A stretch of 32,000 bases of DNA, taken from Candidatus Saccharimonadota bacterium (GTDB lineage: Bacteria > Patescibacteriota > Gracilibacteria > UBA1369 > 2-02-FULL-48-14). The notes under the pieces are model-generated. The model had not been told where the DNA came from. It saw only the letters and a list, made by a program, of their open reading frames with translations, and did not search any database. Positions 1 through 32,000 of this stretch are shown here, piece after piece (the first letter of the stretch is position 1; each line of letters opens with the position of its first letter). The stretch is taken from contig CP064962.1 of the NCBI GenBank assembly GCA_016699145.1, positions 60,001-92,000 on the forward strand, read 5' to 3'. The position numbers were made by a program, and so were the translations under genes.

Positions 1-92
1 TCGTACGGAGGCGTACTGAAGATATTAAGCATTCTTTTTATTCTAGCTGCCCTTTATTTGATGGATCGAAGACTCCGTATCGCTTGCGACTG

Positions 93-869
93 TTAAAACC
101 CAAGGTAGAGGAGCACAAAGAAAAGACACGCTATGCCTATCCTATAGAACCCAAAGGCACTGAAGGTTTGCTTCCGCAGCGTAGCGAGCAGGAACTTGAT
201 GCTCACGAGTGCCATGAGGAAGGAAGTGAAGAACCCCACGCTTAGCAGCGCGATTTGGTCGGATGTGAAACTTTGAGCGTTTTTATAAAGATCCAAGGTG
301 GTGGCTGCAAGCATTGTGGGCACGGCTAACAGGAAGGAAAATTCAACGATGGTTTTCTTTTGTAGACCAAGGAGTAAACCACCTACGATGGTAGCGGCTG
401 ATCGAGAAACTCCTGGGATCATGGCTACCGACTGGAAAAGACCTAGGAGGATGCAAGTTTTGTAGGGAATCGAAGATAGTTCTTGGGTTTCTGTACTTTT
501 CTCCCTATGAGTTCTCTCAAAGATGATCAAAAGTAGTCCTCCAACGAGCAGTGCCCACAGCATTACGTTGAAGTCCTCGAGAAGATACTGCTTGACCAGT
601 TTATAAAATAGCAAGCCTAAGATTCCTGTAGGCAGAAAAGCCAACAGTAGGCGGTTGATAACCTCCCACTTGAGAAGGCTCTGCCAGTAGAGAAAGACCA
701 CCGCTAAGATAGCTCCTAATTGAATGATGATCTCAAAACTTTTCAAATACTCACTTTGATCGAGTCCGAGCAATTTGCCCGTAAGAGCGAGATGCGCGGT
801 TGAAGATATGGGAAGAAACTCTGTAAAGCCTTCAACCAATCCTAAAATGAGTGCGTGCAGTAAATTCAT
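93..869 (-). CDS. uppP: undecaprenyl-diphosphate phosphatase (BacA/UppP family)
   Basis: 258-aa polytopic membrane ORF. It has the N-terminal LGLVEGFTEFLPISSTAHL signature and the central PGVSRSAATI signature characteristic of UppP. Confidence 0.9.
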   Translation of the reverse strand: MNLLHALILGLVEGFTEFLPISSTAHLALTGKLLGLDQSEYLKSFEIIIQLGAILAVVFLYWQSLLKWEVINRLLLAFLPTGILGLLFYKLVKQYLLEDFNVMLWALLVGGLLLIIFERTHREKSTETQELSSIPYKTCILLGLFQSVAMIPGVSRSAATIVGGLLLGLQKKTIVEFSFLLAVPTMLAATTLDLYKNAQSFTSDQIALLSVGFFTSFLMALVSIKFLLATLRKQTFSAFGFYRIGIACLFFVLLYLGF

Positions 870-872
870 AGT

Positions 873-1481
873 TTAGCAGTCACACATTTTTTCTTCCTTC
901 AGCGTGGTATACCCCTCCTTGAAGGTCAGACCGGTGAAGAAAATGCCTGCAAAAGCATCTGCCCACCATAGCTCAAAGAAGTAATTCAGTCCCAGACCCA
1001 CAAAAAGTGCAACGGACATCATGGTACAGATGAAGGTCTGCTGTGAATCTGCAACAAGACTTTTACTGTTGAGTAGCTTTCCAACCTTTCGTTTGGAGTG
1101 GGCTAGCCACGGCATGATGATCAAAGACAAAACCGCAATTACAATTCCAACCGCACTCGGCTCTGGACCCTCCCCAAGGTAAAGGTCTCTCAAAGATTCA
1201 AAGAGGATATAAGCCCCCAAAAGGAAGAAGCTGTACCCAACGAGCTTTGCTGCCTTCTTCTCGATCTTCTCTTCCTCTACTTCACTCACCGTCCGCTGGG
1301 TAAATCTCCAAATCATGACACTGCCTGAAAGAGATTCAATGAAGCTGTCTGCACCAAAGCCTATCAAGGCAATGCTTCCCGTCCCGATGCCCAAGGCAAT
1401 AGAAATAATACCCTCCACGACGTTATAAATGACCGTGAAGTACGAAAGGAACCGAGCTTTTCTTTGCAAAAGGTGTTTCAT
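873..1481 (-). CDS. short cation-efflux (CDF-like) membrane protein, transmembrane domain only, with a C-terminal CDC
   Basis: 202 aa and about 6 hydrophobic segments. GADSFIESLSG and VADSQQT resemble the TM2/TM5 metal-site motifs of cation diffusion facilitators. There is no cytoplasmic C-terminal domain. Its start lies 1 nt after the stop of the upstream CDF gene. Confidence 0.55.
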   Translation of the reverse strand: MKHLLQRKARFLSYFTVIYNVVEGIISIALGIGTGSIALIGFGADSFIESLSGSVMIWRFTQRTVSEVEEEKIEKKAAKLVGYSFFLLGAYILFESLRDLYLGEGPEPSAVGIVIAVLSLIIMPWLAHSKRKVGKLLNSKSLVADSQQTFICTMMSVALFVGLGLNYFFELWWADAFAGIFFTGLTFKEGYTTLKEEKMCDC

Positions 1482-1482
1482 A

Positions 1483-2361
1483 TCAACATTTTTCTAGGTT
1501 ACATTCTTCCTTGCCCCTTTCAAGCTCCAGCGTGGCATGAGGGATGCCATAAGATTGGAGGAGTAATTGTTTGGCGTCGCACTTAACTTCAAACACACGC
1601 TCTTCAGAAAGAGCATTTTCCACTATGAGATGGCTGGTTAGAACGCTTTCCTCTCCATCCAAAGACCATACATGAGAATCGTGTACAGTCAAAACACCCT
1701 TAATACCGAGCAGACTCTTTTCAATCTCTTTGATTTTCAGGTTATCTGGCACTCCTTGCAGGAAAACTTTTACCACGCTTTTGAGGTTCTTTAAAACTTT
1801 AGAAAGGACAAACAACGTGATTAAAATGGAAAGAATTGGATCAAGAATGTGGGTGTCTTGAATGCTCATAACGATGCTAGTCACCAACACCGCTACCCAG
1901 CCCAAAACATCCTCCATCATATGCCATGTAAGAACCTTTTCGGTGAGTCCCTTACCTGACCTTAATCGAAGAGCAGTGAGACCATTGAGCAGTATTCCAA
2001 CGACTGCCAAAATGAACATACCCTTAGCATCGGTGTGTTCGGGTGCGAGCAAACGAGGAACCGCTTCTGAAAGAATAAGCAGCGAGCCACTAATGAGCAC
2101 AATGCTGGAGATGAAGGCTCCAATCAGAGAGAAACGCTTATATCCATAGGTAAAAGACTCACTCCGAGGTTTCTTGGAGACTCTTTCAAAATACCAAGAT
2201 GTGCCGAGAGAAATGCTGTCGCCAAAATCATGCATGGCGTCCGAAAGGATGGCTAAACTGTTGGTATAAAGCCCACCCACCAGTTCGATGCAAGTGAACA
2301 GGATGTTGATACCAAAAGCGATTTTGATGTTTCCTTCCGTACTGTGGTGATGTTTTTCCAT
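1483..2361 (-). CDS. cation diffusion facilitator family Zn/Co/Cd exporter (CzcD/ZitB-like)
   Basis: 292 aa. It has an N-terminal His cluster (EKHHHS), the motif LAILSDAMHDFGDS (TM2 HD site) and WHMMEDVLGW (TM5 HD site). A C-terminal alpha/beta domain is present. Confidence 0.85.
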   Translation of the reverse strand: MEKHHHSTEGNIKIAFGINILFTCIELVGGLYTNSLAILSDAMHDFGDSISLGTSWYFERVSKKPRSESFTYGYKRFSLIGAFISSIVLISGSLLILSEAVPRLLAPEHTDAKGMFILAVVGILLNGLTALRLRSGKGLTEKVLTWHMMEDVLGWVAVLVTSIVMSIQDTHILDPILSILITLFVLSKVLKNLKSVVKVFLQGVPDNLKIKEIEKSLLGIKGVLTVHDSHVWSLDGEESVLTSHLIVENALSEERVFEVKCDAKQLLLQSYGIPHATLELERGKEECNLEKC

Positions 2362-2434
2362 TTTTGAATGGATGATAGCAGATCACGCTACTTATTGAAA
2401 TTGCTTTAAAACCAAAAAAAGCTAGAATAAACAG

Positions 2435-2767
2435 GTGAAAAAAATGACACAAAAAATTCTACTATTCCTTCTTATCGGACTCTTTGGTTCATTTTTCTGT
2501 GTCAAATCCATGGAGGGAATGCACAGCCAAGCCTTGGAGGATTCTACCTCGTTCGAGCAAAATTGTTGTGACTCACTGCACAGCCCATCAATAACAAAGT
2601 TATTGCCAAATAATCTTACTCCACAAATAGTTCTCGCTTGGGTTCCTGTTTATTTGTTCACAGGTTTAATACTTCTCTCAAAAACATTCAGAGAAAAGTT
2701 TTCCGAGTCACCTCCATTAGCACTTTCACTGGCTCGTTTCTCAAAAGGCGTAGTTCAAAGGGAGTGA
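2435..2767 (+). CDS. hypothetical small secreted or membrane protein with a CC motif
   Basis: 110-aa ORF with a GTG start (an ATG lies 9 nt downstream). It has an N-terminal signal/TM segment, a QNCCDSLHS motif and a second hydrophobic segment. It is divergent from the CDF genes. I recognise no family. Confidence 0.4.
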   Translation: MKKMTQKILLFLLIGLFGSFFCVKSMEGMHSQALEDSTSFEQNCCDSLHSPSITKLLPNNLTPQIVLAWVPVYLFTGLILLSKTFREKFSESPPLALSLARFSKGVVQRE

Positions 2768-2806
2768 AGTTTTTGACTTCTACTCTCTTTAAATTTAACG
2801 CCTTTT

Positions 2807-3529
2807 ATGATGAAAAAAAGTAAAAACCAGTTTTCAAAAATCTTACCGCTGTTAACAGTCCCCGTTTTAGTTGGGATTGGTGTTTTGCTCGGGCAGCAAT
2901 TGGGAAACGGACAAGTGATTGAAGTTGCCCAAACTACAAATCAAGCTCAAGCACCTTCGCTTGCACAAGTGGAGAATCCACCGGATGCTGATAATGATCC
3001 TTTCATAGGATCAGAAGATGCCCCAATTACAATGATAGAATTTTCAGATTATCAATGCCCTTTTTGTAGGAGCTTTTTTGATGAAACGCTGCCTTTAATA
3101 AAGGAAAATTATATCGACAAAGGTTTGGTGAAATTTGTTTATCGAGACATGCCGCTGACTTCTTTAGGTCACACGGACGCACTGCCCGCAGCCAACGCGG
3201 CAGAGTGTGCGCGAGAACAGGGTGGGGATGAAATTTACTTTGCATACCACGACCTTATTTTCGAGGGCGAAAATAAGCTGGGATACGGAACCGTTCAAAT
3301 TCCAGAAGAGAGTATCTACTCCTACGCAAAGGAGCTGAGTCTAGATGAAGATGCTTTTAGGGAATGCCAAGAGGGGGAAAAGTACTATGACGAAATTGCG
3401 GCAGACTCTGCAGCAGGCAGAGCGGCAGGAATGAACGGGACTCCAAGCTTTGTCATTAATGGGCAAATCATGGTGGGAGCCTATCCTTACGAAACTTTTG
3501 AGCAAGTACTTAACGATCTTTTAAAATGA
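2807..3529 (+). CDS. membrane-anchored DsbA-family thiol:disulfide oxidoreductase
   Basis: 240 aa with an N-terminal TM anchor. It has the thioredoxin-fold active site FSDYQCPFCRSF and the downstream GTPSFVING (cis-Pro loop region) typical of DsbA/Thioredoxin_4 proteins. Confidence 0.85.
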   Translation: MMKKSKNQFSKILPLLTVPVLVGIGVLLGQQLGNGQVIEVAQTTNQAQAPSLAQVENPPDADNDPFIGSEDAPITMIEFSDYQCPFCRSFFDETLPLIKENYIDKGLVKFVYRDMPLTSLGHTDALPAANAAECAREQGGDEIYFAYHDLIFEGENKLGYGTVQIPEESIYSYAKELSLDEDAFRECQEGEKYYDEIAADSAAGRAAGMNGTPSFVINGQIMVGAYPYETFEQVLNDLLK

Positions 3530-3939
3530 ACATGACAAACAAAGAGCTCGTGAAAATCATCCTAATTTCAGCGGCAGTCTTCCTTGTGCTGGGTGCAGTG
3601 ACTGCAGTTTATGAAAATCCATTTTTCCAACGCATGACTCCTTTGTATTGGTTTGATTATGTCTTCCTAGGTCTGGAGTCCATGCTGATGGGGCTTTTTT
3701 GGGGGATAAATGCACCTGCTTGTGCGCTTAAAAAAGCAGGATTCGGAGGTGTGTTTGGGTTCCTGGGCTTCGCGTGTCCTGTTTGTAATAAGTTGCTTTT
3801 ATTACTCTTTGGTTCCGGACTCTTGCTCACCTACTTTGAACCTATCCGGCCTTTTGTCGGAGCGCTAGGAATAGTGCTTATAAGTTTTGCAGTTTATAAA
3901 AAACTTTCATTGAAGTCATTAACGTTGCAAAGCCTCTAA
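3526..3939 (+). CDS. small polytopic membrane protein with P-A-C and CPVC motifs
   Basis: 137 aa. Its start overlaps the DsbA stop (ATGA overlap at 3526-3529). Motifs are NAPACAL and GFACPVCNKLL, in or next to TM segments. It is paralogous to the ORF at 4428-4931. Confidence 0.6.
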   Translation: MNMTNKELVKIILISAAVFLVLGAVTAVYENPFFQRMTPLYWFDYVFLGLESMLMGLFWGINAPACALKKAGFGGVFGFLGFACPVCNKLLLLLFGSGLLLTYFEPIRPFVGALGIVLISFAVYKKLSLKSLTLQSL

Positions 3940-3957
3940 AAATTTAATCCAAATTTC

Positions 3958-4428
3958 ATGTCATCATTTTTTCAAAAACGGTGGGTCCAGGATACGCTTG
4001 TTTATGGAACCATCGGAATCGTCATCTTTCTCATTATTTTTGGCATAGTAAGAAGTTTTCAAAAGGTTACAAATCCGGTCACAGGTGCCGAAGTTCATTG
4101 GCATGCTCCGATTTCCTATGAAGCATGCGGAGAAACTTTGAATTTGAGCGATTCAGGAAGTCACAGCATCATCCATGGTCACGATGATGATCAAGTTCAC
4201 GTCGAAGGACTCGTTTTAAGTGAAGAAGACATCACCTTAGTTCAGTTCTTTAAAAATGCAGGTTTGAGTATTACGAGCGCAAACCTAGAAGAATATAAAA
4301 ACGGTGACATCTGTGAAAACACTGGCACCCCTGGCCAAGTGAGTTTTGAAGTGGATGGTAAAAGTTACACAGATCCAAGTCAAATCATCATTCAAGACAA
4401 GCAAAATATTCTCGTAAAATTTGAATAA
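3958..4428 (+). CDS. membrane-anchored His-rich extracytoplasmic protein
   Basis: 156 aa with a single N-terminal TM. It has HWHAPISYEACGE and HSIIHGHDDDQVHVEG motifs (HxH ... HxHDxxxxHxE). From memory this pattern recurs in DsbA-adjacent hypothetical proteins. I have not verified that. Confidence 0.5.
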   Translation: MSSFFQKRWVQDTLVYGTIGIVIFLIIFGIVRSFQKVTNPVTGAEVHWHAPISYEACGETLNLSDSGSHSIIHGHDDDQVHVEGLVLSEEDITLVQFFKNAGLSITSANLEEYKNGDICENTGTPGQVSFEVDGKSYTDPSQIIIQDKQNILVKFE

Positions 4429-4931
4429 TGAAAGGCCTACAAAAAATTCATGAAGAACCATTGCAGTGGCTGTATACCATAACTTTAGCAGCGATTATTT
4501 TTTATTCTTACTATCTAGTAATGAGGCTTTTACCAGGGGTTGGCAGCACTCCAGCCTGTCTCGTGGGAGGGTCACTCACTCTTCAAAATCTTATTTTTTC
4601 CGCCCTCCTCAGTTTTTTGACAGCTTTGATAATATCTGGATTATTTCGCCTCTATTTAAAAAGGAAATCCATGATCAAAAACGTAAAGACTGGGTCTGTA
4701 ATGGGATTTGGATTCTTGCTTGGTTTCTTCACAGTCTTTTGTACGCTTTGCACCATTCCAGTGATATCTGTTTTCGGCTTTGCCGTGGGTCTAGGATTTC
4801 TCACAACCTACAACCTAGCATTTAAAATACTCAGCCTAGTACTAATGTTCATGGCTTTAACATTACTCGACAAGCAGTTGAATTTTTGCGAAACGTGCGT
4901 ACTTGACGGTGATACACGCAATAGGGTATAG
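4428..4931 (+). CDS. polytopic membrane protein with P-A-C, CTLC and CETC motifs (paralog of 3526-3939)
   Basis: 167 aa. Its start shares 1 nt with the previous stop. Motifs are STPACLVGG, FTVFCTLCTIPV and a C-terminal CETC. The region around the CxxC aligns by eye with 3526-3939 (G..GF.G..C..C....FG...G..TY). Confidence 0.6.
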   Translation: MKGLQKIHEEPLQWLYTITLAAIIFYSYYLVMRLLPGVGSTPACLVGGSLTLQNLIFSALLSFLTALIISGLFRLYLKRKSMIKNVKTGSVMGFGFLLGFFTVFCTLCTIPVISVFGFAVGLGFLTTYNLAFKILSLVLMFMALTLLDKQLNFCETCVLDGDTRNRV

Positions 4932-4956
4932 GGGTATTGGCTATTAACCACTTCCT

Positions 4957-5229
4957 ATGATCAATCAAACTATTAAAAAAAGATCGATACATCGTGTAAA
5001 AATTCTCATGGGTCAATTTGAGGCCTTACTGAGGAGTATAGAAAGCGAAGAATATTGCACGGAACTCCTCCATCAGTCTCATTCCATACAAAGCTCTCTT
5101 AAAAGCCTGGACAAACTTCTGCTCGAAAATCATTTGAATTCGCACGTTAAACATCAAATGCAAGATAAAAAACAGCAAGAAAAAGCCATCAAAGAACTTA
5201 TAGAAATATATACTTCTTCACACCGTTAA
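4957..5229 (+). CDS. CsoR/RcnR/FrmR-family metal-sensing transcriptional repressor
   Basis: 90 aa. EEYCTELLHQSHSIQSSL...LLLENHLNSHVKHQ aligns by eye with E. coli RcnR (HECAAVLQQ...KGHLTEHIVHQ). The ligand fingerprint is x-C-H-H. Confidence 0.75.
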   Translation: MINQTIKKRSIHRVKILMGQFEALLRSIESEEYCTELLHQSHSIQSSLKSLDKLLLENHLNSHVKHQMQDKKQQEKAIKELIEIYTSSHR

Positions 5230-5276
5230 ACTCAAGAAGCATGAACCTTGAAAATTCAAAAATCTAACTTTTCATT

Positions 5277-7154
5277 ATGAAAAAAACACTTTCACTCCTT
5301 CTTGGCACCGCTCTATTTTTGAGTGCTTGCCAAACAAAACCTTTAGACGAGCCACAAGAAGAAAGCTCACTAGACAAAAAAATCTACGTTGCCGTAGAGA
5401 ATGATAATCAAGTAGCGGTAGTGGATCCTGTATCTGGCCTGGTGACAACAAGAATTGAACTCTCAGGAATGCCCCACAATGTTCAAGTTTCTCCAGATGG
5501 AGAAACGGTTTGGGTGACGGTCAATGCAATGGAAGAAGACGAAGCTGAAATGCATGGCAACGACGACGCTCTTGGAACAGAAGACCAACTTATAGTTATA
5601 TCTACAAAAACGGACGAAATCATTCAGCAAATAGATTTGGGTGCTGACCTTCATCTGGCTCACGTAGTCTTAAGCCCCAACAGTGCATGGGCCTACGCCA
5701 ACGCACAAGAAGCAAATAAAGTTTTTGTAGTGAATGCACAAACCTATACGTTTGAAAAAACAATTGAACTGCCTGAAGATGCAGAGCCACATGGCCTGCG
5801 GATAGATCCACAAGGCGACTTAGCTTACCTTGCTTTAATGGGTGCCAAAGGCATGGGCATTCTAAATTTAGAAACCGAAGCGTTTGAAATCGTTGATTTT
5901 GGAGACGCCGTGGTACAAACCGGAATCACTCCGGACGGCAAATACGCCTTTGCTTCCTTGTACTCCACCAAACAATTGGGAATCTATAATGTAGAAACAA
6001 AAGAAACGAGCACGGTTCTCCTTCCTGATGCCAAGGGGCCTGTTCAAGTCTACCCAACTCCCGATTCTCGCTATGCTTATGTGGCAGACCAAGGTTACTA
6101 CTTTGACCAGCCTACAAGCGATAAAGTTTACAAAATCGACCTAGAATCTAAGGAAGTAGTTGCCACCATCATCGCAGGAGAAGGACCTCATGGCGTGGCT
6201 CTTTCCTCCGATGGCTCCGAAGCATACATCACGAACATTGTGAGTGGAGACCTCTCCATCATTGACACTAAAACCGATCAAGTAATTAAGACCATCGACA
6301 TTGGTGAAGCCCCAAACGGCGTCAGCGTGTGGGAAAGGGATATAAGTGAACCATCCGTTTCACTGACCCCAGTTGACTCCATTTCCCATCCCCACGGTAT
6401 AGCGGTGGATCTCGAAGACTCTAATAAAGTATATATCGCTACCCATGAAGGACTACTTCTACTCCAAGACGAAAAAGATTTGTATCGAATTGGAGAAACC
6501 ACGAATGATCTCATGGGCTTCACCATTGACGCAAAGGACCCAACAACTTTCTACATCAGCGGTCATCCCTCTTACGGAGGAAACATTGGTTTTCAAAAAA
6601 CAATGGATGGTGGAGAAACTTGGCAAAAAATATCAGACGGAATAAATGGACCGGTTGATTTTCATACCATGACCGTGAGTCCTATTGATTCAAACACAGT
6701 TTATGGATTATTCAGTGGGCAAATACAAAAAAGTACGGATGGAGGGACATCGTGGACGCTCCTGAATAATCAACCAGAAAAAATCATCGCGCTTGTAGCA
6801 GACGTGGTTGATGCAAAAACGGTCTACGTAAGTACTCAGCAAGGGATTTGGGTGAGCACGGATGGCGGTGAAAATTGGAACGAACTTTCCGGTCAACTCA
6901 AATCCAGCGTAGTCATTTCTTTGTCGCAAAATCCAAAAGATGGGGCTCAAATGCTAAGCTTTTCAGACACCTTAGGTCTAGCCTCAAGTAGTGATGGTGG
7001 GAAAACCTGGGCCTCACTAGCGGGCGCGCCCAATGCGGTTCTTTATTTTATCGCCTTTTCAGCAAGCAATCCTGAGACGGTTTATGCCATCGATGAAAAC
7101 AACCAAATTTACAAAAGTGAGGATAGCGGACTCACATGGGAGAAAATCTATTAA
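5277..7154 (+). CDS. lipoprotein fusing a YVTN-type beta-propeller to a BNR/Asp-box (Ycf48/sialidase-like) propeller
   Basis: 625 aa with a lipobox (ALFLSAC). The N-terminal half has repeated PHGV/PNGV...S.DG...Y(V/I) blades. The C-terminal half has five S/T-x-D-G-G-x-(T/S)-W Asp-boxes (MDGGETW, TDGGTSW, TDGGENW, SDGGKTW, EDSGLTW). Confidence 0.8.
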   Translation: MKKTLSLLLGTALFLSACQTKPLDEPQEESSLDKKIYVAVENDNQVAVVDPVSGLVTTRIELSGMPHNVQVSPDGETVWVTVNAMEEDEAEMHGNDDALGTEDQLIVISTKTDEIIQQIDLGADLHLAHVVLSPNSAWAYANAQEANKVFVVNAQTYTFEKTIELPEDAEPHGLRIDPQGDLAYLALMGAKGMGILNLETEAFEIVDFGDAVVQTGITPDGKYAFASLYSTKQLGIYNVETKETSTVLLPDAKGPVQVYPTPDSRYAYVADQGYYFDQPTSDKVYKIDLESKEVVATIIAGEGPHGVALSSDGSEAYITNIVSGDLSIIDTKTDQVIKTIDIGEAPNGVSVWERDISEPSVSLTPVDSISHPHGIAVDLEDSNKVYIATHEGLLLLQDEKDLYRIGETTNDLMGFTIDAKDPTTFYISGHPSYGGNIGFQKTMDGGETWQKISDGINGPVDFHTMTVSPIDSNTVYGLFSGQIQKSTDGGTSWTLLNNQPEKIIALVADVVDAKTVYVSTQQGIWVSTDGGENWNELSGQLKSSVVISLSQNPKDGAQMLSFSDTLGLASSSDGGKTWASLAGAPNAVLYFIAFSASNPETVYAIDENNQIYKSEDSGLTWEKIY

Positions 7155-7168
7155 CCCTTTTTAACTCT

Positions 7169-8725
7169 ATGAAAAAATTACCGCTTTTCATCGCCCTTCT
7201 CGGTATTTCCCTGCTCACCGCTTGTCAAACGAGTACCAATAAAACAGAGGACGAAGTAGTCACCGAACTGCCCCTGGCTTCAAGTACATCCATCGTAGAA
7301 CTAGCAGATGGAGACACTTACAATCTCGAAGCCTCTTTTGTAGAAAAGGAAATCGACGGTTCCGTTTATAAAATGCTCGCCTACAACGGCTCCATTCCTG
7401 GACCAACCCTCAAAGTTCAGCAAGGCTCGACCATAACCGTCAACTTCACAAACAACACCGATATTGAAACCACGCTTCACTCACATGGCGTACGTCTCGA
7501 CAATGCTTTTGACGGTGTCCCCGATGTGACTCAGGAACCCATTCAAACTGGAGAAAGCTTCACTTATGAAATGCGTTTCGATGATGCTGGAGTATTTTGG
7601 TATCACCCCCATTTGAGAGAGGATTACGCACAAGACATGGGTCTTTATGGAAATTATATCGTGGTGTCTGGCCCTAAAGACGAATGGTCTCCAGTCAACC
7701 GAGAAGAGACGCTTATCGTGGATGATATTCTTATCGACGACGACTCAATCGTCCCTTATTCACTTCAAGAAGTCACTCATACCCTCATGGGACGTTTTGG
7801 AAACACGATGCTCGTCAACGGAAGCACCGACTACAACTTAAACGTTAACAAAGGAGAGGTACTGCGTTTTTACATCACCAACACGGCAAACACACGCGTT
7901 TTCAACTTGAGTATTCCAGGCGCACAGGTGAAATTGGTCGGAGCCGACAATGGACTCTACGAGCGCGATGAATGGACTGACGAAGTTTTGCTTGGGCCTT
8001 CCGAACGTGCAATTGTAGAAGTTTTATTTGCAGACTCAGGCGAGTTTTCGATCGTGCACAAAACTCCTGAAAAAAACTATACCATGGGCAAGTTTCTTGT
8101 TTCCGACGAAGAAGTCACGGAGTCTTATGCAGCTGATTTCAATACACTCAAGACTCATCAAAGCACTATCGCAAGCATTGATCCCTACCGAGATAGCTTC
8201 TCCAATGAACCAGATAAATTTTTAACCATTGATTTAGACATGAAAAGTATGGGAGGCATGCACTCCATGCACGGAGGGGGAATGATGGAAGACTCCATGA
8301 TGAGCATGAGCGACGGTGAGCCCATCGAATGGGAGGATACGATGAGCATGATGAACAGCACGTCCAACACAGACACATTGGAGTGGCAGCTCATGGATGA
8401 GGAGACCGAAAAAACAAACGAAAACATCGATGACTGGAATTTCAAACAAGGTGACCTTGTAAAAATTCGTGTCTCAAATCCGGACGACACGATGCACCCC
8501 ATGCAGCACCCTGTGCACATTCATGGGCAACGATTTCTTATCTTATCCACCGACGGTGAGCCTTCAGGCAATTTAGTTTGGAAAGACACCACTCTTATCC
8601 CAGCTGGAAGTACGGTCGACCTTCTGGTGGAAATGAGCAATCCGGGCGACTGGATGCTTCACTGTCACATCCCCGAGCATCTTGAAAGTGGCATGATGCT
8701 GGAATTCAAGGTTTCCTCACTTTAA
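7169..8725 (+). CDS. multicopper oxidase lipoprotein with a Met/His-rich insert (CopA/CueO-like)
   Basis: The track ORF starts at 7136. I prefer the ATG at 7169, which gives the lipobox LLTAC. Copper-ligand motifs are HSHG, WYHPH, HPVHIHG and HCHIPEHLESGMM. The Met/His-rich segment MKSMGGMHSMHGGGMMEDSMMSMS lies at about 8240-8356. Confidence 0.9.
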   Translation: MKKLPLFIALLGISLLTACQTSTNKTEDEVVTELPLASSTSIVELADGDTYNLEASFVEKEIDGSVYKMLAYNGSIPGPTLKVQQGSTITVNFTNNTDIETTLHSHGVRLDNAFDGVPDVTQEPIQTGESFTYEMRFDDAGVFWYHPHLREDYAQDMGLYGNYIVVSGPKDEWSPVNREETLIVDDILIDDDSIVPYSLQEVTHTLMGRFGNTMLVNGSTDYNLNVNKGEVLRFYITNTANTRVFNLSIPGAQVKLVGADNGLYERDEWTDEVLLGPSERAIVEVLFADSGEFSIVHKTPEKNYTMGKFLVSDEEVTESYAADFNTLKTHQSTIASIDPYRDSFSNEPDKFLTIDLDMKSMGGMHSMHGGGMMEDSMMSMSDGEPIEWEDTMSMMNSTSNTDTLEWQLMDEETEKTNENIDDWNFKQGDLVKIRVSNPDDTMHPMQHPVHIHGQRFLILSTDGEPSGNLVWKDTTLIPAGSTVDLLVEMSNPGDWMLHCHIPEHLESGMMLEFKVSSL

Positions 8726-8743
8726 TTCTTTAATCCTAAAAAT

Positions 8744-8965
8744 ATGAAATTCTCAAAATTACTACATATCATCAGTGTTTTAGTGGGACTCACCGGGGTA
8801 CTCAGCTTTGCCGCTGCCATCCTCGGTGGAGCTGATAACCTTGTGTTCGGAATTACAAAAGCAGACGCTTTAGCTTGTACGGCCATTCTTATCCTGATTG
8901 CAATTTGGGCTCAGATTGCAACGATTCACCACATGATGTTGGAGAAAAAAGGAGAGCTTATTTAA
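8744..8965 (+). CDS. small two-TM membrane protein
   Basis: 73-aa ORF with two hydrophobic helices and an IHHMM motif. It lies directly downstream of the multicopper oxidase. No recognisable family. Confidence 0.4.
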   Translation: MKFSKLLHIISVLVGLTGVLSFAAAILGGADNLVFGITKADALACTAILILIAIWAQIATIHHMMLEKKGELI

Positions 8966-8988
8966 GGAGAGCCTATAACTTTTATTTT

Positions 8989-9174
8989 ATGCACAAACAC
9001 AACGAAACACATGGTAACCATATGGACTGGATGATGCTAATGTGCGCTGTTCCTATGATAGTGCTTTTAGTGTCGGGAGAAGCGAGCGGAAAATTAACAA
9101 TAGTATTTGTGATCGGGCTGGGTATTTTTCTTCTGGGACATTTCTGGCCCATGATCAAAAAACTGTATCATTAA
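8989..9174 (+). CDS. small His-rich two-TM membrane protein
   Basis: I chose the internal ATG of track ORF 8875-9174 because the longer form overlaps the previous ORF. The product starts MHKHNETHGNHMDWMM and continues into two hydrophobic helices. Confidence 0.35.
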   Translation: MHKHNETHGNHMDWMMLMCAVPMIVLLVSGEASGKLTIVFVIGLGIFLLGHFWPMIKKLYH

Positions 9175-9183
9175 CCTCAAAAT

Positions 9184-9504
9184 ATGAAACTAGGAATCGT
9201 AATTTATTCAAACGACGACGAAACGATCTGGAACGCCTTCCGTTTCGCAAATTTTTCACTTAAGGAAGGGGATGACGTTAAGGTTTTCCTACTGGCAAAA
9301 GGAGTCGAATACGAATCGCTTGATGGCGAAAAGTTTAACATCAAAGAACTAGCAAAATCTTTTGTCGACCACAAGGGGCAAATTTTTGCTTGCGGCACTT
9401 GTTTGAAATCCCGCGACTCGGAAGGTTCTGACCTGTGTCCGATGTCAACGATGAAAGATTTATATGAATTGGTGAAAGAAAGCGACAAAGTCCTTTCATT
9501 TTAA
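9184..9504 (+). CDS. DsrE/DsrF-like family protein
   Basis: 106 aa. MKLGIVIYSND...VKVFLLAKGV...IFACGTCLKSR...DKVLSF matches the DsrE-family layout (Rossmann-like fold with a conserved Cys). Confidence 0.65.
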   Translation: MKLGIVIYSNDDETIWNAFRFANFSLKEGDDVKVFLLAKGVEYESLDGEKFNIKELAKSFVDHKGQIFACGTCLKSRDSEGSDLCPMSTMKDLYELVKESDKVLSF

Positions 9505-9549
9505 ATACAAGATGAATCAAATCATTCCACTATTAGTTTTTCCGCCTTA

Positions 9550-10038
9550 GTGACGATAAGTCACGGGGCTGCCTTGCTCTTGGCAAAATCTCAACAGAAC
9601 TACTCTTATAAAAAGCGGGAGAAACTATGGCAGATCCACTCTCTTATAAACGGCTCTTTGTGGGTAGTCTTACTAATCTGGATTTTACTATTTCAATGGA
9701 CGGCACTTCACAGCGTTTACCCTTCATGGATGAGAGTAATTGGATTGATTACGCTAATAGCAGGCCTGTATTTAAGCGTAAAATCAAGAATACTCCTTGG
9801 ACGCCATCAAGCCATGGGCATTAGGTTTTTCTTGCCTGAAAAAGCTACAAAAATCACAGGCTCACTTTACAGTTTTCTGAACAACCCCATGTACGATGGC
9901 TTCATTTTTATCTTTATTGGGCTGGGTTTAATCCTTGGGATCAAGATCGATTTCTATTTAGCAGCTTGGAGCTTCCTCCTACTGAACATCTTTCTCGCAA
10001 GTATCGAAAACTATAAATGGAGATGTAGCCCATTCTAA
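9550..10038 (+). CDS. isoprenylcysteine carboxyl / phospholipid methyltransferase-like membrane protein
   Basis: A polytopic membrane ORF of up to 162 aa with a GTG start. The true start is uncertain. The C-terminal NNPMYDGFIFIFIGLGL resembles the ICMT/PEMT-family RHPMY..G motif. Confidence 0.6.
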   Translation: MTISHGAALLLAKSQQNYSYKKREKLWQIHSLINGSLWVVLLIWILLFQWTALHSVYPSWMRVIGLITLIAGLYLSVKSRILLGRHQAMGIRFFLPEKATKITGSLYSFLNNPMYDGFIFIFIGLGLILGIKIDFYLAAWSFLLLNIFLASIENYKWRCSPF

Positions 10039-10105
10039 GTACCACAACGTCAAATAAAAATCCTGATGAGTTGGCTACAATTTCGGCACGATTGAGAATG
10101 AATCT

Positions 10106-10693
10106 CTAATCAAACTGAATAGTTCTTTCCTCCTGACGAGTACTGAAAAAACCGTTTTCATGTTTGACCAAGATGGACTTCGGTTTTGAGCCTAGGATTG
10201 GGTTCTCCTTGATGAGAAAAACAAAACAGTAAGCGGCGTCGCCTTGAGATGTGATGACTCTGGCTTTCAACTTGCCTTGTCGGATGAGCTTCCGCACAGT
10301 TTGATGTTTAATCTTGAAGTAGTGATCCAGTTCCCACATTGAGTACCACGAGTCTTTGTCCTGACAGATTTTCCCAGGCACTACCCGCTTCTCCACAGCA
10401 CGCTGGCAGACCAAGCACTTGATTCCATATTTATCGTACCAAGTCTCTTCGTCGCTCACATATTGACCGCAGATGAAACAAGTATATGGGCCACCATTGA
10501 TATGGAAGCCTTTAGGCTCATCTTTCAGCCTCAGTTTTCTAGCACGCTCTACCTGAGCCCCTTTGAGTAGAACTTCAAAAAGGCCTAAAAGCCTACTTCC
10601 AGACTCGTAAGCTTCAGCATGAGAAATTTCTTTTCCGTACTCCTTTTTATAAATTTCCTGAAATTCACGGACAGCTTCATCAGATAATTTCAT
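10106..10693 (-). CDS. zinc-ribbon plus excisionase/MerR-like HTH DNA-binding protein
   Basis: 195 aa. CFICGQ...(15 aa)...CLVCQ forms a CxxC...CxxC ribbon. It is followed by WYSMWELDHYFKIKHQTVRKLIRQGKLKARVI, which resembles HTH_17/excisionase-type helix-turn-helix domains. Confidence 0.55.
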   Translation of the reverse strand: MKLSDEAVREFQEIYKKEYGKEISHAEAYESGSRLLGLFEVLLKGAQVERARKLRLKDEPKGFHINGGPYTCFICGQYVSDEETWYDKYGIKCLVCQRAVEKRVVPGKICQDKDSWYSMWELDHYFKIKHQTVRKLIRQGKLKARVITSQGDAAYCFVFLIKENPILGSKPKSILVKHENGFFSTRQEERTIQFD

Positions 10694-10705
10694 AGAGGTT
10701 AAAAG

Positions 10706-10840
10706 TTAATGAAATAAATTTAGCCCTAAAACAGCACTAATAGTTTTTTCATAAGCCTCCTGACATTCTTTCTCGTCTTCGCAAAAAGTAACCGTCACAT
10801 TGAACCTGTCCTTGTCCTTGTTTTTGGTGTGTTTGGTCAT
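10706..10840 (-). CDS. possible 44-aa small ORF upstream of the Zn-ribbon/HTH gene
   Basis: Hand translation of the minus strand gives MTKHTKNKDKDRFNVTVTFCEDEKECQEAYEKTISAVLGLNLFH. The stop lies 12 nt before the ATG at 10693. It is below the ORF-track size cutoff, and there is no homology evidence. Confidence 0.25.
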   Translation of the reverse strand: MTKHTKNKDKDRFNVTVTFCEDEKECQEAYEKTISAVLGLNLFH

Positions 10841-10856
10841 AGGCGTGAACAAACCG

Positions 10857-10865
10857 TGGTATATT
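10857..10865 (+). promoter_or_regulatory. candidate TG-extended -10 promoter element
   Basis: TGGTATATT lies 22 nt upstream of the GTG at 10888, in the divergent intergenic region. No convincing -35 element. Confidence 0.25.
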
Positions 10866-10887
10866 TTAGCAGGATTACCATAAAAAC

Positions 10888-11469
10888 GTGACCAAAATCA
10901 AAATCAGCAAGGATGAACACATACGAATGGAAACATTCGTAGAAGTTATGAAAGAAGCTGCTGCCTCAAAATACAACGAAGAACATCGTCATATATCTAT
11001 GACCGAAGAGATATTGACTAATACGGTGATAAAAAGTGAGCTTCCTAACGAGGAATCGACGAGTCACATCTGTTCTAAAATTCGTCCCTTTCTCCTGACG
11101 GACGATCACTACTCAAAGATCATAAAAATCTTACGGGACCTTATTGGAATTGAACCCGATGCGCAGAAAGAAAAACATGAAAGCCAACTCTTAAAATCTG
11201 AAAAGATTTTGAAGGAAAATTACAAACATAAAGAACTAAACACGTTTACTTTGTATATGTATGGCAAATATGTGAAAGCAGATTCTGATAAAAGAGAAAT
11301 AATAAAACAAATGCCCCATATGCTTGAAGTTGGCTTCCATAAAAGTCTCGGCTTGGTGTTTAGAGCATTAGTAAATTTAGCCAATTTATATGAATTCCTA
11401 AAAAAAGAGCATTCATTTGAAGTCACAGAATCAGAGCCCAGAAAAACTACCCGCACCTTCGGTATATAA
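10888..11469 (+). CDS. hypothetical protein (first gene of the HEPN operon)
   Basis: 193-aa ORF with a GTG start (an alternative ATG is at 10927). It is Lys/Glu-rich and looks helical. I recognise no motif. Confidence 0.5.
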   Translation: MTKIKISKDEHIRMETFVEVMKEAAASKYNEEHRHISMTEEILTNTVIKSELPNEESTSHICSKIRPFLLTDDHYSKIIKILRDLIGIEPDAQKEKHESQLLKSEKILKENYKHKELNTFTLYMYGKYVKADSDKREIIKQMPHMLEVGFHKSLGLVFRALVNLANLYEFLKKEHSFEVTESEPRKTTRTFGI

Positions 11470-11479
11470 ACTATTTATT

Positions 11480-12091
11480 ATGAAAATAGGCTTAACGGAA
11501 GTCATTCAGATACAGGAAAGTATAAAAATCACAACTGAGATAAGCTCGATTATTTATTTAAATGAATTTCTGAAATACAAGGAGGCTTATGAAAGAGATG
11601 GTAGGAGTGAAATGTTGATTTTTACATTAATTTTCCTTCAAATTTATATTGAGTGTTTTCTCCATCAAAATATGAGGCAAATAATGGAAATGGAATTTGA
11701 GTTCAAAAATCCAGATTTATTTAAGCAATGGGATTCAAAGGAAGAAGAAATGTATGTAGGTAAAAAAGTAAGCTTTTTTACGAACTTCTTCTTCGCTAAG
11801 GGGGAAAACATAGAGTCGCTGGAACTTATCAAGGATTCTTTAAGAGAGATCGGGGGCATGAGGAATAAGATTGTACATGGATACAAATTAAGGAGAGTGG
11901 TTGTGAACGGAAAGACGGAAAAATCTGAAACTCTTTCTCTGTTGAGCGAAGAAAGTTTGAGGGAATATTTACATTCAGCCAATACACTTGGTAATGCTTG
12001 GAATACTCTGTTAGACGAGGTCGCTAAAAAATGTAGGGCCCTCAGGTCAGTAGGTGACTTCAAGTTGGCCCCGTTCAAAATTGATCAATAA
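11480..12091 (+). CDS. HEPN-domain-like protein with an R-x4-H motif (predicted RNase)
   Basis: I chose the ATG at 11480, 10 nt after the previous stop, rather than the overlapping track start at 11417. GGMRNKIVHG is encoded at nt 11852-11881, with Arg at 11861-11863 and His at 11876-11878. That gives the R-N-x3-H spacing typical of HEPN active sites. The motif sits in the C-terminal half of a helical-looking protein of about 203 aa. Confidence 0.55.
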   Translation: MKIGLTEVIQIQESIKITTEISSIIYLNEFLKYKEAYERDGRSEMLIFTLIFLQIYIECFLHQNMRQIMEMEFEFKNPDLFKQWDSKEEEMYVGKKVSFFTNFFFAKGENIESLELIKDSLREIGGMRNKIVHGYKLRRVVVNGKTEKSETLSLLSEESLREYLHSANTLGNAWNTLLDEVAKKCRALRSVGDFKLAPFKIDQ

Positions 12092-12098
12092 ATAGCCC

Positions 12099-12860
12099 AT
12101 GTCATATCCATCGCACTTAGATCAATTCCATATAGACCGTAATACAAAGGCTTTTTACAAATCGCAAAGTTTTCGGAAATTATTAAATTCCTTCGAGGAT
12201 TTCACGAAGAAAGAAGAATTCCAAGAGTTTATCTTGGGATTAAGAGAGAAATACAAAATTCCGCCAAATGGATTCTTAATTAAAGGTAGTACTTGGACTA
12301 CACCTCCAAAAGAATGGATAAGTGAAATGTGGAGTGTTGAACATAGAGAAGTTCAAACTGTTATAAAAGAATTCTGTGAAAACCAACAAATCCCCAATAA
12401 AGACTGGAAATTTGTGATCGAACAATACTTGTTTTTTAATAAGATATTCTTATCACAAGAGCCAAACTCTCATAACCTGTGTTATGTCACAGACATATCA
12501 ACAAGAAAAGATTCCTTAGGACAAGATTTGACGGAGGATTTAATCATCGCCTATCCAGTAGGGTTGTTGATTAGTCCATATGCCTCGAAGAGAGACATTT
12601 TGGATTACATCGAACGGATTTTTACCACTGAGATTAAGCCTCTACAAGAAAAGTATGAGAACGAAGATTCTTTTATAGGGAAAAGCCGCCAAAAAATGAC
12701 ATTAACAAAAAAAAGAGCCAACTTAGTTTGGGAAAATCAGGATAAGCCTCTAAAAGAAATTGCAGAACTCATTAAGACTGTATTGGGAACAGATATAGAT
12801 GTAGGCACAGTCGGAAAACTCCTCTCATTGGAAAGAAAAAAACGTAAGAAACAAGTGTAG
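12099..12860 (+). CDS. hypothetical protein (third gene of the HEPN operon)
   Basis: 253-aa ORF starting 7 nt after the HEPN gene. The C-terminal PLKEIAELIKTVLGTDIDVGTVGKLLSLERKKRKK may be an HTH with a basic tail. No recognisable catalytic motif. Confidence 0.5.
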   Translation: MSYPSHLDQFHIDRNTKAFYKSQSFRKLLNSFEDFTKKEEFQEFILGLREKYKIPPNGFLIKGSTWTTPPKEWISEMWSVEHREVQTVIKEFCENQQIPNKDWKFVIEQYLFFNKIFLSQEPNSHNLCYVTDISTRKDSLGQDLTEDLIIAYPVGLLISPYASKRDILDYIERIFTTEIKPLQEKYENEDSFIGKSRQKMTLTKKRANLVWENQDKPLKEIAELIKTVLGTDIDVGTVGKLLSLERKKRKKQV

Positions 12861-12874
12861 GTCACTTGTTTCTT
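12846..12874 (+). terminator. perfect 12-bp hairpin spanning the stop codon of 12099-12860
   Basis: AAGAAACAAGTG-taggt-CACTTGTTTCTT. No T-run follows it directly. Confidence 0.4.
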
Positions 12875-12884
12875 AGATCAGGAA

Positions 12885-12920
12885 TTAAGACAGATGTAGG
12901 TTCAAAATGTCTTAATTTTT
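12885..12920 (+). terminator. intrinsic terminator candidate
   Basis: TTAAGACA-(15 nt)-TGTCTTAA followed by TTTTT, immediately upstream of the ParB-methyltransferase start. Confidence 0.45.
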
Positions 12921-12923
12921 ACT

Positions 12924-14201
12924 ATGCAGAAAAAAATACCGTTAGAAATCGTTCACATAGACGTAGAGGCCCTCAACCCTGCCCCTTACAATCCCCGTAG
13001 ATGGGACAAAAAGGCAGAAGCAGATCTTACGGACAGTATAAAAAGATTTGGACTCATAGATCCAATACTCGTTAATTCCGCCACCGAGAGACGCAACATC
13101 GTGATCGGAGGTCATTTCAGACTGAAAATAGCCAAGGAATTGGGCTACAAAGAAGTGCCTGTGGTCTTTATTAAGATCACAGAGGAGGAAAGAGAGCGGG
13201 AACTCAACCTTCGACTCAATAGGAATCAAGGAGCCTGGGATATGGAGTTACTACGGAATTTCGATATCTCACTCTTATTGGATGTTGGATTTGATGATTC
13301 AGATCTCCAACACATATGGGACGACGTGATAGAAACGGAAGACGACAACTTTAATGTAGATGAGGAACTCAAGAATATTACGCCTTTCGTTCAGGATGGT
13401 GACCTCTGGGAGCTTGGAAGCCATAGATTGATTTGTGGAGACTCCACAAACAAAGAAACGTTAGACAAGCTTCTTGAAGGAAGAAAGGTGGGGTTCGTCA
13501 CAGCGGATCCTCCATACAATATCGGACTGGATTACAACAAAGGCATAGGGACCAAAGGAAAGTATGGCGGAACCAAAGTGGATGACGATAAAACAGATAC
13601 TCAATATGAAGAGTTTTTAGAAAACTGCCTAAGCAATGCGAAAGACCACACTCTTCTTGATGCCCACTTCTTTTGTTGGTCGGACGAAAGGTACATCGGC
13701 TTGATCCAAAGGGTTTATCAAAAACTAGAAATAGGAAACAAGAGAGTTTGCATCTGGCTGAAGAACAATCAAATGAGCACTCCACAGGTGGCTTTTCATA
13801 AAGTCTTTGAACCTTGTATCTACGGCATTCGAGGAGACCCATTCCTATCCCAGTACCACACAGCCTTCAACGAAGTGATGAACAAGGAGGTGGGTACAGG
13901 AAATAAACTCCATGGAGATGTTTTAGACATGATGAGTGTCTGGCTCGAAAAACGCCTCCCCTCAAACGCGTATGAACATCCAACGGCAAAACCACCGACT
14001 CTTTATGAAAAAGCTATTAGACGGTGCACAAAGCCAGGAGATTTTATCTTAGAACTCTTTGGCGGATCAGGCTCAACCCTCATCGCAGCAGAACAACTCA
14101 AACGCAGCTGCTTTCTAGTAGAGCTAGACCCCCTCTTTTGCTCATTAATCATCAAACGCTATGAAAAACTCACAGGACAAACCGCAAAAAAACTCAATTA
14201 A
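12924..14201 (+). CDS. ParB-like nuclease N-terminal domain fused to a beta-class N6-adenine (or N4-cytosine) DNA methyltransferase
   Basis: 425 aa. The ParB-N signature is ...NPRRWD...IVIGGHFRLKIAKELGY. GDLWELGSHRLICGDS follows, then motif IV TADPPYNIG, then the C-terminal motif I ELFGGSGSTLIAAE. The order IV then I indicates a beta-class enzyme. Confidence 0.85.
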   Translation: MQKKIPLEIVHIDVEALNPAPYNPRRWDKKAEADLTDSIKRFGLIDPILVNSATERRNIVIGGHFRLKIAKELGYKEVPVVFIKITEEERERELNLRLNRNQGAWDMELLRNFDISLLLDVGFDDSDLQHIWDDVIETEDDNFNVDEELKNITPFVQDGDLWELGSHRLICGDSTNKETLDKLLEGRKVGFVTADPPYNIGLDYNKGIGTKGKYGGTKVDDDKTDTQYEEFLENCLSNAKDHTLLDAHFFCWSDERYIGLIQRVYQKLEIGNKRVCIWLKNNQMSTPQVAFHKVFEPCIYGIRGDPFLSQYHTAFNEVMNKEVGTGNKLHGDVLDMMSVWLEKRLPSNAYEHPTAKPPTLYEKAIRRCTKPGDFILELFGGSGSTLIAAEQLKRSCFLVELDPLFCSLIIKRYEKLTGQTAKKLN

Positions 14202-14943
14202 AAAGGGTGATCTCTTCCAGCTCGGAGAACACACCTTGCTATGTGGTGACTCAACAAAAAAGTCAGATGTAGAGACTCTTCTCAAAGGAAAAACCGTAAG
14301 ACTCCTCCTTACAGACCCACCTTATGGTGTCGCCTATGTCGAAGGAAGAATGGAGAAGTCAAAGCAAGAGCATAAGGTGATACAAAATGACCATCTCCAA
14401 TCCGAAGAAGATTATTCCAATTTCTCAAGCCATTGGCTCGAGGCCATAAAGCCCTATTTGGAGGCTAAAAATTCTTACTACATTTTCAACAGTGACCGGA
14501 TGCTGTTTAGCCTCCGAGAAGGGATTAAAAGTCAGGGGTTCAAGATGTCACAGCTCCTTATTTGGGTGAAAACGGGAGCGGTGATCGGAAGATTGGACTA
14601 CAACCCACAGCATGAACTCATTGCCTATGGTTGGCTTGGAACTCATGAAGCATTAAAAGGAAGAGATAAGACAGTTTTAGTCGCACCAAAGCCGCTTAAG
14701 AATGATCTTCATCCAACGATGAAACCAGTCTCTTTGTTGCGACGGCTTGTTTTAAATAGCACCACGAGAGGAGACACCGTTTACGATCCCTTCTTAGGAA
14801 GTGGGTCAACGCTTATAGCCTGCGAGCAGACAAAAAGAAGATGTATCGGAATTGAGATCGAACCAGATTATTGCAAAGTCATTATCGATCGTTTTGAAAA
14901 AATGACAGGTTCGAAAGCGATAAAATTAGCCCCTCATCTATGA
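14161..14943 (+). CDS. beta-class DNA methyltransferase, paralog of the methyltransferase module of 12924-14201
   Basis: 260 aa. It has GDLFQLGEHTLLCGDS, motif IV LTDPPYGV and motif I DPFLGSGSTLIACE. It overlaps the upstream gene by 41 nt. Confidence 0.85.
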   Translation: MKNSQDKPQKNSIKKGDLFQLGEHTLLCGDSTKKSDVETLLKGKTVRLLLTDPPYGVAYVEGRMEKSKQEHKVIQNDHLQSEEDYSNFSSHWLEAIKPYLEAKNSYYIFNSDRMLFSLREGIKSQGFKMSQLLIWVKTGAVIGRLDYNPQHELIAYGWLGTHEALKGRDKTVLVAPKPLKNDLHPTMKPVSLLRRLVLNSTTRGDTVYDPFLGSGSTLIACEQTKRRCIGIEIEPDYCKVIIDRFEKMTGSKAIKLAPHL

Positions 14944-15392
14944 AAGATTCAATCACCTTAAAGACGGCAGAAAATAAGCAGACTCTTTTGGAGCATCTAA
15001 AGAAAACTCCAATTGTACAAGTTGCTTGTGAGAAAACTGGCATAGCCAGAGCCACTTATTACCGCTGGAGAAAAGAAGGTGAAAACTTCGCCGACGAGGC
15101 AGATGAAGCTTTATCTGCGGGAAAAAAGATCGTCAACGACATTGCCGAATCACAACTCATGAAGGCAGTGAGGGACGGGAACATGACTGGGATTATCTTC
15201 TGGCTCAAAAACAACCATCCAGATTACAAAACGAAAGTTGAGGTCTCAGGGAAATTAGAAAATCAGAACAAACTTTCTGCGGAGGAAGAAGCGCAGATAA
15301 AAGCTGCCCTCGGTCACGGAGGCTATTACAACTCTAAACACTATAAATATGACAAAAAATCACGTTCCAAAAAATCTCAAAACAATAATTAA
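14940..15392 (+). CDS. HTH protein, terminase small-subunit-like
   Basis: 150 aa. ATGA start/stop overlap with the methyltransferase gene. It has the HTH TGIARATYYRWRKEG and a GIIFWLKNNHPDYK motif that I recall from homeodomain-like TerS proteins. It lies immediately upstream of TerL. Confidence 0.6.
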   Translation: MKDSITLKTAENKQTLLEHLKKTPIVQVACEKTGIARATYYRWRKEGENFADEADEALSAGKKIVNDIAESQLMKAVRDGNMTGIIFWLKNNHPDYKTKVEVSGKLENQNKLSAEEEAQIKAALGHGGYYNSKHYKYDKKSRSKKSQNNN

Positions 15393-16878
15393 AGATAGGA
15401 AGCTACGAAGAGCTATGACGTTTGAAAGTCACTTCATGTTTTTCCATGTCTATTTCAGCCATTATATCGAACATGCCACGGCAGATTTTCAAAAAGAGAT
15501 GTTCGCACTGACAGAAGATCCAAAGGTGAAAAACATCGTCGTTGTAGCCTTTCGAGGATCGGGTAAGTCCACCATCATGAATACGAGCCTTCCCCTGTGG
15601 TCCATCTTAGGCAAACCCCAGTGCAAACACGTGATTATTGTGGGCCTGACCCAAGACCAAGCGAAGAGACATTTAAAGAATATAAAGCAGGAACTTGAGA
15701 GCAACGAATTGCTAAGAAAAGACTTGGGACCCTTCAAAGAGATTGAAAACGAATGGAGTGCGTACACATTAGAAATTCCAAATTTAGGAGCAAGGATCAC
15801 TGCCGTTTCGGTAGATCAAAGTATCCGAGGCATTCGACATGGGGCGTATAGACCAGACCTCATCATATGCGATGACGTAGAAGATCTAAGTTCCACAAAA
15901 ACCTTAGAAAGCAGAGACAAGGTGGATGAAGTGATTACCAGTGAAATCATCCCATCTGGTACCCCAAAGACACGACTTGTGGTGATTGGGAACCTTCTAC
16001 ATGAAGACTCGTTCATCATGCGTTTAAGGAAACGAATCGTGAATAAGGATTTCAATGGCGAGTTTCGTGCTTATCCCTTACTTGATGAGGCTAATAAATG
16101 TCTATGGCCTGGGAAATTTCCAAACCAAGAAAGCATTCAAGATGAAAAGACGCGAAGCGGAAAAGAGTCCTCATGGCAGCGGGAATACATGCTTAACATT
16201 GTGACAAGTACGGATCGGATCATCTTCCCAGAGTGGATTCATACTTATCCAGAACTTCCTGAGAAAAGCGGTAGAAAAAGTAAATTCAGAAAACTTTATA
16301 CTTCAGTAGATTTGGCTATTTCTCAGCACGACAGGGCAGACTGCACGGCAATGGTGACGGCACAGGTGCATGGCTATGGCGAAGAAATGATCATTTACGT
16401 TCTACCGAATCCAATCAATTTAAGATTAACGTTTGAAGAAACAATCAACACTGCTAAAGGCCTTCACGACAACCATAAATCCACGCTGATAGTTGAAGAC
16501 GTAGCCTATCAAAAAGCAGCAATAGAGACTTTGAAAGGAAGAGGGTGCATCGTTGAAGGCGTTACTCCAAAAGGAGATAAAAGCTCCCGCCTCACTTTGG
16601 TTTCCTATCTCTTTGAAAGAGGGCAAATACTATTTCCTGAGCAAGGTTGCGAGCGTTTAATTCAACAGTTACTCAATTTTGGATTAGAGAGACATGATGA
16701 TTTAGTGGATGCACTAACGATGCTTATTTCATTTGTATCTCAGGAACAAGAAAAATCAAATTTACTGTTTGGATTCTGGAATATGGATGGCTCATCTAAA
16801 CTTGTATATCGAGATCATGTGGAATACACAGATGATTATGGTGGCACCAGAGAGGTCTGGTACGATGAGAAAGCTTAA
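15349..16878 (+). CDS. phage terminase large subunit (ATPase plus RNase H-like nuclease)
   Basis: 509 aa. Walker A is AFRGSGKST and Walker B-like is DLIICDDVED. Acidic residues of the C-terminal nuclease domain are present (SVDLAIS, LIVEDVAYQ, HDDLVDAL). Confidence 0.8.
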   Translation: MTKNHVPKNLKTIIKDRKLRRAMTFESHFMFFHVYFSHYIEHATADFQKEMFALTEDPKVKNIVVVAFRGSGKSTIMNTSLPLWSILGKPQCKHVIIVGLTQDQAKRHLKNIKQELESNELLRKDLGPFKEIENEWSAYTLEIPNLGARITAVSVDQSIRGIRHGAYRPDLIICDDVEDLSSTKTLESRDKVDEVITSEIIPSGTPKTRLVVIGNLLHEDSFIMRLRKRIVNKDFNGEFRAYPLLDEANKCLWPGKFPNQESIQDEKTRSGKESSWQREYMLNIVTSTDRIIFPEWIHTYPELPEKSGRKSKFRKLYTSVDLAISQHDRADCTAMVTAQVHGYGEEMIIYVLPNPINLRLTFEETINTAKGLHDNHKSTLIVEDVAYQKAAIETLKGRGCIVEGVTPKGDKSSRLTLVSYLFERGQILFPEQGCERLIQQLLNFGLERHDDLVDALTMLISFVSQEQEKSNLLFGFWNMDGSSKLVYRDHVEYTDDYGGTREVWYDEKA

Positions 16879-16909
16879 AAAAGCGGGCTGGGTATCCAGC
16901 CCGCTTTTA
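16877..16909. terminator. bidirectional intrinsic terminator between convergent TerL and SLH genes
   Basis: AAAAA-AGCGGGCTGG-gtat-CCAGCCCGCT-TTTT. This is a GC-rich 10-bp stem flanked by an A-run and a T-run. Confidence 0.8.
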
Positions 16910-16919
16910 AGGTAGAGAC

Positions 16920-18515
16920 TTAGTCTATCGTGATTTCCCAGTCCCCATCGGCATCCACATTCATAATGTAATCTCCTGCATCTAGATATTCGGCGGTGTC
17001 TCCGTCAAAATCACCAATCTCATTGGCAAGGTAAGCTACGGTATCCCCATCAGAATCTAAGAGATGAACAATGAAGTTGCTATCTCCAGAGTGGCTCAAA
17101 TTGAATGTTTTAAGGCCAGCAGTCGAAATATGGAAGACTTGAGTGGCAGCATTCCCTTCTCCGCTGAATTCTGAAGTGGAGGTGCTGTCATTGAAGTCGA
17201 CTTGGTCCCAATCAAATGTCCATTCTCCATCCGCTTCAACATGAAGGACATAAGTACGCTCATCCACATATTCTGCTACAGAGCCTTCTGTCTCCCCGAT
17301 CTCATTGGTAAGATAGCTAACGGTCTCGCCACTTTCATCAAGCAAATGAACGATGAAATTGGAATTTCCGTCGTGAGTGAAATTAAAAACGGAAAGACCT
17401 TCTTCTATCTTAATAAAGTCGGTGACGGTTGACCCCTCACCACTGAACTCTTTGGTATATTCGGCATTTGAAGTGTCTCGCGGCTGTTCAATTTTGACTG
17501 TCCATGAACCGTCATCTCCATCAACTTCCAAAACATATTCCCCAGCTTCTTCTATAGAGACGGCAGTCACACCTTCGTAATCGCCAATCTCATTTGAGAG
17601 ATACTCTGTTGTATCTTCAGTAGTAGAAAGGAGATGAACGATAAAATTGCTATCTCCATTATAAGTGAGAGTGACAACAGCCAGGCCTTCTTCGAGGTCA
17701 AAAGATCCAGTTACCTCAGAGTCAGAACCAGAGAAAGTGATATCTTCAATAGAAATGACTGGCTCTTGAACAACAGGTTCCTCAGGTGTGTCAGTTTCTT
17801 CTGGGGCTGTTTCTTCAGTCTCAATCAAAGAAGTGAGGCCTTTCACTGTCAGGAAGTTAGTTTGAGCAGCTTCGCTAAATTCACTTACAGCCATTTCTTG
17901 TACCACCAAGGTACGATAAATGTTTTCTGCCACTCCGCTACGATCCATCTCTCCTGAAGGACTGAAGTTTCCACTGGTCGTTTCAAGTAGGTTTAAGTCC
18001 TTTGCAACATAGACGTAAGGAGCGTACCAAGCGGAGCTGTCGGTGTCGCTAAATAGGGTCGAAGAAACAGTAGTGGGAAGCATGGAACTTAAGCCCAAAG
18101 CATTCACCAGCATTTTGATGGCTTCTACTTTATTCACCGTACTAGAAGGTGCAAAGTTTCCGTCAGGATAGCCATCCACCCACCCTTCTTCATGGGCATA
18201 GCAAACGTACTTTGCGTACCAATCAGTGGTGACATCTGGGAAACAGTTCTTGTAGATGTTTGCATCTGGTTCTATTCCTTGTCCTGAGACCAAAACCTTC
18301 ATAAGTTCCGCTCTATTTATAGTTTGATTTGGCTTAAAGCTGCCGTCTGAATAGCCTTCTAAAGTCCCAATGCTGACGAGGTATTCGATGGCAACGTAAT
18401 TGGTGTTGCTGGAAGCGACATCCTCAAAACTAGAGGCTGATGTGTTAGGGATAAAAAGAGCCGTCATAAGAACGGCTAGGAAGCCTTTCTTAAGATATTT
18501 ATAGACCTGTGCCAT
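16920..18515 (-). CDS. secreted S-layer-homology (SLH) domain surface protein with three C-terminal repeats of about 82 aa
   Basis: I prefer the ATG at 18515 (MAQVYKYLKKGFLAVLMTALFIPNTSASS signal peptide) over the track GTG at 18566. There are three SLH modules: FEDV...YVAIEYL, FPDV...WYAKYV and FSDT...WYAPYV. An acidic linker and three repeats follow. Confidence 0.85.
   Translation of the reverse strand: MAQVYKYLKKGFLAVLMTALFIPNTSASSFEDVASSNTNYVAIEYLVSIGTLEGYSDGSFKPNQTINRAELMKVLVSGQGIEPDANIYKNCFPDVTTDWYAKYVCYAHEEGWVDGYPDGNFAPSSTVNKVEAIKMLVNALGLSSMLPTTVSSTLFSDTDSSAWYAPYVYVAKDLNLLETTSGNFSPSGEMDRSGVAENIYRTLVVQEMAVSEFSEAAQTNFLTVKGLTSLIETEETAPEETDTPEEPVVQEPVISIEDITFSGSDSEVTGSFDLEEGLAVVTLTYNGDSNFIVHLLSTTEDTTEYLSNEIGDYEGVTAVSIEEAGEYVLEVDGDDGSWTVKIEQPRDTSNAEYTKEFSGEGSTVTDFIKIEEGLSVFNFTHDGNSNFIVHLLDESGETVSYLTNEIGETEGSVAEYVDERTYVLHVEADGEWTFDWDQVDFNDSTSTSEFSGEGNAATQVFHISTAGLKTFNLSHSGDSNFIVHLLDSDGDTVAYLANEIGDFDGDTAEYLDAGDYIMNVDADGDWEITID
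16923..17735 (-). repeat. three tandem protein-level repeats (about 82 aa each) in the SLH protein
   Basis: Each unit contains FSGxxS...(G/K)L.V(F/T).(L/F)(T/S)(Y/H).G(D/N)SNFIVHLL...YL(S/T/A)NEIG(D/E)...(V/M).(V/A)(D/E)(A/G)DG.W. The units cover aa 278-360, 374-455 and 467-548 of the track ORF. They are diverged at the nucleotide level. Confidence 0.75.
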
Positions 18516-18531
18516 AGGATTTGGGGTTAGG

Positions 18532-18558
18532 AAACAAAAAAGGGCACCTAGGTCGCCC
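18532..18558 (-). terminator. intrinsic terminator-like hairpin plus U-run just upstream of the SLH start codon
   Basis: The minus strand reads GGGCG-ACCUAGG-UGCCC followed by UUUUUUGUUUC. The element's downstream edge (18532) lies 16 nt upstream of the ATG at 18515. Confidence 0.5.
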
Positions 18559-18571
18559 AACAACACTTGCT

Positions 18572-18648
18572 CCGCGAGGAGTAGCCGATATTGGCTAGGT
18601 ACCCGTCATTGCCCAATATCTGGGTTTGACGAGCAACAAGCCTCGCGG
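18572..18648 (-). promoter_or_regulatory. structured leader element with nested inverted repeats
   Basis: The outer 8-bp pairing is CCGCGAGG (18572-18579) with CCTCGCGG (18641-18648). It encloses GATATTGG / CCAATATC, which can fold as two short hairpins (AGCC-gatatt-GGCT and CCCA-atatc-TGGG) or as one long helix. Confidence 0.35.
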
Positions 18649-18740
18649 TAGGAGCTGAAAAAATGTGTTGTAGAGCGACAGGAGAAGTGTAGCAGGTACA
18701 ACTAAAAAAGAAAGTCAATATTAATCTGTTAAAGATAACT

Positions 18741-19913
18741 CTAAGAGTTAAGCTCAATGATGTTTTTTGCCCTTTGGTAGAGTTGATCAAATGTGATGAT
18801 CTCAGGTGAGGACAGGTTTTTCCTAAAATGCTCGAAACAAGATAATTTATCTGGATTTAAAACCTTCCCACCTGCATCTAAGAAGTCCTTCTCAGTTGTG
18901 CCTATAATGAGAAAGGATTTTGGCTTAAATTGAAAAACTTGCTGTCCAATAAGATTGCCATCTTTATCTTTCAGATCAACGATCTCACCTAAATGATTTT
19001 CAGATATTCTCACATACTGGTGACACTGTGACACTGCGCCGATAAGTTCAGAACTTGGTGCCCATACTCTGCTAGTCCTATACATCTTCTCTTCCAAAAG
19101 AGGAGTTTTATGAGTCTTAATTTCAACAATATTTAGAAAATTAATAAGTCCCAATGTTTTCAATATCCCATCGGGTCTCTTTCCAGGATCATTAAAATCT
19201 GCACCTCTTAGCACCTGCTCAAATTTGCCTTTTTCTATCGGAGCATTAAAGACATATTCTAAACCATAGCCAAATATCCACTTATTTTCTTCGAAAAAAT
19301 GCTGCCAAACATCTTCATCTTTTGATTTTCCCCACTCAGTTTTCTTTGCCTCAAAGAAAACATCATCTGTAAGAAGCCCTTTAAAAGTATCAAGCGCAGA
19401 CCGTTTATGGGCAATGTTGGTAACATCCCCTTCTTGGACAGAGCTGTTTGTGGCAAGTTCAGCTAAAATCCTTTGCCCCTTAGTGTCCGCTAGTATTGTC
19501 TTAAGGTGCATCTTGAGCGCCGCCTCATCCTGTATGATGCTTGCATCAAGAATGAGAGATTTATCTGCGATTGATTTTAAATCGAGTCCACTGAAAATTT
19601 GAAGTAGAGCTAAAATATTTTCGAAACCCATCGTAGAAAAGTTCATTTTCTCAACAGTCTTCCCAGTAGCTTTAGTCAACTGGACCCCTGTAATTTTCTC
19701 GTCATTAAAAATATAAGTCAGACGAAGCTCGACCCTTTTGGAGACTTGAAGCTTTACATCGTAGGGATCAGTTCCTTCATCAAATACAACACTTATATAC
19801 TTGCCACCTCCACCAGGAAAATCTGAAGCATAAATACGGCCTTCCTTTCGATTTTGAAGGATGGAAGCAATCTCAAATGCGGCAACCTCTGCTTGACTGG
19901 GTAGAGTAATCAT
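18741..19913 (-). CDS. Shedu-like (DUF4263-type) PD-(D/E)xK nuclease defence protein
   Basis: 390 aa. The C-terminal region is WQHFFEENKWIFGYGLEY...GKRPDGILKT...LNIVEIKTHKTPLL...ELIGAVSQCHQY. That gives D...E-x-K and then a Q..xY motif, as I recall for the SduA DUF4263 domain. The N-terminal half is unrecognisable, which is typical of the variable Shedu N-domains. Confidence 0.55.
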   Translation of the reverse strand: MITLPSQAEVAAFEIASILQNRKEGRIYASDFPGGGGKYISVVFDEGTDPYDVKLQVSKRVELRLTYIFNDEKITGVQLTKATGKTVEKMNFSTMGFENILALLQIFSGLDLKSIADKSLILDASIIQDEAALKMHLKTILADTKGQRILAELATNSSVQEGDVTNIAHKRSALDTFKGLLTDDVFFEAKKTEWGKSKDEDVWQHFFEENKWIFGYGLEYVFNAPIEKGKFEQVLRGADFNDPGKRPDGILKTLGLINFLNIVEIKTHKTPLLEEKMYRTSRVWAPSSELIGAVSQCHQYVRISENHLGEIVDLKDKDGNLIGQQVFQFKPKSFLIIGTTEKDFLDAGGKVLNPDKLSCFEHFRKNLSSPEIITFDQLYQRAKNIIELNS

Positions 19914-20020
19914 ATTTTTTAGGCAATCATATGTGTAGCAGATTTATGCTTAAACCACTAGCTCTAGCTATCACGATCCATTGTGTCATCTATGTGGGCA
20001 GACCTTAACCCATATAAGAT

Positions 20021-21286
20021 ATGACAGACAACTTGGTAGATCTAAAATACTGTCTTTACGCCCGTAAATCCTCGGAGTCAGATGAAAGACAGGCCTTGTC
20101 GATCGATTCACAAATTACTGAGATGGAGACCTTAGCTAGAAGAGAAAACATTAAAATTGTCGACATTAAAAGAGAAAGTAAGTCAGCTAAAGGATCTGGA
20201 GAACGTCGAGCTTTTAACGAGTTGATCAAGGGGCTTGAGATGCAGGAATTCAATGCAATACTAACCTGGCAGCCAGATCGATTAAGTAGAAATGCGGGTG
20301 ACCTCGGTTCTTTGGTAGATTTAATGGACCGTGGCTTTCTAAGACAAATCAGAACTTTTGGGCAGACTTTCACGAATAACCCCAACGAAAAGTTCTTACT
20401 GATGATCCTCTGTAGCCAGGCAAAACTAGAAAATGATAATCGTGGAATCAATGTAAAAAGAGGCCTTAGAGCAAAGTGTGAGCGTGGAACAAGACCTGGT
20501 GGGGTTCCAATAGGCTATAAACTAATCCGAAGTACGAACTTCAGGGAATCAAGTAAAATCATCGTAGACGAAGAGAGGGCTCCTTTTGTGAAAAAGATGT
20601 TTCAATACGTGATTAAAAATGACTTTAGCGGAAGACAAGTGAATGAATTTCTATCAGATGAAGGATTTCGAACAAGCAGTGGGAAAACGATGGCCTTAAG
20701 CGCAACCTATCGAGTCTTTAAAGAGGCATTTTATTATGGTGAGTTTGAATTTCCGAGAGGCAGTGGGAATTGGTACAAAGGTTCTCATACTCCACTCATC
20801 ACAAAGGAAGACTTCGTTGAAGCAAACAAAAGACTGCAAACGACTCCCAAAGGTAAATGGGGAAGGAAAGAATTTTATTTCAGTAAACTGTTCAAATGTG
20901 GAACTTGCGGATCTGGAATAACTGGCGAAGAAAGGGTCAATCGTTTCGGTAAACATTACACTTACTACAAATGCAATAAATATGGCGGTAGAGGAAGATG
21001 CAGAGAAAAATACATTCGTGAAGAAAACCTGATCGAATCCATTGCAAAACTTGTTGATCAACTCCGCGCAGATCACTTTCGGCTTAGCTCCAGAGTTGAA
21101 AGAGAGGTAGAGAAGCTCAATGATTTAAGGAAAATTTCCGGCGATGCTATGACCAATCCATTAACAACACAAGACTACATCGCTTATATCCTTAAAAATG
21201 GCACAGCTGAGGAAAAAAGAGATCTGTTAAGGTGCGTAAATGGAAAGCTTTTTCTAATAAAAGGTGACATCCAGCACAATTACTAG
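20021..21286 (+). CDS. large serine recombinase (integrase)
   Basis: 421 aa. The resolvase catalytic domain starts YARKSSESDERQALSIDSQ, which contains the nucleophile Ser region. LTWQPDRLSRN, a recombinase domain and the zinc ribbon CGTCGS...YYKC follow, then a C-terminal coiled coil. Confidence 0.9.
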   Translation: MTDNLVDLKYCLYARKSSESDERQALSIDSQITEMETLARRENIKIVDIKRESKSAKGSGERRAFNELIKGLEMQEFNAILTWQPDRLSRNAGDLGSLVDLMDRGFLRQIRTFGQTFTNNPNEKFLLMILCSQAKLENDNRGINVKRGLRAKCERGTRPGGVPIGYKLIRSTNFRESSKIIVDEERAPFVKKMFQYVIKNDFSGRQVNEFLSDEGFRTSSGKTMALSATYRVFKEAFYYGEFEFPRGSGNWYKGSHTPLITKEDFVEANKRLQTTPKGKWGRKEFYFSKLFKCGTCGSGITGEERVNRFGKHYTYYKCNKYGGRGRCREKYIREENLIESIAKLVDQLRADHFRLSSRVEREVEKLNDLRKISGDAMTNPLTTQDYIAYILKNGTAEEKRDLLRCVNGKLFLIKGDIQHNY

Positions 21287-21318
21287 CAATCAATAAACGG
21301 GAGTGCTAAAATCGCTCC

Positions 21319-22161
21319 ATGCTTGATGTAATTATTTTCAACGTTGAACTGGGGCAAAGCATTTTCTTTTACCCAAGAAATAATCCTGAGTATGGAATGT
21401 TTGTTGACTGCGGACATACACAGGATTTTCACCCACTAGATTTTTTGCTTGAGGCAAATTTGATCCATTTGAATGAAAACGTACACACTTTAGGAAATTT
21501 GACCCTTACCAATTACGATCATGATCATTTTTCTGGATTGCCATACCTTCTGGAAAAGACAAATATCTGGACGGTAAGACTGCCCAAGAATATTCACGAA
21601 GATGAGCTGGAGAAAATTAAACCGGAGAAAACAGAGGCACTAGAAAAAGTGTGCCATTTGAAGCGAACCTACACGGGAAGCGCAGAAAATCACGTGCCAC
21701 CCTATAAAATCAGCACTTTTTCTCTTGAGAAAAAAGATTTCCCCGGCGCAGAAATCAACACGAATCATCTTAGCCAGGTTGTTTTTGTGGAATATGGAGG
21801 AAGCACGATATGTATTTCTGGTGATCTGGAAGTGCCAGCGTGGGAAAAAATCTTAATGGATAGAGAAGTCAAGGAATGGCTCCAAAAAACCGATATTTAT
21901 GTTGCGGCCCACCATGGTCGGGAAAATGGTTATGCTGAGGAAATTTTCGAACATTGTTCTCCAGAATGCATAATTTTATCTGACAAAAAAATTATGCACG
22001 GTACTCAGGAAGGAATGGTCCAACGTTATTCAAATCGAGTCCTTGGTGACGGTGTTGCTTTTAACAGGGGCTCGAGCCGAAAAGTACTAACGACCAGAAG
22101 TGATGGACACATTTGGATTCGATTCAAAGAGGGTGGCGTTCGGGAATATGCATCAGTATAA
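21319..22161 (+). CDS. stand-alone ComEC/Rec2-type metallo-beta-lactamase-fold hydrolase (putative nuclease)
   Basis: 280 aa. Block-by-block resemblance to the ComEC MBL domain: FNVELGQSIFF / VDCG, LTLTNYDHDHFSGL (against THxDxDHiGG), NTNHLSQVVFVEYGGSTICISGDLE, YVAAHHGRENG (against kvxHHGSxxs), PECIILSD and TTRSDGHIWIRF. It starts 32 nt after the recombinase stop. Confidence 0.75.
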   Translation: MLDVIIFNVELGQSIFFYPRNNPEYGMFVDCGHTQDFHPLDFLLEANLIHLNENVHTLGNLTLTNYDHDHFSGLPYLLEKTNIWTVRLPKNIHEDELEKIKPEKTEALEKVCHLKRTYTGSAENHVPPYKISTFSLEKKDFPGAEINTNHLSQVVFVEYGGSTICISGDLEVPAWEKILMDREVKEWLQKTDIYVAAHHGRENGYAEEIFEHCSPECIILSDKKIMHGTQEGMVQRYSNRVLGDGVAFNRGSSRKVLTTRSDGHIWIRFKEGGVREYASV

Positions 22162-22167
22162 AAATCC

Positions 22168-22854
22168 ATGAACTACTCCCTAAAAGCACGTTACTTTCCG
22201 GCCGTTATATCGATTCTACCAATCGTGGTATTCAACTACTTTTATCTAAGCCCCTACATCGCAGGCCTTCTCAACGACTTCAATGGTGTTTCGCTCGTCG
22301 TAAGCAACGTTTCAATACCAGCAATCGCCATATACTTCGTGGTTCAACTTAATCGCTTCACGTCCAAGGAGTTATTTGAAAAAAGGATATTTAAAGATGA
22401 ATTGCACATGCCTACGACCAATTTAATGCTATTCTCAACCAAGTTTCTTACGGACGGTTTAAAAGAAGCCTTACATAGAAAGATAACGCATGACTTTGGT
22501 ATAGTACTTCTGGGAAAAACTGAAGAAGCTGGGAATGAAAAATTGGCCAGAAAGAAAATCGTAGAGGCTATGGGGCAAGTGAGATTGAAGGTAAAAAATG
22601 GAAGGCTCGTTTTACAGCACAATATTGAATATGGTTTTGTAAGAAACTTGCTTGGTGGCTCGATCCTTGGAGTTCTAAGCTCAATATGGAATATAATTTT
22701 CTTCGATGAAATCAATCATAATGATTTCGCCTTTAAGGTTTCTGCAGTAATGCTGGTAGCCTTCACACTAATTCTACTTTTCAACAAAATTATTATGGAG
22801 TCTTTTGGCTACAATTACGCAAAAGTACTGATAAACGAATACCAGCAGAGCTAA
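22168..22854 (+). CDS. 4-TM membrane protein with a central soluble domain (unknown family)
   Basis: 228 aa, starting 6 nt after the MBL gene. There are two N-terminal hydrophobic helices, about 95 aa of charged soluble region (KELFEKRIFKDELHMP...RLVLQHNIEYGFVRN), and two C-terminal helices. Confidence 0.6.
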   Translation: MNYSLKARYFPAVISILPIVVFNYFYLSPYIAGLLNDFNGVSLVVSNVSIPAIAIYFVVQLNRFTSKELFEKRIFKDELHMPTTNLMLFSTKFLTDGLKEALHRKITHDFGIVLLGKTEEAGNEKLARKKIVEAMGQVRLKVKNGRLVLQHNIEYGFVRNLLGGSILGVLSSIWNIIFFDEINHNDFAFKVSAVMLVAFTLILLFNKIIMESFGYNYAKVLINEYQQS

Positions 22855-22998
22855 TGCCAATACTGCCCAACACACAGAGGTTCACGGGATGCGAACCCTA
22901 TAAGGCTTCCAAATAGTTCAGCAGAGAGGCCAGTCACACAAAATCCGCCTGCCCTTTTGCCTAGGTGCATGGGTATTGAGTGCTAATAGTGCCCTATT

Positions 22999-23073
22999 TG
23001 GCTGGGGCGGTAGGATTCGAACCCACGAATGGCGGGACCAAAACCCGCTGCCTTACCACTTGGCGACGCCCCA
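22999..23073 (-). tRNA. tRNA-Gln (anticodon UUG), with encoded CCA
   Basis: Hand-folded cloverleaf. Acceptor stem is UGGGGCG/CGCCCCA. The D arm is GCC-AAGUGGUAA-GGC. The anticodon stem is GCGGG/CCCGC with loop UUUUGGU, giving anticodon UUG. The T arm is GUGGG-UUCGAAU-CCUAC. The discriminator is G, followed by CCA. Confidence 0.9.
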
Positions 23074-23137
23074 CCATGTTCCGCCGAAGCGGGCACTAAA
23101 AAGTGCGGTGACAATCTAAACAAAGGGAGGGGGCAAG

Positions 23138-24585
23138 TCAATTCCTAATCAAGGTCTTTATCTGAGATTCTAAGGCTGATTGAACTTGATTCATGTAATC
23201 CGCAGGAATCTTTGAAAGATCCAATTCCTCCAAAGGCAAATATTTCAGCGGGTCCACTCGCACCCCATCCTGCCACACCTCAAAGTGCAAGTGAGGTCCT
23301 GTGGTTCGCGCTCCGGCACCCATGCTGCCCGGATTCCCGCCACTGTACCCGAGCAACTGTCCTCGAGTCACATAATCGCCAATCGCCACTGCCGGCGCAG
23401 AAATATGTCCATACAAAGTGACCACTCCCATGCGATGAGCCACCGTAATATAGGCGTAACGCGTGGACTCTGGATCGTAAACCACATTTTGAACCACTCC
23501 TTCTGCCGGAGCAAAAATGGAAGACCCCTGTTTGGATCGAATGTCGAGCGCATAATGGTCCACTCCAAACGTAGCCTGATACCCACCATCATGAAAAAAA
23601 GCCGTCAAACCGCCCGCCGGGGGGGTGGGCCAATCCAAATCCAATATGTTGGAGGCATCGGTCACGCTGAATTCCGCTGCCATGTCTGCTTGAATTTGAG
23701 CGATCACAGCTTTTTGATCTTCCGAAAGCAAGGCATTGGAGTCTGCAAGTTTTTTCTCAAGCAGATCAATATTGTTTTGATAAATGCGAATCTCACTTTC
23801 CAAATCGCCTTCGCGTTGATCCGCAGAGCCGAGCATGGCCTCCAAAATGGATTTTTCAGCCTGAGTCTCATCCAAAATTTCACTTTGATGCATTTTTTCC
23901 ACCTCAAGCGCGGCCAATTCTTCCATCAATTTCACTTCACTTTCACTCAGTTCACTTTGTTTTTGACGGATGGCCTCCCAATGGTCACCCAATTCCTGGG
24001 TGAGTGCCGTCAAATTTCCAATGTGTTTTTTGGTTTCTCCGGCCACGACATTCAAATAAGTGATTTCTTGCAAAGTTTGTGAAACCGAGTCGGGGCTGGC
24101 CAAAATCTTAACTGGATTCACCCCTTCTTTGTTGTAATAAACATCGCGTTTCATATACAAGAGCATCATCAGCTCTTTTACGATTTGTTTTTCTTCTTCC
24201 CTTTGAATTTCCAAATTTTTAACCTTATTTTGCAAATCTTGCAGCTCCATATTCTTGGCTTCTTCTTGAGTTTTAACGTTTAAAATCTGACGCTGCGTGT
24301 CTTCAATTTGTTCCTCCAAATTCTCTAGAATTTTTTCCAAATTGGCGATGGATTCAAGGGCTTCCTCCATGTTTTTTGAGCGGTCTCCAAGTTCTCCTCC
24401 AATAAGGTGTAGCGATATTGAATTTGAGCCACTTTTTGCTTGAGTTGCAGCAGTAAAGTGTTTTGTTCCACAATGCCCGTCAGAGTTTGTGTACTCACGC
24501 CTTCCGCCTCATCAGCTCGAACAGGAGGGACAAAGAGGGAAAGCAATAGCCCCAAAATCACGACGATAGCAAAGATCTTTTTCAT
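23138..24585 (-). pseudogene. EnvC-like coiled-coil M23 (LytM) peptidase, reading frame split at a homopolymer
   Basis: The signal peptide and coiled-coil start (ORF 24325-24585, MKKIFAIVVILG...) continue in a different frame as ORF 23138-24370. That ORF has a long coiled coil and the C-terminal M23 motifs DIRS...GxxV, HRMG...LYGH and GPHLHFEVW. Adding one A to the A6 run (plus-strand T6 at 24372-24377) joins them as ...LETAQKNMEEALES.... Confidence 0.8.
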
Positions 24586-24620
24586 TTGTGTTTTAATCTG
24601 TTGATGATAACACAAATACC

Positions 24621-25682
24621 TCAGGAATTCAAGGGACCCAGTCCCAAATAACGTTCAATCAATTTCACGTTCGCCGCCGGAAAGGCCATATCTTTCAATT
24701 CCTGAGGAGGCACAAAGCGCCACTCGCTGGCGGCCGTAAGGCGAACCTGGTCGCCAAGAGGTTCAGCCAAATAACAGTGCAAATCCACCTGATAGCGAGT
24801 GTAAGCGTGTTGCAGATTCATGAGGAAGCGCAAAGGACCTAAACTCAAGCCCGTTTCTTCTAAAACTTCACGTCGCAAGGCCTCTTCAATGCTCTCACCG
24901 GGCTCCACTTTTCCACCTGGAAATTCCCAAAGCCCACCCATCAGACCTTTTTCATGCCGTTTTTGCACAAAAACTTTGCCTTCTTTTTCTAAAATCGCAA
25001 TCGCCACTTGAATTTTCACCTTGCTGGGCCCGGGACCCTTGTTTGGCAAACTCACTACCGTGCCGGCTTCAAAAGCCTTGCAATGTGCCTGAACCGGGCA
25101 GCTCGAGCATTTGGGATTTTTAGGTGCACAAATGAGGGCTCCGAGTTCCATGAGTCCTTGATTGAAATCCCTAGCCTGACCCGGAGGCAATAACTCTGCT
25201 GCTCGAGTCCAAAAAAAGTTCATGTTTTTCTTCACATCTCCTTTAAAATTTTCCAGACGACTGAGCACACGCACCACATTGCCATCCACTGCCGCTTGAT
25301 TTTGATTGAAGGCGATGCTGCAAATGGCTCCTGCGGTGTAAGGTCCAATGCCGGGCAAGGACAAAACCACCTCAAAATTCGAAGGAAAAACACCGCCGTG
25401 TTTTTCTACAATCTGCCTCGCTGCTTTTTGCAAATTGCGAGCGCGGGAATAATAACCCAGCCCTTCCCACAGTTTCAGCACCTGTTCTTCGGGGGCCGCC
25501 GCCAGTGCTTCCAAGTTTGGAAAAACCTTCATCCAACGGTCAAAATAGGGGAGCACGGTCGCCACCTGGGTTTGCTGCAGCATGATTTCTGAGATCCAAA
25601 CCTGATAGGGCTCGTAATGAAGCCGCCAAGGCAGCTTTCTTTGCTCTGTTTTGAACCAAGATAAAAGATCGTCTTGAAACAT
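24621..25682 (-). CDS. mutY: A/G-specific adenine DNA glycosylase
   Basis: 353 aa. It has LPWR...PYQVWISEIMLQQTQV, the HhH-GPD motif LPGIGPYTAGAI, the 4Fe-4S cluster CxxxxxxCxxCxxxxxC (CAPKNPKCSSCPVQAHC) and a C-terminal NUDIX-like domain (GLWEFPGGKVEPGES). Confidence 0.9.
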   Translation of the reverse strand: MFQDDLLSWFKTEQRKLPWRLHYEPYQVWISEIMLQQTQVATVLPYFDRWMKVFPNLEALAAAPEEQVLKLWEGLGYYSRARNLQKAARQIVEKHGGVFPSNFEVVLSLPGIGPYTAGAICSIAFNQNQAAVDGNVVRVLSRLENFKGDVKKNMNFFWTRAAELLPPGQARDFNQGLMELGALICAPKNPKCSSCPVQAHCKAFEAGTVVSLPNKGPGPSKVKIQVAIAILEKEGKVFVQKRHEKGLMGGLWEFPGGKVEPGESIEEALRREVLEETGLSLGPLRFLMNLQHAYTRYQVDLHCYLAEPLGDQVRLTAASEWRFVPPQELKDMAFPAANVKLIERYLGLGPLNS

Positions 25683-25776
25683 GGGAGCAGTGTAGCACGA
25701 ATTTCAGCTTGCAAAACGCTCAAAATACCCTTAAAATCCACCCGCTTATTGAAGCGAAACTTATTTTTTCCCTACT

Positions 25777-26055
25777 ATGTCACACAAAAAAGCTGGAGGT
25801 TCGAGTAAAAATGGACGCGATTCAAACGCGAAGCGCCTCGGCGTGAAGCGTTTTGGAGGGGAAACGGTAACAACGGGCACGGTTTTGATTCGTCAAAAAG
25901 GAACAAAATGGCACCCCGGTGAAAACGTGGGAGTGGGGCGCGACTTTACGCTCTTTGCTTTGACCGACGGAGTGGTGTCTTACGCTGAAAAACGCCTTAA
26001 AAAATTCGACCGTCGCAGCAAATTCAACACGGTGGTGAGCATCCTCACAAAATAA
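25777..26055 (+). CDS. rpmA: 50S ribosomal protein L27
   Basis: 92 aa. [29 protein letters not shown]...[11 protein letters not shown] is the canonical L27 sequence. Confidence 0.95.
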
Positions 26056-26110
26056 TTGCTTTTCCTCCTGGAAATGAGTATTCTTTGAGGGATTTTTAAC
26101 GTTTCACGCC

Positions 26111-26371
26111 ATGAAAACAACTCTAAATCCTTTAGCTGCAGCCCTTTCGATGGGAGTCGCTTGGGCGATCAGCCTTTTTGTGATGACACTCATCGGCTCT
26201 CAAACGGGCTTTTTGGGCAACTTTTTGCATATCTTGGAAGACGTGTATCCTTGGTATGAATTGTCTCCAAAAGGGGCCGTTATTGGCCTGGTCTGGGGCT
26301 TTTTAGATGGATTCATTGGGGTCTACGTTTTGGTTTGGCTTTACAACTTTTTCGTTAAAAAACTCAAGTAA
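26111..26371 (+). CDS. small two/three-TM membrane protein
   Basis: 86-aa hydrophobic ORF. No recognisable family. Confidence 0.45.
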   Translation: MKTTLNPLAAALSMGVAWAISLFVMTLIGSQTGFLGNFLHILEDVYPWYELSPKGAVIGLVWGFLDGFIGVYVLVWLYNFFVKKLK

Positions 26372-27054
26372 ATGTCTTTGGAGTCCTTTTTCGGTTTAGA
26401 CACGCAAGGAACAGCTCCGGGTAGTGCGGAATCGCGCGAAGCGTTTCAGGAAATGATGCGTGAAAGCGCAAAAGCCGCAGCCGCCATCGGAGCGCATCAG
26501 GCTGCCCAAAAAAAGCAAGAAGACAAGCTCGCAAAAGTGCTGATGAAAATGTTGAAAGATCCCAAAAAAGCAGACATCGTTTTTTTGGTCATCAAGCTTT
26601 TGCAAGAAAATGTTCCAGGAGCTTTCGTGCTTGCCATGCTCTTGATTTCAGATTCGGAATTGGAAAAGAACTTTTAAAAGACGCAAACCAAGACTCAACT
26701 GAGAAAAACAGCGATGCGGCTGAACTGACTCAATTTGCAGGGGAAGCTCTAATTCCTGACTCCATAAAAAAAGAACTCAATGCTTGGGGTGAAGCCATTC
26801 TAAAAGCAGGTCTGCTCATGCCTGGCAAAACTTTGCAAGGGGTGCTCACTCCCGATCAAAAACTCAAATCGCTCATCCTCGACTTGCTCCAATTTTCACT
26901 TGAGGAATACTTCCACCGTCACGGACTGGAATTCTCTGAAGAAAAAATCCGTGAAGTGGCACTGCTCAGCATTCAAACAGTGCTCCTCAAACTTCGGACA
27001 ATGAATCAAGAAAAATCAGACATCGAAATCATTGAAACTCCGCTCAAAGATTAA
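26372..27054 (+). pseudogene. hypothetical protein apparently split by a 1-nt frameshift
   Basis: ORF 26372-26677 stops at TTTTAA. The adjacent frame is open from 26464 and has no ATG until 26818. It reads as plausible protein (LLKDANQDSTEKNSDAAELTQFAGEALIPDSIKKELNAWGEAILK...). One extra T in the T4 run (26672-26675) would fuse the two parts into about 227 aa. Confidence 0.45.
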
Positions 27055-27065
27055 CCTCCACGCAA

Positions 27066-28451
27066 ATGGCTTCTCACATCGGAATCATGGGTCTAGGCAC
27101 CATGGGCACTGCCTTGGCACGCAATATCGCCTCGCGCGGTTATAAAGTGAGCGTATGGAATCGCTCTCACGAAAAAGTCACCGATTTCATTTCAAAATAC
27201 GGGGATCAATCTTTTTATGGAGCCGAACACATCGAAGATTTCGTGGAAAGTTTGGAAAAACCTCGAAAAATCATCATGCTGGTGCCTGCTGGTGCGCCCA
27301 CCGAAGAAGCTCTTCAAAACGTGACTCGGGCCTTGGAAGAAGGCGACTGTTTGATGGATGGAGGCAATGCGCACTTCAAAGACACGGAGCGTTTCCAGGC
27401 CCAGTTGAAGGAGCAAGGCATTATTTTTTTGGGTTGTGGTGTGTCAGGCGGAGAGCAGGGAGCACTCTACGGTCCTAGCCTCATGCCCGGAGGGGAGCGA
27501 GAAGCCTATGGGCATTTTGAAGAAATCCTTTCTAAAATCGCCGCAGAAGATTTCAGTGGCAAAGCATGCGTGGCCTACATGGGCAAGGGAGGAGCCGGTC
27601 ATTATGTTAAAATGGTGCACAACGGAATTGAATATGCCGAAATGCAAATGCTTGCGGAGGCCTATGATTTGCTGACACGCATTTACAAATTGCCTCAGGA
27701 AGAATTGATCGACATTTTTCAAAGCTGGGACCGTGGCCCCTTGGATTCTTTTTTAACCGGGATCACGGTTGAAGTTTTAGAGAAAAAAGAAGGAGAGAAA
27801 CCTTTGCTGAATTTGATTTTAGACAAGGCGGGGCAAAAGGGAACGGGTCGCTGGACCAGCGAAGAAAGTTTGGCTTTAGGTGCGCCAACACCCGCCCTCA
27901 CCGAGGCTGTTTTCGCCCGCAGTTTGTCCGCTTTAAAAGAGCTGCGACTCGAATTGGCTGAAAAAATTGTAAGCACCGACTTAGCGCCCTCCCTTTTGCT
28001 TTCAGATTTTGTAAACGACTTGGAAAAAGCTTTGCTTTTGAGTCGCACTTTGAATTTTGTTCAAGGCTTGGAACTGCTGCGACTTGCAAATCAAGAATAC
28101 GACTATGAATTGAATTTTCCAGAAATCATTCGCGTGTGGCAAGGGGGATGCATCATTCGTTGTGAGCGGCTCAAAGACATGCACGAAGCCTTGCTCCAAA
28201 ATGAATCTCTTTTGCAATCGACTTGGTTCCAAAAAACCATGCAAGAAAATTTACAAAATTTAAGGCGAATCGTCTCCACCGCTGCCGCTCGTGGCATTCC
28301 ACTTTTCGTGCTCGGAGCCAATCTGACTTATGCAGAAGCTTTGCGCAGCGCGGTGCTTCCGGCTCGTCTCATTCAAGGGCTTCGAGATCGCTTCGGTGCG
28401 CACGGCTTTGAACGTGTCGATCAGCCCGGTCACTTTCACGCTCAATGGTAA
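27066..28451 (+). CDS. gnd: 6-phosphogluconate dehydrogenase (decarboxylating)
   Basis: 461 aa. It has the N-terminal Rossmann motif GIMGLGTMGTALARNIA, plus GGNAHF, GCGVSGGEQGALYGPSLMPGG and KMVHNGIEYAEMQ. Confidence 0.9.
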   Translation: MASHIGIMGLGTMGTALARNIASRGYKVSVWNRSHEKVTDFISKYGDQSFYGAEHIEDFVESLEKPRKIIMLVPAGAPTEEALQNVTRALEEGDCLMDGGNAHFKDTERFQAQLKEQGIIFLGCGVSGGEQGALYGPSLMPGGEREAYGHFEEILSKIAAEDFSGKACVAYMGKGGAGHYVKMVHNGIEYAEMQMLAEAYDLLTRIYKLPQEELIDIFQSWDRGPLDSFLTGITVEVLEKKEGEKPLLNLILDKAGQKGTGRWTSEESLALGAPTPALTEAVFARSLSALKELRLELAEKIVSTDLAPSLLLSDFVNDLEKALLLSRTLNFVQGLELLRLANQEYDYELNFPEIIRVWQGGCIIRCERLKDMHEALLQNESLLQSTWFQKTMQENLQNLRRIVSTAAARGIPLFVLGANLTYAEALRSAVLPARLIQGLRDRFGAHGFERVDQPGHFHAQW

Positions 28452-29907
28452 AAATGCCAAAAAAAGAAATCCCATTTCAAATCGCTAAAACGCCATTCAC
28501 TTTGGTGATTTTTGGCGCTTCGGGTTCATTGGCCAGGCTCAAATTGTTCCCCGCCATTTATGAATTGCTCAAAGAAAAACGTCTGACCAAAGAATTCAAA
28601 ATTGTAGGCTATGCCCGAACGCCCATGAGCAATGAAAAATTCAGAGCCTTTTTCTCAAAATCCATTCATGAACACAATTCTAACGTGGATGAAAAACTGC
28701 TCAAAGAATTGTTGAGCCAGGTTTTTTATTTTTCAGGATCTTACGAAGCCGCTGAGGATTATCAAAATTTTAAAAAAGAATTGGAGTCGCTAGAACAAGA
28801 AAAAAAACGCATCCGCATCGCTTATTTTTCAGTGCCACCCACCGTCTTTCCGGCCGTGTTTGAAAATTTGGCCAAGGTTAATTTTGACACACCCAAGACC
28901 TCCTTGCGTCTGGTCATCGAAAAACCTTTTGGCACCGATTTGAAAAGCGCCAAAACTCTGCAAAAACTTTTAAAAAAACGCTTCAAAAGCGAACAAATTT
29001 TCCTGCTGGATCACTACCTGGGCAAAGAGGCCGTCAGCAACTTGCTTTCGCTGCGTTATGCCAATTCCATTCTCACTTCCTTGTTGAGTTCCGAATACGT
29101 CGCCAACATTCAAATTTCAGCGCTTGAAAGCAAAGATATTGAAGGTCGCGCCAACTATTTCGATCAAGTTGGGGTTTTAAAAGACATGATCCAATCTCAC
29201 CTTTTACAGGTCTTGGCATATTTTGCCATTTACGCTCCACGCGAAAAAACGGCTGCTGCCATTCATCATGAAAAAGCACGAGTGCTGCGAGGTGTGACTT
29301 TGTATCCCTTGGATGAATCCGTCGTGCGTGGACAATATCGCGGTTATACAAAGAAAAAGGGGTTCCGATCCACTCGCAAACCGAAACCTACGCGGCGCTC
29401 AAACTCAAGCTCAAACATGGACTCTGGAAAAACGTGCCCATCTACATTCGTAGTGGAAAATCCTTGAGCCAAAAATGGACTGCAGTAACGATTGAATTCA
29501 AGCCCAGAAAAGCTCAGAGAGAGACGCCCAATCTTCCACCGAATCGCATCGTGATCCAACTTCAGCCCTATGAAAAAATTGAATTTCATTTGCTCACCAA
29601 ATTGGGCGGAAAAACATTCGACTTCCATGAACTCACCACCGGTCGCCCTATTTATTGCAGCGGCGATTGCTTGGTGGAACACGGGCGTTTGCTCCTAGAT
29701 GTACTCGAAGGACGACAAGATCTGTTTCTCAATTTTGAAGAAATTTTTGAAGCTTGGCGCATCGTCGATCCCATTCAAAAAACTTGTGATCGTATGAAAC
29801 GCGACCACTGCAAATTGCACATTTATAAAAAAGGCGAGCTGGGCCCCAAAGCCGCCGACCAGCTACTCAAAAAAGATGGATTTAAATGGTTTAACCCTGA
29901 AAAATGA
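28445..29907 (+). pseudogene. zwf: glucose-6-phosphate dehydrogenase, reading frame split at a homopolymer
   Basis: The N-terminal ORF has FGASGSLARLKLFPAIYEL, EKPFG, DHYLGKE and VRGQY, then degenerates into a basic nonsense tail. The adjacent frame reads VPIHSQTETYAALKLKLKHGLWKNVPIYIRSGKSL and continues to the normal C-terminus (track ORF 29434-29907). One extra base in A5G4 (29354-29362) restores GYTKKKGVPIHSQTETY. Confidence 0.85.
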
Positions 29908-30590
29908 CCCTACATTCTTTCAGCGACGAAAATGACTTTTGGAAGGCGACTTTGAAGAGCAGCTTGAAAATCATTGAAGAGGCATTGAAAAAGCACGGCC
30001 AAGTGCGCATCGGCTTAGCCGGAGGAAGCACGCCTAAAAAACTCTACGAAGACTTGGCTCAAGAAAATTTACCCTGGCAAAAAATCACATGGATTGTAGT
30101 GGATGAACGTTATGTGCCCGACGAAGATCCAGAGAGCAATCGGCACATGCTGCGCCAAGCTCTGTTTGAGCCTGCTCACATTCCGCATGAGAATCAAGTC
30201 ACTTTTGATATCACTTTGAGTCCTGAAGAAGCCACAATAGGAATGAGTCAAAAACTTAAGCGTTTGGAAGAGGCTCGCATGCCCCTCTTCGATTTGCTCA
30301 TTTTAGGTGCAGGCAAAGACGGTCACATCGCTTCACTATTTGAAGGTGATCCTCATTTGCACACCAAGGAACTGGCCTACACAGTGCACGCTCCAGCTGA
30401 ATATAAAACCACTCAACGACTCACTCTTTCTTTAAGAATCCTCAGTCATTCCACTCGTGGGCTACTCTTGTTGAAAGGGAAGGAAAAAAGATCTGTACTG
30501 AAAACCCTTGAAGGGGAACCCATTCTTCCTCTCACAGCTTTGAAAAGTCTCACCGCAAAAGTACCTACGGAAGTGTTTTTTTGCCCTTAA
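29904..30590 (+). CDS. pgl: 6-phosphogluconolactonase
   Basis: 228 aa. Motifs are IGLAGGSTPKKLYEDL, VDERYV and LILGAGKDGHIASLF. ATGA overlap with the zwf stop. Confidence 0.85.
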   Translation: MTLHSFSDENDFWKATLKSSLKIIEEALKKHGQVRIGLAGGSTPKKLYEDLAQENLPWQKITWIVVDERYVPDEDPESNRHMLRQALFEPAHIPHENQVTFDITLSPEEATIGMSQKLKRLEEARMPLFDLLILGAGKDGHIASLFEGDPHLHTKELAYTVHAPAEYKTTQRLTLSLRILSHSTRGLLLLKGKEKRSVLKTLEGEPILPLTALKSLTAKVPTEVFFCP

Positions 30591-31999
30591 AAGAGGGCTT
30601 TAGTGGCTTCCACAACAGCCTCAATCCCGAGTCCCGCTTTCCCATAGAGTTCATCCGAGCTTCCCGACAGTTGATACTTTGAAACGCCCAGTCGCTTCAC
30701 GGGTACCAGAACTCCCGCTTCAAACAAAGCTTCTTGCACAAAACTGCCGAGTCCGGTGTCAATATTGTGATCATGCACCGTCACTACGCGTCCCGTTTTC
30801 TTAGCGCTGGCCGCTACTGTTTCGAAATCAAAAGGGATGAAGCTACTCACAGCAATCACCTCGATGTCGCCACCCAGTTGTTCTGCCGCCTTCAGCGCAT
30901 AGATCACCATGGGTCCGCTCGCGACGATCGTCGCTCGCTTGCCCTCTCTAAGCACATCCGCCTTGCCAGGGTTAAACTCATAGTCACCCGCAAAGAACGG
31001 AGTGCCATCTTCGCGCAAAATCACAGGGATTTTGGAACGCCCCATGCGCACATAAACATTGCCAGGATGACTCGCCACGTAACGAATAATGCGGTCGCAT
31101 TGGTTGGGGTCGGCGGGTTCAAAAATCTGAGTGTGAAAAAATCCAGCAAAGGAACTGATGTCATCAATCGCTTGGTGGGTCGGTCCATCTTCGCCAACCG
31201 AAAGTCCGCAGTGCGTGGCCACCATTTTCACATTGGTTTCATTGATGTCGTTGACACGCGCTTGATCCTTAGCACGACTCGTCATGAAGGCACCGAAAGT
31301 GCTGCAGAAGGGCACAAAGCCGCGCAGTGAAAGTCCACCCGCAGCGCTGACCATATGTTGCTCCGCAATGCCACATTCAATGTGCCGCTGCGGGAAAAGT
31401 TTTTTCACACCATCGGTTTTCACACTTTCCGCAAGGTCTGCCGTCATCGCCAGCACATGCGGATTCAAAGTCGCAAGCTCAGCCAGTGCTGCTCCATACG
31501 CACCGCGGCAGTCGGTCATCACATCGGCGGCATAGGTTTTAGCTTCGCCTGGATTCACCGGCGCCACTTCCACGTCCATAGGAGTTTTGATCGCGATCTT
31601 CAAGCCAGCAAGCCCTCTATCCAAAACCCCCTGTTCTTCTGCTGAAAGTTCAATGATCCCTACCGCCGCAGCTGCTTCCTCTTTTTTAGGAGATTTTCCA
31701 TGCCAGTCCGATTTTTTTTCCAGACCTTTGCCTTCCATGAATTCGATGCCTTTACCCATCACGGTTTTGCCCAAAATCACGCTGGGTCGGTCCGTCACTG
31801 CCTCTGCCTCTTGAATAGCTGCCCACAGCGCTTGCAAATCATGGCCGTCGACTTCTTGCACGTGCCACCCGGCCGCTTCATAGTGACCGCGAATGTTGAT
31901 CGGCATAATCGCCTCCAGTGAATCCGTGAGTTGCACTTCGTTATAGTCCACAAAGAGCAGCAAATTGTTGAGCTTGTATTTCGCAGCAAAATTCATCAT
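30587..31999 (-). CDS. tkt: transketolase (partial; the 5' end lies beyond the window)
   Basis: The ORF is open to the window edge. The sequence runs from the end of the TPP-binding domain (NLLLFVDYNEVQL) through the Pyr domain (GIAEQHMVSAAGGLS, FCSTFGAF) to the C-terminal domain. Its stop overlaps the pgl stop convergently. Confidence 0.85.
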   Translation of the reverse strand: MMNFAAKYKLNNLLLFVDYNEVQLTDSLEAIMPINIRGHYEAAGWHVQEVDGHDLQALWAAIQEAEAVTDRPSVILGKTVMGKGIEFMEGKGLEKKSDWHGKSPKKEEAAAAVGIIELSAEEQGVLDRGLAGLKIAIKTPMDVEVAPVNPGEAKTYAADVMTDCRGAYGAALAELATLNPHVLAMTADLAESVKTDGVKKLFPQRHIECGIAEQHMVSAAGGLSLRGFVPFCSTFGAFMTSRAKDQARVNDINETNVKMVATHCGLSVGEDGPTHQAIDDISSFAGFFHTQIFEPADPNQCDRIIRYVASHPGNVYVRMGRSKIPVILREDGTPFFAGDYEFNPGKADVLREGKRATIVASGPMVIYALKAAEQLGGDIEVIAVSSFIPFDFETVAASAKKTGRVVTVHDHNIDTGLGSFVQEALFEAGVLVPVKRLGVSKYQLSGSSDELYGKAGLGIEAVVEATKALF

Positions 32000-32000
32000 T

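Follow-up and report, generated by a model that had tools for sequence, protein, structure and literature searches.

The window, by which we mean the whole stretch of DNA that was analysed, comprises 32,000 nt of a Candidatus Saccharimonadota bacterium (CP064962.1 of assembly GCA_016699145.1, positions 60,001-92,000, forward strand), and it was compared with relatives' loci labelled L001, L002 and so on. Three consecutive genes, all on the + strand, are the subject of this report: A (10888-11469, GTG start, 193 aa), B (11480-12091, ATG start, 203 aa) and C (12099-12860, 253 aa). An earlier note on this DNA had described them as an AT-rich, self-contained transcription unit built around a HEPN-like protein, and the physical part of that description was reproduced: the three co-oriented frames are present, with gaps of 10 nt between A and B and 7 nt between B and C; the lines starting at 11521 and 12361 hold 13/60 and 19/60 G+C; and the G+C content of the unit is 35.2%, against 43.4% for the window. 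Gene callers place the start of B at a TTG codon at 11417, which would give 224 aa; the homologues begin at the ATG.

The TG-extended -10-like element that the note had placed ahead of the genes, TGgTATATT (10857-10865, + strand, read from the sequence), lies 23 nt ahead of A's start codon. It was not listed by a generic two-hexamer promoter scan, and TGnTATATTTTAGCA is conserved in two relatives: it stands ahead of A in L002 and immediately before B in L014. Judged from the sequence, this conserved extended -10 promoter probably drives the joint transcription of all three genes here. On the other side of the element a divergent unit on the - strand is headed by a conserved small ORF of 44 aa (10706-10840), in a region of roughly 84% conserved DNA among the window, L002 and L014; to our eye its product has a ribbon-helix-helix-like appearance. 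The neighbouring 195-aa gene (10106-10693, - strand) encodes CxxC pairs and, in our own reading, a possibly HTH_17-like C-terminus. It has no Pfam or PDB match, and its 89-90% identical copies stand beside A-B in L002 and directly beside B in L014.

These genes occupy the left end of a roughly 11-kb island (10039-21286) that begins immediately after a host PEMT-family gene and in which B sits in a variable cargo slot. Downstream of C lies a phage-type cassette (12924-16878, + strand; Pfam and PHROGs) of a ParB_N-N6_N4 methylase, a second methylase, TerS and TerL, with matches to phrog_498, phrog_309 and phrog_38 (E = 1.8e-75 for TerL); the TerL of distant loci carrying B or C is 38-50% identical. 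Further along are a Shedu nuclease (SduA_C, 18741-19913, - strand; PF14082, E = 1.9e-26) and a large serine recombinase (20021-21286, + strand; Resolvase, Recombinase and Zn_ribbon_recom domains, phrog_95 integrase), the probable integrase of the element. The earlier picture of an island with a Shedu nuclease, methyltransferases and a recombinase was thereby confirmed, the methyltransferases being two N6_N4 methylases. Recombinase homologues of 48-50% identity accompany B, the cassette or both in L019, L024, L031 and L046. An Rfam scan of the island returned nothing, and searches of PDB sequences with the 195-aa neighbour and with a 360-aa zinc-ribbon protein gave nothing meaningful.

The assignment of B begins with a short motif. 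The segment GGMRNKIVHG, which the earlier note had located at 11852-11881, is indeed encoded there, and within it the predicted HEPN catalytic motif, R128-N-K-I-V-H133, occupies 11861-11878 on the + strand (R128 from 11861, H133 at 11876-11878). It is the only R-x4-6-H in the proteins of A, B and C. A lone R-x4-H is an easy chance match, but its invariance in the family argues that this one is not. The B family, which as sampled belongs to CPR/Patescibacteria genomes, comprises 16 close proteins and 73 representative clusters, and conservation was read from an alignment (A3) of 46 full-length members with a mean identity of 23%. R128 and H133, each present in 46/46, are the sole invariant columns. 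Position 129 is N in 44 of the 46 members and D in the other two, G134, which follows the histidine, is kept in 45, and position 58 is E in 45 and D in one; N129, G134, E58, K96 and L53 are each at least 90% conserved.

The AlphaFold model of B (pLDDT 82.5, pTM 0.79) is all-alpha apart from one beta-hairpin. Two long helices (residues 11-40 and 43-73) are followed by two short ones (78-88 and 93-102) and then by helices 112-133 and 157-184. In the model helix 112-133 closes at its C-terminal end with RNKIVH, after which come a loop, the beta-hairpin and the last helix; E58, the conserved acidic residue (codon 11651-11653, + strand; alignment and model), lies within the second long helix, and additional helices separate helices 2 and 3. 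HEPN domains are defined by R-x4-6-H with a polar residue (N, D or H) directly after the arginine, and a conserved acidic residue in helix 2 is typical of them (PMC3710099). B has the R-x4-H and the polar N throughout its family and has E58 in helix 2, and at the level of secondary structure the layout of the model agrees with that described for HEPN domains in the same source. One stretch of B, IFLQIYIECFL, was also considered as a membrane helix after a spurious match to a designed transmembrane protein; this was rejected because conserved E and Q residues fall within it and because the model, compact and all-alpha, shows it with pLDDT >90 as its second long helix.

Library and structure searches point in the same direction at low scores. 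The earlier note had proposed that B be compared with the HEPN clan of Pfam, and its family does match six families of that clan weakly (HepT-like, HEPN_RiboL-PSP, HEPN_Apea, HEPN_Swt1, MAE_28990 and LA2681), but no HEPN model is reached at gathering score; the best score of B itself is 16.2 against 23.5 bits and covers residues 118-135 only. The Pfam families matched by most members are those of the clan, namely RiboL-PSP, Apea, HepT-like and Swt1. HEPN_RiboL-PSP matches six members (best E = 4.5e-5, below gathering score), HEPN_Apea matches four to six (best E = 0.0039, non-significant), and MAE_28990 and LA2681 match one member each. Similarly, the Foldseek comparison of the model with the PDB that the note had suggested ranks a HepT toxin first (5yep_C, E = 1.9) and another seventh (7bxo_F), but neither is significant, nor is any other match. 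Profile searches of PDB sequences with B found nothing, and hhalign of the B family against one DUF4145 neighbour aligned the motif with a non-significant probability of 0.8%. Taken with the invariant and near-invariant residues and the position of the motif in the model, the HEPN reading of B holds, as a prediction from sequence and model.

The surroundings of B differ widely from locus to locus. In L018, L019, L024, L038 and L040 the order is Mod - B - Res - PIF1 helicase - DUF2779; in L026 B follows HsdM ... HsdS with 4-nt overlaps, and L035 has the same arrangement; in L014 a PD-(D/E)XK nuclease comes after B; and GmrSD, type I HsdR, type ISP R-M or PycTM genes lie within a few kb of it in other loci. 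B thus occurs without C within type I and type III R-M operons, and at least 15 further contexts contain B but neither A nor C. L003 has the pair B-C, with A absent and B directly after a host gene. No recognised defence neighbour was seen at the B loci L016, L020, L021, L028 and L039. In the window B lies outside any R-M operon, next to the ORFan A, to C and to orphan phage-type methylases; a unit of R-M type made of the two methylases and B was considered here and rejected, because no restriction enzyme adjoins B and the methylases always travel with TerS and TerL. B moves independently of A and C.

The absence of a minimal nucleotidyltransferase partner, pointed out in the earlier note, extends beyond A and C: no NTP-transferase domain was found in them or in the annotated neighbours of B, in the window or in relatives' loci. 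The note's suggestion of a defence-system search with PADLOC yielded no support, in that no family of PADLOC-DB v2 matches A, B or C at E up to 1. Nothing above threshold was found for the three proteins in the Pfam, PADLOC, PHROGs and NCBIfam libraries, and tblastn against 50,697 phage genomes gave no match. HEPN genes embedded in R-M operons are an established pattern, with at least 16 clades (PMC3710099), and the B family, previously unnamed, is best read as a new family of this known class, that of R-M- or defence-linked solo HEPN RNases, the RNase function being predicted.

Gene A has a much narrower distribution. Among 5.8 billion proteins it has only three homologues, all at least 85% identical, and it is missing in L003 (where B is 63% identical), in L014 (45%) and at all more distant B loci. 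Its GTG start is aligned with an ATG in L002, and its dN/dS against L002 is 0.115, which marks it as a real coding gene; B is under purifying selection as well (0.33). No match to A was found in Pfam, PADLOC, PHROGs, NCBIfam, the PDB or phage genomes, and neither an antitoxin domain nor a nucleotidyltransferase motif is recognisable in it. This gene is a lineage-specific ORFan, an independent piece rather than an obligate partner of B.

Gene C belongs with the packaging cassette. It encodes a novel N-terminal domain, a three-helix C-terminal region and a basic tail, and its 23 homologues share the invariant block P..ISPYAS.RD. Its model (pLDDT 82.7) has no significant Foldseek match in the PDB or BFVD, C has no NCBIfam or Pfam match, and sequence and profile searches of PDB sequences gave nothing meaningful. 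The helix-turn-helix that the earlier note had suspected at the C-terminus is weakly supported by the model: the three C-terminal helices bear a weak resemblance to small HTH domains, but no fold or sequence match is significant. C lies directly upstream of the ParB-methylase/TerS/TerL cassette in loci that have neither A nor B, and in L008, L011 and L029, where B is missing, it is present each time together with its own palindrome; the genes downstream of it in L029 are not packaging genes. At the position of C in L014 and L004 are other proteins, and hhalign found no relationship between these and the C family.

The palindrome, AAGTG-N5-CACTT (core 12853-12867), forms part of the first of two hairpins that had been reported behind C, both of which are present and recur behind C homologues in five other elements. 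Hairpin 1 (12846-12874, + strand) overlaps the stop codon of C and has a 13-bp stem with no T-run on the + strand. Its palindrome is found exactly once in each C-carrying locus (6 distinct elements, with C identity down to 36%), is absent from 16/16 C-lacking loci scanned, and has flanking stem positions that change symmetrically. Hairpin 2 (12885-12920, + strand), with an 8-bp AT-rich stem followed by TTTTT, is terminator-like and ends 3 nt before the ATG of the ParB-methylase. Its sequence varies, with compensatory changes in nine pairs, and the architecture of hairpin plus T-run is kept in L002, L003, L008, L011 and L029; the ATG of the gene that follows the terminator lies at most about 12 nt behind the T-run. 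C is a core gene of the serine-recombinase/ParB-methylase/TerS/TerL element, rather than a partner of B.

Phage late-gene activators of the RinA/ArpU/Ltr family are encoded just upstream of terS, and C resembles them in lying directly upstream of a packaging cassette, in its weakly HTH-like C-terminal region and in having a conserved cis element and a terminator behind it. It differs in having a 190-aa N-terminal domain without known relatives and in matching no such family; the analogy is one of position and weak HTH resemblance. The C-terminus of C probably binds DNA, and C is tied to its own palindrome and terminator ahead of the packaging genes.

A conserved multi-gene system should show co-occurrence and order across divergent genomes. 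The trio A-B-C was found in only three or four elements (window/L001, L002, L032), all with B at least 85% identical, and it is only among these close relatives that the order is kept, which is essentially the absence of co-occurrence elsewhere that the earlier note had named as evidence against its proposal. Its claim of a self-contained conserved trio does not stand. Furthermore, the three genes differ in their dS against L002 (A 0.61, B 0.22, C saturated), which points to a mosaic origin. The best reading of A-B-C is a lineage-specific juxtaposition of three independent pieces and not a conserved module. We favour, with reasonable though not strong confidence, the view that B is a stand-alone predicted RNase of the HEPN superfamily, a member of an unnamed family and a mobile, defence-type cargo, and not the hub of a three-gene system. 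A wider conjecture, which we consider rather doubtful, is that the island represents an undescribed phage-satellite-like element family of CPR bacteria, capsid-less and defined by a large serine recombinase with ParB-methylase/TerS/TerL, in which C would switch the cassette by way of its palindrome and terminator, the new HEPN RNase B would serve as interchangeable anti-phage cargo, and A would be an inhibitor of B newly evolved in this lineage.

The inhibitor idea can also be put more narrowly: A and B might make up a toxin-antitoxin pair peculiar to this lineage, in which A has been newly recruited as antitoxin or inhibitor of a HEPN toxin and to which C is unrelated. The antitoxin gene usually comes first in type II toxin-antitoxin systems. 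A does stand immediately upstream of B, 10 nt away, is under strong purifying selection and, unlike C, shows about the same identity to L002 as B does; HEPN toxins moreover are described, at least in accounts of pairs such as RnlA-RnlB and HepT-MntA, as often needing a neutralising partner. Yet B does without A at every locus below 85% identity, including L003 with its B directly after a host gene and L014 with its B directly behind the same promoter-like element; A lacks a recognisable antitoxin domain or nucleotidyltransferase motif; and dS differs about three-fold between the two genes. We consider such a pair unlikely.

The role of B may instead be to serve the mobile element: in a phage-satellite-like island it could cut the transcripts of helper phages or competitors and in this way bias packaging or keep rivals out. 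In about eight distinct elements the ParB-methylase/TerS/TerL cassette is no more than a few kb away from B; several of these elements have the 48-50% identical serine recombinase, and none has capsid genes in the available sequence; two such contigs are in IMG/VR; and known PLE-type satellites likewise use a large serine recombinase (PMC6002521). Against this, B is also found in chromosomal type I and type III R-M operons whose flanks are free of the cassette (L018, L026, L035), and service to the element seems improbable as the main explanation. The element-serving and host-defence roles of B are not mutually exclusive.

The proposal in the earlier note, that A, B and C are the three dedicated components of an abortive-infection or toxin-antitoxin system centred on the HEPN protein, fares worse. 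It could draw on the tight gaps on one strand, the conserved promoter-like element upstream, the hairpins after C, the recurrence of the trio in L001, L002 and L032 and the B-C pair of L003; but the confinement of the trio to close relatives, the loss of A where B is 63% or 45% identical, the loci with C and its palindrome but no B, the many contexts of B alone and the unequal dS values all oppose it, and this very unlikely reading is largely refuted by phylogenetic spread. Least probable of all is that B is a non-catalytic helical protein, for instance a regulator or scaffold, with a superficial HEPN resemblance: no HEPN model exceeds its curated threshold, no structural match is significant and all-alpha bundles are prone to over-interpretation, but R128 and H133 are the sole invariant residues of this divergent family, R is followed by a polar N as it is in HEPN domains that are catalytic, non-catalytic ones typically lose the motif, and the R-M-embedded contexts resemble those of catalytic clades (PMC3710099).

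If B is a stand-alone HEPN RNase, as we prefer to think on the grounds of its motif, its modelled fold, its mobility and its defence contexts, a simple scheme for its action can be drawn. B would dimerise as other HEPN domains do, and the dimer would bring the R128-N-x3-H133 motifs and E58 into one metal-independent RNase site. The protein may be kept inactive until phage infection or until a neighbouring DNA-targeting defence fails, and once released it would cleave cellular or phage RNA and arrest growth. B would then provide a second line of defence, or abortive infection, much as PrrC does within EcoprrI.

Such a family would matter beyond this locus. CPR/Patescibacteria are ultra-small bacteria with tiny genomes and a poorly charted anti-phage repertoire, and the B family, being absent from Pfam, NCBIfam, PHROGs and PADLOC, is missed by current defence-finding pipelines. 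Elements of the recombinase/TerS/TerL type may serve to spread defence genes among these bacteria.

Several known systems invite comparison. With HepT-MntA, the HEPN-MNT type II/VII toxin-antitoxin system, B shares a motif region to which the HepT-like Pfam model aligns, and HepT structures are its best, non-significant, Foldseek matches; it differs in having no minimal nucleotidyltransferase nearby, in the window or in relatives, and in being larger than HepT, with an extra N-terminal helical hairpin and a beta-hairpin. ApeA, reportedly presented by Gao and co-workers in 2020 as a single-gene HEPN defence system (Pfam HEPN_Apea), resembles B in being a solo HEPN protein without a dedicated partner. 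ApeA proteins are much larger than B, and no PADLOC model of any system matches B. In some lineages genes of the ApeA family, too, lie within R-M operons (PMC3710099). The best Pfam similarity of the B family is to HEPN_RiboL-PSP, which leads to the group of RiboL-PSP-HEPN and AbiD/AbiF (Abi2): RiboL-PSP-HEPN is described as "in operon with ParB" and as a distant relative of AbiD/AbiF (PMC3710099), and B is often near a ParB_N-methylase. The score, however, is 15.8 bits against a gathering score of 28.4 and concerns the C-terminal half only, B has no endoRNase L-PSP fusion, and A, B and C have no Abi match, since the PADLOC scan matched no model.

The closest parallel is with the R-M-linked HEPN RNases, of which PrrC within EcoprrI is one example and which include at least 16 HEPN clades in R-M operons; their expected logic is that of a second-line RNase restrained by the DNA-targeting system (Anantharaman et al. 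2013, PMC3710099). B differs from PrrC and RloC in having only 203 aa and no N-terminal ABC-ATPase, no sequence model of these families matches it, and in the window it stands outside an R-M operon, beside an ORFan and the element's weakly HTH-like gene C. It has the same R-x4-H with a polar residue after R, and its relatives are embedded as these RNases are, between Mod and Res (L018, L019) or between HsdS and a probable HsdR-like gene (HsdS-B in L026 and L035), in frames that overlap or nearly abut. The B family thus turns up repeatedly within R-M operons of types I and III, in a position of the same kind as that of PrrC within EcoprrI, and B itself, solo and with only two invariant residues, is a compact and easily tested candidate for a second-line RNase.

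The middle gene of the three, B, very probably encodes a divergent, unclassified HEPN-family protein. The earlier note had argued as much from the motif GGMRNKIVHG (verified at nt 11852-11881), and the assignment is borne out by the invariance of R128 and H133 (203-aa B numbering), by the layout of the structure model and by sub-threshold matches to HEPN-clan Pfam families. These two residues occupy the sole invariant columns in an alignment of 46 full-length family members with a mean identity of 23%; N129 is found in 44 and E58 in 45 of the 46 (D in the rest in each case), G134 in 45, and K96 and L53 are also nearly invariant. The AlphaFold model of B is confident (pLDDT 82.5, pTM 0.79) and all-alpha apart from a single beta-hairpin. 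Two long helices (11-40 and 43-73, the second carrying E58) are followed by two short ones and by helix 112-133, which has RNKIVH at its end; a loop, the beta-hairpin and helix 157-184 complete the protein. In the definition of HEPN domains by Anantharaman et al. (PMC3710099), a polar residue follows the R of an R-x4-6-H motif, helix 3 ends in this motif, helix 2 carries a conserved acidic residue, and extra segments are inserted between helices 2 and 3. As far as sequence and secondary structure can show, B displays all of these features.

Library searches with B itself found no significant model in Pfam, PADLOC, PHROGs or NCBIfam, with zero matches in the last three; the HepT-like Pfam model reached 16.2 bits (cut-off 23.5) and covered only the motif. 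When the family was scanned member by member, the Pfam families matched by the largest numbers of members were those of the HEPN clan, all below their curated thresholds: RiboL-PSP (6 members, best E = 4.5e-5), Apea, HepT-like and Swt1, with MAE_28990 and LA2681 matched by one member each. A Foldseek search of the PDB returned nothing significant for B, and HepT toxins stood at ranks 1 (5yep_C) and 7 (7bxo_F) of the non-significant list. The family is rare: 16 members were found in a set of 5.8 billion proteins, and an exhaustive profile search of 1.84 billion yielded 73 representative clusters.

The defence-rich setting claimed for B also holds in other genomes (relatives' loci are denoted by L-numbers). 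At L018, L019, L024, L038 and L040 the gene is flanked within a type III R-M operon by Mod (N6_N4_Mtase) and Res (ResIII with an endonuclease domain), with a PIF1-type helicase and DUF2779 3' of the Mod-B-Res genes, and it is directly 3' of HsdS in type I R-M operons at L026, with 4-nt overlaps, and in the same arrangement at L035. Elsewhere GmrSD, type I HsdR, a type ISP enzyme and PycTM occur within a few kb. At L004, L005 and L022, the neighbours of B are DUF2779 and a recurrent protein of roughly 360 aa, which contains multiple CxxC zinc-ribbon motifs and lacks known relatives. The gene for this protein (L004 8618-9709; L005 6900-7982; L011 6118-7209, minus strand; L022 10613-11698) is found up- or downstream of B and also near C in a B-less locus, and its copies are 33-45% identical between loci. 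The phage-type cassette of ParB-methylase, TerS and TerL genes is within a few kb of B in about eight distinct elements, whose TerL proteins are 38-50% identical to that of the window; in several of them a serine recombinase is also present, with 48-50% identity to that of the window. The source MAGs are assigned to Peribacteria, Saccharibacteria, Gracilibacteria, Kazan and Paceibacteria. One locus labelled as a Methanoregula sp. MAG (L023, JALOBP010000002.1) has the gene order of the Saccharibacteria locus L004/L017, with proteins 78-92% identical, and probably represents CPR sequence that was binned wrongly, not a case of B in an archaeon. None of A, B and C was found in 50,697 phage genomes.

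The gene unit itself is much as the earlier note described it. A (10888-11469, 193 aa, GTG start), B (11480-12091, 203 aa) and C (12099-12860, 253 aa) lie on the plus strand with gaps of 10 and 7 nt, a TG-extended -10 (TGgTATATT) is at 10857-10865, and the reported spot counts of G+C (13/60 and 19/60) are exact, the unit having 35.2% against 43.4% for the window. Co-transcription in this genome is plausible, because the extended -10 is conserved (5' of A in the window and 5' of B in the related locus L014) and a terminator follows C; it does not by itself amount to a functional system. A conserved 44-aa ORF beginning MTKHTKNKDKDRFNVTVTF (10706-10840) and a gene for a 195-aa CxxC protein (10106-10693), both on the minus strand, form a unit divergent from A-B-C, with about 47 nt between the two start codons, and the region resembles a regulatory switch. 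To our eye the two products have a putative ribbon-helix-helix and HTH_17-like look.

The reading of A-B-C as a defence or toxin module survives for the HEPN assignment and the defence context; the three-gene architecture is not upheld. The trio is confined to the window/L001, L002 and L032, and its pieces are separate elsewhere. At L003 (B 63% identical), 21 nt separate the stop codon of a host PEMT gene from B, C and the cassette follow, and both A and the divergent 195-aa gene are missing. At L014 (B 45% identical), B is directly abutted by the conserved promoter region and the divergent 195-aa gene (89% identical), and a PD-(D/E)XK nuclease comes after it. Only three homologues of A were found, each 85% or more identical, and its dN/dS against L002 is 0.115; it is a real gene but an ORFan. 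The window comes from a CPR bacterium, and protein A is identical in sequence to IPG41_00410 of a 'Candidatus Peregrinibacteria bacterium'. That A serves as a lineage-specific modulator of B in the window is quite improbable.

C comes with a cis element and with partners of its own, since a palindrome and hairpin stay with it and it is found next to the cassette without A or B. It has 23 homologues; at L008 to L013 it is directly upstream of the ParB-methylase/(methylase)/TerS/TerL genes with neither A nor B, and at L029 (36% identical) it lies in a different serine-recombinase island, alongside Shedu and an Mrr-like nuclease. The two hairpins noted earlier after C are both real (12846-12874 and 12885-12920). 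In every C locus the palindrome AAGTG-N5-CACTT, followed by N3-TCTTA, is at or just after the stop codon, and it is absent from 16 of 16 C-lacking loci scanned. Next comes a sequence-variable hairpin with nine compensatory pairs and a T-run that ends at most about 12 nt before the ATG of the next gene. This layout holds in six distinct elements (window 12846-12923; L002 5213-5301; L003 1550-1638; L008 9742-9830; L011 9766-9860; L029 3836-3923), and Rfam has no match. With the T-run so close to the ATG, no space is left for a promoter beyond the terminator, which points to regulation by read-through or antitermination, or to an operator/promoter serving the cassette downstream. At L002 an IS element (4138-5193, a DDE_3 transposase with HTH domains) sits between C and the ParB-methylase gene, and the palindrome remains on the methylase side.

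For C, regulation of the downstream cassette is the more likely role. The model of this protein is confident (pLDDT 82.7) and our searches found no structural or sequence relatives; the last three helices bear a weak likeness to small HTH domains and the rest of the protein bears none. The site of C just upstream of packaging genes, its weakly HTH-like end and the palindrome-plus-terminator are reminiscent of late-gene activators such as RinA and ArpU; C has no Pfam or NCBIfam match that would place it in that family.

The methyltransferases, Shedu-like nuclease and recombinase reported near the unit were all identified: a ParB_N-N6_N4 methylase and then a second methylase, TerS (phrog_309) and TerL (phrog_38, E = 1.8e-75), Shedu (SduA_C, E = 1.9e-26), an SLH-domain protein and a large serine recombinase. 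CPR islands of 10-20 kb (window 10039-21286; L019, L024, L031 and L046) appear to form a family with a common design, in which such a recombinase (48-50% identical between loci) and the ParB-methylase/(methylase)/TerS/TerL genes accompany variable defence cargo, including Shedu, type III R-M and an Mrr-like nuclease; L031 is a B-less example. No capsid or portal genes were seen in the available sequence of these islands, and IMG/VR lists two contigs of this kind as viral. Satellite-like elements and recurrent prophage remnants are both candidate identities for the islands; an undescribed family of satellite-like elements of CPR bacteria, to which the window's island would belong, seems rather unlikely. 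The SLH-domain gene (about 540 aa; 16920-18566, minus strand) comes directly after TerL, on the other strand, and its product is about 75% identical among the Peregrinibacteria-type elements (window, L003, L008, L009). Genes of diversity-generating retroelements (RVT_1 reverse transcriptase plus bAvd) lie a few kb from the cassette at two unrelated loci (L005 14218-15622; L011 2405-3859). In the window, a tRNA-Gln gene (anticodon TTG; 22999-23073, minus strand) is about 1.7 kb past the recombinase gene. A glucose-6-phosphate dehydrogenase gene (28445-29907) is split by a frameshift into overlapping ORFs of 340 aa (28445-29467) and 157 aa (29434-29907), the second matching the C-terminal third of solved structures (E = 1e-13), and reflects either a pseudogene or a mistake in the assembly.

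On the evidence, B is best read as a predicted solo HEPN RNase carried as defence cargo. B would be kept inactive by, or alongside, a DNA-targeting system; failure of that system would release it, and the released protein would cleave RNA and stop growth. We infer RNase activity, dimerisation, trigger and toxicity alike, and the conserved catalytic-type residues, their secondary-structure position and the genomic contexts are observed directly. The B family matters in being unannotated, CPR-specific in appearance as sampled, and easily tested. It is the family that is new; its kind, solo HEPN RNases associated with R-M systems and defence islands, is known. We propose that B is functionally analogous to the HEPN clades embedded in R-M operons, with PrrC in EcoprrI as the model case (PMC3710099), and the immediate partners of B are R-M genes in several relatives, whereas in the window they are A and C.

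Follow-up and report, generated by a model that had tools for sequence, protein, structure and literature searches.

A conserved pair of a ComEC-type metallo-beta-lactamase and a Csx27-linked membrane protein is a candidate defence module at a tRNA-Gln hotspot of Peregrinibacteria

Within a 32,000-nt stretch of a Candidatus Saccharimonadota bacterium genome (contig CP064962.1; hereafter the window), two adjacent genes encode a hydrolase that, by sequence and predicted structure, is a stand-alone ComEC-type metallo-beta-lactamase (MBL) and a protein with four predicted transmembrane helices (4TM). These genes form a widely conserved pair, and we consider it probable (roughly 0.75) that the pair is a defence-type module. 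The analysis shows the MBL fold with its active-site signature, the topology of the 4TM protein, a tight synteny that holds in both directions and a genomic slot that in sister strains is filled by CBASS or an ATPase system.

The hydrolase and its membrane partner

The two genes follow a large serine recombinase gene, REC (Table 1), with 32 nt between REC and the MBL gene and 6 nt between the MBL and 4TM genes; REC and the 4TM gene are the only direct neighbours of the MBL gene. A first-pass annotation made from the letters of the sequence had given exactly these positions and gaps, and had placed tRNA-Gln about 145 nt beyond the 4TM gene, where ARAGORN and Rfam give 144 nt. Both genes are real, as indicated by homologs with E-values reaching 1e-136 (4TM) and 1e-192 (MBL).

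Table 1. Features of the locus, in window coordinates
Feature	Position	Strand	Basis
Hotspot variable slot A	18732..19963		blastn, junction alignment, PADLOC SduA
Shedu SduA, divergent from REC	18741..19913	-	PADLOC SduA 1.3e-90; PF14082 1.9e-26
Large serine recombinase REC (QQR55038.1), 421 aa	20021..21286	+	Pfam Resolvase + Recombinase + Zn_ribbon_recom
Hotspot variable slot B	21238..22852		blastn boundaries, junction alignments, gene content
ComEC-type MBL hydrolase (QQR55039.1), 280 aa	21319..22161	+	Pfam, PADLOC, AF2, fold match
4TM inner-membrane protein (QQR55040.1), 228 aa	22168..22854	+	AF2 model, hydropathy, positive-inside rule
Conserved right flank of slot B (TACTGCCCA ...), leads into tRNA-Gln	22855..22998		alignment with L175, L173
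tRNA-Gln, anticodon TTG; right-hand hotspot anchor	22999..23073	-	ARAGORN; Rfam tRNA 59 bits

The 280-aa protein is matched by Pfam Lactamase_B (8.6e-6) and, over nearly its full length, by two PADLOC models of PDC-M48B (PDLC04674, 1.6e-26; PDLC04675, 3.5e-25). The fold and profile check proposed in the first-pass annotation groups it with the ComEC MBL domain: the best PDB fold match of its AF2 model (pLDDT 92) is the ComEC structure 9ic4 (E = 7e-15), and its PDB profile matches are to ComEC only. The protein consists of the MBL fold alone, with no TM segment and, as had been noted, no ComEC competence channel; it also lacks the OB domain of ComEC. The ComEC_Rec2 model TIGR00361 reaches 28.5 bits against a cutoff of 190, aligning at model positions 488-634 alone. 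No hydrophobic signal-like stretch was found in the sequence of the N-terminus, and we predict a cytoplasmic enzyme, in contrast to the MBL domain of ComEC, which is extracellular and a proven nuclease (PMC8579336). Other MBLs related to this protein have PADLOC models as components of other defence systems (LmuA, Avs1a and RTasMBL).

The sequence blocks previously matched one by one to the ComEC/Rec2 domain are present and conserved across the family alignment, in which N65, Y66, D67, D69, H70, N149, G168, D169, H198, H199, G200, S221, D222 and a TTRxDGH block are invariant. ComEC can be aligned at the NN and GD...HHG blocks, and the ComEC active-site signature appears as D-x-D-H, motif III N149, motif IV D169 and motif V H198/H199. 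In ComEC, motif II is HxDxDH and the Asn of motif III is another hallmark (Silale 2021, PMC8579336). The window subfamily instead has N65-x-D67-x-D69-H70. Relative to HxDxDH, the first His alone is changed, to Asn, which agrees with the replacement read earlier from N-Y-D-H-D-H; relative to the generic HxHxDH, two His are changed. S. pneumoniae ComEC carries the same His-to-Asn change and is of uncertain activity (PMC8579336), so this substitution may weigh against the defence reading.

The 228-aa protein matches no model in Pfam, NCBIfam or PADLOC. Its AF2 model (pLDDT 92, pTM 0.84), hydropathy and the positive-inside rule all support four TM helices, as in the Csx27 family, and uphold the layout first proposed for it: TM1-TM2, a conserved helical domain of about 95 aa, and TM3-TM4. 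Mean K+R counts (N-terminus, 3.0; loop 1, 1.3; central domain, 16.5; loop 3, 0.4; C-terminus, 3.9) place the central domain in the cytoplasm by the positive-inside rule. The family comprises 1841 clusters at 50% identity and occurs in Bacteroidota, CPR, Proteobacteria and further groups, among them an archaeon. It has the signature motifs MPTTN and LQHNIEYGxxRNxxGG as well as many invariant polar residues in its cytoplasmic domain. Fold searches of the PDB and BFVD gave no significant relative (best PomA, E = 0.65, TM 0.22), and a PDB sequence profile search gave none.

Csx27 is an accessory protein of type VI-B CRISPR systems. The window 4TM protein has no direct match to the PADLOC Csx27 model at E <= 0.1, but intermediate sequences connect the two. 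The 4TM protein of locus L078 matches the model at 0.032, and a protein of L158 matches both the 4TM HMM (3e-8) and the Csx27 model (5.4e-9). Similarly, a 200-aa variant aligns with the window family in HHalign (93% probability, E = 3e-7) and matches the Csx27 model at 4.9e-8. These links, all of them indirect, suggest that the 4TM protein belongs to the Csx27 superfamily.

Across genomes, 66 of 80 loci have an MBL-superfamily ORF no more than 300 nt from the 4TM gene, and in 65 of these the two share a strand. The gap has a median of 3 nt, and the majority of the other loci have the order MBL - E2E1JAB - 4TM. In metagenomes, a membrane partner lies within 300 nt of the window-type MBL at 66 of 80 loci, and belongs to the 4TM family at 37, to the Csx27-like 200-aa variant at 17 and to PDC-M48A at 12. 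The tight linkage first noted in the window therefore recurs well beyond it, across seven subfamilies of an MBL superfamily that is a single BLAST/HMM-linked family, and in both gene orders. At L167, an apparent MBL-4TM fused ORF lies beside a fragmented MBL; because it may be a frameshift artefact, we excluded it as Rosetta-stone evidence.

The pair also varies in composition. Some MBLs are fused to an AGS-C domain, and in P0324 the 4TM protein is fused to a PNP_UDP_1 domain, which PADLOC labels as the CBASS 'Effector PN-superfamily', with the MBL still following. Conjugative or mobilizable plasmids carry the pair, including the Acinetobacter pOXA58-type, and WYL, ThiF-family and DUF4011 genes lie near it on Acinetobacter plasmids.

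A two-slot hotspot around a serine recombinase

Comparison with sister strains, whose backbone is 87-96% identical to the window, reveals cargo exchange on both sides of REC. Slot B holds the MBL-4TM pair in the window, CBASS in L175, an AAA_15/21 ATPase with a 449-aa gene in L173, and a LexA-like gene with small ORFs in L176; the REC copies of these three strains are 87-90% identical in nucleotide sequence. Slot A holds Shedu in the window, Type I RM hsdRMS in L173, and is empty in L164 and L175. The window, L175 and L173 share a conserved right flank of slot B although their cargo differs. Because cargo is exchanged beside the same recombinase and tRNA-Gln, and Shedu is replaced too, the site is a two-slot defence hotspot of Peregrinibacteria. 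The defence-gene neighbourhood recognized at first pass, with Shedu immediately upstream and divergent, is borne out at this locus.

The conserved right flank contains a T-arm-like hairpin (22878-22898). Rfam matched only tRNA-Gln itself across the spacer between the 4TM gene and the tRNA, with no family for the hairpin or flank, which led us to reject a tRNA remnant or other RNA family there. A search for att-type direct repeats joining tRNA-Gln to the upstream boundary found none, and scans for promoters and terminators gave no signal above background.

REC combines the Resolvase catalytic domain, Recombinase domain and zinc beta-ribbon of large serine recombinases (PF00239, 7e-19; PF07508, 1.8e-9; PF13408, 1.4e-9), and SduA has the DUF4263 nuclease domain that marks Shedu. 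Both are hotspot neighbours rather than components of the system. REC in particular is a conserved backbone gene that lies outside the MBL-4TM module, since it stays constant while the cargo on either side is swapped; the earlier description of an unrelated small membrane protein on a recombinase-borne cassette is not supported by this comparison. We also considered REC as a conserved third component and rejected it: large serine recombinases lie within a few kb of the pair at about 7 independent loci (L011, L017, L050, L116, L141, L168 and L169) of some 160-165, and sister strains carry other cargo beside REC.

The same observations bear on the idea that the pair is non-defensive cargo of a mobile element, serving either for stabilisation of an addiction/toxin type or as an accessory factor to the serine recombinase. 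Its position directly 3' of the recombinase and the recombinases near the pair at those other loci would suit such a role, but the great majority of the roughly 160 loci have no recombinase, in sister strains the cargo of this recombinase is another one altogether, and the alternatives can be recognised as defence systems (CBASS, Type I RM, Shedu). We consider this idea highly improbable.

Beyond the hotspot, hsdM and hsdS enclose the pair at 6-7 loci, and CapP/M78 and LexA-like S24 regulators adjoin it. The survey of 4TM-homolog neighbourhoods suggested in the first-pass annotation thus gave a divided answer, with the pairing to an MBL upheld and the defence genes nearby mixed with housekeeping genes. 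Over the 80 genome loci, the flanking genes are not uniformly defence islands, and phage records almost never contain the pair; both observations count against a defence module.

Relation to described systems

PDC-M48 is a candidate system with the cassette FAM_01875>>FAM_00178 (Payne et al. 2024, bioRxiv 10.1101/2024.01.29.577857). The window shares with it the PDC-M48B hydrolase and the layout of a small multi-TM protein beside this MBL; furthermore, at 12 loci genuine PDC-M48A is the partner of an MBL closely homologous to that of the window (~50% identity), and some pairs lie inside Type I RM, as in the PDC-M48 discovery criterion. In contrast to PDC-M48, however, the gene order is B then TM rather than A>>B, and the membrane partner is not PDC-M48A, a TM protein of about 164 aa. 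PADLOC matched neither the window protein nor 11 other members of its family to PDC-M48A, the HHalign probability was 0.2%, and PADLOC does recognise genuine PDC-M48A at other loci (2e-63). With this partner, PADLOC would not call the system: it identifies the MBL, but neither the 4TM protein nor a complete PDC-M48.

A second relative is the type 6a operon, in which an E2-E1-JAB triple fusion and a specialised MBL form two genes with no membrane protein (Iyer et al. 2006, PMC1779556). The MBL superfamily is shared, and 17 of 78 4TM loci carry MBL - E2E1JAB - 4TM. The window differs in having no E2-E1-JAB gene, and its MBL, ending in ...REYASV, lacks the C-terminal Gly found on the MBLs of the E2E1JAB-linked subfamilies 2 and 3.

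Makarova, Gao, Zhang and Koonin reportedly described, in 2019 (FEMS Microbiol Lett 366:fnz088), Csx27-family 4TM operons with variants carrying E2/E1/JAB multidomain and WYL/helicase proteins. As far as their title and the papers citing them allow comparison, the architecture found here matches by description: a small four-TM protein stands next to a ComEC-related component, and we recovered both types of variant, the first at the 17 E2-E1-JAB loci and the second on the WYL plasmids. The sequence bridge to the PADLOC Csx27 model runs through intermediates, the window protein itself having no match. Unlike Csx27 proper of type VI-B1, the 4TM gene adjoins neither cas13b nor a CRISPR array: the window contains no array or large HEPN protein, the fetched loci contain no Cas13b, and the gene is therefore not a type VI-B accessory gene. 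Two candidates for Cas13b beside the pair, in L078 and L066, proved to be a DnaE2-like polymerase and an Mfd-like protein.

As cited in PMC7642515, Makarova et al. 2019 associated the Csx27 superfamily with competence-type and ubiquitin-system genes. The first-pass claim of a candidate new system is not supported, given that the MBL is PDC-M48B and that the Csx27 and 6a associations were already described. The pair is real and probably defensive, and its pairing had been predicted computationally before.

The Csx27 link and the ComEC likeness together raise the prospect of a split ComEC-like conduit, a hypothesis that PMC7642515 and PMC11662929 attribute to Makarova et al. 2019: according to these secondary citations, Csx27-family proteins are predicted ssDNA channels linked to natural transformation components. 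The ComEC-like MBL would then degrade DNA during uptake, whether for DNA uptake as such, for nucleotide scavenging, which would be attractive for CPR bacteria, or to destroy entering foreign DNA. Among solved structures, sequence and fold searches indeed relate the MBL to ComEC alone, and several hosts are CPR/Patescibacteria. Several observations argue against a conduit. First, the MBL of ComEC is extracellular, whereas the window MBL lacks both a signal peptide and any TM segment, and its partner turns the conserved domain towards the cytoplasm. Second, the 4TM model resembles neither the ComEC competence domain nor any solved channel. Third, housekeeping uptake is a poor fit for a pair that occurs sporadically, is mobile and is exchanged in a hotspot for CBASS, an ATPase system and RM, and the PNP and AGS-C fusions are features of conflict systems. 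We regard the conduit as improbable.

The first-pass annotation had also called for comparison with Rst_Hydrolase-3Tm, which shares the layout of a hydrolase and a small TM protein in a mobile-element defence hotspot. That system is analogous rather than homologous, and its identity with the pair is ruled out: its hydrolase is HAD-like (Rousset et al. 2022, PMC9122126), the fold here is MBL, and there is no PADLOC cross-match. Closer in logic are Type I CBASS with a TM effector and Cas13b-Csx28, which likewise join an enzyme to a small membrane effector, with an optional E1/E2/JAB regulator and an AGS-C sensor domain on the enzyme; CBASS even fills the same slot in L175. The pair differs from them in having no CD-NTase and no evidence for a nucleotide signal, its enzyme being an MBL hydrolase.

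Proposed mode of action and significance

We favour, at somewhat better than even odds, a two-gene conflict module directed against phages or other mobile elements, in which a cytoplasmic MBL would work with an inner-membrane protein of the Csx27 superfamily as its obligate partner. The pair fills one of the two exchangeable slots flanking the conserved REC next to tRNA-Gln. The MBL, which its sequence suggests to be a ComEC-type phosphodiesterase/nuclease, probably Mn2+-dependent, would act on nucleic acid or nucleotide during infection. The conserved cytoplasmic domain of the 4TM protein would link this protein to the activity of the MBL, and the 4TM protein would then compromise the membrane. 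The abortive infection that results would resemble the activation of the Csx28 pore by Cas13b, or of a TM effector by the CBASS cyclase.

The order of action, MBL first and 4TM effector second, is tentative, and we put it slightly below even odds. The 6a operons without a membrane protein and the Lamassu LmuA relatives, which are effectors, both fit an MBL effector rather than an MBL trigger. Furthermore, Csx27 itself lowered Cas13b interference in E. coli (PMC11662929), which is not an obvious fit to a pore-effector role.

The reverse order is possible but unlikely. Here, much as in Kiwa or Zorya, a non-toxic 4TM protein would sense perturbation of the inner membrane by phage and free or activate the MBL, which would degrade invading (or host) nucleic acid in the cytoplasm. 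MBLs of the same clade have PADLOC models as LmuA, Avs1a and RTasMBL, the absence of a membrane protein from 6a operons means that the MBL may be their sole candidate effector, the MBL domain of ComEC is a proven nuclease (PMC8579336), and the invariant polar residues of the 4TM cytoplasmic domain suit specific protein-protein signalling. In contrast, the effector-type PNP domain is joined to the 4TM protein rather than to the MBL, and AGS-C sensor-type domains and E2-E1-JAB regulation are linked to the MBL. Moreover, PDC-M48A, which shows no detectable homology to the 4TM protein, can take its place as partner, and this suits a generic membrane effector more than a specific sensor.

Returning to the MBL-first module, a broader and more doubtful proposal is that PDC-M48, Csx27-family and 6a operons form one large class of candidate immune systems. 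A ComEC-like MBL bearing an AGS-C sensor domain would stand in place of the CBASS CD-NTase, would serve as a substrate of E1/E2 conjugation through its C-terminal Gly, and would abort infection by activating a membrane protein of the Csx27 type, whether or not that protein carries a PNP ATP-nucleosidase domain; the window would represent the minimal, regulator-free form. A joint class would explain why Csx27 occurs beside Cas13b, as a nuclease-gated membrane effector. The C-terminal Gly of E2E1JAB-linked MBLs predicts that these enzymes are conjugated substrates, like CD-NTases in type II CBASS.

Our analysis joins three entities that were described separately, namely PDC-M48 of PADLOC, the Csx27 family of Makarova and the 6a ubiquitin-like operon of Iyer, and offers a concrete starting point for explaining what Csx27 does in type VI-B CRISPR. 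Current tools miss the system where the partner belongs to the 4TM family instead of PDC-M48A. The compact two-slot hotspot of Peregrinibacteria could be mined for more CPR defence genes. Should the pair prove to be a working defence system, it would be widespread, extending across about 1,800 4TM clusters and onto Acinetobacter pOXA58-type plasmids.

A recombinase flanked by two exchangeable slots

On recheck of the open reading frames, all coordinates assigned in the first-pass annotation proved correct, and the divergent Shedu gene it placed upstream was supported by both Pfam and PADLOC. The record describes the source as a Candidatus Peregrinibacteria MAG and annotates the large serine recombinase (REC), the following 280-aa metallo-beta-lactamase-fold protein (MBL) and the 228-aa membrane protein (4TM) as 'recombinase family protein', 'hypothetical protein' and 'hypothetical protein' (QQR55038-40).

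Features of the window and of related loci (L numbers denote fetched homologous loci or contigs)
Feature	Position	Strand	Remarks
ParB_N-N6_N4 methylase fusion	12924-14201		in phage-like block
Second N6_N4 methylase	14161-14943		in phage-like block
Small-terminase-like HTH protein	14940-15392		in phage-like block
Large-terminase-like protein	15349-16878		in phage-like block
SLH-domain surface protein	16920-18566	-	three internal ~110-aa repeats, GDSNFIVHLL motif in each
Slot A	18732-19963		Shedu in window and L177; empty in L164, L175; Type I RM hsdRMS in L173
Shedu SduA	18741-19913		upstream of REC, divergent; Pfam SduA_C 1.9e-26, PADLOC SduA 1.3e-90
REC, large serine recombinase	20021-21286	+	Resolvase, Recombinase, Zn_ribbon_recom domains (Pfam)
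Slot B	about 21238-22852		MBL-4TM in window, L164, L165, L178
Slot B in L175			CBASS: CD-NTase + Cap15-type receptor/effector
Slot B in L173			AAA_15/21 ATPase + 449-aa gene
Slot B in L176			LexA-like gene + small ORFs
MBL, 280-aa ORF	21319-22161		32 nt after REC
4TM, 228-aa ORF	22168-22854		6 nt after MBL ORF
tRNA-Gln(TTG)	22999-23073	-	144 nt beyond 4TM
M23 peptidase, long coiled-coil N-terminus	23138-24370	-	downstream of tRNA-Gln
MutY-type glycosylase, HhH-GPD + NUDIX_4	24621-25682	-	downstream of tRNA-Gln
C-terminal-Gly MBLs	L003, L008, L013, L015, L020, L042, L055, L064, L065, L072, L073; L171:4254-5354; L172:2776-3969

Sister contigs keep the backbone of the window, with the upstream 7 kb of L175 being 96.5% identical to window 11787-18731, and differ in two slots around the recombinase. 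At the left edge of slot B, homology is lost inside the recombinase gene, within ~16 codons of its end (window 21238), and the recombinase C-termini vary among slot B variants (421, 423 and 426 aa). At the right edge, homology is back directly after the 4TM stop codon (22855-22998), in a conserved flank that runs from TACTGCCCA through a hairpin (22878-22898) to tRNA-Gln. These edges could be recombination sites; no att-like repeats were found. Compared with sister strains, the Shedu gene of slot A corresponds to an exact 1.23-kb indel (window 18732-19963 versus L164:1853-1855 and L175:6944-6946). It is edged by an imperfect 12-bp direct repeat with TTAATCTGTTAA as its left copy and TTAAACCACTAG as its right copy, and the empty site reads TTAATCTGTTAG.

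Because homology breaks near the end of REC and resumes after the 4TM stop codon, the recombinase is the conserved core of a defence hotspot and lies outside the MBL-4TM system. The cassette had been read as recombinase-borne, a view that is not supported, since REC is kept while its cargo is swapped for CBASS, an ATPase or a LexA-like gene in sister contigs. The defence-gene neighbourhood proposed alongside it is instead reinforced, with Shedu, Type I RM and CBASS occupying the slots across these contigs. MBL-4TM is interchangeable with recognised defence systems, and no other contextual evidence speaks as strongly for a role in defence.

Further upstream, a phage-like gene block (10888-16878) opens with three ORFs without Pfam matches, has low GC (0.34-0.37 at 11-12.5 kb) and is 96.5% conserved in L175. 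No structural genes follow its terminase-like genes, and the block could be what is left of a prophage, or a satellite-like element. The SLH protein shares only ~72% identity with its L164 ortholog, compared with ~89% for the adjacent REC-MBL-4TM block. The M23 peptidase and MutY genes (23138-25682), both also present in L176, form a conserved housekeeping context. Homologs of REC (32-46% identity) lie within a few kb of MBL and membrane-partner pairs in a Paceibacterota MAG (L011), a Zixibacteria MAG (L017), an unclassified MAG (L050) and metagenome contigs (L116, L141), a hint that there is a lineage of islands associated with serine recombinases in which this module is frequent.

A ComEC-type MBL and its membrane partners

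MBL matches strongly to PDC-M48B (1.6e-26), the PADLOC model for one component of candidate system PDC-M48, and more weakly to the MBL models under LmuA, RTasMBL and Avs1a. The Pfam Lactamase_B match is weak (8.6e-6), and ComEC_Rec2 scores 28.5 bits, well below its cutoff of 190. The best PDB fold match of the AF2 model (pLDDT 92, pTM 0.92) is the ComEC beta-lactamase-like domain 9ic4 (E=7e-15, TM ~0.7), followed by the Pce/CbpE esterase and RNase J/CPSF73 nucleases, and among PDB sequences the family profile finds ComEC chains only. Invariant positions in the family alignment (50-64% identity) are N65, Y66, D67, D69, H70, N149, G168-D169, H198-H199-G200 and S221-D222. In ComEC, Asp replaces one canonical His of motif II (H-x-D-x-D-H), and motif III has Asn in place of the canonical His (Silale et al. 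2021, PMC8579336). Both hallmarks are present in the window MBL, where only the first motif-II His has become Asn (subfamily motif N-x-D-x-D-H), as the first-pass annotation had seen; S. pneumoniae ComEC carries the same substitution (PMC8579336). Since both hallmarks are kept with this single change, its description as a ComEC-type MBL without the channel is correct, and the 9ic4 match and ComEC-only profile matches agree. The ComEC domain is an extracellular, Mn2+-binding nuclease (PMC8579336). With no signal peptide or TM segment found in MBL, unlike ComEC's domain, the protein should, on sequence grounds, be cytoplasmic.

Searches of Pfam, NCBIfam and PADLOC with the window 4TM gave no match. 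Its family comprises 218 matches in a word-indexed search and 1841 clusters at 50% identity in an exhaustive search (E<=1e-3). Judged by charge distribution, both termini and the central ~95-aa domain face the cytoplasm, and it is in this part that the invariant motifs gather (R63/K67, E78, M81-P-T-T-N85, R128, R139, Q150-H-N-I-E-Y-G-xx-R-N-xx-G-G164). The AF2 model is all-helical and confident (pLDDT 92, pTM 0.84); no significant fold relatives were found in PDB or BFVD, and no sequence relatives in PDB.

A neighbourhood survey, proposed at first pass, finds that the pairing recurs from both sides. We fetched 80 genome loci for 4TM, from Bacteroidota, Patescibacteria/CPR, Gamma- and Alphaproteobacteria, Zixibacteria, Cloacimonadota, Chlorobium, Fibrobacteres, Verrucomicrobia, a Bifidobacteriaceae MAG and Methanoregula. 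A tblastn search with the window MBL as query gave a neighbouring match in only ~20 of them, while neighbour clustering revealed one divergent MBL superfamily adjoining the 4TM gene in 75/78 loci. This superfamily consists of seven subfamilies, all matching PDC-M48B models, and subfamily HMMs place an MBL ORF within 300 nt of 4TM in 66/80 loci (same strand in 65; median gap 3 nt). Because gene order varies, with MBL upstream or downstream, and the closest 4TM relative (L001, 74% identity) carries a different MBL subfamily, the pairing is conserved but the partners are shuffled. Among 80 metagenome loci with a window-type MBL, 66 have a small membrane protein within 300 nt: the 4TM family in 37, a 200-aa variant in 17 and a 161-aa protein in 12. 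The last is PDC-M48A (PADLOC, 2e-63), the other PDC-M48 component, whose relationship to the 4TM family is not detectable by sequence comparison.

PDC-M48 comes from candidates derived by 'guilt-by-embedding' and is experimentally unconfirmed (Payne et al. 2024), an origin that fits the position of the pair between hsdM and hsdS in 6-7 loci. Regulators found repeatedly beside the pair are LexA-like S24 repressors, in 14 of the MBL loci, and M78 peptidases of the CapP/IrrE type. Phage records gave no matches to the pair; two IMG/VR contigs carry it.

Relation to the Csx27 family and named systems

HHalign shows the 200-aa variant to be remotely homologous to the 4TM family (93%, E=3e-7), and the variant matches, over nearly its full length, the PADLOC model of the type VI-B CRISPR accessory protein Csx27 (4.9e-8). 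An MBL-adjacent membrane protein (L158:4945-5709, minus strand) matches both the 4TM HMM (3e-8) and Csx27 (5.4e-9), as well as tm_4 (1e-4) and, weakly in the N-terminal TM1 region, PDC-M48A (0.014). Given these matches and an N-terminal Y-x6-P motif that PDC-M48A has in common with the 4TM family and the 200-aa variant, the three partner families may be very distantly related.

By its title and by the papers that cite it, Makarova et al. (2019, FEMS Microbiol Lett 366:fnz088) place Csx27 in a family of 4-TM proteins whose genes accompany those of natural-transformation components and ubiquitin-system proteins; the family is reported to have been predicted to form ssDNA channels. An ssDNA channel is an improbable role for our pair: MBL is predicted to be cytoplasmic, 4TM has no channel-like fold match, and the context is a defence hotspot. 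Our loci reproduce the family's association exactly, with ComEC-like MBLs adjoining 4TM, E2-E1-JAB and WYL/DUF4011 loci. WYL/helicase proteins are reportedly also within it. Through the intermediates above, the pair can be placed in a computationally described Csx27-family and ComEC-like MBL association, as its minimal two-gene form, rather than as the candidate new system first proposed. A literature search found no experimental study of any member.

A match to Rst_Hydrolase-3Tm, raised at first pass, was rejected, the hydrolase there being HAD-like. Complete PDC-M48 was excluded because its A component is absent, and neither ComEC, the 6a operon nor a type VI-B accessory gene fits the pair.

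Operon variants and a possible order of action

E2-E1-JAB triple fusions (Prok-E2_A + ThiF + Prok-JAB) occur in 17 loci and correspond to type 6a of Iyer et al. (2006). On Acinetobacter plasmids, WYL and 4TM adjoin a subfamily 2 MBL, a ThiF-family 751-aa protein and DUF4011. In MBLs of subfamilies 2 and 3, whose genes immediately precede E2-E1-JAB, the last residue is Gly or a Gly is followed by 2-3 residues (...RAG, ...PMG, ...QRG, ...HGAS); the C-terminal Gly is absent from other subfamilies, the window's included (...EYASV). In type II CBASS, the C-terminus of the CD-NTase is conjugated, to which these endings may be a parallel. The terminal Gly suggests, by this analogy, that MBL in E2-E1-JAB loci would be the substrate conjugated by the E1/E2 module, with trimming by JAB.

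At the C-terminus of some MBLs sits an AGS-C domain, which is elsewhere typical of CBASS/Pycsar cyclases. In P0324, a 500-aa protein encoded in a gene cluster at L168:6001-10087 (also L169 and L170), a PNP_UDP_1 domain matching the PADLOC CBASS 'Effector PN-superfamily' and PDC-M60C is fused to the N-terminus of the 4TM module. It is followed in L168 by a subfamily 6 MBL, a 54-aa ORF and a subfamily 3 MBL-AGS-C fusion, with a 530-aa large serine recombinase 1 kb downstream of the cluster. On a conjugative plasmid of Runella, a 4TM gene is surrounded by three MBLs, with a restriction endonuclease beside them and a SEC-C-domain protein in the E2-E1-JAB position. In L167:4488-6035, the 4TM ORF (P0068, 344 aa) is fused in-frame to the C-terminal part of a subfamily 0 MBL, and a different frame encodes the N-terminal part of that MBL. 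This is either a true fusion or the result of a frameshift. Upstream there is an Exo_endo_phos_3 nuclease gene.

In the pair, an MBL with a ComEC-type active site stands beside an inner-membrane protein whose cytoplasmic domain is conserved; the pairing is obligate, and the context is that of conflict systems. The two proteins would act together during infection. We tentatively favour MBL as the upstream, regulated enzyme and 4TM as the membrane effector (probability about 0.4), because sensor or regulator features (AGS-C; E2-E1-JAB with the C-terminal Gly) attach to MBL, the effector domain PNP attaches to 4TM, and PDC-M48A can replace the membrane partner. The reverse order, with 4TM as sensor and MBL as effector, is only somewhat less probable; two-gene 6a operons without a membrane protein and the MBL models under PADLOC defence systems (LmuA) speak for it.

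Several points may be new: the uniting of PDC-M48 and 6a with the Csx27-family operons, the C-terminal Gly seen in E2-E1-JAB-linked MBLs, the PNP-4TM fusion and the two-slot hotspot of Peregrinibacteria.
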